Assembly: GCF_017876815.1 (NCBI RefSeq) | Contig: NZ_JAGIOS010000002.1 | Span: 480,001-512,000, forward strand | DNA: 32,000 nt | Reading direction: 5' to 3' | Source of the DNA: Sinorhizobium meliloti | GTDB taxonomy: Bacteria; Pseudomonadota; Alphaproteobacteria; Rhizobiales; Rhizobiaceae | Shown: positions 1 to 32,000 of the stretch, one piece after another | Layout of the letters: each line of letters opens with the position of its first letter | Numbering within the stretch: position 1 is the stretch's first letter | Program-made: the position numbers and the translations under genes | Notes under the pieces: model-generated | Seen by the model: the letters and a program-made list of their open reading frames with translations, nothing else | The model's database searches: none | Told to the model about the DNA's origin: nothing

Positions 1-280
1 CACCGTTGATCTGGGTGTCAAGATGGCTGCCGATCAGCACCGGCGGCAGCGACGGATCGCTTCCTTCGCGCCGGCCGAAGATGTTGCCGAGTTCATCGAT
101 CTCGACGCACAGGCCCGCATCACGACACCAGTTGACGAAGAGGTCGCGCATTCTGCGATCATCGTCCGTCAGCGTTAGGCGGGCGAGGCCGCCCGGCCGC
201 CCCTGGCCGATTTCGGCGGAAGTCTCGATGGTCGACCAGAAGCGATCGATGTTGGCACGGGTGTTCGATGCGAACGACAT
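1..280 (-). CDS. M20-family Zn amidase of the hydantoinase/carbamoylase group (allantoate amidohydrolase / N-carbamoyl-L-amino-acid hydrolase type). N-terminal ~93 codons only; the gene runs off the window start
   Basis: Not in the ORF track. My minus-strand translation from ATG 280-278 reads MSFASNTRANIDRFWSTIETSAEIGQGRPGGLARLTLTDDDRRMRDLFVNWCRDAGLCVEIDELGNIFGRREGSDPSLPPVLIGSHLDTQING. The GNIFGRREG...PPVLIGSHLDT block is typical of this amidase family. AAGGTG lies upstream of the ATG. It starts 37 nt downstream of dctM on the same strand. Confidence 0.7.
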   Translation of the reverse strand, partial: MSFASNTRANIDRFWSTIETSAEIGQGRPGGLARLTLTDDDRRMRDLFVNWCRDAGLCVEIDELGNIFGRREGSDPSLPPVLIGSHLDTQING

Positions 281-316
281 GGTTCACCTTTCAAATGCAA
301 TTGCGGACGAAGCGGC

Positions 317-1597
317 TCACATTCCGAGCGACATCAGTGTCATCAGCCCCGGAAAGAGAACGAGGAGGAACATGATGAGCGCCATGACGCCGATGAACGG
401 CAGCAGATAGCGGAAGGACGCCGACATCGGTATGCCACCGGTGCGGCACGCGGCCATCAGGTCGATGCCGAGTGGCGGTGTATTGGCGCCGATCGCCAGG
501 TTGATGGTCAGCAGCACGCCGAAATAGACCGGGTCGATCTCGAAGACCCGCAGCACCGGCAGGAAAACGGGCGCCAGGATGAGAATGATGGCGATCGATT
601 CCATGAACGTGCCGAGGACCAGGACCGCGACCATCATCAGCATGAGCGCGACTGTGGCGCTCTCGGTCGCGCCGGTGATGGCATTGACGACGAGCTGCGG
701 AACCTGCTCGACCGTCAGAATCCAGCCGAAGACGGAGGCGGCCGCGATGACGATGAGGATGGAACCGGTCATTTCCGTCGTGTCGCGCAGGAGGCTGAAG
801 ACCTTGGCGAGCGTCAGCTGGCGATAGATGAGGGCCCCGACGAGCAGCGCATAGGCGACGCCGATGCCCGCCGCCTCCGTCGGCGTGAAGATGCCGAAGC
901 GGATGCCGCCGACGATGATGACCGGCGCGAGCAGGGCAAGCACGGATTCGCGCAGAGCGGTGCCCAGCCGAGTCCAGCTGAACGGTTCTCCGCCCTTCCA
1001 ACCGTTCTTGCGGGAAATCCACCACGCGACGACCATCAGCCCGAAACCGAGCAGGATGCCTGGACCGATGGAGTGGATGAAAAGCTGCCCGATCGACGTT
1101 CCGGTCGCCGTTCCGTAGACGATCAGGACTATGGACGGAGGAATGACCGTGCCAAGCGAACCGGCGCAGCCGAGACCAGCGGAGGAGAAACCCGGATGGT
1201 AGCCGCGCTCCTTCATGGCCGGCAGCAGCATGGAACCGATCGCCACCACGTCCGCGACACCCGATCCCGAGAGCGAGCCGAACATCATGCAGGCGGCAAT
1301 CATCACGATAGCGAGACCACCCGTCCGCTGGCCCACGACTGCCGCGCAAAGATTGACGATCCTCGGGGCGAGCCCCCCATGCACCATGAGCAGGCCGGCG
1401 AGCAGGAAAAGCGGGATTGCCAGCAGCGTGAAGCTGTCGATCCCCGCCACCATGCGCTGCGCGACCACCATCAGCGGCAATACATCGCCGACCAGCAGAT
1501 AAGCGACCGAGGAAAGCGCAAGCGCGATCGCGATCGGCGCATCGATCAGGAGCAAGAGAATGAAGACGGCAAAGAGGACGAGAAGGGCAAGGCTCAT
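317..1597 (-). CDS. TRAP transporter large permease subunit (DctM family)
   Basis: 426-aa polytopic membrane ORF with typical DctM sequence (LLLIDAPIAIAL..., GIFTPTEAAGIGVAYAL). It overlaps the upstream DctQ gene by 4 nt (1594-1597). Confidence 0.9.
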   Translation of the reverse strand: MSLALLVLFAVFILLLLIDAPIAIALALSSVAYLLVGDVLPLMVVAQRMVAGIDSFTLLAIPLFLLAGLLMVHGGLAPRIVNLCAAVVGQRTGGLAIVMIAACMMFGSLSGSGVADVVAIGSMLLPAMKERGYHPGFSSAGLGCAGSLGTVIPPSIVLIVYGTATGTSIGQLFIHSIGPGILLGFGLMVVAWWISRKNGWKGGEPFSWTRLGTALRESVLALLAPVIIVGGIRFGIFTPTEAAGIGVAYALLVGALIYRQLTLAKVFSLLRDTTEMTGSILIVIAAASVFGWILTVEQVPQLVVNAITGATESATVALMLMMVAVLVLGTFMESIAIILILAPVFLPVLRVFEIDPVYFGVLLTINLAIGANTPPLGIDLMAACRTGGIPMSASFRYLLPFIGVMALIMFLLVLFPGLMTLMSLGM

Positions 1598-2070
1598 TTG
1601 CGCAGTTCCGCGGCAACGAGGGCAACGAAGGCGATGGCACCCGTGACCGGCAGCGCGAGATAGACGAGCCCCGCGGGCCAGCTCAGGACCGTGGTTTCAT
1701 GCGACCATGTCAGCACCGTTATCTTCCATCCGGACCAGATGACGACGACCAGGAACAGGAGGGATGCCAGACGCGCGAGTACGGCCAGGAGGGAACGGAA
1801 CCGGCCGGGCGCAACAAGCAGGTCCGTCAGGCCGGCGCAAAGATGCGTGTTGCGGACAAAGGCGGAAACCGCGCCGATGAACGTCACCCAAACCAATAGA
1901 AGACGCGGGATTTCCTCCGACCAGCGTGGTGTGAAGGAAAGGGCATAACGGCAAATGACGACGTAGACGATGATGGCGGTGAAGGTGGCGATGGCCAGGC
2001 CGCCCACCGCGCGGGCTACGTTGTCTATGGCATTGGAAATCCGCGGACGCGGTATCGATGCGTCTTGCAT
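1594..2070 (-). CDS. TRAP transporter small permease subunit (DctQ family)
   Basis: The track ORF is 1594..2154. I place the start at the internal ATG 2070-2068 (MQDASIPRP...), preceded by GAGGC. About 4 TM segments. It sits between the DctP and DctM genes. Confidence 0.75.
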   Translation of the reverse strand: MQDASIPRPRISNAIDNVARAVGGLAIATFTAIIVYVVICRYALSFTPRWSEEIPRLLLVWVTFIGAVSAFVRNTHLCAGLTDLLVAPGRFRSLLAVLARLASLLFLVVVIWSGWKITVLTWSHETTVLSWPAGLVYLALPVTGAIAFVALVAAELRK

Positions 2071-2153
2071 GGAAGCCTCGCTGGTGTGGACGGACGGACA
2101 TGATCCGGCGATGGGAAACGTCCTGCCCGCAACCGGCGGGCAGGACGACCGCA

Positions 2154-3152
2154 TTACTTGCGGTAGCTGTCCATGACTTCAAGCAGCTCGGGACCGAAGA
2201 CGTCCTTCTCGCTTTCCCAGATCGGCTTCAGGGCGTCGACGAAAGCAGCCTTGTCCACCTCGTTGAACTGCATGCCTTTCGATTTCAGCTTCTCGATCAG
2301 CGCGACCTCGTTATCGGCAACCATCTGGCGCTGCGCGTTGCCCCACTTGACGGCCGCTTCCTTCACGATGGCCTGGTCCTCGGGGGAAACCTGCGCCCAG
2401 GTCATGCTCGACACGGTCAGGCATGCGGCCCCCCAGATGTGACCGGTCATCGAAACGTATTTCTGTACTTCGTAGAACGACGAGGCATCGATGATCGAGA
2501 GCGGATTTTCCTGCGCGTCGAACACGCCCTGCTGCAGGGCCGAGTATAGCTCGCCGAAGGCCAGCGGCGCCGGCTGCGCGCCGAGACGTTCGAACGTCGC
2601 AAGCCGAACCTTGTCCGGCGTTACGCGTATCTTGATGCCGGCGAGATCGGCCGGCTTGACGATCGGGTGCTTGTTGTTGGTGATGTTGCGGAAGCCGTTT
2701 TCCCACCAGGCGAGAACCTCGATGCCTTTCGGCCGAAGCAGATCGGCAAGCGCCGTGCCGAGCTTGCCGTCGAGCGCGGCGAAGGCCTGCTCGCGACTGG
2801 TCCAGGCATAGGGCATCTCGATGATCCCGAACTTCGGCTCGACGAACTGGAAGGAGCCGCTGCCGATCAGGCCGCCCTGGATGGTGCCTATCTGCATGCC
2901 CTCGATGACTTCCTTCTCCGTGCCGAGTTGGCCGGAGGGGAAGATCTCGATCTTGACGCGGCCTTCCGTCTTCTCCGAGACCTCCTTGGCGAAGTCCGTC
3001 GAGGCCTTGTGCCAGCTATGGGTGTCGGCAAGCACATGGCCGAGACGGATCATCGTTTCGGCCATGGCAGCAGAATGAGCGGAAAGGCCGACAATGCCAG
3101 CGATCACGGTGGCGGCAAGACCGCGTGAAATTTTCGAAATGCCCAGTTTCAT
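2154..3152 (-). CDS. TRAP transporter substrate-binding protein (DctP family)
   Basis: Start taken at ATG 3152-3150 (MKLGISKISRGLAATVIAGIVGLSAHSAAMA, a signal peptide), with GAGGG upstream. The DctP-like body includes LGHVLADTHSWHKA, ENGFRNITN and QENPL. Confidence 0.9.
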   Translation of the reverse strand: MKLGISKISRGLAATVIAGIVGLSAHSAAMAETMIRLGHVLADTHSWHKASTDFAKEVSEKTEGRVKIEIFPSGQLGTEKEVIEGMQIGTIQGGLIGSGSFQFVEPKFGIIEMPYAWTSREQAFAALDGKLGTALADLLRPKGIEVLAWWENGFRNITNNKHPIVKPADLAGIKIRVTPDKVRLATFERLGAQPAPLAFGELYSALQQGVFDAQENPLSIIDASSFYEVQKYVSMTGHIWGAACLTVSSMTWAQVSPEDQAIVKEAAVKWGNAQRQMVADNEVALIEKLKSKGMQFNEVDKAAFVDALKPIWESEKDVFGPELLEVMDSYRK

Positions 3153-3190
3153 AGCGCCCTCATTTGTTGCGTTTATTCTAGGCATATTAG

Positions 3191-3244
3191 GCGGGCATGA
3201 TGCCCGCAACGCAAATAGCCTGACTCAATGGCAAACATTGAGTC
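3191..3244 (-). promoter_or_regulatory. Two hairpins/palindromes between ridA and the TRAP genes. Candidate terminator and/or operator
   Basis: GACTCAATG-gcaaa-CATTGAGTC (3222-3244, 9-bp stem) and GCGGGCAT-g-ATGCCCGC (3191-3207, 17-nt palindrome). Both lie in the 135-nt gap upstream of the dctP-like start. Confidence 0.35.
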
Positions 3245-3287
3245 CGCTTATGGGAGCGGCTGCGATTTCCTGTGAGAAACGACCGCA

Positions 3288-3680
3288 TCATCCAACGGTC
3301 GCGATACATTCGATCTCGACATCGAAATGCGTCCAGGGCTTGATCGCCACGCAACTGCGGGCCGGAAAGCCGCCAGGAAAATACGCGCGATAAACCGCAT
3401 TCATCTCCGCCGCCAAATCGTTATCGGTGATAAAGACGAGCGATTTGAAGACGTTGTCGAGCGAGGAGCCGGCATGGCGGAGCGTGAACGAAAGCGCGTC
3501 CATGCAGGCGCGCGCCTGGGTGGTCACGTCCCCCCTGACGATCTCGCCTGTCTTCAGGTCGATCGGCGGCATTCCGCACGTATAGAGAAAACCGCCAACG
3601 CGGGTCAACGCGGAGGTCGGCGCGCCCAGTCTTCGGATTGCTTCGGAAATCACGGGGATTTCAATGATTTCGTGCTTCAT
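3288..3680 (-). CDS. RidA/YjgF/L-PSP family reactive-intermediate (enamine/imine) deaminase
   Basis: Start at ATG 3680-3678 (MKHEIIEIPV...), with AAGGG upstream. Family-typical FLYTCGMPPIDLKTGEIV...DVTTQARACMDAL...VFITD...YRAYF...PARSCV. Confidence 0.85.
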   Translation of the reverse strand: MKHEIIEIPVISEAIRRLGAPTSALTRVGGFLYTCGMPPIDLKTGEIVRGDVTTQARACMDALSFTLRHAGSSLDNVFKSLVFITDNDLAAEMNAVYRAYFPGGFPARSCVAIKPWTHFDVEIECIATVG

Positions 3681-3986
3681 GTCGCATGACCCTTTATAAC
3701 GGCGCAGATCGTACCCGGTCGTATGGGACACCGTTTGCGCCACGTTTCAACCGATGTATAGCCGTAGCGTATGTCGTGTTCCAAGCCCTGCATCTTGTTC
3801 TGCATGGCCCCCCGCGGCAGCCACAAAGCTGCCGCCTAATGGTCAGCAAATTGCCCCCTCGTCGCCGCACCGAGCACTTCCGAGGCGTACATGCTCCCCG
3901 AGTCGCTTGCGTCGTTTCGACGGCGGAGCGAATGAGCAAGGCGGTATTGCTGCCGATCAAGTCATGCACGTCATGGAGGACAGAAC

Positions 3987-4421
3987 ATGATTACTCGCTA
4001 TACACTCGTTGCATCGCTGACCGTTGCAGCCTCCAGCTTAATGCTTCTCAGCCCGGCTTCGGCGCTCGAAATCGCGCAGGCGCAACAGGCGCAGCCGACA
4101 CAGACCCAACCCGACGCCAGCGGCACGAGCGCCCCGATCAGCGACCAGAAGATCGAGGCCTTCGCAGTGGCATATCTTCAGGTCGACAAGGTAAGGCAGG
4201 AGTACTCCACGAAAATCGGGGCTACCACCGACGAGGCTGCGAAGGCAAAGCTGCAGAACGAAGCCAGTCAGGAAATGGTCAAGGCGGTAGAGACCGCGCC
4301 GAACATGTCGGTGGAGGAATATACGACGATCTTGAAGGCTGCGCAGAGTGATCCGGCGCTTGCCCAGAAGGTTCAGGAAAAGCTCCAGACTTCGACGCCG
4401 CAGCAGCCGCAGCAGCAATAA
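3987..4421 (+). CDS. Secreted DUF4168-like protein with a Q/P-rich tail
   Basis: GGAGGA lies 6 nt before ATG 3987. Signal peptide MITRYTLVASLTVAASSLMLLSPASA. The pattern ISDQKIEAFAVAYLQVDKV...EMVKAVE...MSVEEYTTILKAAQSDPAL resembles DUF4168 as I recall it. Confidence 0.65.
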   Translation: MITRYTLVASLTVAASSLMLLSPASALEIAQAQQAQPTQTQPDASGTSAPISDQKIEAFAVAYLQVDKVRQEYSTKIGATTDEAAKAKLQNEASQEMVKAVETAPNMSVEEYTTILKAAQSDPALAQKVQEKLQTSTPQQPQQQ

Positions 4422-4498
4422 GCACGGTTCGACACTTTGAGCAGTTCCGAGAAGATCGCGTGACGGTCTTCTGCCGGAATTGCGCAATGTCAAAGACT

Positions 4499-4530
4499 TA
4501 GGTCGTTTCACCATTGAGTGAAACGACCTA
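4499..4530. terminator. Perfect 13-bp stem hairpin between convergent genes. Probable bidirectional terminator
   Basis: TAGGTCGTTTCAC-cattga-GTGAAACGACCTA lies between the stop of 3987..4421 (+) and the stop of 4537..4899 (-). The flanking U-runs are weak on both strands. Confidence 0.5.
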
Positions 4531-4536
4531 AGCTCT

Positions 4537-4899
4537 TCAGCCGACGAGCCAGAACAGCGCCGCGGCAATCAGAACGAACAATCCCACAGCGGCAAGGAAA
4601 CGCAGCGTGCCGGTGCTCGTATTGTCGCCGAGCACGCGATTCCAGTATTCGCCGCCAGTGGCGTCGTTCCCTTCGATGCCCGCTTCCGCAGGCGCATGCG
4701 TCGTCGCGACCTTTCCGTCGCCTGCACTGAAATTGCGCGGCTGCGGCTGTGGCGGGTCGGGGCGCGCCCGGTCCGCCTCGCCGAGATATGGCGCACCGCC
4801 TCCTGCATCGCCGGCATCGGCGACGTGATCGTCGGGCTCCGCACCACCGCCGGGAGCGAGACCAGTCCGGACCGGCATGCTTTCCTGTTTCCCCGCCAT
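4537..4899 (-). CDS. Hypothetical low-complexity protein with a C-terminal transmembrane anchor
   Basis: Internal ATG 4899-4897 (MAGKQESMPV...) is preceded by GGGAGG. The C-terminus LRFLAAVGLFVLIAAALFWLVG is a single TM segment. No family recognised. Confidence 0.5.
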   Translation of the reverse strand: MAGKQESMPVRTGLAPGGGAEPDDHVADAGDAGGGAPYLGEADRARPDPPQPQPRNFSAGDGKVATTHAPAEAGIEGNDATGGEYWNRVLGDNTSTGTLRFLAAVGLFVLIAAALFWLVG

Positions 4900-4914
4900 A
4901 GTTGGCCTCCCTTG

Positions 4915-4948
4915 TGCGAAATGAGAAAGGGGGCGCCATCGCGCCCCC
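4915..4948 (-). terminator. GC-rich hairpin plus T-rich tail downstream of the CBS gene
   Basis: The minus strand reads GGGGGCGC-gatg-GCGCCCCC followed by TTTCTCATTTCGC. It lies 25 nt after the CBS stop (4973) and about 30 nt before the next start (4899). Confidence 0.5.
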
Positions 4949-4972
4949 ACCCGTGCCGAAACGGCATATCGT

Positions 4973-5413
4973 TCAGCCGCTTCGATTGGACTGGTTGTGG
5001 GATCCACCGGGCTCGGTCACGCCCTTCAGGCCGGTGCCGGCCATTTGCGGTTGTTCACGGGCCGCGTCGGCGAGCGAGACTATCCCGACCAGCTGCTTGT
5101 CATGGTTCACGACGGGCAGCCGTCGAACCTGGATGTCGCCCATGTTGCGCGCGACATCGTCCACCTCATCGTCGTCGAAGCAATATTTCACGTCCGTGGT
5201 CATGATGTCGGCCACCCGTGCCTGAGGGTCCATACCATCGGCAACGCCGCGCACGACGATGTCTCTGTCCGTTATCATGCCGATCAGGCGGTCGTCGTCT
5301 CCGACCGGCATGAAGCCGATATCGTTTTCCGCCATCTGCCGCGCAACAGCCGTTATGGTGTCGTTGGGGCTTGCAAGATGAACGTCTCTTGTCATGATCT
5401 CCGATACACGCAT
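4973..5413 (-). CDS. CBS-pair domain protein
   Basis: 146 aa with two CBS motifs (MTRDVHLASPNDTITAVARQMAENDIGFMPV and IMTTDVKYCFDDDEVDDVARNMGDIQVRRLPVV). GAAGGAG lies 7 nt before the ATG. Confidence 0.9.
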   Translation of the reverse strand: MRVSEIMTRDVHLASPNDTITAVARQMAENDIGFMPVGDDDRLIGMITDRDIVVRGVADGMDPQARVADIMTTDVKYCFDDDEVDDVARNMGDIQVRRLPVVNHDKQLVGIVSLADAAREQPQMAGTGLKGVTEPGGSHNQSNRSG

Positions 5414-5426
5414 TTGTTTTCTCCTT

Positions 5427-5465
5427 CACGTTTCATCGGCACGTTTCATCGGCACGTTTCATCGG
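5427..5465 (-). repeat. Perfect 3 x 13-bp tandem direct repeat in the DUF2934-CBS intergenic leader
   Basis: The forward strand reads CACGTTTCATCGG three times (5427-5439, 5440-5452, 5453-5465). On the transcript this is CCGAUGAAACGUG x3, ending directly at the CBS Shine-Dalgarno sequence. Confidence 0.9.
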
Positions 5466-5499
5466 CGGCCCGGAATGCTCAAGCCGCCGTGACGGCCGC

Positions 5500-5814
5500 T
5501 CAGCGCCCACCGTCCGGGCGAGCCGCCGGATTTCCTTCGGGCGAAGCGGGTGCCCCAGCCCGCGCCGCGGTCTGCTTTTCGCGCCGCCTGCTGCCGTTGG
5601 CCTGGACCTCGCTCTCCGGCGCGGAGCCGTCTCTCTGCGTTTCCTGTCCTGGCATTTCCGGTCCCTGCATTTCCGGTCCCTGCATTTCTCTGGCCGCCTG
5701 CTCCCAGTGGCGCTGATGCTGCCCGTCCGGCCGTCCCTCCTGCTCCCAGATCGCATAGGCTCTGCGCCTGATGAGCTCTTCCCGTTCGTTGTCCATATCC
5801 CTTAGCTCGTCCAT
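5500..5814 (-). CDS. DUF2934 domain protein
   Basis: The N-terminal REELIRRRAYAIWEQEGRPDGQHQRHWEQAAREM matches the DUF2934 signature (RAYxxWExxGRPxGxxxxxW). AAGGGA precedes the ATG. An internal 15-bp tandem repeat (5652-5696) encodes EMQGP-EMQGP-EMPGQ. Confidence 0.8.
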   Translation of the reverse strand: MDELRDMDNEREELIRRRAYAIWEQEGRPDGQHQRHWEQAAREMQGPEMQGPEMPGQETQRDGSAPESEVQANGSRRREKQTAARAGAPASPEGNPAARPDGGR

Positions 5815-5856
5815 GTCCCTTACCTCGCCGCTGGACTTCGTTGATGGCGAGTTTCA

Positions 5857-5881
5857 AACGGCGCGACCGTCCATTTGTTCC
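5857..5881 (-). promoter_or_regulatory. EcfG-type (general stress ECF sigma) promoter, perfect GGAAC-N16-CGTT
   Basis: The minus strand reads GGAAC AAATGGACGGTCGCGC CGTT. The -10 element ends 43 nt upstream of the DUF2934 ATG (5814). Confidence 0.7.
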
Positions 5882-5907
5882 CCCCCGGCTAGATCCGCGC
5901 GGGACCT

Positions 5908-6072
5908 TCATATGTGCTTTGGCGGCTCCGGATTTTCGTCCGGATTAGGGACCGGAATTTCATCCGGAAGGCGGTCTGGATCAGGCTCTTCGATCGGCGG
6001 TTCCGGATACCATGGCGGCAAGTCCGGCGGCGGCGGCTCGGGTACTGGCACCGGCTGACGCGGGTTCGGCAT
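5908..6072 (-). CDS. 54-aa proline/acidic-rich microprotein (hypothetical)
   Basis: Internal ATG 6072-6070 is preceded by GGGAGA. The product is MPNPRQPVPVPEPPPPDLPPWYPEPPIEEPDPDRLPDEIPVPNPDENPEPPKHI. An EcfG-like motif lies upstream. The longer track ORF (to 6222) would run through its own putative promoter. Confidence 0.45.
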   Translation of the reverse strand: MPNPRQPVPVPEPPPPDLPPWYPEPPIEEPDPDRLPDEIPVPNPDENPEPPKHI

Positions 6073-6118
6073 TTTCGTCTCCCTTGAGCATGCGGGGGCG
6101 ACACCCCTCTTTCGGGAC

Positions 6119-6143
6119 AATCCCGACCGTGCGTGATTGTTCC
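6119..6143 (-). promoter_or_regulatory. EcfG-like promoter, GGAAC-N16-GATT
   Basis: The minus strand reads GGAAC AATCACGCACGGTCGG GATT, 47 nt upstream of ATG 6072. Confidence 0.45.
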
Positions 6144-6173
6144 GCCGCCGGCGCAGGGAACGGGGCGAAGCGC

Positions 6174-6199
6174 GGAACCCTTTGGGTCGATCGCGGGTT
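6174..6199 (+). promoter_or_regulatory. EcfG-like promoter, GGAAC-N17-GGTT
   Basis: GGAAC CCTTTGGGTCGATCGCG GGTT, 41 nt upstream of ATG 6240. It is divergent from the 6119-6143 motif. Confidence 0.45.
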
Positions 6200-6239
6200 T
6201 GACCCAACATCAGCAAGAGCAAAAGCCAGGAGAGAGCCC

Positions 6240-6983
6240 ATGCCCAGACATCCGGACTATGGCAGATACGATCCCTACGGCCGTCGCGATTGGGCCCGCC
6301 GCGACTGGGAGAACGAGCGCCACCGCGACCCTTACAACTATGGATCCGAGCGCCGCGGTCGGGCGCGCAGCCGCTTCGATGAGGATGTCGAGCCGCGTGG
6401 CGCCGACTACGAGAGCTCGATGTCGTGGCCGACCGGGAGCTACCGCGGCGGCGAAAGCGAACGCGAACGCTGGAACGACGACGACTACGATCGCAGGGGC
6501 CGCGAGCGTTATTTCAGGGATTATCACGGGCCCGGTTATGGCTATCGCGGCGAGGGCCGTTACCGCGGTTATGGAGGTTACGGCGAAACACGCGATTATC
6601 GCCGCGACCGCGATTTTCTCGACCGCGCCAGCGACGAGGTCGCTTCCTGGTTCGGTGACGAAGATGCCGAGCGCAGACGGGAGATGGACCGGCACCGGGG
6701 CAAGGGTCCGAAAGGCTACAGGCGCACCGACGGCCGCATCCAGGAAGATGTCAGCGACCGCCTGAGCGACGACGGCGCTCTCGACGCCTCCAACATCGAA
6801 GTGAGCGTGACGAACGGCGAAGTACAGCTCCACGGGTCGGTGAGCTCGAAATGGGCGAAACGCCGCGCCGAGGACTGTGCCGAAAACGTATCCGGGGTCA
6901 CGAATGTACAAAACAATCTGCGCATAGAGACGGCGGATACCGGCACTGTCCAGCAGAACCCGAACCTCACCGATCTTAGTTGA
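6240..6983 (+). CDS. SWFGD/BON domain protein with a disordered R/D/Y/G-rich N-terminal half (hydrophilin-like)
   Basis: ATG 6240 is preceded by AGGAGAGAG. The SWFGDEDAERRR motif is followed by KGPKGYRRTDGRIQEDV and a C-terminal BON-like segment (IEVSVTNGEVQLHGSVSSKWAKRRAEDCAENVSGVTNVQNNL). The track ORF start (6012) is upstream of the promoter motif and is unlikely. Confidence 0.8.
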   Translation: MPRHPDYGRYDPYGRRDWARRDWENERHRDPYNYGSERRGRARSRFDEDVEPRGADYESSMSWPTGSYRGGESERERWNDDDYDRRGRERYFRDYHGPGYGYRGEGRYRGYGGYGETRDYRRDRDFLDRASDEVASWFGDEDAERRREMDRHRGKGPKGYRRTDGRIQEDVSDRLSDDGALDASNIEVSVTNGEVQLHGSVSSKWAKRRAEDCAENVSGVTNVQNNLRIETADTGTVQQNPNLTDLS

Positions 6984-7061
6984 GGCGATTGCGTGCGTGC
7001 GAGCCGAGGAGCGCCGCGTAAGCTTGCGCGGCGTCTTTGCCTAGATCAGCGGAAGGCGCGC

Positions 7062-7083
7062 GGAAAACCGCACACACTTTTCC
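7062..7083. repeat. Dispersed intergenic repeat core (GGAAAACCGCACACACTTTTCC), with a second copy at 26788-26809 in opposite orientation
   Basis: The reverse complement of 26788-26809 is GGAAAACCGCTACACACGTTTC, which differs from 7062-7083 by one indel and one mismatch. Both copies are intergenic. Confidence 0.6.
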
Positions 7084-7152
7084 TCATCCCGCTCTTAGCT
7101 AAGGCCTATCGAGATACCGCGGCGGCTTGTTTGATTTCCTCATCCCTGTGCT

Positions 7153-7256
7153 CGTCACAGGGATCCAGCCAGACCAAGTCCTTGGGCTGAAACAACGCTT
7201 CCCGCGCCGCAGACGCGGCGCTGCTCTCATCTCTGTGACAAGCACAGAGATGAGAG
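7153..7256. repeat. RIME/REP-like mosaic of three palindromic hairpins between convergent genes
   Basis: ATCCCTGTG-ctcgt-CACAGGGAT (7153-7175), GCGCCGC-agac-GCGGCGC (7204-7221) and CTCTCATCTCTGTG-acaag-CACAGAGATGAGAG (7224-7256). The CCCTGTG..CACAGGGAT type palindrome is familiar from rhizobial intergenic mosaic elements, from memory and not verified. Confidence 0.55.
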
Positions 7257-7361
7257 CGAGGAGAAATTGCGCCCGGCTACCTTGTCCGCACCGCCCTACG
7301 CGTCGACAAAAGCAATCATCTTGAAGCAGCCGTCAAAACTCGAGATGAATCTCAACAGGCC

Positions 7362-8504
7362 TTAGCTGGAAGCTCGCCGCTCTTCTGCGACCGATTTTGC
7401 CTGCCGCGCCCTGGAGCGCGCCGAGCGCTGAAGAAAGCTCAGCAAGCGCTGTTCCTCCACACGCAGTTCGCTGTCCAAGCGCCCGCGCGCCTGAAGCTGC
7501 CGTGCCGAGATCGAGGCCGACTTGTCGGCGAGAGCGAGCACATCGGGATGAATGTAGCTGCTCCGGCTGATGGCGGGGGTGTTGTGAAGAACGGACGCAG
7601 CCGCTTCGCTCATCTGTTTGATCGTCGGCCACTCGCCCTGTTCGATCGAAGTCCGGGCGGCCGTGAAAGCCGCGAGAGTGCCGCCCCAGGTCCGGAATGT
7701 CTTTGCAGAAACCGCTGTTCCGGCCACATCTGAAAGGTACCGGTTGAGCCGCCCGGAATCGACCGGCCGCAGGACGTCGTTTTCATCCTTCCAAACGAAA
7801 AGCTGTCTGCCCGGCAGATCCGCGATCTCTTCGAGCAACTGCTGCAATTTGGGGCGGCGGAGCAGGCGCTGGACGCGCTTGCCGCCCTTGCCGATGAATT
7901 TCAGCTCTATGAAGCCATCGCCCAGCCTGAGATGCCGCTTCAGCAGCGTCGTGGCACCATAGCTCCCATTGGCCTGCACGTAAGCCTGGTTGCCGGTGCG
8001 CAGATGGGCTTCGTCCAGCAGGGCCACCAGCGCAGCGAGCACGGTTTGCATGTTTTCCACGTCGCCCTGCATGTGGCGCCGTATGGTGCGGCGTATCTTG
8101 GGCAATGCCTTGCCGAATTCCACCAGTTGCGCGAATTTGTCGGCGCTCCTGAGAGCCTGCCACTCGCTGTGATAGCGGTACTGTTTTCGTCCGCGCGCAT
8201 CGTAGCCCGTAGCCTGCAGATGCCCCCGTTCTTCGAGGCAGATCCAGACGTTGTCATAGGCAGGCGGCAGGCCCAGCGCCGCTATGCGGCTTTTGATCAA
8301 CGGATCGGTAACGATCGAGCCGTCCGGCATTCGGTAGACAAACCCCTTGCCACGCCTTTGCCGCCGGATGCCCGGTTCGCTGTCGCTGACATAGACGAGC
8401 CCGGTTTCCTCGGGCACGTGACCGGCCGCCGCCAGGTTCCGCGGACCATCCGCGATCACGCAAGGCGGACATTCGAGCACGTCGACCGACGTTGCTCTAG
8501 CCAT
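7362..8504 (-). CDS. Bacterial (poxvirus-like) type IB DNA topoisomerase
   Basis: Start taken at ATG 8504-8502 (MARATSV...), with GGAGGGAGG just upstream. Family-typical GLVYVSDSEPGIRRQRRGKGFVY, HLQATGYDARGRKQYRYH, KFIGKGGKRV, SAKTFRTWGGT and a C-terminal catalytic-Tyr context SRSSYIHPDV. The start overlaps the glgX stop by 8 nt. Confidence 0.85.
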   Translation of the reverse strand: MARATSVDVLECPPCVIADGPRNLAAAGHVPEETGLVYVSDSEPGIRRQRRGKGFVYRMPDGSIVTDPLIKSRIAALGLPPAYDNVWICLEERGHLQATGYDARGRKQYRYHSEWQALRSADKFAQLVEFGKALPKIRRTIRRHMQGDVENMQTVLAALVALLDEAHLRTGNQAYVQANGSYGATTLLKRHLRLGDGFIELKFIGKGGKRVQRLLRRPKLQQLLEEIADLPGRQLFVWKDENDVLRPVDSGRLNRYLSDVAGTAVSAKTFRTWGGTLAAFTAARTSIEQGEWPTIKQMSEAAASVLHNTPAISRSSYIHPDVLALADKSASISARQLQARGRLDSELRVEEQRLLSFLQRSARSRARQAKSVAEERRASS

Positions 8505-10593
8505 TGCCTCCCTCCTGCGGCACGAAGGCGACGACGCTCTGCGCCGGGATAGTGTTGCGATCCGCGCTGGCGCGCATGCCGAACGGTTCGTCGGCTGCCG
8601 TGTCGAGCACGCGTAGCCAGCGCCTGCTTCCATTTCCGTGGGGCAGGGCTATCTCGCAATCACCGCCGGCATTGAGCACGAGGACGATCTCGCCGGCCGG
8701 CGGAGCTTCGACCTGCCCGACACGGCAGATATAGGCGCAGATCAGGCGGAGCTCAGCGTCGTGCCAGGCGTCCTCGTCCATCGGGTTGCCATCCGCCTTG
8801 TACCAGGCGATTTCGACTCGTCCATTGTCGTCGGGCTCTCCGTCGAGGAATCGTTCCTGCCGCAGGACAGGATGGTCCTTGCGGAAGGCGAGGAGCTTTC
8901 GGCAGAAATCCACGAAGCCATCGTCCGCCCCGCTCCAATCGAGCCAACCGATCTCGTTATCCTGGCAATAGGCGTTGTTGTTGCCCTGCTGGCTGTTTCC
9001 CAGCTCGTCGCCGCCGAGCACCATCGGCACGCCCTGGCTGATCATCAGGGTGGCGAGCATGGCCGCCCGCCGTCGCTTGCGGGCCTCGATGATCTCTCCG
9101 TTGTCGGTTGGGCCTTCGGCGCCCATGTTGTCGGAATGATTGTCGGAGTGACCGTCCCGGTTCTCCTCGCCGTTCGCCTCGTTGTGCTTTTCGCCGTACG
9201 AGACCGTGTCTGTCAGGGTGAAGCCGTCATGGGCGCTTACCAGGTTGATCGACGAGGTCGCGGCACGATCCGAATGCCTGAACTGAACCGGCGAGCCGAG
9301 AATGCGCTCGGCAAGCACCGGAACCATGCCGCCATCTCCCTTCCAGAAGCGCCGGACATCGTCGCGGAACCGGTCGTTCCATTCGCGGAACGGCGGCGGG
9401 AAACCGCCGAGCTGATAGCCGCCCTCGCCGACGTCCCAGGGTTCGGCGATCAGCTTCACACCCGCCAGAATCGGATCCTGCCGGATCGCGTCGAAAAAGC
9501 CGCCTTCGCGATCGAACTCCATGTATTCGCGGCCGAGCGTGCTTGCGAGATCGAAGCGGAAGCCGTCGATATGCATCACGCCCACCCAGTAACGCAGGCT
9601 GTCGAAGACCATGCGCAGCACCAGGGGATGGGCAACATTGAGCGTGTTGCCGGTGCCCGTCGTGTCGTAGGTGTGGCGCGGCTTGTCCGGCGACTGGCGG
9701 TAATAGCTGAAATTGTCGAGCCCGCGGAAGCTCAAGGTCGGGCCGCGTTCCGAACCCTCGGCCGTATGGTTGTAGACGACATCCATCAGAACTTCGATGC
9801 CGGCGGAATGAAACCGCTTCACCATCGTCTTGAATTCGGTAAAGCGGTCGCCCTTGAGATAGCGCTCGTGGGGAGCGAAGAATCCGAGCGTCTGATATCC
9901 CCAATAATTTCTGAGGTTCCGCTCCACCAGGTAGCGGTCGTCGAGGAAATACTGCACCGGCATCAATTCGATCGCCGAAACGCCGAGCTTCGTCAAGTGC
10001 TCGATGATCGGATCGCTCGCCATGCCGAGAAACGTGCCACGCAGCTCGTCCGGCACGCCGGGATGCGTCATGGTCATGCCGCGGACATGCGCCTCGTAGA
10101 TGATCGTTTCGGTCCAGGGACGGCGGATCGCTTCTTCGCCCGCCCAGTCGAAAGTCGGGTCCTGAACGACGCCCTTTACCATGAAGGGGGCGCTGTCGCG
10201 CTCGTCGAAGGAAAGATCGCCCTCAGGGCTGCCGATCGTATAGCCGAAGAGGGCATCGTCCCAGATGAGCTCACCCGCGACCAGCTTGGCGTAGGGGTCG
10301 AGCAGCAGCTTGTTCGGATTGAAGCGGTGACCATTGTGCGGGTCGTAAGGTCCGTGGGCGCGGTAGCCATAGAGGGTGCCGGGACCGATACCCTCGATGT
10401 AACCGGACCAGATATCGCCCTCGCGCTTCGGCAGAGGCATACGCGCCGTTTCCTCGCGTCCATCCTCGGAAAACAGGCAGAGTTCGATCTTCTCCGCATG
10501 CGCCGAGAAGACCGCAAAATGCGTCCCCTGCCCGGTGTATTCTGCACCGAGTTCAGGTTTCATGAAATCGAGTTCTGAAAAAGTCAGGTTCAT
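8497..10593 (-). CDS. glgX: Glycogen debranching enzyme GlgX (GH13 isoamylase type)
   Basis: 698 aa. LGAEYTGQGTHFAVFSAHAEKIELCLF, YGYRAHGPYDPHNGHRFNPNKLLLDPYAK, VYNHTAEG, DGFRFDLAS, EPWD and VSAHDGFTL are the GH13 conserved regions. GAGGG precedes ATG 10593. Confidence 0.92.
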   Translation of the reverse strand: MNLTFSELDFMKPELGAEYTGQGTHFAVFSAHAEKIELCLFSEDGREETARMPLPKREGDIWSGYIEGIGPGTLYGYRAHGPYDPHNGHRFNPNKLLLDPYAKLVAGELIWDDALFGYTIGSPEGDLSFDERDSAPFMVKGVVQDPTFDWAGEEAIRRPWTETIIYEAHVRGMTMTHPGVPDELRGTFLGMASDPIIEHLTKLGVSAIELMPVQYFLDDRYLVERNLRNYWGYQTLGFFAPHERYLKGDRFTEFKTMVKRFHSAGIEVLMDVVYNHTAEGSERGPTLSFRGLDNFSYYRQSPDKPRHTYDTTGTGNTLNVAHPLVLRMVFDSLRYWVGVMHIDGFRFDLASTLGREYMEFDREGGFFDAIRQDPILAGVKLIAEPWDVGEGGYQLGGFPPPFREWNDRFRDDVRRFWKGDGGMVPVLAERILGSPVQFRHSDRAATSSINLVSAHDGFTLTDTVSYGEKHNEANGEENRDGHSDNHSDNMGAEGPTDNGEIIEARKRRRAAMLATLMISQGVPMVLGGDELGNSQQGNNNAYCQDNEIGWLDWSGADDGFVDFCRKLLAFRKDHPVLRQERFLDGEPDDNGRVEIAWYKADGNPMDEDAWHDAELRLICAYICRVGQVEAPPAGEIVLVLNAGGDCEIALPHGNGSRRWLRVLDTAADEPFGMRASADRNTIPAQSVVAFVPQEGGNG

Positions 10594-10634
10594 TCAGTCG
10601 CGCCCTCTACCGCCTTGCCCGGCAGCTTTGATGC

Positions 10635-10659
10635 AACGCGACGGGCAGGCATTTGTTCC
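10635..10659 (-). promoter_or_regulatory. EcfG-type promoter, perfect GGAAC-N16-CGTT, upstream of glgX-topIB
   Basis: The minus strand reads GGAAC AAATGCCTGCCCGTCG CGTT. The -10 ends 42 nt upstream of the glgX ATG (10593). Confidence 0.7.
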
Positions 10660-10680
10660 TCTCCCCGAACGGGTGCCGGG

Positions 10681-10706
10681 GGAACTTTCCCAGCCTTCGG
10701 CCAGTT
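10681..10706 (+). promoter_or_regulatory. EcfG-like promoter, GGAAC-N17-AGTT, upstream of treZ
   Basis: GGAAC TTTCCCAGCCTTCGGCC AGTT, 30 nt upstream of ATG 10736. It is back-to-back with the glgX promoter motif. Confidence 0.45.
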
Positions 10707-10735
10707 CCTCGCCTTTCATCTCGAGGGACATATCG

Positions 10736-12541
10736 ATGCCGGCAGGTTCGACGCGTGCACATTTCAGAAACAGCTGGGGCGCGAATTTCATCGACGGCGA
10801 CACATGCCGGTTTCGTTTGTGGGCTCCCGACGAGCGGGGCGTCGATCTGGTTCTCGGCGGCGCCGCGCATAAGATGCAGTCGCTCGACGGCGGCTGGTTC
10901 GAAATCACGCTCGCGGCGAAGGCGGGAGAGCGCTATTGCTTCCGCCTTGCCGACGGCACCAAGGTGGCCGATCCCGCCTCCTCGGCACAGGAGCGGGAAG
11001 CGTCGGGTACTTCGATCGTCGTCGATCACGCCGCCTATGAATGGCAGGCTTTCTCCTGGCGCGGCAGGCCCTGGGAGGAGGCGGTCATTTCGGAGTTGCA
11101 TGTCGGCTGCTTCACGCCGGAGGGCACCTTCCGCGCTGCAATCGAGCGCTTGCCGCATCTGGCAGAGGCCGGAATCACTGCGATCGAGATCATGCCCGTC
11201 GCGCAATTCCCCGGTGTGCGGGGCTGGGGCTACGACGGCGTGCTGCACTATGCTCCGCACAATGCCTACGGGAAGCCGGATGACCTGAAGGCGCTCGTGG
11301 ATGCGGCCCATTCGCTGGGTCTGACGGTCCTGCTCGATGTCGTTTACAACCACTTCGGCCCGGAGGGGAATTATCTTTCGCGCTATGCGAGCCGCTTCTT
11401 CAACAAGGATCGCCCGACACCGTGGGGGGCGTCGATCGCCTTCGAGGAGGAAGCGGTCCGGCGCTATTTCATCGAGAACGCGCTCTACTGGCTCGGCCAT
11501 TTCCGTTTCGACGGATTGCGTCTCGATGCGACCGAACAGATCCGCGATACGACCAAGCCGCATTTTCTCGTCGCGCTGGAGCACGAGCTTCGGCACACGT
11601 TCGCCGAGCGGCAAATCCACCTGGTGCTGGAAGACGCTCACCGCCGCAGAAGCCTTCTGCAGCGCGACGCGAGCGGCGCGCGCATGCTTTTCGATGCGGC
11701 ATGGAACGACGATCTTCACAATGCCCTCCACGTCGTGGCGACCGGCGAAACCAAGGGCCACTATCGCCTTTTCGCGGACGAGCCCTGGGGCAAGATCCGC
11801 AACGCGCTGACCGAAGGCTTCGCCGTGCCGGCAAAGGAGGACAATTTCTCTCCTGAGGGGAGCCGAGCCCGCGTGCCGCCGCAAGGCCGCGTGAATTTCC
11901 TGCAGAACCACGACCAGATCGGCAACCGCGCCTTCGGCGAACGTCTCGCCTCGCTCCTCCAGGAGGACAGCCTGCGCGTGTTGGCGGCCATGCACATGCT
12001 GACGCCGCAAATCCCTCTCCTGTTCATGGGTGAAGAATACGGCGAGACGCAGCCCTTCTTTTTCTTCTCCGACTACCAGGGGGAAATAGCCGAGGCTATC
12101 CGGCTGGGACGCCGGGACGAAGCCGAAAATTTCGGCGGCCTTCCAGAGGGCAAGACGATGGATGATCTGCCCGATCCGCTCGACCCGGACGTCTTTGCCG
12201 GTTCGAAGCTACGTTGGAACCGCGCGACAAGCCCTGCCGGCGAGCGGCATCTTGCCTATATGCGCGACCTCGCCGGGATAAGGCAGCGGCACATCGTACC
12301 GCTGATCGCCGGCACCGCCGTACCGGATGGCCGTGCATACGAGACCAAGGACGGCATCATCGCTGTCGACTGGCAGTTCGGGGAGGCTTGCCTGGAATTG
12401 CGCGTCAATCTTTTGCACGAGACACACGCCGTACCCGCAATACGCGGTCAGCCGATCTTCGCGAGCGAAACGTCCGGTGTCGAGACCGTCTACGGCAGCG
12501 AGTTGGCCGGCCCTGGCATCGTCGTCGCCATTGCACGGTGA
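10736..12541 (+). CDS. treZ: Malto-oligosyltrehalose trehalohydrolase TreZ (GH13)
   Basis: ATG 10736 is preceded by GAGGGA. HFRNSWGANFIDGDTCRFRLWAP is a typical TreZ N-terminus. Also VYNHFGPEGNYL, DGLRLDATEQI, VLEDA and NHDQIGNRAFGERL. Confidence 0.9.
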   Translation: MPAGSTRAHFRNSWGANFIDGDTCRFRLWAPDERGVDLVLGGAAHKMQSLDGGWFEITLAAKAGERYCFRLADGTKVADPASSAQEREASGTSIVVDHAAYEWQAFSWRGRPWEEAVISELHVGCFTPEGTFRAAIERLPHLAEAGITAIEIMPVAQFPGVRGWGYDGVLHYAPHNAYGKPDDLKALVDAAHSLGLTVLLDVVYNHFGPEGNYLSRYASRFFNKDRPTPWGASIAFEEEAVRRYFIENALYWLGHFRFDGLRLDATEQIRDTTKPHFLVALEHELRHTFAERQIHLVLEDAHRRRSLLQRDASGARMLFDAAWNDDLHNALHVVATGETKGHYRLFADEPWGKIRNALTEGFAVPAKEDNFSPEGSRARVPPQGRVNFLQNHDQIGNRAFGERLASLLQEDSLRVLAAMHMLTPQIPLLFMGEEYGETQPFFFFSDYQGEIAEAIRLGRRDEAENFGGLPEGKTMDDLPDPLDPDVFAGSKLRWNRATSPAGERHLAYMRDLAGIRQRHIVPLIAGTAVPDGRAYETKDGIIAVDWQFGEACLELRVNLLHETHAVPAIRGQPIFASETSGVETVYGSELAGPGIVVAIAR

Positions 12542-12560
12542 CACGCCATCGGCAGACAGT

Positions 12561-12585
12561 GGAACATGCCCTGAGCCTCACGGTT
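12561..12585 (+). promoter_or_regulatory. EcfG-like promoter, GGAAC-N16-GGTT, upstream of the UdgX-like gene
   Basis: GGAAC ATGCCCTGAGCCTCAC GGTT in the 86-nt treZ-udgX gap, 43 nt upstream of ATG 12628. Confidence 0.5.
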
Positions 12586-12627
12586 AGACATCGCGGCGAG
12601 AACAAAGAGGGAGAGTCTCGAGGAACG

Positions 12628-13269
12628 ATGCCGAAACAGCTTGCGAACCTTGGCCCGGCCCTTGCCGGCGAACACGCCGAGGCAACGACGATTGCCTCTC
12701 TGCGGCGGCAGGCGGAGGGGTGCGAGCGCTGCGACCTCTACAAGAACGCTACGCAACTGGTCTTCGGCGAGGGTCCGGTCGACGCCCGTGTCGTGCTCGT
12801 CGGCGAACAGCCCGGCGACCGCGAGGACCTTGCCGGGCGCCCGTTCGTCGGACCCGCCGGGCGCATCCTGGACGAGTGCCTGCACGAAGCCGGCATCGAC
12901 CGGTCGGAATGCTATCTCACCAATGCCGTTAAACACTTCAAATTCGAACAGCGCGGCAAGCGCCGAATGCATTCGCGGCCGAACGCCGGTGAGATTCAGG
13001 CCTGCGCCTGGTGGCTCGGCGCCGAACTCGATGAGCTCCGCCCCGAAATCGTCGTCGCGCTCGGGGCAACGGCGCTGATGTCCCTGCTCGGGCGAAGCGT
13101 GGGTGTCACCAGGAACCGCGGCCAGCTTCTGACGGCCCCCGGGGGCTTCTCCGTGCTCGTGACCATCCACCCCTCCTATCTTCTGAGAATCCGAGGCCGA
13201 TCCGACCCCGAAGCGGAACGCGCCCGGTTTGTCGACGATCTCGCTAAGGTGGCGACTCGCATCGGTTGA
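12628..13269 (+). CDS. udgX: Family-4-related uracil-DNA glycosylase of the UdgX type (GEQPG motif plus KRRMH loop)
   Basis: ATG 12628 is preceded by GAGGAA. Fe-S cysteines are present (CERCDL, ECYLTN, QACAW). Motif A is LVGEQPGDRED..GRPFVGPAG and motif B is IHPSYLLR. The insertion NAVKHFKFEQRGKRRMHSRP corresponds to the KRRIH loop that defines M. smegmatis UdgX. Confidence 0.8.
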   Translation: MPKQLANLGPALAGEHAEATTIASLRRQAEGCERCDLYKNATQLVFGEGPVDARVVLVGEQPGDREDLAGRPFVGPAGRILDECLHEAGIDRSECYLTNAVKHFKFEQRGKRRMHSRPNAGEIQACAWWLGAELDELRPEIVVALGATALMSLLGRSVGVTRNRGQLLTAPGGFSVLVTIHPSYLLRIRGRSDPEAERARFVDDLAKVATRIG

Positions 13270-13273
13270 CCGG

Positions 13274-13996
13274 TCAGGACTGCCGGTCGAGTTCCGGATA
13301 GTGGCGGAAGACGCAGGATTCGTTGAAGGCAAGCCGCCGCTCCGAGGCCAGATAGCTCAGAATTCTCGGCCGTGCACGAACGGCATCGTGCAAGGCGACC
13401 AGTCCGGGAATGTTTGTCTCATAGGCATCCATCGCCTTGGGAAAGGCATAGCGAAGTCCTTCGATCACCTGGAAAAGCGAAAGATCGACGTAGCTCAGCC
13501 GGTCCCCGACCATATGTTCCGGGCCCCTGGGATTTTGTGTGAGCACGCGTTCGAAATAGCCGAAAAACTTCGGCAGGCGCTCCGAGAGGAAATCGGCCGA
13601 CCGCCTCAGCGCTTCAGGCTTCTGGTCCTCATAATAGAGCGACAAGGCGACCGGATGGTGCGTGTCGTGAATCTCCGCGACGAAGTCGGTGATCGTCAGC
13701 TGCAGACCATTGGTGAGGGTTCGAAGCCTCTCGTCCTCAGCAACGAGGCCGAGCCTCGGCCCGAGATAAAAAAGTATGTTGGCGACGTGGCTTATGACGA
13801 GGTCGCCATCGATGAGGAACGGGGGAGCGAAGGGAGCGGCGGCTTCACCGGGCATCTTCATCAGCTTCAGCATTTCATTCGTGCCGCCCGGCTGGCGGGC
13901 AATGTCGAGGTAATCCGCGCCGGCCTCCTCCAGCGCAAGGCGCACGAATTCACCTCGACCGGGAATGCCGTCCCAGTAATAGAGCTTGTATGGCAT
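13274..13996 (-). CDS. Glutathione S-transferase family protein
   Basis: Internal ATG 13996-13994 (MPYKLYYWDGIPGRGEFVRLALEEAGADY...). GST N-terminal thioredoxin-like and C-terminal helical pattern (SYVDLSLFQVIEGL). Confidence 0.8.
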   Translation of the reverse strand: MPYKLYYWDGIPGRGEFVRLALEEAGADYLDIARQPGGTNEMLKLMKMPGEAAAPFAPPFLIDGDLVISHVANILFYLGPRLGLVAEDERLRTLTNGLQLTITDFVAEIHDTHHPVALSLYYEDQKPEALRRSADFLSERLPKFFGYFERVLTQNPRGPEHMVGDRLSYVDLSLFQVIEGLRYAFPKAMDAYETNIPGLVALHDAVRARPRILSYLASERRLAFNESCVFRHYPELDRQS

Positions 13997-14189
13997 GAAA
14001 GGTCCCCTTCTTTGCCAGCATTCATCTTGGTTCGCCGCCGAAGTCTTTTCCTGGCTCGTTCTCGCCTTTCGCGAACCCCCGTGCTCCGAGCTATCTTCTT
14101 GTATCGGCACGATTGAAGGAAAAATACAGCCGCGGAATTCGTTCCGGTTCGGCAGGGAAACAGAACATCCTGCGTCGAGGAGAAAACCA

Positions 14190-14729
14190 ATGAAAATCGA
14201 AGAGCTCATGTTCGCCGAAAGCGGCGGCGTACCAAACAACCCGCGCCTGCCGGTCCTGGTCTATCGTCAAGCGATCGACGTTACGGAAAATGGAGCCACA
14301 CGGATAGAGGAAAGCTTCAGGGCCAATGGTTGGCGCGGCCTGTGGCGCGACGGCGTCTTTGCCCATCACCATTACCATTGCGGTGCGCACGAGGTTCTCG
14401 GGATCGCGGAAGGCCGGGCACGGCTGCTGATCGGAGGGCCGGACGGTCAGGAGGTCGAGGTCGCTGCCGGCGACGCCATCCTCCTCCCCGCGGGTACGGG
14501 CCACCGCCGGAACGAAGCAAGCGTGGATTTCCTGGTCGTCGGCGGCTATCCGCCGGGGCAGGACGCCGGGATTCAGAGCGGCGCCGCGACCGCGGATGAC
14601 CGTGAGGCGATCGTCTCGGTGCCGCTGCCGAGCCTTGACCCCATTCTCGGCGCCGAGGGACCTGCGGTCACGGTCTGGCAGTCCGCCATGCATGCGGAAC
14701 GCGGTCTCGGCGAACGACAGGGCCACTGA
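14190..14729 (+). CDS. Cupin domain protein (YjlB-like)
   Basis: ATG 14190 is preceded by GGAGAA. HHHYHCGAHEVLGIAEGRARLLIGG...GDAILLPAGTGH is a cupin two-motif pattern. Confidence 0.7.
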   Translation: MKIEELMFAESGGVPNNPRLPVLVYRQAIDVTENGATRIEESFRANGWRGLWRDGVFAHHHYHCGAHEVLGIAEGRARLLIGGPDGQEVEVAAGDAILLPAGTGHRRNEASVDFLVVGGYPPGQDAGIQSGAATADDREAIVSVPLPSLDPILGAEGPAVTVWQSAMHAERGLGERQGH

Positions 14730-14745
14730 TCACTCGCCGCAATCG

Positions 14746-14961
14746 TCAGCGCAGCCAGACGGGGAGATCGGCGGCCGTGCGGCAGCCCGCTGGCCGCTCT
14801 TTCAGTCCCAATTTTTCCCAGGCGAATTTCTGGGCCGCGACCTGTGCCATTTCCTTGGTCTCGTAGATGTCCGGCAGCACATATGCCTTACGGCCACACG
14901 ACAGGAGCGCCCTGTGACTCAGCAGATCGTAGTGAAGCTCGAGGTATTCTTCGGAATGCAT
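14746..14961 (-). CDS. 71-aa hypothetical protein
   Basis: Internal ATG 14961-14959 (MHSEEYLELHYDLL...) is preceded by GGGAGGG. A perfect EcfG motif lies 27 nt upstream. Confidence 0.5.
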   Translation of the reverse strand: MHSEEYLELHYDLLSHRALLSCGRKAYVLPDIYETKEMAQVAAQKFAWEKLGLKERPAGCRTAADLPVWLR

Positions 14962-14987
14962 GGAACCCTCCCAGGTGGCGAGAGGAA

Positions 14988-15012
14988 AACGGCGGCCGTC
15001 GCGGGAAGTTCC
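14988..15012 (-). promoter_or_regulatory. EcfG-type promoter, perfect GGAAC-N16-CGTT
   Basis: The minus strand reads GGAAC TTCCCGCGACGGCCGC CGTT, 27 nt upstream of ATG 14961. Confidence 0.65.
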
Positions 15013-15053
15013 ATGAAGCCCGCCGATTGCTGGGATGGCAAGGGCTGCCCGAC

Positions 15054-15078
15054 GGAACATAGACGTCGCTTCCGAGTT
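15054..15078 (+). promoter_or_regulatory. EcfG-like promoter, GGAAC-N16-AGTT
   Basis: GGAAC ATAGACGTCGCTTCCG AGTT, 25 nt upstream of ATG 15103 and 41 nt from the divergent 14988-15012 motif. Confidence 0.5.
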
Positions 15079-15102
15079 GATGACGCTTACGGGAGGTCAG
15101 TC

Positions 15103-15438
15103 ATGAGCACGAACAAGCATGGAGAACCGCGCCCGGGGGCTGATGCGCGCCCGCTCGATCCCCCGAGCGTCGACGAGCCGATCGACGCATGGGGGCGAGA
15201 TCGGAAGAGCGCGCCAGAGGTCGGAAACCAACTCGACGAACTGCGCGAGCGGATCGCCCGGCTTCAAGCCGAAATCGACGCCATCGCAACCGAGACCCAC
15301 ACGGCCGTCGGCACCGTGCCCGGAGCCGACAGGCTCGAAACAGCGAGAGACGTGGTTGCCGAAAAGCGCGACGAGATCAAGCGCCTGACGGCGCGTCTCG
15401 AAGAGATCGAGCGGACGCTTGGCGGCAGCGCCGCCTAG
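15103..15438 (+). CDS. 111-aa hypothetical protein with a predicted coiled-coil C-terminal half
   Basis: ATG 15103 is preceded by GGGAGG. Heptad-like LDELRERIARLQAEIDAIATE...EKRDEIKRLTARLEEIERTL. Confidence 0.6.
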   Translation: MSTNKHGEPRPGADARPLDPPSVDEPIDAWGRDRKSAPEVGNQLDELRERIARLQAEIDAIATETHTAVGTVPGADRLETARDVVAEKRDEIKRLTARLEEIERTLGGSAA

Positions 15439-15448
15439 TTTACTCGAT

Positions 15449-15625
15449 CTAAAACACGGTCATCCACACGCCGCGCCAGAAAAGCGAGTTCGGGTCATCG
15501 AGGCGTTCGCAATCGTCCGTCGCAGGCTTCCTGATCTTTGCAGATGCCGGCTTGCGGTCGTTTGCGGGAGGGACAGGGCGCCCTTCGCGTTCCGTCGCGG
15601 GCTCCGGTTTTTTGATCGTTAGCAT
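15449..15625 (-). CDS. Possible unannotated 58-aa ORF (below the track cutoff)
   Basis: My translation from ATG 15625-15623 reads MLTIKKPEPATEREGRPVPPANDRKPASAKIRKPATDDCERLDDPNSLFWRGVWMTVF, ending at TAG 15451-15449. AAGGA lies about 9 nt upstream. Third codon positions are GC-rich. It is on the same strand and downstream of 15705..15974. Confidence 0.3.
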   Translation of the reverse strand: MLTIKKPEPATEREGRPVPPANDRKPASAKIRKPATDDCERLDDPNSLFWRGVWMTVF

Positions 15626-15704
15626 CGCGAGATCCTTTCCGCCGTAAAGGCGTTTCCGGCCTCAAGTGCTCCTTCCGCTTCCGTCTCCGAGTTCCTTCTT
15701 CGGT

Positions 15705-15974
15705 TCAGTGCCGGTGAATGAATTTACAGAACCGGCTGGGTTGCCCGTCGTCAGTCATGTCCTGATGGAGGAAAGCCAGATTCTCCTCGTCGAAGATCTT
15801 GAAGAATTCGTCCCAGGAAATTTTCTCCAGCGTGTCTTCCGGCTTGCCGAAATCAACGCGGAGGAGACCACCACCGTCTTCGGTCGCGCCCTTCACGCGC
15901 GCCGGCTGTCCTTTGCGGGCCTCTATCCAATTGCGGATTGTGTCGTGGTCGATCGTAGTCATCGCAGCGGTCAT
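15705..15974 (-). CDS. 89-aa conserved hypothetical stress-type protein
   Basis: ATG 15974-15972 (MTAAMTTIDHDTIRNWIEARKGQPARVKG...ISWDEFFKIFDEENLAFLHQD) has GGAG 6 nt upstream. I recall this sequence type as a widespread uncharacterised small protein. Confidence 0.65.
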   Translation of the reverse strand: MTAAMTTIDHDTIRNWIEARKGQPARVKGATEDGGGLLRVDFGKPEDTLEKISWDEFFKIFDEENLAFLHQDMTDDGQPSRFCKFIHRH

Positions 15975-16068
15975 CGGAAACTCCATGAACTGGGATGCCG
16001 GAGGCGCCTCGAGCGCCATCTTCAGCGGCAGGGAACGCGGTGTGCCCTCACCGCGCCCTAGCTGTGTA

Positions 16069-16093
16069 AATCGATCGCTGCGCTTATTGTTCC
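16069..16093 (-). promoter_or_regulatory. EcfG-like promoter, GGAAC-N16-GATT
   Basis: The minus strand reads GGAAC AATAAGCGCAGCGATC GATT, 95 nt upstream of ATG 15974 and immediately after the DUF763 stop. Confidence 0.4.
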
Positions 16094-16096
16094 GCC

Positions 16097-17238
16097 TTAG
16101 CGCCGCGCGCGGTCGCCTGGCACCGCGGCGGTTGCCTCGTCGTCGTGCGGTTCCCAGCCGAATATGCTGCGCCCGCCGAAACGCGCGGAGTCCCTGAATT
16201 CGCCCGCGACGATCTCCTTGAGGTCGGGGCCCGTGACGTAGCGCTCCAGCCGGCGCGACTGCTCGTCGAGCCGCTTCAGCGCCGCAAGCTCTTCCTGGCG
16301 CCCGAGGCGGCCCTTGCTGACCGCTGATTTCATGATCCTGATCGTCTCGTCATAGACTTTCAACGGCACCGGGAACGGATGGCGGTCCTTGCCGCCATGG
16401 GCGAGCGAAAAGCGGGCGGGGTCCGAGAACCTGCATGGCGTCCCGTGGACCACCTCCGCGACCATCGCCAGCGCCTTGACCGTCCGCGCGCCGACGCCTG
16501 GCACCAGCAGCAGGTCCTTGAAGTCCTCCGGACCACGGTCGGCGGCGGCGGCGAAGTTGCCGTGAAGGCGCCGGAGATTGACGTCGCTTTCGCGCACGTC
16601 GTGATGGGTGGGCATGAAGAGATGAGGCAGCATCGGCTGTGCCAGCGCGGCCACAGGAGCCCCACGAGACTCGACCCGGGCGACCTCGCGCAGGAGCCCG
16701 TCGGGCCCGAGGGACTGGAGGAGATCCAGCTGCGCAGTCCGCGAGGCGGCGGCGCGGCGGTCGGCAAGATTGACGATCTCGCCCTGTTCTCTGCCTTCAA
16801 TCGCGCTATGCGGCGCGTCGACGAAGCTTGTCAGGCCCTCCGAGAGCCAGTGATAGCGCCTCGCCTGCCGGCGGTCGCCGTTCATGCCCTGCTGGACGAC
16901 CACCCACCTGGCATCGTCCGTGACGATGAAACCGTGCAGGTAGAGATCGAAGCCGTCCTGAACGGCGGCACTGTCGACCTTGGCGACGAGGCGGCTCGCT
17001 TCTGCCAATGCGCCGCCGTCGAAACCGACGCGATCGCCAATCGACACGAGTTCGCCCGGCGTCTTGCGGGAGTGCTGGCCGCGGCCGCCGCAGACATGGA
17101 TGCCCAGCTCGCCGGCAACCGGGGTGAGACCACGTTTCAACGCACCGATGACGCTCGTGGTGATACCGGAGGAATGCCAGTCCATGCCCATGACGGCACC
17201 GAAGGACTGGAACCAGAACGGATGCGCAAGCCGCCTTA
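16097..17238 (-). pseudogene. DUF763 protein, C-terminal ~380 codons, separated from its N-terminus by an IS insertion
   Basis: RLAHPFWFQSFGAVMGMDWHSSGITTSVIGALKRGL... matches DUF763 as I recall it. It contains an HhH-like motif, LLLVPGVGARTVKALAMVAE. The reading frame continues artefactually into the IS end (track ORF 16097..17536). Confidence 0.8.
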
Positions 17239-18171
17239 GAGTCGGACTCGAAAAGGTTTCAACGATATCCATATCTTGCAAGGCGTCTGGTGAGCATGCG
17301 GATGTGAGCGATGGTGATCCACGCTTCTGCTGAAGCGACGGATTTTTCGAAGTCCTTGGCCAGTCTGCGGCATCGACCCAGCCAGGCGAAGGTCCGCTCG
17401 ACGACCCAGCGGCGCGGCAGGATTTCAAAACCCTTGGCCTTGTCGGAACGTTTGATGATTTCGAGTGTCCATTTCCCGATTTTCTGCAGCCGCTTTTTGA
17501 GCTTGTCGCCCGCATAGCCGCCATCAGCGAAGACATGAAGCAACCACGGCCACCGGTTTTTGATGGATTTCAGGAGATCGGGAGCGCCGTCGCGATCCTG
17601 AATATCGGCGCTGTGCACCATGAGGCCGACCATCAGCCCGAGCGTGTCGACAATGATGTGGCGCTTGCGGCCCTTAATCTTCTTGCCTGCATCAAAGCCA
17701 CGGATACCGCCGCTTTCCGTCGTTTTAACGCTTTGGCTGTCGATCGCGCCCGCTGTCGGCGAGGCTTCTTTCCCCTCCAATTCCCGCGCCTCCATGACGA
17801 GGTGATGGTTGATCCGTGGCCAAAGACCCATTGCCCGCCATTCATAGAAATATCGCTGCACCGTCGAACAGGGCGGAAAGTCCTTCGGCAGCATCCGCCA
17901 CTGGCAGCCTGTCGAAGCGATATAGAGAAGGGCGTTTAAAACATCGCGCAAATCAGTCTTGCGCGGACGACCCAGACGCCGTGGCGCAGGCATGAACGGT
18001 GCAACAAAATCCCATTCGCGATCCGTGACATCGCTTGCATATCCGCTCGTCCGCCGGACATAATTGCGCCGGGTGGTTTCAGTCCAGGCCATCGTGATCT
18101 CCATCGAATCTTTGCAAATCCGACGGAATCACAACTGGCTGAAATCACTCAATTCTTTTTGAGGCAGCCTC
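17239..18171 (-). mobile_element. IS5-family insertion sequence, 933 bp, with a 3-bp TTA target duplication
   Basis: The ends are GAGTCGGACTCGAAAAGG (17239-) and the reverse complement of the right end, GAGGCTGCCTCAAAAAGA (-18171), matching at 13 of 18 positions. TTA is present at 17236-17238 and 18172-18174. It carries a single DDE transposase ORF. Size and the TNA duplication resemble the IS1031/IS427 subgroups (inference). Confidence 0.85.
17259..18092 (-). CDS. IS5-family DDE transposase
   Basis: MAWTETTRRNYVRR...DREWDFVAPFMP...GRPRKTDLRDVLNALLYIASTGCQWRMLPKDFPP..TVQRYFYEW...IDSQSVKT...VFADGGY...RWVVERTFAWL. GGAG lies 8 nt before ATG 18092. The track start at 18104 is an alternative. Confidence 0.9.
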   Translation of the reverse strand: MAWTETTRRNYVRRTSGYASDVTDREWDFVAPFMPAPRRLGRPRKTDLRDVLNALLYIASTGCQWRMLPKDFPPCSTVQRYFYEWRAMGLWPRINHHLVMEARELEGKEASPTAGAIDSQSVKTTESGGIRGFDAGKKIKGRKRHIIVDTLGLMVGLMVHSADIQDRDGAPDLLKSIKNRWPWLLHVFADGGYAGDKLKKRLQKIGKWTLEIIKRSDKAKGFEILPRRWVVERTFAWLGRCRRLAKDFEKSVASAEAWITIAHIRMLTRRLARYGYR

Positions 18172-18310
18172 TTAGGAACTCGTCGCGTCCATAGTGATGA
18201 ACGACCGCTTCGGTGACCAGCGCTCCGAGGCGCGTCATTCGGTCGCCGAGCCATCGCGGCACGCGGCCGCCATGCAGCGGGAGATCCGCGTTGCCTGCTC
18301 TTTGAGCCAT
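18172..18310 (-). pseudogene. DUF763 N-terminal fragment (about 46 codons)
   Basis: [46 protein letters not shown], then the IS junction. Deleting 17236-18171 restores ...GRDEFLRRLAHPFWFQSFG... in frame. The start could also be ATG 18328. Confidence 0.75.
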
Positions 18311-18620
18311 AGTATTTCCATTCGTCATCCCGGCCGACAGGGCGCGTCGCCATCCGGAGTCGCGTCGGTCGCGTCGATCCACTTAACATAGTGGAATTTA
18401 GAGCACGAAGCGAAAAACGCAGAACATGAGGGCGCGTTGTACGCGACGAAGCCTTGAGATCGAGTTGCGATCCTAAGACGACGACGCCGCGGATCGAAGG
18501 CAATCCGCCAGCCGGAGGCGATGGGAGCACCACAGTGCGAGCGCGATGAGCCTTCGCACTGCAGCCCGCCTCCTCCGGCGGCCGCCTTCGATCACGACCC
18601 TCCAATATGCCGTCGCCTGC

Positions 18621-19058
18621 CTAGCCGACGAACATCTGGCGCAACCGAGCAAACAGGCCTGGCTGTTTCTCTACAAGCATTGCGCGGATGTGGCGGGCGG
18701 CCGTCGATGCGCTGACCGTCGCGCCGAAATGGCAATAGCAGATGACCTTATGTAATTGCTCGTCGCTCAGCTCGAAGAACCGCCTGGCTTCACCGTAGCT
18801 GTCGTTCTCCATCCCGGCAGTCCGGAGGACCGGATCCTCGAAGGCGACGGAGATCGGCGAACCGTCGCCGCGCATGGCCGCGCGGACTCTCGCTGGCTGA
18901 TACTCTGTCTCGTGCAGCGTCGAAAGGCGTCTGTGAGGGTCCCGTTCCAGGAGTTCCGCCCAACGCTCAAGGCGCTCCTTGCGCGATAACGTCCGTCGCG
19001 GCAGGTCCTGCTTGACCTCGGCGACGCCCTGTAACTGCTCGATTGCTTGGTGCTTCAT
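18621..19058 (-). CDS. 145-aa hypothetical protein
   Basis: GGAGG lies 5 nt before ATG 19058. GC3-rich codon usage. No family recognised. Confidence 0.6.
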   Translation of the reverse strand: MKHQAIEQLQGVAEVKQDLPRRTLSRKERLERWAELLERDPHRRLSTLHETEYQPARVRAAMRGDGSPISVAFEDPVLRTAGMENDSYGEARRFFELSDEQLHKVICYCHFGATVSASTAARHIRAMLVEKQPGLFARLRQMFVG

Positions 19059-19202
19059 TGCGACCTCCTACTCTAACGATAGTTGGTCCCCCAATTTCCA
19101 CCTCGTAGGCCTGATCAGCGTGACTCCAACCGGTCGGGAAGTCCAATCACGAAAATAGATCATGCCAAATTTGGCGCATGACGTTGCCCGCCGCGGCGGT
19201 CG

Positions 19203-20078
19203 TCACCCCTTGACGGCGCCGGACGTCAACCCCGCCACGATCTTGCGCTGGAAGATCAGGACGAGAACGAGCAGCGGCAGCGTCACCGTGACGGACGCGG
19301 CCATGATCTGGCCGAACGGATATTCATAGCGGCTGCTGCCTGTCAGAAGGCCGATCGCTACCGGAACCGTCCGGTTCTCGTCGGTCAGGATGAAGGTGAG
19401 CGCAAAGAGGAATTCGTTCCATGCAAGGATGAACGACAGCAGACCGGTGCTGGCAATCGCAGGCCCCATCAGCGGCAGCAGCACGTGGGTGAGGATGCGC
19501 AGGCGCGAACAGCCGTCGATGAGCGCCGCCTCCTCCAATTCGTTCGGCAGGTCACGGATGAAGCTCGTCAGGATCCATGTCGTAAAGGGCAAAGTGAGAA
19601 TGAGATAGGAGACGATCAGCGCCGACGGCCGATTGTAGAGCCCGAGCCATCCGATCACCTCGAACATTCCCGAAAGCACCACCACTTGCGGAAAGACCGA
19701 GATCATGAGAACGGCGATCAGAACGATGCGGCCCGGCGGGAAATGCAGCCGGCCGAGCGCGTAAGCCGCAAGAATGCCGATGACAAGGGAGACCGCCGTA
19801 CTGACAAGCGCGACCACGCCGGAATTGACGAGCGCGCCCATGAATACCGGATTGTCGAACAATTGCCTGTAGTTGCTGAAATCGAGCGCCGGCAGCAGAG
19901 TGAACTGGTAAAGCGCCTGCCCCGTCTTGGTCGAGGAGACGATCGCCCAGTAATAGGGAAACAGCATGTAGACGAGGACGGCCGCCACGCCGGCATAGAG
20001 TCCGGCCGTCTTTACGCGGCGCAAGGTCCGGTAAGTCGCGTTCGAATAGCGCCTCGTGGTGCCTGCGCTCACCGTCAT
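19203..20078 (-). CDS. Carbohydrate ABC transporter permease (MalG/UgpE-like)
   Basis: Start at ATG 20078 (MTVSAGTTRRY...), with GAGGGGG upstream. EAA loop IRDLPNELEEAALIDGCSRLRIL. The 611-aa track ORF is a read-through artefact. Confidence 0.9.
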   Translation of the reverse strand: MTVSAGTTRRYSNATYRTLRRVKTAGLYAGVAAVLVYMLFPYYWAIVSSTKTGQALYQFTLLPALDFSNYRQLFDNPVFMGALVNSGVVALVSTAVSLVIGILAAYALGRLHFPPGRIVLIAVLMISVFPQVVVLSGMFEVIGWLGLYNRPSALIVSYLILTLPFTTWILTSFIRDLPNELEEAALIDGCSRLRILTHVLLPLMGPAIASTGLLSFILAWNEFLFALTFILTDENRTVPVAIGLLTGSSRYEYPFGQIMAASVTVTLPLLVLVLIFQRKIVAGLTSGAVKG

Positions 20079-20089
20079 CGATAGCCCCC

Positions 20090-20983
20090 TCAGCCTGTCG
20101 CCCGATCGAGGCGCAAAAGCCCGACGATGACGATAGCGATCAGTCCGATGATCATGAACACCCAGGTGGAAGCAGCGGCTCCAAGGCCGAGGTCCTGAAA
20201 GCTGATGAGCTGGTCGCGCGCATAGATCGACATCGTCATCGTGTTTTCGTTGTTGGCCGCAAGCACGTAGCTCAGATCGAACATGCGGAGCGCATCGAGC
20301 GTGCGGAAGAGTATCGCGACACCGATCGCCGGCGTCGCGAGCGGCAAGGTTATAGACCAGAAGCGTTTCCACTGCGGCACGCCGGAAACGTCGGCTGCCT
20401 CGTAGATTTCCTCGGGGATCAGTTGCAGGCCGGCGAGAATGAGGAGCACCATGAACGGCGTCGTCACCCAGACATCGATAAAGATCACCGTCCCGAGGAT
20501 CAGCGAAGGATCGGCTGTCCAAGCGACGCCCTTTTCGACGAGTCCCAACGCGACCAGGAGCTTGTTGATCAGGCCGAACTGATCGTTGAGCATCCATTCC
20601 CAGATCCGGGCCGAGACGACCATCGGCATCGCCCAGGGAATGAGGATCGCCGCCCGCACGATGCCGCGGCCGAGAAAAGCGCGGTGCAGGAGCAAGGCGA
20701 TCGCAAGTCCGAGAAGCGTCTCCAACCCGACGGATACGAGCGTGAAGACGAGCGTGTTCCTGACCGCGCCCCAGAACACCGGATCTTCGGCGACTTCCAC
20801 GAAGTTCTCGATACCCACGAAGCCGTAGTCCGAAGGGGCGTCGAGATAAGCGTCGGTGAAGGAGAAGAAAATGCTGCGGGCGAGCGGCCATATCGCCACG
20901 GCCATCAGCGTCAGCAGCAACGGGAGCAGGAATATCCATGCGGTGCGGCGTTGCTGCCGCTCCATCCGGCGGGCGGCGTTCAC
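20090..20983 (-). CDS. Carbohydrate ABC transporter permease (MalF/UgpA-like)
   Basis: 297 aa, 6 TM, EAA loop IPEEIYEAADVSGVPQWKRFWSITLPL. The GTG start overlaps the ATPase stop (GTGA). ATG 20965 is an alternative start. Confidence 0.88.
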   Translation of the reverse strand: MNAARRMERQQRRTAWIFLLPLLLTLMAVAIWPLARSIFFSFTDAYLDAPSDYGFVGIENFVEVAEDPVFWGAVRNTLVFTLVSVGLETLLGLAIALLLHRAFLGRGIVRAAILIPWAMPMVVSARIWEWMLNDQFGLINKLLVALGLVEKGVAWTADPSLILGTVIFIDVWVTTPFMVLLILAGLQLIPEEIYEAADVSGVPQWKRFWSITLPLATPAIGVAILFRTLDALRMFDLSYVLAANNENTMTMSIYARDQLISFQDLGLGAAASTWVFMIIGLIAIVIVGLLRLDRATG

Positions 20984-22092
20984 GACGAGGCTCCAAGGGC
21001 CAATGAAACGCTCGCGCGGTGATCGATGCGCCGGCCATCCTCTCCGAAGAGGTAGAGACTTTCCGGTTGCCAGCTCAGGCCGACGGGGTCCCCGGGGGCT
21101 ATTTGCGGTGGACTTCCCGTTGAACGAACCGTCCAGACCAGCGTCTCGGTGAGCCGCACATAGCAGACATATTCATAGCCGAGGTCCTCCATGCGCTCGA
21201 AGGTCCCGCGGATCGCACCTTTCGTTTCGGCACCGACAAGCTTCAAAGCCTCCGGCCGCAAGCCGATTTCCGCAGGCCTTCCTTCGGCCGCGACGTACTC
21301 TGCGGCGTAGGCGAAGCCGCCGGCTCCCCTCAGAACCGTAGCCGCGGGGGCGGTCGCTTCGAGCGGGGCGAAATTCATTCTAGGGCTGCCGAGAAAGCCG
21401 GCAACGAAGCGATTTTCCGGCCGGTCGTAAAGCTCGCGCGGCCGCCCCACCTGCTCGATCTGCCCGTGGTTGAGAATGACTATCCGATCGGCGAGCGTCA
21501 TCGCTTCCGTCTGGTCGTGGGTGACATAGATCATCGTCGTCTTGACGTCGGCGTGCAGCTTGGCGATCTCGAAGCGCATTTCCATGCGCAGGTCCGCGTC
21601 GAGATTGGAAAGCGGCTCGTCGAAGAGGAAGACTTCCGGTTGGCCGACCAGCGCACGGCCGATCGCCACGCGTTGCCGCTGACCGCCGGAAAGCTGGCGC
21701 GGCCGACGCTCGAGCAGGTGACCGATCTTCAGCATGTCCGCGACCCTGGCGACACGGTGACGGATTTCATCCTTGCCGAGCCGCGCCGTTTCCAACGCAA
21801 AGCCGATGTTTCGCGCCACATTCATATGCGGGTAGAGCGCGTATGACTGGAAGACGAAGGCAAGCCCACGTTTGGACGCCGGCACGTCCGTCACCTGGTC
21901 GCCGCCGATAAACACGTCGCCACCGGAAACCGGCACGAGGCCGGCGATCAGTCGCAGAAGCGTCGACTTTCCGCAACCGGATGGGCCGACGAAGACGACG
22001 AACTCGCCGTCCTCGATCTCGAGATCGATGGAGCGGATCACGTCATAGGTGCCGAAGGTCTTGCTGACATTCTTCAGGGAGACCGAAGCCAT
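20980..22092 (-). CDS. Sugar ABC transporter ATP-binding protein (MalK/UgpC-like)
   Basis: ATG 22092 (MASVSLKNVSKTF...). Walker A GPSGCGKST, signature LSGGQRQRVAIGRAL, Walker B FLFDEPLSNLD, and a C-terminal regulatory domain. Confidence 0.92.
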   Translation of the reverse strand: MASVSLKNVSKTFGTYDVIRSIDLEIEDGEFVVFVGPSGCGKSTLLRLIAGLVPVSGGDVFIGGDQVTDVPASKRGLAFVFQSYALYPHMNVARNIGFALETARLGKDEIRHRVARVADMLKIGHLLERRPRQLSGGQRQRVAIGRALVGQPEVFLFDEPLSNLDADLRMEMRFEIAKLHADVKTTMIYVTHDQTEAMTLADRIVILNHGQIEQVGRPRELYDRPENRFVAGFLGSPRMNFAPLEATAPAATVLRGAGGFAYAAEYVAAEGRPAEIGLRPEALKLVGAETKGAIRGTFERMEDLGYEYVCYVRLTETLVWTVRSTGSPPQIAPGDPVGLSWQPESLYLFGEDGRRIDHRASVSLALGASS

Positions 22093-22181
22093 TCCATTCC
22101 CTTCCAGGCCTTTCGCGGCAGCGCGTCCAACGCAGCCGGTTCGATGAGGCGCCCCCGGCCCGGCCGAGGGCGCAGCTCTCG

Positions 22182-23444
22182 TCATTTCGCCTTCACGTCT
22201 CGCTCGAGGCGGCGCTCGAGGTCGGCGAGCTCCTTGGCGACATCGTCCTTGCCGGAGATGATGTCGTGAACGGCCCGGTAGAAGGTGCGGGAAACACGGT
22301 TATAGTTCTTGCCTGTCGCAGCCGACGGACGTGCGACCGATTCCTCGAAGGCGGTCTTCGCCATGCCGAGGAACGGGATCTTCGCCAGCACATCGGCGTC
22401 CTCGTAGAGCGCCTCGACGGTCGGATTGTAGCCGCCTTCGATCGCACGCATCTTCTGGTCTTCCGCGCCGACCATATAGCGCAGCAGCTCCGCTGCAAGC
22501 TCCGGCTTCTTGGAATATTTTGAGACGCCGAGATAGGCCGTGCCGAGCGCGCCGCTCGACTTCTGCCCTTCTGCGCCGACGGGAAGCGGGCTCACTCCGA
22601 CCTTACCAACGAGCTTGCCACCCTCGGCCTGCGACGTTCCCCAGACATAGGGCCAGTTGCGGTGGAATACGGCATTACCGCTCTCGAAGAGGGCGCGTGA
22701 GTTTTCCTCGTCATAGTTCAAGACCCCCTCGGGCGAGATCGTACCGATCCAGCCGCGGGCACGGGTGAGCGCCGCCTCCGTCTGCGGATTGTTGATCGTC
22801 ACCTCACCGTCGCCGGAAAGAATGGTGCCGCCGCCAGCGGAAGCGATCCACTCCAGAGCATCGCAGGTCAGGCCTTCATAGCTCCTGCCCTGCCAGGAAT
22901 AGCCCCAGATGTCCGGGCTGCCGGCCTTGCGCTCCGCGTCCTGGATCTCCTTGGCTGTCGCCGTCAGCTCGTCCCAGGTCTTCGGCGGCTGCTTGCCGTA
23001 TTTCTCCAGAAGGTCCTTGCGATAGAACATGAGGCCCGTATCGATGTAGAAGGGCATCGACAGGAGCTTGCCGTCGAGGCGCGCCGCATCCGCGGCAGAG
23101 GCGAAATGCGCCGTCACCTCGTTCTCGGGTACGAGAGAGGTCAGATCGAGGAGATGATCCTTGAACATGCCGAGCCAGATGACGTCGATATAGAGGACGT
23201 CCATGTCGGACGACTGGGCCGCGAACAATTGCTGATAGATCGGAATGGCGTCGTCGAGGTTCTGCGGCATCCGGTTGAGCTTCACCTCGTGCCCGGTGTC
23301 TTTCGTCCATTTCTGGACGGCCTTCTCGCACAGTTCGTAGTCGGTCGCCGAACAGAACATCGACACGGTGTCCGCCTTTGCCGGAAAGGCCGATGCGACG
23401 GCAAAAACGGTCATGCCTGCGAGTGTTTTCAACATATGCTTCAT
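22182..23444 (-). CDS. Extracellular solute-binding protein of a carbohydrate ABC transporter
   Basis: ATG 23444 is preceded by GAGGGA. Signal peptide MKHMLKTLAGMTVFAVASAFPAKA. Family-1 SBP-like body. Confidence 0.88.
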   Translation of the reverse strand: MKHMLKTLAGMTVFAVASAFPAKADTVSMFCSATDYELCEKAVQKWTKDTGHEVKLNRMPQNLDDAIPIYQQLFAAQSSDMDVLYIDVIWLGMFKDHLLDLTSLVPENEVTAHFASAADAARLDGKLLSMPFYIDTGLMFYRKDLLEKYGKQPPKTWDELTATAKEIQDAERKAGSPDIWGYSWQGRSYEGLTCDALEWIASAGGGTILSGDGEVTINNPQTEAALTRARGWIGTISPEGVLNYDEENSRALFESGNAVFHRNWPYVWGTSQAEGGKLVGKVGVSPLPVGAEGQKSSGALGTAYLGVSKYSKKPELAAELLRYMVGAEDQKMRAIEGGYNPTVEALYEDADVLAKIPFLGMAKTAFEESVARPSAATGKNYNRVSRTFYRAVHDIISGKDDVAKELADLERRLERDVKAK

Positions 23445-23479
23445 GTTCGTTCCCTCATTTGTTCTCTTGTGAACGCAAG

Positions 23480-24415
23480 CTATATCGCGGCCTCCCGCCG
23501 CCGATATTTCGTCAGATCCTCTTTGAAAGGCAGGTTGCGGCCGCCATATCCCGTCACCGCCAGCGAGCCGCAGATCACGCCGAGCTCGATCGCGCCGCCG
23601 ATGTCGGGCTCGGTCAGAAGCCCGTGAACGAAGCCGGCGTTGAAACAGTCGCCTGCGCCCGTGGTATCGAAGACCTCGACGGCAAGCGCCGGCACACGGG
23701 TCGTCCGGCCCTTGGAGAAAGCAATCGCTCCATCCGCTCCGCACTTAACCACGACGGTCGGGCAGAAGCGGGCGATCGACGATAGCGCACGCTCCACTTC
23801 CTCCTCGCCCGTCAGCGCCTTCGCTTCCGATGCGTTCGGCAGAAAGACGTCGATCAGTCCCAGCATCTCCTCCATTCCGGGCGTCGAGAGACGATAGTCG
23901 ACATGCTGGCAGTCGGAACATACGGTGATCCCGAGTTCGCGCGCGGCCTCGATCAGCCGCCGTCTTTCAGCGTCGAGCGAGAACCCCTGCAGAAGCAGTA
24001 TGCGCGGCCTGATCCGCGCCAGATCCTCCGGCGTCGGCAAGGGATCCGGCTCTTCGGCATAGCTGATGAAGCCGCGGTCATGCACGAAAGAAAAGGCTGC
24101 ACTCACGCGGCGCAGCGGCCTGTCGAGATGGATGAAGAGGCGATCGTCGATATTCTCGCGGCGGGCTTCCTCGAGGATCATGCGACTGAAGATATCGTTG
24201 CCGAACTGGCACCACCAGCCGGCACTCGTTCCAAGCCGCGCGAATGCCAGCGCCGTCGAATAGGCCGCACCCGGCACCCACTCGAATTCCTCCGCCCAGA
24301 GATCGGCGCTGATCTTCGGCACCTCCGGGAGGCCACGGAAGATCAGGTCGAAGTAGTATTCTCCGACCACCATCACGTCATGGCGCGAACCGGGGCCGGG
24401 GCCGTTCACGACCAT
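23480..24415 (-). CDS. PfkB-family carbohydrate kinase
   Basis: C-terminal DTTGAGDCFNAGFVHG is the PfkB signature 2. ATG 24415 overlaps the GH4 stop by 10 nt. ATG at Met15 is an alternative start. Confidence 0.85.
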   Translation of the reverse strand: MVVNGPGPGSRHDVMVVGEYYFDLIFRGLPEVPKISADLWAEEFEWVPGAAYSTALAFARLGTSAGWWCQFGNDIFSRMILEEARRENIDDRLFIHLDRPLRRVSAAFSFVHDRGFISYAEEPDPLPTPEDLARIRPRILLLQGFSLDAERRRLIEAARELGITVCSDCQHVDYRLSTPGMEEMLGLIDVFLPNASEAKALTGEEEVERALSSIARFCPTVVVKCGADGAIAFSKGRTTRVPALAVEVFDTTGAGDCFNAGFVHGLLTEPDIGGAIELGVICGSLAVTGYGGRNLPFKEDLTKYRRREAAI

Positions 24416-25791
24416 TCCCCTGCGAATTCCGCGTGTGCCGCCAGATATTCATCGACCAGTGGCACGGCGCGCGAATAGGAAAGCACAAGAGGGTGAGCCA
24501 TGAGCGCCTGGACCGCAAGATCGCGGCTGCGTTCCCTGATGGCCCGCACGGCCAGCCGTTCGTAGCGCTTCACATTGTGGACGATCTGCGACTGCGCTTC
24601 CGGCATCGCACCGATCTTCAGCGGCCGGATACCTTCCCCATCGACCACGCAGCTCACCTCGACGACATCGTCGTCCCGCAAGCCTTCGATGGCGCCTTCG
24701 TTGCGCACGTTGAGACCGGTGTAGCAGGGTTTGCCAGTCTCAAGCGCATCGACCAGATTGAGCGCGACGCCGGCATAGCCCTCGCCCTCCTCTCCCGTCT
24801 GCGCGGCGGCAAGGCCTTCGACCAGCCGGTCGGCCTCTTCCATGCTGGGGGCGTCCGTCAGCGCATAATGCATATAGGTGGCGTTGCGACGCCGCTCGTA
24901 GGCGTAATAGGCGGCGAGCGCCGCCTCCGCGTCGGCATTCAAATCCATCGCGCTAAGCCGGGTGATCAGCGCTGCGTTCAGGTCCTTGACCTCCTCGCCG
25001 CGCGTGCGCGCATCGGCCTTGAGCGCTTCGACCGCCTTCTCCGCATAATAGTAATAGTAGAGATATTCGTTGATCCAGTTGCGCTGGCTTCTGATGAGGC
25101 TCGCATCGAACATGCGCTGCGAGGTGGAGCGAAGAAAGCCGTCGTCATCGAGCAGAGGCTGAAGGACTTCCTTGCCATCAATCGTCGCGCGCCTTGTAAA
25201 GGACAGATGATTGAGCCCATAGACCTCGCAGCGCACGTCGTTCTGCTGCACCTTGTGCCAGTGCGCCAGCGCCTCCTGCGCACCGTTCGCCCCATCACAG
25301 ATGCCGACGGTGCGATGATAGCCTTCGTTCTGCAGGGCCTGAGTCACGAGTCCCGCCGGATTGGTGAAGTTGAACAGCCACGCATCGGGACTGACCTTCT
25401 TCAGGATCTCGGCATATTTCAGGATGACCGGAATGCTGCGAAGCGCCATGGCAAAGCCGCCCGGACCGGTGGTTTCCTGACCAAGCACCCCATGGGCAAG
25501 CGCAATGCGCTCGTCCTTGATACGCCCATCCTCGTTGCCGGGGCGAACCGTCGTCACGACATAGCACGCGCCGTCGAGCGCGCGTTCGGCGTCCGCCGCC
25601 ATGCTGATCCGGACCGGGGACTGCATGCGCCGCGCCAGTTCCTGGCTTATACGCCCGAAAAGCCCGAGTTTGCGCTCGTTGATGTCCTGCAGGCAGATCT
25701 CGGTCAGGCCGCTTCTCTCCGCGCGCCTGAGCGCCGAACCGACAAAAAGGGGTGCCCGGACTCCGCCGCCGCCGATCAAGGTCAGTTTCAT
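24406..25791 (-). CDS. Glycoside hydrolase family 4 enzyme (6-phospho-glucosidase type, NAD/Mn dependent)
   Basis: N-terminal Rossmann MKLTLIGGGGVRAPLF, then NFTNPAGLVTQAL, VGICDGANG and GLNHLSF are GH4 hallmarks. GGAG precedes ATG 25791. Confidence 0.85.
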   Translation of the reverse strand: MKLTLIGGGGVRAPLFVGSALRRAERSGLTEICLQDINERKLGLFGRISQELARRMQSPVRISMAADAERALDGACYVVTTVRPGNEDGRIKDERIALAHGVLGQETTGPGGFAMALRSIPVILKYAEILKKVSPDAWLFNFTNPAGLVTQALQNEGYHRTVGICDGANGAQEALAHWHKVQQNDVRCEVYGLNHLSFTRRATIDGKEVLQPLLDDDGFLRSTSQRMFDASLIRSQRNWINEYLYYYYYAEKAVEALKADARTRGEEVKDLNAALITRLSAMDLNADAEAALAAYYAYERRRNATYMHYALTDAPSMEEADRLVEGLAAAQTGEEGEGYAGVALNLVDALETGKPCYTGLNVRNEGAIEGLRDDDVVEVSCVVDGEGIRPLKIGAMPEAQSQIVHNVKRYERLAVRAIRERSRDLAVQALMAHPLVLSYSRAVPLVDEYLAAHAEFAGEWS

Positions 25792-25825
25792 TCTTTACTC
25801 CGCCGTTCCGATCGTGGTATCGCTA

Positions 25826-25839
25826 CTGGATATAGCCAG
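25826..25839. promoter_or_regulatory. Candidate GntR/HutC operator palindrome in the divergent promoter region
   Basis: CTGGATATAGCCAG is self-complementary at 12 of 14 positions. It lies 35 nt upstream of the GH4 start, in the 213-nt gap shared with the GntR gene. Confidence 0.35.
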
Positions 25840-26004
25840 TTATGTCAATTCGAGACCGAGCCGTTTTCCCGGTTTCCACTGCCGATCGCCGGCGTAGTCA
25901 GCGGCGCCTGCCGGCGATCCGAAAAGCGGCTTGGCCCTTGTCTTCGGTCGGGCAGGGTGCAATGCAAAGGAACATCCGGAAACCGGCGGCTGAAACAAGA
26001 GAGC

Positions 26005-26778
26005 ATGGCACGACAAGCAAACCTACCGGACGAAAGCCCGATCGATCGCAACCATCCGGATGCGCTTTACGCACAGCTGCGAAACCTTCTGAGAGGCATG
26101 ATCGAGCGGCGCGAGCTGGCAGTGAACGATAAGCTCCCTTCCGAGCGGGAACTGGTGGCCGCCTATGGCGTCAGCCGCATCACCGTGCGCCAGGCGATCA
26201 AGGAACTCGAAAATCTCGGCTACCTGCAGACGCGGCCCGGAAAGGGCATCTACGTGACCGCGCCCGCCCCGTTTTACGAACTGGAAGTCGTTCGCAGCTT
26301 TACCCAGACGGCCCATGCAAACAATCGCAAGCCCGGCATGCGGCTCCTCAAGGCGGAGATTGTCCGGGCCGAAACGGAGGTCGCAAGACCGCTTTCGCTG
26401 CCGACCGGCGCCGAAGTGGTCTTTTTGGAGAGGCTGCGCCTTCTCGACGATCTACCGGTGGTCGTGCAGCGGGATTGGTTCTCCGCCTCGCTCGCGCCCG
26501 GCATTCTCGACATCGACTGGATGGTCGAGAACAGGTCGCTTTACGGCGAATTCGAGAACCGCTACGGCATCGTACCCACGCGCGGACAATCGACCTTGAG
26601 CGCGAGGCTAGCATCCGACCTCGAGGCGTCCCTGCTCCAACTCGAGCGGCCGGCGGCCGTCCTGACGCTCGATCAGATCGCCTATGACAATCACAACCGT
26701 ACCGTGAATATCAGCGCGGCAGCCTATCATCCGACCCGCTATCCGCTTTCGCTGAGGCAGTCGCACCGGCGCTTCTAG
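26005..26778 (+). CDS. GntR family transcriptional regulator, HutC/UTRA subfamily
   Basis: ATG 26005. wHTH LPSERELVAAYGVSRITVRQAIKELENLGYLQTRPGKGIYV followed by a UTRA-like effector domain. Only the last 257 codons of the 781-aa track ORF are credible. Confidence 0.88.
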   Translation: MARQANLPDESPIDRNHPDALYAQLRNLLRGMIERRELAVNDKLPSERELVAAYGVSRITVRQAIKELENLGYLQTRPGKGIYVTAPAPFYELEVVRSFTQTAHANNRKPGMRLLKAEIVRAETEVARPLSLPTGAEVVFLERLRLLDDLPVVVQRDWFSASLAPGILDIDWMVENRSLYGEFENRYGIVPTRGQSTLSARLASDLEASLLQLERPAAVLTLDQIAYDNHNRTVNISAAAYHPTRYPLSLRQSHRRF

Positions 26779-26877
26779 AGCAGTTCAGAAACGTGTGTAG
26801 CGGTTTTCCTCCGGAAGTGCGTAGTTCAAAGCGTTAGGGAGTTCCGGGAAACGTCTAATACCGCCCTCCCGCCAGCC

Positions 26878-28197
26878 TCAGTCTTCCCGGAAGGCATGCC
26901 GCATCTGGTCGGTAAGGGGCTTGGTCAGATAGGAGATTACCGTCCGGTCGGCGATCTTGATGAACACCTCGGCCGGCATGCCGGGATAGAGCGAAAGGCC
27001 CTTCAGCTTGGCGAGGCTCTCCGCTTTCGGCCGGATGCGCAGCGGGTAGTAGCTGGCGCCGGTGCGCTCGTCGGTGACGAGATCAGGAGCGACGGTCACG
27101 ACTTCGGCTTCGACCTCCGGCGTGGTGCGCTGGTTGAAGGCGCTGAAGCGGATTTCGACCGTCTGGCCGACACGGATCTGGTCGATGTCATGGGTCGCTA
27201 CCTTCGCCTCGACCGTCAAGTCCTCGGCCTCGGGCACGACAAGCATCAGCGTTTCGCCCGGATTGATGACGCCGTTGACCGTATGGGTCGCCAGTTGGTA
27301 AATGCGCCCGGAAAGCGGTGCGGTAATGTCGAGGCGGCGCAGCTGGTCGGTCGCGGCGGTGCGGCGCTCCTCATATTCCGCGATCTTCGCCTCGACGTCC
27401 GTCAGTTCCTTCGATATCTCGCTGCGCCGGTCCTCGTCCAGTTGCAGGATCTGCAGGTCGATCTCGCTCGACTTGCCGCGGGCCTGGGCCCGGGCGGCGA
27501 TGTGCCTGCCGCGTCCACCCTCGAGCTCCGCCCGCTGGCGCTTCAGCGTCGTTACCCGCTGCATCGGCACGAGCCCTTGGCCGAAAAGCGAATCGACCCC
27601 GGTCAGTTCCTCCGCAATCAGCTTCAGCGCCTCCTCGATCGCGTTCAACTGCACCGTGAGCCCCTCGACCTCATCCGCGAGCTGCGCCTTTCTCGAATCG
27701 AGCTGTCCCTTCATGCCCGAGAGCGCCGACCGGCGGCTCGCAAAGAGCCGCTTTTCGCCCTCTATGAGCTTCGCCGCCGCCGTGCCGGGGATGAACTCGG
27801 CAAGATCCTCTTCGATTTCGAAGGATGCGGCGCCGATCCGCTCGGCCTGCAGCCGAGCGCGTCGGGCGTAAAACTGCGCCAGCGTGCTTTCGATGATCGC
27901 CAGATTGGCGCGCACGGTCGTACCGTCCAGACGGATCAGCACCTGGCCCGCCTCGACGCGATCGCCTTCCTTGACCAGGAGTTCGCCGACGATGCCGCCG
28001 GTCAGATGCTGGACTTTCTTGACGTTGTCGTCGACGATCACGACACCGCCGGCGACGATGGCGCTCGACAGCTCCGTCGTCGCGGCCCAGCCGCCGACAC
28101 CGGCGACGAGGGCAAGCGCAAGGACCGAGACGCCGATCAAATGGCGGGAGAGCGACCGGCGTGCAGTCGGCTTCTGCTGCTGGAGCCATCCTTTCAT
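26878..28197 (-). CDS. Type I secretion membrane fusion protein (HlyD family)
   Basis: 439 aa with an N-terminal TM, a long coiled-coil segment and a C-terminal beta-barrel region (ITAPLSGRIYQL..., GMPAEVFIK). ATGA start/stop overlap with the upstream ABC gene. Confidence 0.9.
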   Translation of the reverse strand: MKGWLQQQKPTARRSLSRHLIGVSVLALALVAGVGGWAATTELSSAIVAGGVVIVDDNVKKVQHLTGGIVGELLVKEGDRVEAGQVLIRLDGTTVRANLAIIESTLAQFYARRARLQAERIGAASFEIEEDLAEFIPGTAAAKLIEGEKRLFASRRSALSGMKGQLDSRKAQLADEVEGLTVQLNAIEEALKLIAEELTGVDSLFGQGLVPMQRVTTLKRQRAELEGGRGRHIAARAQARGKSSEIDLQILQLDEDRRSEISKELTDVEAKIAEYEERRTAATDQLRRLDITAPLSGRIYQLATHTVNGVINPGETLMLVVPEAEDLTVEAKVATHDIDQIRVGQTVEIRFSAFNQRTTPEVEAEVVTVAPDLVTDERTGASYYPLRIRPKAESLAKLKGLSLYPGMPAEVFIKIADRTVISYLTKPLTDQMRHAFRED

Positions 28198-29942
28198 TGC
28201 TTCGCCTCCTGCCCCTCTGCAACGACTTTCAAGGCATTCTGTCGCTCCACCTGTTGCGGGCGAAGTACCTGGCCGAGAACTTGCTCCTTCGCCCCGAAGG
28301 CCTGCATGCGGCCCTCGTTCATCATCAGCACGAGATCGACGCTTGCGAGCGCACTCGGCCGATGGGCGACGACGATAACGATGCCGCCGCGGCTGCGCAC
28401 GCTCATGATCGCTTCGCTGAGCGCCTGCTCGCCCTCCGCATCGAGATTGGAATTCGGCTCGTCGAGAACGACGAGGAAGGGATCGCCGTAAAGGGCTCTC
28501 GCCAGAGCCACCCGTTGACGCTGGCCGGCCGACAGCGTCATGCCGCCATCGCCGATCTCGGTGTCATAGCCGTTCGGCAGGCGCAGGATCAGGTCGTTGA
28601 CGCGCGCCGCCTTGGCGGCGGCGACGATCGCCTCCGATGTCGCATCTTCGGCAAAGCGGCAGATGTTCTGCGCGATCGTCCCGGCGAACAGTTCCACGTC
28701 CTGTGGCAGGTATCCGACATGTTTGCCGAGCGCGTCGCTGTCCCACTGGTCGAGCGCCGCGCCGTCGAGCCGAACGGAACCGCGATAGGCGGGCCAGATG
28801 CCGAGGATGGCGCGCGCCAAGGACGATTTTCCCGAGGCACTCGGGCCGATGACGCCGACGGCGCCGCCTGCACGGACGGTGAAGTTCACATCAGAGACGA
28901 TGAGGCGCTGTGCCGCGGGCGGACCGCTTGCCAGCCCCTCGACCGTAAGGCGTTCGCGCGGGTCCGGAAGCTGGAGCGGCGCATCGGCCTCAGGCAGGGC
29001 TTTGAGCAATTCCTTGAGACGCTGCCAGCTCTGACGCGCGGCGACAAGACCGCGCCAGTTGCCGATCGCAAGTTCCACGGGTGCAAGAGCCCGGGCCGTG
29101 AGGATCGAGCCGGCGATGATGATGCCGGGCGAAGCCTCGCCCCGGATCACCAGAACGGCGCCGGCCGCCAGAACGCCGGATTGCAGCGCCATGCGGAAGA
29201 CCTTCGACAACGCGCCGTAGCCGTTGCCGATGTCGGACGTCCGCCGGTTCTCGTCGCGGAACTCCGTATTGCGCCGCTCCCACAGCGCGGTGAGCCGCGC
29301 GGACATGCCCATGGCATGCACTACTTCGGCATTGCGCTGGGAGGCCTGAGCGAAGACGTTGCGCAGCCCTCCGGCTTCGGACGCTTTCTTGGCAGGCGCC
29401 TGCGTGCCGCGGTTGGTGAGATAGGTGAGCAACGTCAGGATCAACCCGCCGATGATCGCGATCAATCCGATGACCGGGTGAAAGAGAAAACAAATCGCGA
29501 TGTAGAAAGGTAGCCAGGGCAGGTCGAAGAGCGCCGCCGGGCCGACACCCGACAGGAACGACCGGACCTGATCGAAGTCGCGCAGCGCCTGGAGGCCGTC
29601 TCCCTGCATTCTGAGCTTCAACGGCGCCTTTACCATGGCGCGGTAAATGCGTCCGTTCAGGCTCTCGTCGAGCGCGCCGGCGATGCGCACCAGCATCCGC
29701 CCGCGGATGAGCTCGAAGGCTCCCTGAAAGGCATAAAGCAGCAACGCGAGAAGAGAGAGCGCAATCAACGATGGAATGCTGCGGCTCGGCAGGATCCGAT
29801 CGTAGACTTCGAGCATGAAGAACGAACCGGTGAGATAGAGAAGATTGACGAGCGCGCTGGCGACACCGACGCCGATAAAGGCCGCCCGGCAATCGCGAAG
29901 CGCGGCGGCTGGATCGGCATTCCTGCCCTTGGATGTAGCCAT
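28194..29942 (-). CDS. Type I secretion system permease/ATPase (PrtD/HasD type, no C39 peptidase domain)
   Basis: ATG 29942 (MATSKGRN...); the track GTG 29954 is an alternative start. A 6-TM domain is followed by Walker A GPSASGKSS, signature LSAGQRQRVALARAL and Walker B VVLDEPNSNLD. Confidence 0.9.
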   Translation of the reverse strand: MATSKGRNADPAAALRDCRAAFIGVGVASALVNLLYLTGSFFMLEVYDRILPSRSIPSLIALSLLALLLYAFQGAFELIRGRMLVRIAGALDESLNGRIYRAMVKAPLKLRMQGDGLQALRDFDQVRSFLSGVGPAALFDLPWLPFYIAICFLFHPVIGLIAIIGGLILTLLTYLTNRGTQAPAKKASEAGGLRNVFAQASQRNAEVVHAMGMSARLTALWERRNTEFRDENRRTSDIGNGYGALSKVFRMALQSGVLAAGAVLVIRGEASPGIIIAGSILTARALAPVELAIGNWRGLVAARQSWQRLKELLKALPEADAPLQLPDPRERLTVEGLASGPPAAQRLIVSDVNFTVRAGGAVGVIGPSASGKSSLARAILGIWPAYRGSVRLDGAALDQWDSDALGKHVGYLPQDVELFAGTIAQNICRFAEDATSEAIVAAAKAARVNDLILRLPNGYDTEIGDGGMTLSAGQRQRVALARALYGDPFLVVLDEPNSNLDAEGEQALSEAIMSVRSRGGIVIVVAHRPSALASVDLVLMMNEGRMQAFGAKEQVLGQVLRPQQVERQNALKVVAEGQEAKQ

Positions 29943-30198
29943 GAACTCAGGCACCGGCTGATATCTCGCTATCGGGTTTCAGGTACATACGGCCCTTCTC
30001 TCTTGCTGCGCCGCCGAACACCGGAGATCGGCCATCCGCATCGACGCTTTTTGTCGCACTGTCTGGATCGTGCCGGCTCATACTTCGAAAGCTCGCAAGG
30101 AAAAGTTGTTCCCCGAAATACAATGATGTACGCCAAACTTGCTTAATTGACTACCGATCAATGCGAATCCCGCGCTTTGCCGCCGGCAGTCGGCGCCA

Positions 30199-30543
30199 TC
30201 ACTCCATCGAAGCAGCGGCCTCGGCCAGAGGGGTGGACTCGGTCGGAGGCGCAGGCTCGTCGGCCGCTGCCAGAGGGCTTCCCTCGATGCTGCCGCCCCT
30301 TCCCCATGTCCCGGCAAGGCTCATCAGTTCCTCCATTTCCCGCCGGAGCCGATGCCATGCCAGGATGTCGTCCGCGTGCGTCGCATTGGTGCGCGGATCA
30401 TAGAAGTGGTCTATCTCGTCGCCGGCGCTCCTGCGGGCGGCCTCGAGGCGCCCCTTCAAGGCGCCCGACTCCTCTTTCAGCAAAAAATACCGCCGCATTA
30501 CCGCAATCAGGGCAAGATCGTTCCGACTGGCGTTCACAAGCAT
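30199..30543 (-). CDS. 114-aa hypothetical protein with an acidic Ala/Pro-rich C-terminus
   Basis: Internal ATG 30543 (MLVNASRNDLALIAVMRRYFLLKEE...) has GGAGGA 5 nt upstream. No family recognised. Confidence 0.5.
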   Translation of the reverse strand: MLVNASRNDLALIAVMRRYFLLKEESGALKGRLEAARRSAGDEIDHFYDPRTNATHADDILAWHRLRREMEELMSLAGTWGRGGSIEGSPLAAADEPAPPTESTPLAEAAASME

Positions 30544-30664
30544 TCCTCCGCATAATTTCTTCTGCCCAACGGCGCAGGGGCTCGCGGCCGGCAGGGCCGG
30601 CCCCAATTGCCCAAGACTTTGGCACTTTTCCGGCAAGACAGGAGAAAATGCGACGCACGAAGAA

Positions 30665-30697
30665 GAACGACCCGGCGGAATTTCCGCCGGGTCGTTC
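30665..30697 (-). terminator. Intrinsic terminator downstream of the DUF475/TerC-like gene
   Basis: GAACGACCCGGCGGAA-t-TTCCGCCGGGTCGTTC (33-nt perfect palindrome, 16-bp arms). On the minus strand it is followed by TTCTTCGTG, 53 nt after the stop at 30750. Confidence 0.7.
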
Positions 30698-30749
30698 CTT
30701 GTCCTGATGAGACCTTTCGGCCGGATGGGTCCGGTGACCAGGGCTTGGC

Positions 30750-31847
30750 TCAGGCCTCGACGCGCCTGCGCCCGCGCGTGTCGTCCTCCACCTGCTCCAT
30801 TTCCCGCCTGTTGTGCCGGATCGAAGACCAGAGCGAAAGACCTATGAGGCCTGCCCCGCCGAGGCCGGTAATGACTTCGGGAATGTGGATCAGCGTTTGG
30901 AAGTACATGACCACGGAAAGGATCAGGATAGCGTAGAAGGCGCCGTGCTCCAGGTAGCGGTATTCACTGAGCGTGCCCTTCTCGACCAGCATGATCGTCA
31001 TGGAGCGGACATACATCGCCCCGATGCCGAGTCCGATGGCGATGATGAAAAGGTTCTGGGTCAAAGCGAAAGCGCCGATGACCCCGTCGAAGGAGAAGCT
31101 GGCGTCGAGCACTTCCAGATAAAGGAAGGCCCCGAAGCCCCCCTTCGCCGCAGCGCTCATCGTCTGCTGCGAGGCGTCGAGCAGACCGCCGACCACCTCG
31201 ACCGCCAGGAAGGTGAGGAGGCCGTAAACGCAGGCATGAACGAAGATCACGGCTTCTTCCGCTTCGAGCAGCCTCGAAAAGCCGAGTATGAGCGCAAGCA
31301 CGAAGGCAATCTCGACGCCCTTGATGGTCGCAAAGCGTGCCATCCGGCTCTCCAGCCATGCGATCCAGTGCACGTCCTTCTCATGATCGAAGAAGTAGGT
31401 GAGACCGACCATCATCAGGAACGTGCCGCCGAATGCGGCGATCGGCAGATGCGCCTCGTGCATGATCCGGGAATATTCCTCGGGCCGGGCCGCGGCGAGA
31501 ATCACGGCATCGATCGGACCGATACCCGCGGCGATGACCACGATCAGCAGCGGAAAGACGATGCGCATGCCGAAAACGGCGATGAGGATGCCCCAGGTCA
31601 GGAAGCGTTGCTGCCAGACGGGAGTCATGTCCTTGAGCTTGTTGGCATTGACGATGGCGTTGTCGAAGGACAACGAGATTTCCAGAACGGCAAGGACGGT
31701 GCAGATGAAGAACACCGTCATCATTCCGCCGATGGTGCCGGTCGACTGCCAGCCGAGCCACCCGCCAAGCAGAAGCCCGGCAGCCGTAACGATGAACGCC
31801 CATTTGAAATAACCGAGGGCGGTTGTCTGTGCGCTGGATCCAGTCAT
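30750..31847 (-). CDS. DUF475 / TerC-family integral membrane protein
   Basis: ATG 31847 is preceded by GGAGG. The duplicated motif LEISLSFDNAIVNA ... LEVLDASFSFDGVIGAFA is typical of DUF475/TerC-like proteins. Multiple TM segments. Confidence 0.8.
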   Translation of the reverse strand: MTGSSAQTTALGYFKWAFIVTAAGLLLGGWLGWQSTGTIGGMMTVFFICTVLAVLEISLSFDNAIVNANKLKDMTPVWQQRFLTWGILIAVFGMRIVFPLLIVVIAAGIGPIDAVILAAARPEEYSRIMHEAHLPIAAFGGTFLMMVGLTYFFDHEKDVHWIAWLESRMARFATIKGVEIAFVLALILGFSRLLEAEEAVIFVHACVYGLLTFLAVEVVGGLLDASQQTMSAAAKGGFGAFLYLEVLDASFSFDGVIGAFALTQNLFIIAIGLGIGAMYVRSMTIMLVEKGTLSEYRYLEHGAFYAILILSVVMYFQTLIHIPEVITGLGGAGLIGLSLWSSIRHNRREMEQVEDDTRGRRRVEA

Positions 31848-31906
31848 GGGCGAACCTCCCCTCCACGCGCTGTGGTAGCGTTGGCGAAAGGGAGATTTCC
31901 GGAGAC

Positions 31907-31938
31907 AAAAAAACGCACGGCCGTATGGGCACATGCGT
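31907..31938 (-). terminator. Modest hairpin followed by a U7 run on the minus strand. Likely terminator of a gene lying beyond the window end
   Basis: The minus strand reads ACGCA..GCC-loop-GGC..TGCGT followed by TTTTTTT (forward A-run 31907-31913). It lies about 60 nt upstream of ATG 31847. Confidence 0.4.
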
Positions 31939-32000
31939 GAGGCATGAGATCAGTTTTCATGGTAGCTATATCCGCCGGCGTGACTTGCTGGCGGTACCGA

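Follow-up and report, generated by a model that had tools for sequence, protein, structure and literature searches.

Genes and promoter sites of the locus

The window, the whole 32,000-nucleotide stretch of Sinorhizobium meliloti DNA analysed here, belongs to the megaplasmid pSymB and runs from SMb21441 to SMb21456. It is 99.9% identical to CP140948 and 98.2% identical to strain 1021. A sequence-only reading had listed nine EcfG-type motifs between 5.8 and 16.1 kb; all nine are there, each in intergenic DNA and each facing a start codon 23-93 nt from the -10 hexamer. The genes and sites are given below, with bit scores from the weight matrix described in the next section and array values for rpoE2 overexpression.

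4973-5413, minus: CBS-domain gene SMb21441 (PGAP); array value 3.68 (Schlueter 2013, PMC3616915)
5500-5814, minus: DUF2934 gene SMb21442 (PGAP; Pfam DUF2934); array value 4.44 (same source)
5856-5881, minus: RpoE2 promoter of the DUF2934-CBS operon (SMb21442-SMb21441), GGAACAA-N13-CCGTTT, an exact match; 19.9 bits
5908-6072, minus: 54-residue Pro-rich ORF (MPNPRQPVPVPEPPPP...), from translation, without PGAP annotation
6118-6143, minus: RpoE2 promoter of the Pro-rich ORF (old SMb21443), GGAACAA-N13-GGATTG; 16.5 bits
6174-6200, plus: RpoE2 promoter of SMb21444; 13.4 bits; published start site maps to 6209
6240-6983, plus: BON-domain (OsmY-like) protein SMb21444 (Pfam BON, E = 2e-19); array value 4.22
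7362-8504, minus: DNA topoisomerase IB, SMb21445 (PGAP); array value 3.48
8497-10593, minus: glgX, SMb21446 (PGAP; 8-nt overlap with the topoisomerase gene); array value 3.81
10634-10659, minus: RpoE2 promoter of the glgX-topoisomerase IB operon (SMb21446-SMb21445); 19.8 bits; published start site maps to 10626
10681-10707, plus: RpoE2 promoter of treZ (SMb21447); 14.8 bits; published start site maps to 10714
10736-12541, plus: treZ (NCBIfam TreZ, 718 bits, above cut-off); array value 5.55 (PMC3616915)
12561-12586, plus: predicted RpoE2 promoter of udgX (SMb21448), GGAACAT-N13-CGGTTA; 16.3 bits
12628-13269, plus: udgX (NCBIfam UdgX, 291 bits, above cut-off)
13274-13996, minus: GST gene SMb21449 (PGAP); array value 2.57
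14118-14145, both strands: common RpoE2 site of GST (minus, 9.9 bits) and cupin (plus, 10.7 bits)
14190-14729, plus: cupin gene SMb21450 (PGAP); array value 2.61
14746-14961, minus: SMb_ORF_15, 71 residues (PGAP); array value 4.23, from the intergenic probe set that detects it (PMC3616915)
14987-15012, minus: RpoE2 promoter of SMb_ORF_15; 18.8 bits; start site maps to 14979
15054-15079, plus: RpoE2 promoter of SMb21452; 17.7 bits; start site maps to 15089
15103-15438, plus: SMb21452, 111 residues, coiled-coil-like (PGAP); array value 4.60 (PMC3616915)
15705-15974, minus: SMb21454, 89 residues (PGAP)
16068-16093, minus: predicted RpoE2 promoter of SMb21454, GGAACAA-N13-CGATTT; 16.5 bits

Three promoter pairs (6118/6174, 10634/10681 and 14987/15054) are divergent and back to back. 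The terminator scan placed a terminator-like hairpin at 4929-4948, after the CBS-domain gene. Searches of SMb_ORF_15, SMb21452 and SMb21454 against Pfam and NCBIfam returned no family above cut-off; the Pfam matches of SMb21452 were weak and of coiled-coil type, all under their cut-offs. The site at 6119-6143 had been assigned to a Pro-rich small ORF, which holds, with the correction that these 54 residues form the C-terminal part of the old SMb21443 ORF. The frame of the small ORF is kept in both S. medicae and S. fredii, where indels stay in frame and changes fall in excess at third positions; the exact 54-residue sequence was absent from the protein collection.

Motif and weight-matrix searches

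Exact GGAAC-N16-17-CGTT occurs three times in the window (5857-5881, 10635-10659 and 14988-15012, all on the minus strand), as the sequence-only reading had counted, against 0.48 expected from dinucleotide shuffles. GGAAC-N16-17-NGTT gives 8 matches against 1.26 expected, a number reached by no shuffle. Two GATT variants seen by eye in the sequence (6119-6143 and 16069-16093, both minus) were recovered by a weight matrix trained on 88 published, start-site-mapped RpoE2 promoters, all outside this region (training median 16.7 bits, 10th percentile 13.6). The nine sites score 13.4-19.9 bits on this matrix, and four share the extension GGAACAA, again as previously noted.

Sites of at least 13 bits number 11 in the window, where 1.93 would be expected, and none of 300 shuffles reached 11; 10 of them fall within 5800-16150. 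At 16 bits or more there are 7, compared with 0.37 expected, all inside the region. Within the window, the proposed comparison of intergenic with coding DNA showed clear concentration: of the 11 sites that reach 13 bits, all but one lie wholly in intergenic DNA, which makes up 12.7% of the window (binomial P = 1e-8).

Published start sites and expression

The RpoE2 regulon of S. meliloti 1021/2011 has been described in several studies (Schlueter 2013, PMC3616915; Sallet 2013, PMC3738161; Lang 2018, PMC6180224). All start-site and expression experiments were made in strain 1021, from which the window strain differs by 1.8% and by a mutated GST/cupin site. Work by Sauviac in 2007 is reportedly also among the RpoE2 regulon studies of S. 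meliloti.

Published RpoE2 promoters match the motifs to the base. Table S19 of PMC3616915 gives RNA-seq starts and RpoE2 promoters with matching sequences for SMb21444 (GGAACCC/TTTGGGTCGATCGC/GGGTTT, start site 1372300), SMb21446 (GGAACAA/ATGCCTGCCCGTC/GCGTTG, 1376743), SMb21447 (treZ, 1376831) and SMb21452 (1381207), and Tables S20/S21 place the rpoE2-dependent start of SMb_ORF_15 at 1381097 by RNA-seq and 5'-RACE. The promoter sequence of SMb21442-SMb21441 is printed as an RpoE2/RpoE6 target in Table 1 of PMC6180224, and within the old SMb21442 ORF Table S18 of PMC3616915 records just one sense start, which it attributes to RpoE2; this start apparently lies at 5848. Thus for six of the noted sites the strain 1021 data provide a start, mapped by RNA-seq or 5'-RACE and printed as coordinates or sequence, together with an RpoE2 promoter call. 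The seventh, 6119-6143, is the sole RpoE2-like site that the old SMb21443 ORF contains on the minus strand; for this ORF (signal log ratio 2.98) Table S18 counts one internal sense start, without coordinates, and attributes it to RpoE2. With the GST site, published starts therefore cover 7 of the 9 noted sites plus one more. As the sequence-only reading had anticipated, 1021 starts lie just 3' of the -10 element, 7-10 nt downstream.

The additional site, the published GST promoter (14120-14145, minus), had been overlooked in a list whose nine entries are all real. Table S19 (PMC3616915) puts the SMb21449 start at 1380230, window position 14113. In 1021 the two strands of the site read GGAACGA..ATGTTT and GAAACAT..TCGTTC; one G>T change in the window strain weakens it on both strands, and it scores 14-15 bits in loci L004 and L005. 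Its -10 element is the sole exception among the sites: promoter boxes are identical between the window and 1021 at all nine noted positions. Given this identity, the 1021 results would be expected to carry over to the window strain.

On rpoE2 overexpression, in arrays from two studies (PMC3616915, PMC6180224), SMb21441-21450, 21452 and 21454 all rise, with signal log ratios of 2.6-5.6 (about 6- to 47-fold). These include udgX (3.26, or logFC 2.87 in the second study) and SMb21454 (2.87, or logFC 3.10); at SMb21454 the intergenic probe for the minus strand reaches 2.47. Table S18 (PMC3616915) gives zero start sites for udgX, SMb21454 and the cupin gene, and we found none in the 1021 publications consulted; score, placement and conservation suggest that their sites act as promoters.

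By these results seven of the nine motifs are genuine promoters, and those of udgX and SMb21454 probable ones, for RpoE2, the EcfG-type general-stress sigma factor: the earlier interpretation is supported by published 1021 start sites, promoter calls and overexpression arrays. It is right and not new, because the cluster and most of its RpoE2 promoters appeared in print between 2007 and 2018.

Conservation of the promoters

The boxes are kept upstream of orthologues in 45 Rhizobiaceae-type loci. In six Sinorhizobium/Ensifer species they are 96% identical to those of the window, compared with 59% for spacers and 37% for upstream flanks. Site density per 10 kb is 3.63 in the Rhizobiaceae-type loci, 0.69 in the control loci and 0.60 in expectation from shuffles; the controls, the remaining 35 loci, are mostly Rhodobacterales with glgX 55-61% identical, and their density is at background level.

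The promoter of glgX-topoisomerase IB is conserved in all but one of the 45 Rhizobiaceae-type loci, scoring 17-20 bits there while its spacer diverges, and that of DUF2934-CBS is conserved in nearly all Rhizobiaceae loci. The SMb_ORF_15 promoter is conserved in eight other species, the treZ promoter in Sinorhizobium species and the 6118-6143 site in Ensifer sp. USDA 6670 and S. medicae. Throughout Sinorhizobium, the promoters of udgX and SMb21454 keep both their position and their boxes; that of udgX does so in Rhizobium as well. An equivalent udgX site (14-18 bits) stands 22-63 nt upstream of the gene in six Sinorhizobium/Ensifer species and Rhizobium, and six species keep GGAACAA with a CGATT(T/A)-type -10 at SMb21454; E. 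adhaerens has a site there too.

Alternative explanations

Could the motifs be chance or compositional matches in G+C-rich DNA, without promoter function? The core is short, with 9 fixed bases, and chance-level matches do happen, since a 13.7-bit site sits within the topoisomerase IB coding sequence (7695-7721). However, the excess over shuffles, the intergenic placement of 10 of 11 sites, starts exactly 7-10 nt past the -10 elements, and conservation across genera while flanks diverged leave this a vanishingly small probability; published start-site maps and window statistics refute it. It is also highly improbable that another ECF sigma factor (RpoE5, also ECF15, or RpoE6, ECF26) is the main user, with RpoE2 acting indirectly through a cascade. 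RpoE2 does activate rpoE5, the RpoE6 consensus is similar to that of ECF15, and SMb21442 and SMb21441 rise by log2 2.0 and 1.4 when RpoE6 is overexpressed (Lang 2018, PMC6180224), so that sigma specificity is not absolute. But RpoE5 overexpression yields one target, outside this region; RpoE6 effects are below those of RpoE2 and are on record for no part of the cluster besides SMb21442, SMb21441 and the intergenic probe next to them; and the sites fit the RpoE2 matrix at its training median.

A narrower alternative holds that the sites at 12561-12586 and 16068-16093 are non-functional, with SMb21454 transcribed from a start elsewhere. Because udgX lies 86 nt past treZ with no terminator-like hairpin between them, read-through could explain its induction, and the zero start sites for both genes in Table S18 (PMC3616915) agree with this. 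We consider it unlikely: both sites score at about the training median, six Sinorhizobium/Ensifer species keep them at the equivalent position, each gene with its own type of -10 element (CGGTTA-type for udgX, CGATT(T/A)-type for SMb21454), and the shuffle rate gives a probability of about 0.01 that 280 nt of a given strand contain a chance site scoring 13 bits or more. In the Rhizobium loci L027 and L037, moreover, udgX has its own site, back to back with that of treZ; the two genes are divergent there, so udgX cannot be reached by treZ read-through. Very unlikely, finally, is horizontal acquisition of the cluster as a genomic island that happened to carry the stress genes in. The megaplasmid location, the variable gene content (BON and topoisomerase IB are absent in E. 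aridi, S. fredii and S. americanum) and a nearby IS element in the window strain would fit; against it, G+C is flat (0.62-0.64) across region and flanks, no tRNA gene was found and no integrase gene is annotated there, the IS is specific to the window strain and outside the cluster, and the core gene order is common to Sinorhizobium, Rhizobium and Shinella. The earlier term 'stress island' is thus apt in the regulatory sense, for the densest mapped RpoE2 cluster, and not in the sense of acquisition.

Relation to known systems

The cluster shares replicon, genes SMb21441-SMb21454 and promoter sequences with the S. meliloti 1021/2011 RpoE2 regulon; unlike 1021, the window strain has the one-base difference at the GST/cupin site and an IS element that splits the neighbouring DUF763 gene. 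In the sections of the Sphingomonas melonis Fr1 report considered here (PMC6599016), EcfG promoters (GGAAC-N17-20-GTT) have the same architecture of -35 GGAAC and -10 GTT and are enriched, as here, within 100 nt of start codons, and the genes that depend most on EcfG likewise include those for topoisomerase IB, GlgX and TreZ. In those sections, by contrast, glgX and treZ are listed with low motif scores (5.1 and 3.0) and no comparably dense clustering is reported, whereas here a strong site stands at each unit over about 10 kb.

GGAAC is the reverse complement of GTTCC, and GGAAC-N-GTTCC therefore reads as a promoter on both strands. Symmetric bidirectional promoters have reportedly been described for sigma-70 -10 elements by Warman et al. 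in 2021. Similarly, the treZ element, a palindrome (GGAAC...GTTCC) that scores 13.0 bits on the minus strand too, and the GST/cupin site appear readable both ways; unlike those promoters, the sigma factor here is ECF-type, and two-way use is a candidate property read from sequence. Such palindromes occur at about chance frequency, in roughly 5% of sites.

An RpoE2-driven segment of pSymB

We conclude, with a probability of roughly 0.93, that SMb21441-SMb21454 is an RpoE2-driven segment of pSymB in which each transcription unit has its own RpoE2 promoter. By a count of published start sites made here, nowhere else in the genome do RpoE2 promoters cluster as densely. The segment comprises about nine transcription units, mostly of one or two genes, each with one promoter for RpoE2, an ECF15 general-stress sigma factor. 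Such a promoter consists of a -35 GGAAC(A/T/C)N, a free spacer of 13-14 nt and a -10 NNGTTN or NNATTN, with transcription starting 7-10 nt past the -10 hexamer; a single site readable on both strands may serve GST and cupin.

According to the literature, heat, salt, oxidative stress or starvation would lead to phosphorylation of the PhyR-type RsiB1/RsiB2, which would then bind the NepR-type anti-sigma factors RsiA1/RsiA2, and RpoE2 so freed would bring RNA polymerase to the cluster sites. We found no sigma-70-like promoter in the cluster's intergenic regions, and the cluster is therefore probably nearly silent without RpoE2. Once induced, GlgX and TreZ would yield trehalose from glycogen or maltooligosaccharides, topoisomerase IB and UdgX would act in DNA transactions, and the remaining products would be the typical stress proteins BON, CBS, DUF2934, GST and cupin together with several small proteins.

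Nine EcfG-type promoters and a tenth site

The sequence-only reading had called nine EcfG-type promoters at 5857-16093, and this observation is confirmed. The three perfect copies of GGAAC-N16-CGTT lie exactly where they had been read, against 0.48 expected, and the NGTT form of the motif occurs eight times in the window against 1.26 expected. All nine motifs aim at a start codon, which lies 23-93 nt from the -10 hexamer (25-95 nt by the earlier estimate). The list of nine was right and one site short: a published promoter at 14118-14145, between SMb21449 (GST) and SMb21450 (cupin), had been missed. All ten fit the ECF15 definition, a -35 GGAAC separated by 16-17 nt from a -10 (C)GTT or TT; for RpoE2, the ECF15/EcfG-type general-stress sigma factor, the strict motif in S. 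meliloti is GGAAC-N18-19-TT.

We scored the window with a weight matrix trained on 88 RpoE2 promoters whose starts are mapped (Schlueter 2013, PMC3616915, Tables S19/S20), leaving out all promoters from the SMb21441-SMb21454 region to avoid circularity. Scores of the nine sites run from 13.4 to 19.9 bits; in the training set the median is 16.7 and the 10th percentile 13.6. Across the window, 11 sites reach at least 13 bits, where 300 dinucleotide shuffles give 1.93 on average and none reaches 11; seven reach at least 16 bits, with 0.37 expected from dinucleotide shuffles. The stretch from 5.8 to 16.1 kb holds 10 of the former and all seven of the latter. Comparison of intergenic with coding DNA within the window agreed with genuine promoters, as 10 of the 11 sites fall wholly within the intergenic 12.7% (P = 1e-8).

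The 11 kb around the cluster is 99.9% identical, end to end, to pSymB of Sinorhizobium meliloti strains; identity to pSymB of strain 1021 (about 1,366,000-1,397,000) is 98.2%. Gene coordinates come from PGAP's annotation of CP140948, a near-identical record, and were converted to window positions. The strain 1021 counterparts of the genes from CBS to DUF763 are SMb21441 to SMb21455.

Genes of the promoter cluster (PGAP, CP140948; "curated" marks a Pfam/NCBIfam match above the curated cut-off)
4973-5413, minus, CBS protein
5500-5814, minus, DUF2934 protein (curated)
6240-6983, plus, BON protein (curated)
7362-8504, minus, topoisomerase IB
8497-10593, minus, glgX
10736-12541, plus, treZ (TreZ, curated)
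12628-13269, plus, udgX (UdgX, curated)
13274-13996, minus, GST
14190-14729, plus, cupin
14746-14961, minus, small hypothetical protein of 71 residues (SMb_ORF_15)
15103-15438, plus, small hypothetical protein (SMb21452)
15705-15974, minus, small hypothetical protein of 89 residues (SMb21454)
from 16097, minus, DUF763 protein (curated)

Pfam and NCBIfam returned no family for the 54-, 71-, 89-, 120- and 145-residue proteins, and no known RNA family turned up when the whole window was scanned with Rfam at gathering scores.

Published start sites and expression

Most of these promoters have been mapped in strain 1021, for which Schlueter 2013 reports an RNA-seq start-site map together with rpoE2 overexpression (PMC3616915). 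Table S19 of that study gives RpoE2 promoters and starts, identical in sequence, for four of the sites and includes the overlooked SMb21449/GST promoter.

Table S19 promoters matching sites called from sequence
6174-6199, SMb21444
10635-10659, SMb21446
10681-10706, SMb21447
15054-15078, SMb21452

The site at 14988-15012 corresponds to SMb_ORF_15, whose rpoE2-dependent start was found by RNA-seq and 5'-RACE (PMC3616915, Tables S20/S21), and the 5857-5881 site is the SMb21442-SMb21441 promoter printed by Lang 2018 (PMC6180224). For old SMb21442 and old SMb21443 alike, Table S18 gives exactly one start, internal and in the sense direction, and assigns it to RpoE2. Our matrix scan found only two same-strand RpoE2-like sites inside these ORFs, 5856-5881 and 6118-6143. 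The 6119-6143 site is therefore start-supported, its start being known as a Table S18 count only, and both old ORFs were annotated too long. The published starts map to window positions 6209, 10626, 10714, 14113, 14979 and 15089, and that of the SMb21442-SMb21441 promoter apparently to 5848 (from Lang 2018). By the strain 1021 tables, all mapped starts lie 7-10 nt past the -10 hexamer, within the 5-11 nt expected of this promoter class.

Overexpression of rpoE2 in strain 1021 raised SMb21441-21450, 21452 and 21454 with signal log ratios of 2.57-5.55 (PMC3616915), and the rise of cluster genes was repeated in Lang 2018 (PMC6180224). Published starts thus cover seven of the nine sites and expression data all nine. 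Motif, starts, overexpression response and conservation all support the EcfG/RpoE2 assignment. The gene content also fits a conserved alphaproteobacterial stress regulon, as had been proposed: topoisomerase IB, GlgX and TreZ are likewise among the top EcfG-dependent genes of Sphingomonas melonis (PMC6599016). In S. meliloti, treZ counts among the recognised genes of trehalose synthesis.

The cluster comprises about nine short transcription units, each with an RpoE2 promoter of its own. Three promoter pairs are divergent and back to back, and a sigma-70 scan of the cluster's intergenic regions found no sigma-70-like promoter. The EcfG-NepR-PhyR module (rpoE2, rsiA1/2, rsiB1/2) is chromosomal in S. 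meliloti, outside the window (PMC3616915). By the published scheme, heat, salt, oxidative stress or starvation leads to phosphorylation of the PhyR-type RsiB1/RsiB2, which frees RpoE2 from the anti-sigma factors RsiA1/RsiA2 (PMC3616915).

A strong terminator-like hairpin lies 3' of the CBS gene (4929-4948). Downstream of that gene, PGAP places a hypothetical protein of 120 residues, hydrophobic at its C-terminus (4537-4899, minus); its ORF lies under a strain 1021 'intergenic' probe set raised 3.0 on rpoE2 overexpression; a stress-induced transcript may therefore run past the hairpin.

Conservation of the predicted udgX and SMb21454 promoters

PMC3616915 Table S18 records no start site for SMb21448 (udgX) or SMb21454. 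We examined the region upstream of each orthologue in 80 loci around glgX relatives. For udgX, a site of 14-18 bits lies 22-63 nt upstream in Sinorhizobium/Ensifer relatives (Ensifer sp. USDA 6670, S. medicae, E. aridi, S. fredii, S. americanum, S. psoraleae and Sinorhizobium sp. CB7) and in several Rhizobium. Certain Rhizobium loci have udgX and treZ in divergent orientation, their sites back to back, so that udgX transcription there cannot come from treZ read-through. For SMb21454, GGAACAA with a CGATT(T/A)-type -10 element is retained in six species.

Over seven promoters and six species, identity to the window is 96% in the boxes, 59% in the spacers and 37% in the 20 nt upstream; box conservation is partly by construction, because sites were chosen by score. 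The informative part is that a high-scoring site stands at the equivalent place in every species, when chance would give about 0.01 such sites in 280 nt of one strand. Site density is 3.63 per 10 kb in Rhizobiaceae-type loci, compared with 0.69 in 35 control loci (mostly Rhodobacterales, glgX 55-61% identical) and 0.60 expected from shuffles. The motif is thus kept upstream of orthologues while the surrounding DNA has diverged, and this cross-species conservation supports the predicted udgX and SMb21454 promoters.

A possible two-way site between GST and cupin

In strain 1021 the GST promoter reads GGAACGA-N13-ATGTTT, and its opposite strand reads GAAACAT-N13-TCGTTC, 38-45 nt ahead of the cupin start codon; five of the 88 promoters in the training set contain GAAAC. 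On rpoE2 overexpression, GST and cupin rise to the same extent (2.57 and 2.61; PMC3616915). Judged by its sequence, the element may serve RpoE2 as a promoter in both directions. A single G>T in the window strain changes the -10 to ATTTTT and the opposite -35 to GAAAAAT, lowering the scores to 9.9 and 10.7 bits and weakening both readings relative to strain 1021, Ensifer sp. USDA 6670 and S. medicae.

The treZ promoter (10681-10708) is likewise palindromic, and perfectly palindromic sites occur in the loci of Ensifer sp. LCM 4579 (L042, 17292-17318) and E. adhaerens (L046, 9443-9470). We considered whether palindromic GGAAC...GTTCC sites form an enriched special class and rejected this: they make up about 5% of sites in related loci, roughly the chance expectation taken from -10 composition. 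Full-text literature searches returned nothing relevant on EcfG and bidirectional promoters.

A regulatory cluster and denser arrays in relatives

The region had been described as a stress island, a term that holds in the regulatory sense but not in that of horizontal acquisition. Among the 95 RpoE2 promoters published with an RNA-seq start across the whole 1021 genome, the densest 10-kb window is the SMb21441-SMb21454 region, with six; the next densest, at the rpoE2 and rsiB2 loci, hold four each. Random placement gave six per 10 kb in 2 of 20,000 trials. Acquisition as an island would be expected to leave atypical base composition, a tRNA gene at the border or an integrase. G+C is flat, 0.62-0.64 in both the region and its flanks, no tRNA gene is present, no integrase gene is annotated, and the sole mobile element, a strain-specific IS (17240-18170), lies outside the cluster. 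Gene order is common to Sinorhizobium, Rhizobium and Shinella, with gains and losses, and we rejected a horizontally acquired island.

The regulatory cluster has much denser counterparts in relatives. Within 22 kb around glgX, about 24 sites of at least 13 bits are found in S. psoraleae (L009), about 20 in E. adhaerens and 15 in Ensifer sp. LCM 4579. Stress-regulon members of Sinorhizobium/Ensifer could have been gathered around glgX-treZ by selection rather than by accident, a proposal we hold tentatively and think somewhat unlikely. Such arrays, with about one EcfG-type promoter per 1-2 kb, may be built not of operons but of single-gene units that each keep a promoter to themselves, and may reflect selection for co-transfer or coordinated firing. 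This arrangement may also add unrecognised units, namely a 54-residue Pro-rich protein, a separate udgX promoter and the two-way GST/cupin site.

Other features in and around the cluster

The 54-residue Pro-rich ORF (5908-6072, minus; MPNPRQPVPVPEPPPPDLPPWYPEPP...) corresponds to the C-terminal portion of old SMb21443. S. medicae and S. fredii preserve the reading frame: indels there are in frame, and changes at third positions are in excess. The ORF is missing from the PGAP annotation, and a collection of 15 billion proteins does not contain its exact sequence.

The DUF2934-CBS intergenic stretch contains a perfect tandem repeat of 13 nt, CACGTTTCATCGG, in 3.1 copies (5427-5466); a 13-nt shift of alignment coordinates across it suggests one unit fewer in strain ml59. 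The EMQGP repeats of the DUF2934 protein are encoded by a 15-nt repeat (5635-5688). Hairpin-forming inverted repeats (7223-7257 and 7140-7175), including a perfect one with 15-nt arms, lie in the 380 nt that separate the BON gene from the topoisomerase IB gene; we take them to resemble short interspersed repeats of Sinorhizobium.

The IS (931 bp, IS4/IS5-family) interrupts the DUF763 gene (SMb21455) and codes, on the minus strand, for a transposase of 281 residues (DDE_Tnp_1 and DUF4096); a 5-bp CTTAG duplication flanks the element. Neither strain 1021 nor any of the best-matching pSymB records carries the IS. The 90%-identity cluster of the 89-residue SMb21454 protein also contains many 425-residue DUF763 proteins, products of the neighbouring gene, probably through a clustering artefact or a fused gene call.

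Two RpoE2-like sites lie outside the cluster. One (30087-30112, minus; GGAACAA-N13-GCTTTC, 14.9 bits) is intergenic, upstream of the type I secretion gene prsD. The other (19074-19099, minus; GGAAATT-N13-TCGTTA, 10.8 bits) directly precedes SMb21456, used as a known RpoE2 target in Lang 2018 (PMC6180224).

Significance

The finding is a correct rediscovery of the well-studied RpoE2 regulon of S. meliloti and carries little weight as a discovery; publications of 2007-2018 already describe that regulon, including the genes and most of the promoters treated here. The analysis shows that promoters of the EcfG/RpoE2 class can be correctly read from raw sequence. Its small additions are the densest-cluster count, conservation of the predicted udgX and SMb21454 promoters, the natural GST/cupin point mutation, the conserved unannotated Pro-rich small ORF and the denser arrays in related species. 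Full-text searches returned nothing relevant tying UdgX to the alphaproteobacterial general stress response. A separate udgX promoter, if true, would tie this uracil-DNA-binding protein to the stress response. That topoisomerase IB and UdgX are linked with the general stress response may offer a useful lead toward the role of UdgX.

Follow-up and report, generated by a model that had tools for sequence, protein, structure and literature searches.

Introduction

Poxvirus-like type IB topoisomerases of bacteria have been characterised biochemically, and in the literature searched no agreed cellular role has emerged for them. The closest described enzymes are those of Deinococcus radiodurans (DraTopIB, PDB 2f4q/3m4a) and Pseudomonas aeruginosa (PAT), the latter of which relaxes DNA without ATP (PMC2666729). 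Our literature search found no counterpart of general-stress-sigma regulation described for either the Deinococcus or the Pseudomonas enzyme. The second point of comparison is provided by the RpoE2/EcfG regulons (Sauviac, 2007; Schlüter, 2013; Gottschlich, 2019). In Sinorhizobium meliloti, RpoE2 controls the NHEJ genes ku3-ku4 and ligD4, which are active in stationary phase and heat (Dupuy, 2019, PMC6379672), and the trehalose cluster of Sphingomonas melonis, which includes GlgX, is EcfG-dependent (Gottschlich, 2019, PMC6599016). TopIB as a conserved member of the general stress regulon is not discussed in the literature searched, and neither topoisomerase nor glgX is mentioned in the papers on EcfG and ppGpp in R. 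etli or in that on the ECF sigma factors of S. meliloti (PMC6180224).

The present analysis concerns a 32,000-nt window of S. meliloti pSymB in which a topIB gene (SMb21445) directly follows the debranching enzyme gene glgX2 (SMb21446) behind an RpoE2 promoter. Like ku3-ku4 and ligD4, this topIB is a DNA-maintenance gene under the general stress sigma factor; its connection with the NHEJ genes is one of co-regulation and neighbourhood only.

The glgX2-topIB junction and the encoded proteins

The topIB gene (7362-8504, minus strand) encodes a protein of 380 aa with the two domains Topoisom_I (PF01028, 6.2e-24) and Top1B_N_bact (PF21338, 1.5e-19), both above the Pfam gathering cut-off. This is the architecture of DraTopIB and PAT, whose size is similar, although the S. 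meliloti protein is about 30 residues longer at its N-terminus, an extension that arises from the overlap of topIB with glgX2. Alignment with 2f4q (E 1.6e-40) showed the catalytic pentad Arg-Lys-Arg-Asn-Tyr to be intact: by hand count on the alignment, R169, K206, R271, the Asn of LHNTPA and the Tyr of SSYIHP correspond to R137, K174, R239, N280 and Y289 of 2f4q. The upstream gene, glgX2 (8497-10593, minus strand), encodes a GH13 isoamylase-type debranching enzyme of 698 aa, with an N-terminal CBM_48 domain (PF02922, 2.4e-18) followed by an Alpha-amylase domain (PF00128, 3.7e-13); the product of SMb21446 is named GlgX by PGAP. The start and stop coordinates given by PGAP for both genes are identical on a pSymB record with 99.9% identity.

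It could be supposed that topIB is a horizontally acquired passenger of accessory replicons that has no role in its host and stands behind glgX2 incidentally. Bacterial TopIB is indeed patchily distributed, many copies are borne on plasmids or chromids, and a pseudogenised or fragmentary copy is present in Bradyrhizobium plasmids. Nevertheless, we regard this explanation as very unlikely: not only is the catalytic pentad intact, but dN/dS is 0.12-0.19 for topIB (0.07 for glgX2), a range indicative of purifying selection on topIB; moreover, the EcfG promoter has been kept through differing gene arrangements and across four orders of Alphaproteobacteria (see below), and dependence on EcfG/RpoE2 has been measured in two species.

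Direct reading of the minus strand bore out the preliminary description of the junction, which had reported that the topIB start codon overlaps the glgX stop codon and that the topIB Shine-Dalgarno sequence is encoded by the codons for QEGGNG. The glgX2 frame ends with CAG GAG GGA GGC AAT GGC TAG (QEGGNG*). The topIB ATG occupies positions 8504-8502 and the glgX2 TAG positions 8499-8497, and therefore the 8 nt ATGGCTAG (8497-8504, minus strand) are common to both genes; the overlap is identical in loci L002 and L003. The Shine-Dalgarno sequence GGAGGGAGG lies at 8515-8507 on the same strand, within the final glgX2 codons, and its first GGAGG stops 6 nt short of the topIB ATG. Both S. medicae and Ensifer sp. 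USDA 6670 have kept the AGGAGGG upstream of topIB.

The predicted fold of the RNA around the junction (8455-8580, minus strand) has a minimum free energy of -50.4 kcal/mol, the shuffles averaging -51.8 (z = 0.35), and gives no sign of sequestration of the Shine-Dalgarno sequence or of structure-dependent coupling. The junction has no special RNA structure and therefore offers no structural argument for obligatory coupling. A scan of the whole window against Rfam at the gathering threshold returned no matches.

Transcription of glgX2 and topIB

The sequence GGAACAAATGCCTGCCCGTCGCGTT (10635-10659, minus strand), located 41 nt before the glgX2 ATG (10593), is an exact RpoE2 (sigma-EcfG) motif of the form GGAAC-N16-CGTT. 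The perfect stress promoter proposed at this place is thus present as an exact motif, and it is matched by published RNA-seq data, in which an RpoE2-assigned mTSS, SMb_TSS3026, was mapped to exactly this promoter (Schlüter, 2013, PMC3616915, Table S19). The start is located 8 nt past GCGTTG, within the distance of 6-10 nt from the -10 element used as a criterion for EcfG/RpoE2 promoters. Transferred from Sm1021 coordinate 1376743, it falls at position 10626 (minus strand) and gives a 33-nt leader; this between-strain mapping relies on an offset of 1366117, calculated from the positions that this table gives for glgX2 and topIB. In the window, GGAAC-N16-17-CGTT occurs three times, compared with 0.48 expected from shuffles, and the relaxed form of the EcfG motif ten times, compared with 2.58.

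Both genes respond to the sigma factor. In array data comparing RpoE2 overexpression with the control, the log2 ratio is 3.81 for SMb21446 and 3.48 for SMb21445, while for SMb21445 the counts of mTSS, lmTSS and pmTSS are all zero and its TSS are without an assigned promoter (Schlüter, 2013, PMC3616915). glgX2 is also given as RpoE2-dependent under heat, after Sauviac (2007). It should be noted that published tables already contain the promoter, the transcription start and the induction of the two genes by RpoE2, and that the locus itself adds little that is new. Compared with the described RpoE2/EcfG regulons, glgX2-topIB has the canonical promoter, mapped start and RpoE2 induction; the difference is that topIB of S. 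meliloti and about ten relatives lacks a promoter of its own and uses that of glgX2.

The two genes are laid out as an operon, being on the same strand with an 8-nt overlap; neither a terminator-like site nor an EcfG motif was found on the sense strand within glgX2. The pentamer GGAAC occurs four times on the glgX2 sense strand (at 9920, 9751, 9380 and 8857), in no case with CGTT at the proper spacing. The earlier statement that the last 200 nt or so of glgX (8505-8700) lack this motif is correct, and the GGAAC-free stretch in fact extends over 8505-8856. The sequence GGAAC-N15-GCTT at 9751 was considered as an internal EcfG promoter and rejected as conserved coding sequence occurring at chance level.

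An additional, independent topIB promoter inside glgX2, of sigma70 type or other, would make the operon reading incomplete, and to this we assign a small but real chance. Four seTSS (internal sense 5' ends) fall within SMb21446 (Schlüter, 2013, PMC3616915), one of which could be a genuine start for topIB, and an antisense TSS in glgX2 from the same data shows that the region is transcriptionally busy. A scan with the rhizobial sigma70 consensus returned one weak candidate, CTGAGC-N16-CTATAT (~8756-8729, minus strand), with a perfect rhizobial -10, located some 225 nt before the topIB ATG. However, internal sense ends make up roughly half of the TSS recorded by Schlüter (2013), where they are considered to be largely mRNA fragments, and a scan of the glgX2 sense strand with the E. 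coli-type sigma70 consensus found no site. No TSS contig covers any part of the 54 nt before the topIB start, as follows from the lack of an mTSS call, and the absence of an assigned promoter for SMb21445 and the almost equal induction ratios of the two genes likewise argue against a separate promoter. The proposal that topIB is a second cistron therefore agrees with its glgX2-like induction by RpoE2 and its lack of an mRNA-type start of its own, but that it is expressed only in this way is an overstatement, given that four internal sense 5' ends are recorded in glgX2.

In our opinion, glgX2 and topIB very probably constitute a two-gene operon read from one RpoE2 promoter, with TopIB made only under stress and the pairing with glgX representing a regulatory piggy-back limited to one clade. 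The single sigma-RpoE2 promoter at 10635-10659 would transcribe both genes into one mRNA starting near 10626 and ending, probably, at the hairpin of an Sm-4 repeat. Translation of topIB would be driven by a strong Shine-Dalgarno sequence of its own, lying within the final codons of glgX2. Ribosomes ending glgX2 would stop 5 nt past the topIB AUG, so that translational coupling of the two genes, or re-initiation, would be possible and not required. The fixed stoichiometry of GlgX and TopIB put forward in the preliminary description goes too far, as co-transcription does not yield a fixed ratio. Under such an arrangement, an ATP-independent DNA swivelase would be made only with the general stress response on (stationary phase, heat, salt, desiccation), alongside trehalose/glucan enzymes and further DNA-maintenance proteins controlled by RpoE2, and might relax or repair DNA in energy-poor, non-growing cells.

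topIB loci in other Proteobacteria

The survey comprised 43 alphaproteobacterial topIB loci and four beta- or gammaproteobacterial ones. In 10 of the 43, glgX lies directly upstream of topIB, the two genes overlapping by up to 17 nt or being separated by up to 16 nt (-17 to +16 nt in nine species besides S. meliloti). This tight junction is shared by S. medicae, Ensifer sp. USDA 6670, S. chiapasense, Shinella, the R. leguminosarum/phaseoli group and others; it is conserved across these relatives, and therefore the glgX-topIB adjacency is not a chance arrangement. Conservation of the juxtaposition, for which a survey of other Rhizobiales genomes had been proposed, was thus found, within one Rhizobiaceae clade. 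All ten glgX-topIB loci have a strict EcfG motif before glgX and none before topIB.

Solitary topIB genes with their own GGAAC-N15-18-xGTT within about 120 nt account for 21 of the 43 loci; the motif is often only 8-9 nt from the ATG, and therefore a leaderless mRNA is predicted. Six further loci have a motif with a relaxed -10 element, and in two topIB stands behind another, motif-bearing gene. No convincing motif was found in the remaining four (S. saheli, Martelella, E. adhaerens and Azospirillum). Altogether, an EcfG-type promoter precedes topIB in 39 of the 43 alphaproteobacterial loci (strict in 33, relaxed in six), and in none of the four beta- or gammaproteobacterial loci. The TopIB of S. 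melonis, which has its own motif, has been shown to be EcfG-dependent (log2FC -3.5), and its locus is apart from glgX (Gottschlich, 2019, PMC6599016).

The topIB gene often adjoins ligD, xth, PolX, UdgX or trehalose genes, and in sphingomonads and Bradyrhizobium its neighbours are ligD, xth and PolX. Of all loci searched, those of the R. leguminosarum/phaseoli group alone have a stand-alone LigD primase-polymerase gene after topIB, while Sphingobium gave a partial match; the glgX2-topIB unit of S. meliloti does not include this gene.

One might also think that GlgX and TopIB are coupled functionally or physically, and that the operon exists for their joint action. Adjacency is kept across the Rhizobiaceae clade even where TopIB identity falls to about 65%, in Neorhizobium/Rhizobium topIB is followed 2-3 kb downstream by a paralogue of glgX and a glgA-like gene, and otsB/otsA flank topIB in Sulfitobacter. 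Yet glgX is not directly upstream of topIB in some members of this clade (Ensifer aridi, S. shofinae, S. saheli and Ensifer sp. LCM 4579), and in Ensifer aridi, S. shofinae and Ensifer sp. LCM 4579 topIB has an EcfG motif of its own; in Phaeobacter the gene sits behind an aldehyde dehydrogenase gene, and in S. melonis topIB and glgX are not at the same locus. DNA-repair neighbours (LigD primase-polymerase, ligD, xth, PolX, UdgX) are at least as frequent. Furthermore, topIB neighbourhoods are generally dense in EcfG motifs (107 observed vs about 12 expected), and the proximity of topIB to glucan/trehalose genes can be attributed to the clustering of stress genes. A functional partnership of GlgX and TopIB was rejected on these comparative grounds, and we hold it to be highly improbable. 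The functional tie of topIB with glycogen debranching that had been read from this locus is contradicted by most relatives, in which a solitary topIB has an EcfG promoter of its own or topIB follows some other gene.

From the motif pattern across the surveyed loci, the conserved link is that of TopIB with the general stress sigma factor, not with GlgX. The pairing with glgX would have arisen in one Rhizobiaceae clade as a regulatory piggy-back and not a biochemical partnership, EcfG control of topIB being the part conserved across Alphaproteobacteria. Lineages may have come under this control by different routes, namely a leaderless mRNA from an own promoter, a second cistron behind glgX, or a string of glgX, topIB and the LigD primase-polymerase gene. 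As judged from motifs and gene neighbourhoods, TopIB is a recurrent member of the general stress regulon, often near NHEJ, base-excision-repair and trehalose genes, which is a useful clue to its role. The pattern in 39 of 43 loci points to survival of stationary phase, desiccation and DNA breaks, and away from glycogen metabolism. We consider the chances evenly balanced that TopIB is a conserved core member of the EcfG regulon, serving as an ATP-independent relaxing/repair enzyme of non-growing, desiccated or starved cells beside stress-induced NHEJ and base-excision repair. If true, the physiological setting of bacterial TopIB would be defined for the first time.

The surrounding stress-gene island

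The 10 kb around glgX2-topIB form an island of RpoE2 units (BON, DUF2934, treZ, UdgX and GST). Head-to-head with glgX2 lies treZ (10736-12541, plus strand; SMb21447), annotated as malto-oligosyltrehalose trehalohydrolase; its RpoE2 promoter (10681-10706, plus strand; TSS3028, Schlüter, 2013, Table S19) is divergent and back-to-back with that of glgX2. This recalls the TreX-TreY-TreZ pathway, since glgX2 is of isoamylase type and both genes are RpoE2-driven. However, treX/glgX, treY and treZ do not form one unit here: treZ, though adjacent, is divergent, treY (SMb20574) is found at another place on pSymB, and the second gene of the glgX2 unit is a topoisomerase gene in place of treY or treZ. 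GlgX2 may plausibly supply TreY/TreZ. Further along, a gene annotated as a UdgX-family uracil-DNA-binding protein (SMb21448; 12628-13269, plus strand) has its own motif at 12561-12585 and a log2 ratio of 3.26 on RpoE2 overexpression (Schlüter, 2013, PMC3616915).

On the other side, an inverted repeat between the convergent topIB and BON genes forms a perfect 15-bp hairpin (7223-7257), a candidate bidirectional terminator at which the glgX2-topIB transcript probably ends. The hairpin sits within a dispersed Sm-4 repeat (~7157-7303), in agreement with the Repeat Sm-4 listed for the SMb21444/SMb21445 intergenic region; 535 copies of this repeat were found in 67 Sinorhizobium replicons.

Organization of the glgX2-topIB junction

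The window belongs to the S. meliloti megaplasmid pSymB and is 99.9% identical to record CP140937.1, whose PGAP annotation gives the same genes; the corresponding strain 1021 names are SMb21445 (topIB), SMb21446 (glgX2), SMb21447 (treZ), SMb21448 (UdgX-like) and SMb21444 (BON). Both genes of interest are ORFs on the minus strand: glgX (8497-10593) encodes GlgX (698 aa, CBM_48 and alpha-amylase domains), and topIB (7362-8504) a bacterial type IB topoisomerase (380 aa, Topoisom_I and Top1B_N_bact domains). The overlap noticed in the preliminary description is borne out by direct reading of the sequence, with the topIB ATG at 8504-8502 and the glgX TAG at 8499-8497, both within ATGGCTAG. Its placement of the topIB Shine-Dalgarno (SD) sequence inside glgX also holds, in that GGAGGGAGG (8515-8507, minus strand) is encoded by the final glgX codons (QEGGNG). 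All five catalytic residues of Deinococcus radiodurans TopIB (2f4q, E 1.6e-40) are in place in the aligned S. meliloti protein, and topIB is under purifying selection (dN/dS = 0.12-0.19 compared with S. medicae and Ensifer sp. USDA 6670).

Probable expression of topIB from the glgX2 promoter

The promoter GGAAC-N16-CGTT claimed for the general stress sigma factor RpoE2 (EcfG type) can be read directly at 10635-10659 (minus strand), 41 nt ahead of the glgX ATG. In the transcriptome of Schlüter et al. (2013; PMC3616915), the glgX2 promoter is GGAACAA-ATGCCTGCCCGTC-GCGTTG, assigned to RpoE2, and its mapped mRNA start is SMb_TSS3026, at strain 1021 coordinate 1376743, which corresponds to window position 10626. 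The same paper gives array signal log ratios on RpoE2 overexpression of 3.81 for glgX2, 3.48 for topIB, 5.55 for treZ, 4.22 for the BON gene and 3.26 for the UdgX-like gene, and records for SMb21445 no mTSS, lmTSS or pmTSS and four internal sense ends, none promoter-assigned. glgX2 is also cited elsewhere as an RpoE2-dependent gene, with reference to Sauviac et al. (2007). Considering the mapped RpoE2 start, the induction of both genes and the lack of an mTSS for topIB, the central idea of topIB sharing the stress promoter of glgX2 fits published data, in which it was already implicit. The locus-level facts are already public, and no paper commenting on the use of this promoter by topIB was found in the literature searched.

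An alternative is that topIB is also transcribed from within glgX2, where four internal sense 5' ends have been recorded; in the authors' view, about half of all TSS in that dataset are internal mRNA fragments (PMC3616915). The reported lack of a GGAAC motif near the glgX 3' end is correct, since no such pentamer occurs in its last 350 nt, and none of the GGAAC pentamers anywhere inside glgX is accompanied by a suitable -10 element. A consensus scan of the sense strand revealed neither a sigma70-like promoter nor a terminator. When the rhizobial consensus was used instead, one weak candidate emerged approximately 225 nt upstream of topIB, its -10 element (CTATAT) being perfect. In view of this candidate and of the four internal 5' ends, expression of topIB only as a second cistron, as proposed earlier, is not established. 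Nor is a fixed stoichiometry of TopIB and GlgX. The junction RNA is no more stably folded than shuffled sequence (z = 0.35), so that the strong SD may permit independent initiation, and obligatory translational coupling of glgX2 and topIB is not indicated. An antisense TSS with RpoD/RpoH-like motifs has also been reported in glgX2 (SMb_asRNA_2938, Sm1021 1375253, window ~9136, plus strand; Schlüter et al., 2013, PMC3616915).

Distribution of the glgX-topIB linkage

The survey covered 25 topIB loci from one-per-species genomes, 21 from plasmid or chromid records and the window, that is 43 alphaproteobacterial and four beta- or gammaproteobacterial loci. The preliminary description had considered that the adjacency might be absent from related genomes; glgX is immediately upstream of topIB in ten loci (the window, Ensifer sp. 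USDA 6670, S. medicae, S. chiapasense, two Shinella, R. leguminosarum, R. phaseoli, a Rhizobiales isolate and a MAG labelled Sphingomonas), and the adjacency is therefore real and conserved. The genes are joined by a 17-nt overlap, by the 8-nt ATGGCTAG overlap, or across gaps of 9, 11 or 15-16 nt. A strict EcfG motif stands just ahead of glgX in all ten loci, and no EcfG motif precedes topIB itself in any of them. In R. leguminosarum pRL11 (L027 1808-5859) and R. phaseoli (L039 1308-5362), the string that follows the single EcfG motif before glgX includes a third gene, encoding a stand-alone LigD primase-polymerase (PF21686, 7e-89), whose start overlaps the topIB stop by 4 nt.

In a quick neighbour-joining distance tree of TopIB proteins, calculated with no support values, every glgX-linked copy falls in one clade (Sinorhizobium/Ensifer, the R. 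leguminosarum group and Shinella), which also contains some Ensifer lineages without the linkage; such a pattern is consistent with the glgX-topIB fusion having arisen once and undergone later losses.

The 17-nt overlap, ATGGCCAGGAACGGTGA, is that of S. chiapasense (L040 3510-3526), where no SD is recognizable; translation of topIB would be expected to depend on that of glgX in this species. The contig of the MAG labelled 'uncultured Sphingomonas sp.' (CAZZZI010000088.1) may be misbinned; its glgX-topIB-GST neighbourhood is 65-75% identical to Rhizobiaceae.

EcfG motifs at topIB loci without upstream glgX

Where glgX is not upstream, topIB has a GGAAC-N15-18-xGTT motif of its own, no more than about 120 nt from its start, in 21 loci (Ensifer aridi, S. 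shofinae, Ensifer sp. LCM 4579, 13 Neorhizobium/Rhizobium/Shinella loci, Rhizobium sp. RU36D, Limimaricola, Sulfitobacter, A. vitis and Rhizobium sp. BG4) and a relaxed -10 element in six (two sphingomonads, Mesorhizobium, two Bradyrhizobium and E. canadensis). In two further loci it lies behind another motif-bearing gene, which in Phaeobacter encodes an aldehyde dehydrogenase and in Rhizobium CCGE531 is a small ORF. No convincing motif was found in four alphaproteobacterial loci (S. saheli, Martelella, E. adhaerens and Azospirillum), nor any EcfG motif in the four beta- and gammaproteobacterial ones, as expected because those organisms have no EcfG. The 25 genome loci contain 107 strict motifs, compared with about 12 in shuffles, and topIB therefore resides in stress-gene islands; even with motifs this dense, only about 1-2% of cases should show a match on the right strand less than 100 nt away. 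Independent experimental evidence is available from Sphingomonas melonis Fr1, in which 'Topoisomerase IB' is EcfG-dependent (log2FC -3.5) and has its own motif, and the GlgX-containing trehalose cluster is at a different locus.

On this evidence, the invariant feature is EcfG control of topIB, reached by at least three architectures, and the most plausible reading of the glgX-topIB link is that the two genes share a promoter within a stress island. The observation in the preliminary description is confirmed, and its interpretation partly supported.

The distance from the end of the EcfG -10 element (xGTT or, in sphingomonads, GCTT) to the topIB ATG is 8-9 nt in at least 15 species (L011-L023, the 13 Neorhizobium/Rhizobium/Shinella loci, ~6890-6960; L030 3952-3988; L034 3914-3949; L038 3914-3949; L044 2955-2991), and no SD is visible ahead of topIB. 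Since mapped RpoE2 promoters start 8-10 nt past the -10 element, leaderless topIB mRNAs are predicted for these species; S. meliloti topIB differs in having the strong SD inside glgX2 instead. The modest new lead lies in this prediction, in the comparative generalization and in the Rhizobium glgX-topIB-LigD primase-polymerase string.

Genes neighbouring topIB

DNA-maintenance genes are at least as often neighbours of topIB: UdgX in the window and in Phaeobacter, which also has a ligase/exonuclease pair, the LigD primase-polymerase gene mentioned above, ligD-xth in Sphingomonas bisphenolicum, and PolX, ligD and RNase HII in Bradyrhizobium. S. meliloti RpoE2 controls ku3-ku4 and ligD4 (Dupuy, 2019; PMC6379672). 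From family biochemistry and co-regulation, we propose that TopIB may act as an ATP-independent topoisomerase that relaxes or processes DNA when cells are short of energy and not growing.

The arrangements vary. In Phaeobacter inhibens (L028 1-8960), a repair pair, made up of UdgX and radical-SAM, diverges from the aldehyde dehydrogenase-topIB unit; downstream come genes for a ligase-associated exonuclease and an ATP-dependent ligase. In Bradyrhizobium sp. 195 (L043 1-4026), topIB adjoins PolX, MOSC, ligD and RNase HII, and in sphingomonads (S. bisphenolicum, L044 1-4104; L030 1855-5101) ligD, xth and a cupin gene; a 'hypothetical' Sphingobium gene (L030 1855-2589) has a segment resembling LigD primase-polymerase. 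In Sulfitobacter faviae (L029 3080-7259), otsB and a GH15 gene are divergent from topIB, and otsA is downstream. In the Neorhizobium/Rhizobium clade (L011-L023; e.g. Rhizobium wenxiniae, L017 5188-14210), topIB comes after an HWE histidine kinase gene and a glgX paralogue (~48% identical to GlgX2) is found 2-3.5 kb downstream, with a DJ-1/PfpI gene in between, a glgA-like starch synthase gene further on, and EcfG motifs scattered over the topIB-glgX paralogue region.

The RpoE2 island of the window

The window contains three strict motifs (GGAAC-N16-17-CGTT) against 0.48 expected, and ten relaxed ones against 2.6, and its 5.8-15.1 kb region is an RpoE2 island. The glgX2 and treZ promoters are back-to-back (10635-10706), and a palindrome GGAAC...GTTCC (10681-10708) places the motif on both strands. 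On each divergent arm, the gene for a glucan/trehalose enzyme precedes that for a DNA enzyme, namely glgX2-topIB on one side and treZ and a UdgX-family protein (10736-13269) on the other. GlgX2, whose gene is arranged head-to-head with treZ, is likely to supply the trehalose pathway, although treY is located elsewhere. The UdgX-family gene has its own EcfG-type motif (12561-12585), and others precede a DUF2934 gene (5857-5881, minus), the BON-domain gene (6174-6199, plus), a 71-aa hypothetical gene (14988-15012, minus) and the SMb21452 homologue (15054-15078, plus); several of these were mapped by Schlüter et al. (2013; PMC3616915).

The intergenic region that separates topIB from the convergent BON gene, in which a 26-bp indel relative to strain 1021 is present, contains Repeat Sm-4 (~7157-7303; del Val et al., 2007), a repeat dispersed in Sinorhizobium (535 copies among 67 replicons), inside which is a hairpin with a perfect 15-bp stem (7223-7257).

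Follow-up and report, generated by a model that had tools for sequence, protein, structure and literature searches.

A type IB topoisomerase gene and udgX beside glgX2 and treZ in a stretch of the RpoE2 general stress regulon on Sinorhizobium meliloti pSymB

The RpoE2 general stress regulon of Sinorhizobium meliloti has been charted in several studies (Sauviac 2007; Schlüter 2013, PMC3616915; Lang 2018, PMC6180224), whose tables hold the identical locus: SMb21445-SMb21448 are listed as rpoE2-induced, and transcription start sites (TSS) and motifs are tabulated for glgX2 and treZ. In these papers glgX2 was earlier named RpoE2-dependent in heat stress, udgX appears as 'DNA polymerase related protein' and treZ as 'glgB2', and in the text searched neither the operon joins nor a role of TopIB and UdgX as stress effectors is discussed. 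The EcfG regulon of Sphingomonas melonis Fr1 (Gottschlich 2019, PMC6599016) comprises a TopIB gene with a high-scoring EcfG motif, treY-malQ-treZ-glgX and Ku, all EcfG-dependent. Unlike in S. meliloti, TopIB (#1831) is there far from the trehalose cluster (#1273-6), treY is within that cluster, and UdgX is not reported. A precedent for EcfG-controlled DNA-maintenance enzymes in non-growing cells is the RpoE2-controlled NHEJ of S. meliloti, ku3-ku4 and ligD4 (Dupuy 2019, PMC6379672). The NHEJ enzymes are different and have demonstrated phenotypes, whereas none is reported for TopIB or UdgX; the literature searched gave no mutant phenotype for SMb21445 or SMb21448. For the prototypes known from biochemistry and structure, Mycobacterium smegmatis UdgX and Deinococcus radiodurans TopIB, the literature examined describes no control by a general stress sigma factor. 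On a Deinococcus plasmid, the operon partner of TopIB is not glgX but a gene annotated as 'uracil-DNA glycosylase'.

The DNA analysed here, a window of 32,000 nucleotides, is 99.9% identical to the S. meliloti pSymB megaplasmid, and the annotation agrees. A preliminary description had proposed that topIB, glgX, treZ and udgX form an undescribed, coupled unit for dormancy or desiccation. That the four genes and the stress promoters exist is confirmed (Table 1), and part of that interpretation, namely the RpoE2/EcfG promoters, the co-induction and the enzymology, stands; the undescribed, self-contained coupled unit does not. We consider it likely, at a probability of roughly 85%, that the region is a stretch of the known RpoE2 regulon and not a separate trehalose/DNA-enzyme system. 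The best reading is very probably co-control at the level of the regulon, within an island of general-stress genes. What links the four genes would then, with similar confidence, be a common sigma factor and a gene order inherited in one bacterial family, with no dedicated biochemical coupling.

Table 1. Genes and promoter motifs of the locus, in window coordinates
Feature	Coordinates	Strand	Description
SMb21441, SMb21442, SMb21444	4987..6983	-, -, +	CBS, DUF2934 and BON genes of the left flank (annotation)
Divergent EcfG motifs, left flank	5857-5881 and 6174-6199	- and +	Motif search
topIB (SMb21445)	7362..8504	-	Poxvirus-like bacterial type IB topoisomerase, 380 aa; Pfam PF01028 and PF21338
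glgX2 (SMb21446)	8497..10593	-	Glycogen debranching enzyme, annotated glgX; TIGR02100, 1065.7 bits (cutoff 640.9)
EcfG/RpoE2 promoter of glgX2-topIB	10635..10659	-	GGAACAAATGCCTGCCCGTCGCGTT; GGAAC-N16-CGTT, directed at glgX
EcfG/RpoE2 promoter of treZ	10681..10706	+	GGAACTTTCCCAGCCTTCGGCCAGTT; GGAAC-N17-AGTT, directed at treZ
treZ (SMb21447)	10736..12541	+	Malto-oligosyltrehalose trehalohydrolase; TIGR02402, 718.1 bits (cutoff 538.8)
Candidate internal EcfG-type promoter of udgX	12561..12585	+	GGAACATGCCCTGAGCCTCACGGTT; GGAAC-N16-GGTT, putative, from motif
udgX (SMb21448)	12628..13269	+	Standalone UdgX-family uracil-DNA binding/crosslinking glycosylase, 213 aa; TIGR03914, 289.9 bits (cutoff 189.95)
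gst12 (SMb21449)	13274..13996	-	Glutathione S-transferase by annotation; within RpoE2 island
Divergent EcfG motif pair, right flank	14988-15012 and 15054-15078	- and +	Small hypothetical genes; SMb21452 has a tabulated RpoE2-motif TSS

The identities of the four products are clear. TopIB matches the D. radiodurans TopIB structure (PDB 2f4q, E=1.6e-40), and an alignment of nine sequences shows no variation at its catalytic R169, K206, R271, N308 and Y317. UdgX matches structures of its M. smegmatis counterpart with E about 2e-54 (PDB 6ajo, E=1.9e-54) and contains the motifs GEQPGD, GKRRMH (the KRRMH loop, with His115), HPSYLLR and C32-x2-C35. Thus, the residues and motifs of both prototypes are conserved in S. 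meliloti, and the enzymology cited for the two proteins in the preliminary description is consistent with them. GlgX and TreZ had been taken as glycogen-to-trehalose enzymes, and indeed both exceed the cutoffs of their equivalog models, matching members of the TreX/GlgX-TreY-TreZ trehalose-from-glycogen pathway. Since treY (SMb20574) is outside the cluster, elsewhere in the genome, and absent from the RpoE2-induced list, the cluster alone is an incomplete trehalose pathway. The Shinella counterpart of the divergent glgX/treZ pair, by contrast, carries treY. The name glgB2 given to SMb21447 in an older annotation is a misnomer. A program-made list gives longer open reading frames; the annotated, homology-supported starts are 8504, 10736 and 12628. 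From the first of these topIB is read as the second gene of a glgX2-topIB operon, its ATG overlapping the glgX stop by 8 nt and preceded by a Shine-Dalgarno sequence within glgX (GGAGGGAGG).

The back-to-back stress promoters proposed between glgX and treZ are genuine RpoE2/EcfG promoters, both held in a 142-nt spacer. The Schlüter 2013 table (PMC3616915) assigns SMb_TSS3026 at pSymB 1376743(-), approximately window position 10626, to the RpoE2 motif of glgX2, and SMb_TSS3028 at 1376831(+), approximately 10714, to the treZ promoter. The treZ site is near-palindromic (GGAAC...GTTCC) and therefore also gives a minus-strand match, at 10683-10708. The treZ promoter is kept in five taxa, and the divergent glgX/treZ promoters in S. 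medicae, S. americanum, E. adhaerens and Shinella. The additional motif described before udgX was also found, 43 nt 5' of the ATG within the 86-nt treZ-udgX spacer. It occurs at the same position in S. americanum and with one mismatch in S. medicae (GGAGC...CGTT). Its activity as a promoter is putative and assigned by motif only, because no TSS is mapped to it among the entries of the Schlüter 2013 table that were examined. In Rhizobium, where udgX does not adjoin treZ, this gene has a GGAAC-N16-GATT that is positionally conserved.

The motif is short, and chance would give its relaxed form about 1.3 times in 32 kb, so that fortuitous GGAAC...GTT matches beside genes neither co-regulated nor related might be suggested. 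However, GGAAC-N16/17-NGTT occurs 8 times in the window against 1.26 expected, a number reached in 0/100 shuffles, and all eight matches fall within 5857-15078. Seven of them precede annotated gene starts and are correctly oriented, the eighth being the mirror-strand match of the treZ site. The motifs are also kept in four other taxa, and the literature reports experimentally mapped TSS as well as induction on microarrays. Chance juxtaposition of motifs and genes, to which we would give practically no credence, is refuted by these tabulated TSS and expression data.

Expression data likewise bear out the proposed co-induction of the four genes. In the published tables, rpoE2 overexpression raised SMb21445, glgX2, treZ and SMb21448 by 2.85, 3.72, 3.59 and 2.87 log2 units, respectively (Schlüter 2013, PMC3616915; Lang 2018, PMC6180224). 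The four genes are thus not undescribed, lying within the published general stress regulon, nor do they form a self-contained unit, being a slice of a larger RpoE2 island in which SMb21441-SMb21450 are listed as induced (SMb21443-21450, the four genes included, on rpoE2 overexpression; PMC3616915, PMC6180224) and SMb21452 has an RpoE2-motif TSS. RpoE2-motif TSS are tabulated for SMb21444, 21446, 21447, 21449 and 21452 (Schlüter 2013, PMC3616915), and the SMb21442 promoter and its RpoE2 induction were reported by Lang 2018 (PMC6180224). Other genes of the stretch encode BON, CBS, DUF2934, GST and cupin proteins, and several of these genes have an EcfG-type motif to themselves. Among them gst12, which is convergent to udgX across a gap of 4 nt, is listed with a 1.61 log2 RpoE2 induction and an RpoE2-motif TSS in strain 1021 (TSS: Schlüter 2013, PMC3616915), and it accompanies udgX in S. 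medicae, S. americanum and Rhizobium.

Gene order in other genomes bears on whether the four genes are a dedicated dormancy or desiccation module, in which trehalose and ATP-independent DNA relaxation or marking were co-selected and gene order reflects the coupling. Linkage extends beyond this strain, as S. medicae also has all four genes. In favour of such a module are the translational coupling of glgX-topIB, their adjacency in Rhizobium, Shinella (gaps of 9-16 nt in these two) and Sinorhizobium, the adjacency of treZ-udgX in E. adhaerens (where the two genes share 4 nt) and in three species of Sinorhizobium, and the tabulated co-induction of all four genes. However, among the genomes compared S. 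meliloti and S. medicae alone show the full order, and close relatives dispense with either DNA gene: the S. americanum and E. adhaerens clusters are without topIB and that of Shinella is without udgX. The Rhizobium cluster lacks treZ and has an extra LigD-polymerase-domain gene, while in Neorhizobium EC2-8 treZ, BON, topIB and glgX are scattered across 15 kb. In a tree, the TopIBs that adjoin glgX group together as a single clade. This points to one origin, so that the adjacency represents a single evolutionary event. Moreover, none of ~70 TopIB loci outside the Rhizobiaceae has GlgX or TreZ within 10 kb, and in S. melonis the TopIB and trehalose genes are EcfG-dependent yet unlinked.

TopIB and udgX elsewhere carry their own EcfG-type promoters; an EcfG motif was found 5' of TopIB at 19/42 alphaproteobacterial loci versus 1/42 other loci (Fisher p=3.6e-6). 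This resembles the EcfG motif reported 5' of ku in most Alphaproteobacteria (Dupuy 2019, PMC6379672). The position of treY also argues against a dedicated module, as does the rationale of ATP independence, which lacks specificity: Ku and LigD, an ATP-dependent ligase, are under the control of this regulon too. We therefore regard the dedicated module as improbable, and the case for reading the four genes as coupled as weak. Nevertheless, the operon-level joins of glgX-topIB and treZ-udgX are tighter than a loose island needs, which counts against the regulon-level explanation. Both DNA enzymes flank one divergent sugar gene pair, and co-dosage may to some degree have been selected.

The block could instead have moved horizontally as a stress cassette among Rhizobiaceae secondary replicons, in which case its order would record past transfers and neither vertical inheritance nor function. 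All Sinorhizobium, Rhizobium, Shinella and Ensifer copies examined are on large plasmids or chromids, and an Sm-4 repeat lies between SMb21444 and SMb21445. On the other hand, GC content is flat (0.61-0.64) over the region and its flanks, the island has no annotated transposase or integrase, and identity drops with taxonomy, from 91% in S. medicae to about 65% in Rhizobium and Shinella. A mobile cassette is thus very unlikely, and it would be compatible with regulon-level co-control rather than a true alternative to it.

Under regulon-level co-control, RpoE2, an EcfG-family ECF sigma factor, would transcribe a ~10-kb general-stress island (about SMb21441-SMb21452), of which the four-gene region is the centre, from many separate promoters, raising several functions together once freed from its anti-sigma factor. 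The two outward promoters would give a glgX2-topIB mRNA and a treZ mRNA; the latter probably continues by read-through into udgX, which probably has an additional RpoE2-type promoter of its own. GlgX2 and TreZ would rise with otsA and glgA2, encoded elsewhere, for glycogen-to-trehalose conversion. TopIB, a cofactor-independent DNA relaxase, and UdgX, a suicide uracil-excising, abasic-site-capping protein, would rise with Ku and LigD, also encoded elsewhere, and we infer physiological roles under stress for both. The novelty that remains lies in TopIB and standalone UdgX, both of which seem to recur as functionally unstudied effectors of the general stress response.

The genes topIB, glgX2, treZ and udgX are best read as parts of one regulon. 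We put at roughly 0.85 the probability that they are co-controlled at regulon level by RpoE2, the general-stress sigma factor of the EcfG family, within an island of general-stress genes whose order was inherited in Rhizobiaceae. The sequence at 7000-13500 is a 99.9% match to pSymB of S. meliloti strain ml21, and the window corresponds gene for gene with the ml21 pSymB record and with strain 1021. Published pSymB coordinates of strain 1021 were converted to window coordinates by subtracting 1,366,117. Longer open reading frames for TopIB (423 aa), TreZ (668 aa) and UdgX (351 aa) were dropped in favour of the annotated starts, since the additional N-termini are unconserved and overlaps of 130-330 nt with neighbouring genes would result.

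Positions of the four genes and of the EcfG-type motifs associated with them
Feature	Position (nt)	Strand	Basis
topIB (SMb21445), bacterial type IB topoisomerase	7362-8504	-	Pfam, structure match, catalytic residues
glgX2 (SMb21446), GlgX	8497-10593	-	TIGR02100
treZ (SMb21447), TreZ	10736-12541	+	TIGR02402
udgX (SMb21448), standalone UdgX (predicted)	12628-13269	+	TIGR03914, structure match, motifs
glgX EcfG motif	10635-10659	-	perfect CGTT
treZ EcfG motif	10681-10706	+	motif match
candidate udgX EcfG motif	12561-12585	+	motif only; within treZ-udgX spacer

The gene identities proposed in the preliminary description were borne out. SMb21445 contains the bacterial N-terminal domain (PF21338, E = 1.7e-19) and the Topoisom_I core (PF01028, E = 8.1e-24), both above their gathering scores, and matches the D. 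radiodurans TopIB structure 2f4q (E = 1.6e-40) with the catalytic residues aligned. The catalytic pentad, R169 (LRTGN), K206 (GKGGK), R271 (RTWG), N308 (NTPA) and Y317 (SSYI), was invariant in an alignment of SMb21445 with eight other bacterial TopIBs (nine in total), one of them from Deinococcus. By this pentad and its domain architecture, SMb21445 is a predicted bacterial (poxvirus-like) type IB topoisomerase, a class that relaxes supercoils independently of ATP and Mg via a 3'-phosphotyrosyl intermediate. GlgX scored 1065.7 bits against the TIGR02100 equivalog (cutoff 640.9) and matches both PF02922 (CBM48) and PF00128 (GH13), while TreZ scored 718.1 bits against the TIGR02402 equivalog (cutoff 538.8) over its full length (1-545 of 545).

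SMb21448 scored 289.9 bits against the curated UdgX model TIGR03914 (cutoff 189.95) and matched the M. smegmatis UdgX structures with E about 2e-54. Its R-loop reads GKRRMH (residues 110-115; family form KRRIH), and His115, invariant among homologues, aligns with the crosslinking H109 of M. smegmatis UdgX. The R-loop histidine is the residue that bonds covalently to the abasic site, and UdgX enzymes form an SDS-resistant covalent complex with uracil-DNA. The motif B region is HPSYLLR, against HPS(S/A)(L/V)(L/V)R, with His, Pro, Ser and LLR kept; position 4 is Tyr, not Ser/Ala, in all Rhizobiaceae UdgX copies aligned. Motif A of UdgX is GEQPG, where Gln replaces the Ala/Gly of family 4 (PMC10359453); SMb21448 has GEQPGD at residues 59-64, invariant in seven homologues. 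The family model, motif A and the R-loop histidine together mark SMb21448 as a predicted standalone UdgX. These genes are masked by older labels: 'glgB2' for SMb21447, 'DNA polymerase related protein' for SMb21448 and 'topoisomerase I' for SMb21445.

EcfG motifs do accompany the four genes, at a frequency well beyond chance. The window holds three copies of the EcfG/RpoE2 consensus GGAAC-N16/17-CGTT, where 0.48 would be expected, and eight of the relaxed form GGAAC-N16/17-NGTT (1.26 expected), a count reached in none of 100 shuffles. All eight relaxed motifs fall within 5857-15078, and seven are correctly oriented 5' of an annotated gene; the eighth, at 10683-10708 on the minus strand, is a mirror-strand match of the treZ site. 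The treZ promoter (10681-10708) is a near-perfect palindrome, GGAAC-N18-GTTCC, and the EcfG motif is therefore matched on both strands. The same symmetry is seen in S. medicae and Shinella, and the site might serve glgX-topIB as an additional promoter farther upstream. The back-to-back promoter pair of the preliminary description proved exact, and each of the five taxa with the glgX/treZ gene pair keeps the divergent EcfG promoters. For the further promoter proposed ahead of udgX, the motif stands, positionally conserved in S. americanum and with one mismatch (GGAGC) in S. medicae, but a separate start site for SMb21448 is absent from the entries examined in the table of Schlüter 2013 (PMC3616915). 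Searches of 6900-14300 for sigma-70 promoters and intrinsic terminators gave none above shuffled expectation, and Rfam, searched with the full window, returned no match.

Published data place both arms of the divergent pair under RpoE2. According to the entries examined in the RNA-seq table of Schlüter 2013 (PMC3616915), RpoE2 motifs precede the start sites of SMb21444, SMb21446, SMb21447, SMb21449 and SMb21452. The start of SMb21446 is at pSymB 1376743(-), about window 10626, and that of SMb21447 at pSymB 1376831(+), about window 10714, each 7-9 nt 3' of the RpoE2 motif found here. The same table has M values under rpoE2 overexpression for all four genes. They are co-induced: in published microarrays (Lang 2018, PMC6180224), log2 changes on rpoE2 overexpression were 2.85 for SMb21445, 3.72 for glgX2, 3.59 for SMb21447 and 2.87 for SMb21448. 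SMb21443, 21444, 21449 and 21450 were likewise induced, and a SMb21442-21441 promoter is listed there. PMC2651895 cites Sauviac 2007 for glgX2 being among the heat-shock genes that depend on RpoE2.

Several other features of the island were noted. An antisense start, SMb_TSS3020 (pSymB 1375253+, about window 9136, plus strand), is listed inside SMb21446 with an RpoH-type promoter prediction among the entries examined in Schlüter 2013 (PMC3616915). The gap between the BON gene SMb21444 and topIB (6984-7361) holds an Sm-4 repeat at about 7157-7303, listed in PMC2780559, which screened strain 1021 for sRNAs, and an RpoE2-induced signal comes from the same spacer (Lang 2018, PMC6180224). The RpoE2 promoter of gst12 (14120-14145, minus strand) reads ...GTATGTTT in strain 1021, in the published entry examined, against ...GTATTTTT in this strain, a G-to-T difference that falls in the -10 element and may make the promoter weaker.

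The preliminary description had proposed, as a hypothesis, that the four genes are an undescribed module coupling trehalose synthesis to DNA-adduct enzymes in dormancy or desiccation. This was not supported: the locus is already published, and linkage of the gene set does not recur across independent lineages. Seen as a new module, it has little importance, since locus, promoters and co-induction are all in the S. meliloti RpoE2 literature. The full four-gene set is linked in S. meliloti and S. medicae only, the latter having the identical order with BON and GST included, and at none of the ∼70 other TopIB loci. In S. americanum and E. adhaerens, topIB is missing and the arrangement is glgX<>treZ-udgX, the last two genes sharing 4 nt in E. 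adhaerens; Shinella has treY-CBS-treZ<>glgX-topIB without udgX. In Rhizobium, glgX-topIB leads into a LigD-polymerase-domain gene and then GST, with udgX 4-7 kb off and treZ not found within 10 kb; in Neorhizobium EC2-8, treZ, BON, topIB and glgX are spread across 15 kb.

In a survey of 80 TopIB loci from many phyla (alignment-based scan, one genome per species), GlgX lay directly 5' of TopIB in Rhizobium sp. R635 only and within 10 kb in three further Rhizobiaceae; at the ∼70 loci outside Rhizobiaceae, none had GlgX within 10 kb. Partial gene sets did not extend beyond Rhizobiaceae and a single TopIB clade. Every glgX-adjacent TopIB falls in this one clade of a neighbour-joining tree, and the glgX-topIB adjacency thus counts as a single evolutionary event.

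Comparative genomics does not support a self-contained unit, and a dedicated coupling survives only in a weak form that we consider very improbable: selected co-dosage in Rhizobiaceae, in which two operon joins, selected and not merely inherited, would pair an enzyme of trehalose production with a DNA enzyme of the covalent-intermediate type on either arm of one bidirectional stress promoter. If true, vitrifying cells would relax their DNA with TopIB and cap uracil and abasic lesions with UdgX as trehalose accumulates. In the first join, the glgX stop (8497-8499) and the topIB ATG (8504) overlap within ATGGCTAG, and GGAGGGAGG lies just 5' of this, a typical translationally coupled junction. 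The second leaves a gap of 86 nt between treZ and udgX, with the candidate udgX promoter inside it; udgX and gst12 are convergent, 4 nt separating their stop codons. No treY is annotated in the window or in another 12 kb upstream of it. The gene (SMb20574) lies elsewhere on pSymB and is absent from the RpoE2-induced list, which includes otsA (+1.2 log2) and glgA2 (+4.5 log2). The cluster alone is thus not a self-sufficient trehalose pathway. In Shinella, treY is encoded with treZ.

Associations beyond this gene set were also explored. A general TopIB-UDG association was rejected: by tblastn of the 80 species-representative TopIB loci, UdgX lay within 10 kb in only two, and a Deinococcus-type glycosylase in none. 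On a Deinococcus sp. KNUC1210 plasmid (locus L009, 2703-4486), a gene annotated 'uracil-DNA glycosylase' shares 4 nt with the TopIB start, in what looks like a UDG-TopIB operon from another phylum. On a Phaeobacter inhibens plasmid (L005, 5730-11032), TopIB is separated by about 3 kb from a pair of genes, one radical-SAM and one fused-UdgX, and follows a succinate-semialdehyde dehydrogenase gene with an upstream EcfG motif (8518-8542); ligase-associated DNA-damage-response genes adjoin. A UdgX-trehalose association beyond Rhizobiaceae was likewise rejected, the six non-Rhizobiaceae or fused-type plasmid UdgX loci all being long and radical-SAM-associated, none with treZ or an upstream EcfG motif. 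In a single case, on a Thioclava plasmid (L096, 7167-9992), such a fusion is convergent with otsA (trehalose-6-phosphate synthase), probably by coincidence. In two Rhizobium loci (L002, 10981-11859; L010, 10984-11859), the LigD-polymerase-domain gene extends the glgX-topIB operon, overlapping the topIB stop, and LigD-pol-like genes lie within 10 kb of TopIB at two further loci (L030, L069). On Ensifer adhaerens p1 (L092, 4000-20609), the roughly 16 kb surrounding glgX<>treZ-udgX make up a general-stress island of very high density, with 17 EcfG-type motifs and with glgA, BON, CBS, ferritin-like and DUF1236 genes besides.

A weaker reading, but one more likely than selected co-dosage, gives TopIB and standalone UdgX a conserved place among the core effectors of the general stress response in Alphaproteobacteria, where they would serve DNA maintenance in quiescent cells. 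An EcfG motif lay 5' of TopIB (within 350 nt, coding strand) at 19 of 42 alphaproteobacterial loci against 1 of 42 others (Fisher p = 3.6e-6), with Rhodobacterales, Sphingomonadales, Caulobacterales and several Hyphomicrobiales among the 19. Findings in Sphingomonas melonis Fr1 are in line with this: there, 'Topoisomerase IB' (#1831) is EcfG-dependent with a high-scoring EcfG motif, and treY-malQ-treZ-glgX (#1273-6) and Ku are also EcfG-dependent at separate loci, the trehalose cluster being unlinked there (Gottschlich 2019, PMC6599016). In Rhizobium, udgX does not adjoin treZ and has a positionally conserved GGAAC-N16-GATT; no EcfG-type motif was found 5' of the long, radical-SAM-associated fusions that carry UdgX in Rhodobacterales, Azospirillum and Agrobacterium vitis. 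In Rhizobiaceae, the standalone form of UdgX is shown to be under stress control. The ku3-ku4 and ligD4 genes are a precedent for RpoE2 control over DNA enzymes (Dupuy 2019, PMC6379672). Our literature search yielded no paper discussing TopIB or UdgX as a general-stress effector, nor any for UdgX with topoisomerase IB or EcfG with uracil-DNA, and the UdgX papers examined give its physiological role as hypothetical. The residual novelty, a modest one, is thus TopIB and UdgX as stress effectors: EcfG-type promoters at nearly half of the sampled alphaproteobacterial TopIB loci, together with the stress control of UdgX, suggest that their phenotypes be sought in cells that are desiccated or have stopped growing.

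Follow-up and report, generated by a model that had tools for sequence, protein, structure and literature searches.

Why a cell should make a glycosylase that crosslinks itself to the cell's own DNA is a question on which one gene of Sinorhizobium meliloti offers a physiological handle. The chemistry of UdgX is well understood, and the protein is widely used as a tool for detecting uracil in DNA. In the 32,000-nucleotide stretch of DNA analysed here (the window; features lie on the plus strand unless noted), the initial annotation had placed a UdgX-type enzyme with its own stress-type promoter at positions 12561–13269. The end of this span is right, but 12561 is the first base of a promoter-like motif and the gene, udgX, starts at 12628. 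Its coding sequence (12628–13269; 213 aa plus stop) runs from the ATG at 12628 to a stop codon ending at 13269 and is defined by the ORF translation, a PDB match, matches to TIGR03914 and PF03167, and public annotation. The locus belongs to the S. meliloti replicon pSymB. Strain 1021 carries the gene as SMb21448 and CP050561.1 lists it as HB772_34265; the window protein and SMb21448 of strain 1021 are identical at 212 of 213 residues. RefSeq annotates the gene as "UdgX family uracil-DNA binding protein", and supplementary tables carry SMb21448 under the old name "DNA polymerase related protein". A 280-aa ORF on the opposite strand (12490–13332) was taken to be a shadow ORF of the high-GC sequence.

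Similarity searches place the product firmly within one branch of the uracil-DNA glycosylases (UDGs). A PDB search returned approximately 24 UdgX chains (including 6AJO) with an E value of 2e-54, whereas family-4 chains matched at 1e-33 to 1e-35, and the protein from Mycobacterium smegmatis is 52% identical across the whole fold. The NCBIfam model for UdgX, TIGR03914, scores 290.7 bits (cut-off 189.95) over profile positions 39–231, which correspond to the glycosylase domain with the fusion linker absent, whereas family-4 models other than UdgX score far lower (137.5 bits); PF03167, which represents the UDG-superfamily fold, matches with an E value of 1.4e-36. The gene belongs, as a stand-alone form, to the UdgX branch of the family-4 UDGs, and by homology its product is predicted to crosslink to DNA.

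The initial annotation had further claimed induction under general stress, and published expression data agree with it. SMb21448 had a signal log ratio of 3.26 ± 0.50 upon rpoE2 overexpression in one microarray study (PMC3616915) and a logFC of 2.87 (adjusted p 3e-19) in a second microarray set with rpoE2 overexpression (PMC6180224), both on a log2 scale. RpoE2 dependence is taken here from these published tables, in which induction was achieved by overexpression of the sigma factor. Transcription of udgX depends on the general stress sigma factor RpoE2. The upstream gene treZ (SMb21447) is also rpoE2-dependent, with a log ratio of 5.55 (PMC3616915), and both genes lie in a 10-kb RpoE2-controlled cluster that also encodes BON, CBS, and DUF2934 proteins, a topoisomerase IB (4 kb upstream of udgX), glgX2, gst12, and a cupin; the gene downstream of udgX encodes a glutathione S-transferase. 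Literature searches found no paper text linking UdgX to the general stress response, EcfG, or PhyR. The UdgX naming and the rpoE2 dependence are already public, and the identity of the gene is no discovery; what is new here is a conserved candidate promoter of RpoE2 type directly 5' of udgX.

Two sources of the udgX transcript have to be considered. The first is the promoter of treZ (10736–12541), which encodes malto-oligosyltrehalose trehalohydrolase (by annotation and by Pfam alpha-amylase and DUF3459 matches) and lies immediately upstream of udgX. Its published RpoE2 promoter (10681–10707; PMC3616915, Table S19) has a start mapped to position 1376831 of strain 1021, which is window position 10714. 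In the 86-nt spacer between treZ and udgX, which is identical in strain 1021, we found no terminator-like site and no sigma-70-like promoter, and the spacer RNA has no unusual structure (z = +0.74). The treZ promoter probably also drives udgX by read-through.

The second source would lie within the spacer itself. The GGAAC-N16-GGTT motif that had been reported upstream of the gene is present, with GGAAC at 12561–12565 and, after 16 nt, GGTT at 12582–12585, leaving 42 nt between its end and the ATG. Read as an RpoE2 (EcfG-type) promoter, the candidate (12561–12586) consists of a -35 element GGAACAT (12561–12567), a 13-nt spacer, and a -10 element CGGTTA (12581–12586), with a start predicted 7–9 nt past the -10 element at about 12593–12595 (about 1378710–1378712 in strain 1021) and a 5' UTR of about 33–35 nt that would include a purine-rich ribosome-binding region (GGAGAG ... 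GAGGA, 12610–12624), read from the sequence ahead of the ATG. A loose pattern of the GGAAC-N16-GGTT type is weak by itself (0.47 matches expected per window). We scored the site with a weight matrix constructed from 53 published RpoE2 promoters with mapped start sites, all outside the window. The candidate scores 16.27 bits, at the 41st percentile of the published promoters and above the validated promoters of treZ (14.28 bits) and SMb21444 (13.69 bits), and its -35 element, spacer length, and -10 element are identical to those of the validated SMb20340 promoter. At this score approximately 0.18 sites are expected by chance in a random 32 kb on both strands and approximately 2.4e-4 in the 86-nt spacer on the correct strand. 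Judged from these sequence features, it is very probable that the candidate at 12561–12586 acts as a second RpoE2 promoter.

To assess conservation, we collected related loci. The best match in a scan of our genome collection was 66% identical and no Sinorhizobium was among the matches listed, and we therefore took the Sinorhizobium loci from a plasmid collection. The candidate promoter is kept in S. meliloti M162, S. medicae, and S. fredii, and Sinorhizobium sp. B11 has an equivalent site: there treZ is on the opposite strand, yet GGAACAA-N13-CGGTTA stands 27 nt before udgX. Across four Sinorhizobium sequences all 7 positions of the -35 element are unchanged, as is the GTT within the -10 element, whereas the invariant share in the same sequences is 5% for the upstream spacer and 18% for the 5' UTR. 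At two further loci (L004 and L078) the upstream gene is different or divergent and udgX is still preceded by such a site.

The preferred reading, transcription of udgX from both promoters, competes most directly with one in which udgX has no working promoter and is only the second gene of a treZ–udgX operon transcribed from the RpoE2 promoter of treZ, the spacer motif being inactive or negligible. The co-induction of the two genes and the 86-nt spacer without a terminator-like structure fit that arrangement, as does the genome-wide map, which gives treZ one RpoE2 start and assigns SMb21448 none (TSS total 0; PMC3616915). Because no start is mapped at SMb21448, one is mapped at treZ, and no terminator lies between them, the promoter of udgX stays a candidate: of the original claim that the gene has its own stress-type promoter, the motif, its score, and its conservation hold up, but the only mapped RpoE2 start lies upstream of treZ. 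However, a motif that scores like a median validated promoter, where about 2.4e-4 sites were expected, argues against an inert spacer, as does the invariance of the -35 element and of GTT while the flanks decay, and the site persists where treZ is divergent (B11) or the upstream gene is a different or divergent one (L004, L078). The map has also missed the starts of other rpoE2-dependent genes with strong motifs, for example SMb21454, which is rpoE2-dependent and absent from the map as a start site (PMC3616915), yet has a 17.3-bit site 47 nt upstream. We consider transcription from the treZ promoter alone unlikely.

If the spacer promoter functions, comparable sites might be expected before udgX in other genomes, and here the domain architecture of the relatives has to be taken into account. 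Among the matches listed, 50 of the 84 related loci encode a UdgX domain fused to a TIGR03915 domain. These TIGR03915–TIGR03914 fusions, the commonest relatives in Mesorhizobium, Sphingomonas, and Agrobacterium among the matches listed, are about 465–490 aa long with TIGR03915 at the N-terminus, carry the same catalytic motifs in a UdgX domain that is 53–63% identical, and are encoded directly after a radical SAM gene, TIGR03916 (as at L006 and L014, where this gene immediately precedes the fusion gene). S. meliloti udgX is without either feature: a profile search of the 213-aa protein gave no TIGR03915 match, which the fused relatives do show, and the annotation of the 14 kb on each side of udgX contains no radical SAM gene. 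The initial annotation had likewise seen no radical SAM partner here; the partnership to which it referred is real but belongs to the fused subtype of relatives and not to the S. meliloti gene.

The fusions also bear on how promoter-like sites are counted, as their linker codons (tGG-AGG-AAC-CTT-CCC-GAG-GCC-TCG-CTC-ATT) score 13.2–13.7 bits as false promoters. A strict pattern, GGAAC-N17/18-GTT, occurred at 8 of 80 loci among the matches listed and was superseded by the weight matrix; the first weight-matrix count, 36 of 80 loci with at least 12 bits (again among the matches listed), was largely an artefact of the coding sequence of the fusion-gene linker. Because most matches in that first test encode a conserved linker peptide in fusion genes, we recomputed the enrichment on stand-alone loci only. 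Among the matches listed, 9 of 29 loci with stand-alone udgX genes of other alphaproteobacterial species carry a site scoring 14 bits or more in the roughly 220 nt before the gene (10 with L010, which was left out because its site is decayed coding sequence of the fusion-gene linker). Against a null rate of 1.3% per ~220-nt upstream window this is an enrichment (p ~7e-11, and 1.5e-7 after collapsing to lineages). EcfG-type sites before stand-alone udgX recur in several rhizobial lineages, and UdgX seems to be a recurring component of the general stress response in Alphaproteobacteria.

The same linker raises a different explanation for the S. meliloti site, namely that GGAAC...GTT consists of decaying codons for the linker W-(K/R)-N-(L/M)-P-E-A-S-L of an ancestral radical-SAM-linked fusion, shared through recent common descent and without promoter function. 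Besides the large fused share of relatives (50/84 among the matches listed) and the 13.2–13.7 bits of their linker codons, this is suggested by the S. meliloti site itself, which reads W-N-M-P-*-A-S-R-L in one frame, and by the distance from the Trp codon to the start Met, 83 nt in S. medicae versus 84 nt in the fusions, which makes the positions colinear. However, a tblastn search of the Sinorhizobium spacers with fusion linkers as queries gave nothing significant (best E value 6.6), significant homology starts only inside the udgX ORF at about residue 9, and neutral decay would not keep the -35 element at 7 of 7 positions together with GTT while the nearby spacer is 5–18% invariant. We regard a functionless relic as improbable, and descent from a linker would in any case still allow present promoter function.

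The reading of udgX as a stress-induced crosslinker depends also on the protein, and the critical residues of UdgX are known: E52, Q53, N91, H109, H178, and R184, together with the signature residue R107 (PMC10359453). Their counterparts are all present and aligned in the S. meliloti protein. Motif A, GEQPG (residues 59–63, 12802–12816), aligns to residues 51–55 of M. smegmatis UdgX with E60 and Q61 as the counterparts of E52 and Q53, and is present in 85 of 85 relatives among the matches listed. NAVKHF (residues 99–104, 12922–12939) contains N99, equivalent to the uracil-binding N91, and H103, equivalent to H95, the histidine that stands in for the third Fe-S cysteine; this element, too, is found in 85 of 85 relatives among the matches listed. 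Motif B, HPSYLLR (residues 181–187, 13168–13188), contributes H181 (H178) and R187 (R184); its fourth residue, Tyr, is outside the published HPS(S/A)(L/V)(L/V)R with H178 and R184 (PMC10359453), and Tyr or Phe occupies this position in 73 of 85 alphaproteobacterial relatives among the matches listed. Both GEQPG and HPS can thus be seen in the translation of the 213-aa product, as originally described. The Fe-S cysteines described with them are in part correct: Fe-S ligands are present, but as three Cys and one His (C32, C35, H103, and C126) rather than four Cys. This Cys-Cys-His-Cys set is found in 85 of 85 relatives among the matches listed and corresponds to the UdgX ligand set, with His in place of one Cys (PMC4787834).

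The R-loop is KRRMH (residues 111–115, 12958–12972). In the alignment to PDB 6AJO and related chains and by BLASTP, it matches KRRIH (105–109) of M. smegmatis UdgX column for column, with R113 on R107, and H115 is therefore the equivalent of H109, whose nucleophilic attack creates the bond to C1' of the abasic sugar (PMC10359453). The proposal that KRRMH is the UdgX R-loop was borne out by this alignment. The accompanying description of the segment FEQRGKRRMHSRP as an insertion was mistaken, as it is not longer than the mycobacterial loop and is two residues shorter just before GKRR. Among the 85 relatives in the matches listed, the loop reads GK(R/K)R(I/L/M)H, with Ile, Leu, and Met all occurring at the fourth position. 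That the protein is an ordinary turnover family-4 UDG or a tight noncovalent binder of uracil-DNA despite its UdgX-like loop, as the Met that replaces Ile in the loop, the Tyr of motif B, the shorter lead-in to the loop, and the conversion of M. smegmatis UdgX to a turnover glycosylase by single H109 changes (PMC10359453) might suggest, is very improbable against an aligned set of H115, R113, E60, Q61, N99, H181, and R187, the scores of 137.5 bits for ordinary family-4 models versus 290.7, and a survey in which all checked sequences that carry R107 and H109 turned out to be UdgX and Q53 co-occurred with R107 and with H109, each in more than 98% of UdgX proteins (PMC10359453).

The explanation that we favor, and hold to be probable, is that udgX encodes a UdgX-type crosslinker that depends on RpoE2 for its transcription, by read-through from treZ and from the spacer promoter, and that may cap abasic sites under stress. 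By homology, the Fe-S protein would flip uracil out of the DNA, H181 and N99 would pull on the base until the glycosidic bond breaks, and E60 would activate H115 of the KRRMH loop for its attack on C1' of the sugar, leaving one protein covalently bound per abasic site with no turnover. The transcript would come from read-through from the treZ promoter and from the second RpoE2 promoter in the 86-nt spacer. In nongrowing, stressed cells, uracil-derived abasic sites may in this way be capped and kept from break-prone base excision repair, and RecA-dependent repair might deal with the DNA–protein adducts afterwards.

In the proposal of Sang et al. (PMC4787834), UdgX shields DNA at times of plentiful uracil, with RecA-dependent repair as the subsequent step. 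A stress-induced udgX fits this proposal of protection under conditions in which uracil accumulates and ordinary excision is dangerous, and makes it testable in a tractable model organism; with family membership and rpoE2 dependence already on record, the added value is moderate and incremental. A broader picture can be offered tentatively, as a possibility and not as the expected outcome: stand-alone udgX genes of Rhizobiales may be regular members of the EcfG/RpoE2 regulon, the glycosylase being made purposely in nongrowing, stressed cells to convert uracils into protein-capped abasic sites that are resolved upon regrowth, alongside RpoE2-controlled end joining and topoisomerase IB. The Sinorhizobium promoter may in that case derive from the linker codons of an ancestral fusion, given the resemblance that these codons already bear to an EcfG promoter.

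Among known systems, the closest is M. smegmatis UdgX (MSMEG_0265; PDB 6AJO, 6AIL, 6IO9, and 8IIE), likewise a stand-alone protein of about 210 aa, whose covalent complex with uracil-DNA withstands SDS, urea, and heat and which does not turn over (PMC10359453, PMC4787834). In the literature such a complex is documented for this enzyme and, briefly, for Bll3023 (PMC5449639). The two proteins have in common GEQPG, the Asn equivalent to N91, KRR(I/M)H with its His nucleophile, HPSxLLR, and the Cys-Cys-His-Cys set. Where the mycobacterial protein has Ile in the loop and Ser in motif B, the S. meliloti protein has Met and Tyr, and its lead-in to the loop is shorter by two residues. Unlike the M. 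smegmatis gene, S. meliloti udgX has an alphaproteobacterial host and an expression tied to the EcfG-type factor RpoE2; we found no regulatory information on MSMEG_0265 in the literature. Bll3023 of Bradyrhizobium diazoefficiens, a UdgX homologue that was purified and, in a brief mention, reported to behave as its class predicts (PMC5449639), is like SMb21448 a rhizobial protein of the UdgX class, the likeness being one of class; nothing on its regulation was found in the literature. UdgX proteins were noted as toxic in ung- Escherichia coli (PMC5449639). Canonical family-4 UDGs, such as Thermus thermophilus UDGA (1UI0) and Thermotoga TM0511 (1VK2), share the fold, the Fe-S cluster, and the motif A/B architecture, but have GE(A/G)PG, Pro and Asn at the loop positions of Arg and His, four Cys ligands, and turnover (PMC10359453).

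With respect to regulation, the nearest parallel is end joining by ku3-ku4 and ligD4 of S. meliloti, which is RpoE2-controlled from GGAAC...GTT promoters in a manner proposed to be general across Alphaproteobacteria (PMC6379672, which mentions neither SMb21448 nor uracil). Like udgX, these genes place DNA repair under the general stress sigma factor, but they belong to another pathway and encode unrelated proteins. SRAP-domain proteins (HMCES and YedK) also form covalent adducts with abasic sites, as a self-sacrificing cap that shields the site from cleavage. They differ from UdgX in having an unrelated fold, in linking through a thiazolidine formed by an N-terminal Cys, and in acting without base excision on existing abasic sites in single-stranded DNA.

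The udgX gene (SMb21448 of strain 1021) is a forward-strand ORF whose ATG lies at 12628 and whose stop codon ends at 13269, and its 213 aa product carries the motifs GEQPG (residues 59–63), NAVKHF (residues 99–104), KRRMH (residues 111–115), and HPSYLLR (residues 181–187). Because the ORF, these motifs, and an upstream GGAAC-N16-GGTT element were all located in the sequence, the observation made in the initial annotation is accurate. Over this region the sequence matches pSymB of Sinorhizobium meliloti RCAM1115 at 100% identity; the RCAM1115 annotation already names the udgX product "UdgX family uracil-DNA binding protein" and places treZ upstream of the gene and a glutathione S-transferase gene, in convergent orientation, downstream. 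The strain 1021 counterpart bears the old name "putative DNA polymerase related protein". Strain 1021 and the window have the same treZ-udgX spacer, and their UdgX proteins match at 212 of 213 residues.

The product is 52% identical to M. smegmatis UdgX (BLASTP), about 24 chains of which are the top PDB matches (E about 2e-54), compared with E values of 1e-33 to 1e-35 for ordinary family-4 glycosylases, and it scores 290.7 bits against the NCBIfam UdgX model TIGR03914 (cut-off 189.95). KRRMH had been proposed to be the UdgX R-loop, and it aligns exactly with KRRIH 105–109 of the mycobacterial protein, with H115 corresponding to H109 and R113 to R107, the two residues that form the signature of the class (PMC10359453). 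Likewise, E60, Q61, N99, H181, and R187 correspond to E52, Q53, N91, H178, and R184. Two details of the initial annotation need revision: the loop region, described as an insertion, is not longer than its mycobacterial counterpart but shorter by two residues, and only three of the Fe-S ligands are cysteines, the set being Cys-Cys-His-Cys. This ligand set, GEQPG, NAVKHF, and GK(R/K)R(I/L/M)H are universal in the 85 alphaproteobacterial relatives listed, and 73 of these 85 domains have an aromatic residue at the fourth position of motif B (HPSYLLR- or HPSFLLR-type). In S. meliloti this residue is Tyr184 (13177–13179), where the published consensus has Ser or Ala; structural studies appear to have covered none of the proteins with an aromatic residue here. 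By every criterion defined at the level of sequence, the udgX product is a member of the UdgX class, whose biochemical hallmark is a covalent complex with DNA that is stable to SDS. Rhizobial UdgX homologs had been reported in 2015 and 2017, and the purified Bradyrhizobium homolog Bll3023 was reported to behave as the class predicts (PMC5449639).

The stress induction proposed for udgX is documented in published tables based on overexpression of rpoE2, which encodes the EcfG-type general stress sigma factor: SMb21448 has a signal log ratio of 3.26 ± 0.50 (Schlueter et al. 2013, Table S18, PMC3616915) and a logFC of 2.87 with an adjusted p of 3e-19 (Lang et al. 2018, PMC6180224). Despite this record, we found no discussion of SMb21448 in paper text. 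The same tables list as rpoE2-dependent the neighbors SMb21441, 21442, 21444, 21445 (topoisomerase IB), 21446 (glgX2), 21447 (treZ, 5.55), 21449, 21450, and 21452; therefore, udgX sits within a cluster of general-stress genes. A weight matrix derived from 53 RpoE2 promoters in the literature whose start sites are mapped, none of them taken from the window, finds seven sites of at least 16.27 bits within 5856–16093, starting at 5881(−), 6143(−), 10659(−), 12561(+), 15012(−), 15054(+), and 16093(−), compared with 0.18 expected by chance per random 32 kb. Two weaker validated sites (6174(+) and 10681(+)) bring the total to nine, and for six of the nine both the promoter and its mapped start site are published, namely those of SMb21442, 21444, 21446, 21447, SMb_ORF_15, and 21452.

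Several further features of the cluster were recorded. The minus-strand sites at 16068–16093 (17.3 bits, 47 nt upstream of SMb21454) and 6118–6143 (16.9 bits, inside the old SMb21443 gene call) have no counterpart among the published promoter entries compared. The glgX2 and treZ promoters are divergent and back to back (10635–10708), and since GGAACTTTCCCAGCCTTCGGCCAGTTCC, the promoter of treZ, is close to a palindrome, a minus-strand site is scored there too (12.0 bits at 10708). The topoisomerase IB gene (7362–10593, minus strand; Pfam Topoisom_I and Top1B_N_bact), which overlaps the end of glgX2 and is rpoE2-dependent (3.48 and 2.85), lies within the stress cluster, 4 kb upstream of udgX, and encodes a second enzyme with a covalent DNA-protein intermediate. 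The published RpoE2 promoter of gst12 (SMb21449) in strains 1021 and M162 is GGAACGA-N13-ATGTTT; here (14121–14145, minus strand) the conserved G of the −10 element is changed (ATTTTT), which may weaken stress induction of this glutathione S-transferase gene. A gene for a DUF763 protein (16097–17536, minus strand; Pfam E 5.6e-103) adjoins the cluster.

The initial annotation assigned udgX a stress-type promoter of its own. The motif, GGAAC (12561–12565) and GGTT (12582–12585) on the plus strand, lies in the 86-nt spacer behind treZ and ends 42 nt before the ATG. The published start-site map, which has no entry for SMb21448, counts against this assignment, and it places an RpoE2-type start site of treZ at 1376831 of strain 1021, that is, at window position 10714 (PMC3616915). 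Examination of spacer sequence and RNA structure found no terminator-like structure between treZ and udgX, so read-through from the treZ promoter is likely. The map is incomplete, however, because SMb21454 is rpoE2-dependent (2.87) and unmapped yet has a 17.3-bit site 47 nt upstream. The udgX site, GGAACAT-N13-CGGTTA, scores 16.27 bits, which is the 41st percentile of published RpoE2 promoters and exceeds the validated treZ (14.28) and SMb21444 (13.69) promoters; about 2.4e-4 such sites are expected by chance on the correct strand of the spacer. Its −35 heptamer, its −10 hexamer, and the distance between them are exactly those of the validated SMb20340 promoter. A comparison of S. meliloti (two strains) with S. 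medicae and S. fredii shows no change at any of the seven −35 positions or in the GTT of the −10 element, whereas the flanks contain indels and are invariant at 5% (upstream spacer) and 18% (5′ UTR) of positions. By its pattern of conservation, the site is a phylogenetic footprint across Sinorhizobium, and in Sinorhizobium sp. B11, where treZ lies on the opposite strand, GGAACAA-N13-CGGTTA still precedes udgX. Score and footprint favor the proposed promoter, which we consider likely to be genuine. We conclude that RpoE2 controls udgX, through likely read-through from treZ and, probably, through this second promoter as well.

We scanned relatives at one genome per species (at least 80 alphaproteobacterial loci), and the weight matrix initially gave an apparent upstream site in 36 of the 80 loci listed. 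Most of these were rejected on inspection as coding sequence of a fusion linker. In 50 of 84 loci listed, the UdgX domain makes up the C-terminal half of a larger protein (~470–490 aa), and the codons of the linker, ...EMPKKYW(K/R)N(L/M)PE(A/T)(S/A)L..., run tGG-AGG-AAC-...-ATT/GTT and thereby look like an EcfG promoter; the codons of YW(K/R)N(L/M)PE(A/T)(S/A)L score 13.2–13.7 bits. The mimic precedes the UdgX-domain match by ~60–120 nt in the numbered loci L003, L006–L008, L011, L013, L014, L020, L033, L054, L060, L066, L068, L075, and L076. Variation of the linker at synonymous positions indicates constraint on coding. Such codons can mislead promoter scans, and new promoters might arise from them. 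The fusions combine TIGR03915, the fused N-terminal domain, with TIGR03914 and lie directly downstream of the radical SAM gene TIGR03916, which explains the radical SAM partner mentioned in the initial annotation: the partner is real but accompanies the fused subtype. S. meliloti udgX is of the stand-alone subtype, like the mycobacterial gene, and the annotation shows no radical SAM gene in the 14 kb to either side of it. L010 (about 5876–6001) and L062 have interrupted or out-of-frame homology to the linker upstream of the UdgX domain and may be fusions in decay toward the stand-alone form, or else the product of misassembly in metagenome bins.

A recount was limited to 29 stand-alone loci from other species and to sites of at least 14 bits within ~220 nt upstream. 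Nine loci have such a site (ten with L010, left out because its site is decayed linker sequence); at a null rate of 1.3% per upstream stretch scanned, p is about 7e-11, or 1.5e-7 when collapsed to six lineages (Rhizobium, Pseudorhizobium, Phyllobacterium, two Mesorhizobium groups, and Variibacter). The gene upstream of udgX varies among these loci and is sometimes divergent. Thus, an EcfG-type promoter before stand-alone udgX is recurrent beyond S. meliloti. In L005 (5946–5972), L019 (5896–5921), and L078 (5929–5953), the −10 element ends 5–8 nt before the best-guess start codon, which would imply leaderless mRNAs or misassigned start codons.

One reading frame of the S. meliloti site gives W-N-M-P-*-A-S-R-L and that of S. 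fredii W-N-M-P-T-A-S-R-F, both linker-like, and the distance from the linker-like Trp codon to the start Met is 83 nt in S. medicae and 84 nt in fusions. From this resemblance one might speculate that the Sinorhizobium promoter was recruited out of the remains of a fusion gene; tblastn of the linker against Sinorhizobium spacers gave no significant match at the promoter site (best E 6.6).

Family membership (RefSeq) and rpoE2 dependence (supplementary tables) are already public. New here are quantitative arguments that udgX has a conserved RpoE2 promoter in the spacer, the recurrence of such promoters before stand-alone udgX in several rhizobial lineages, and an explicit tie of UdgX to the general stress response of Alphaproteobacteria, a link that we found in no paper text. 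By homology, UdgX made during the general stress response would excise uracil, after which H115 would bond to C1′ of the abasic sugar, at the cost of one dead protein per lesion. Such production would fit a model proposed by Sang et al., in which UdgX shields DNA at times of abundant uracil and the adducts then pass to RecA-dependent repair (PMC4787834). RpoE2-controlled udgX also has a parallel within S. meliloti itself, where end-joining genes are likewise controlled by RpoE2 (PMC6379672).
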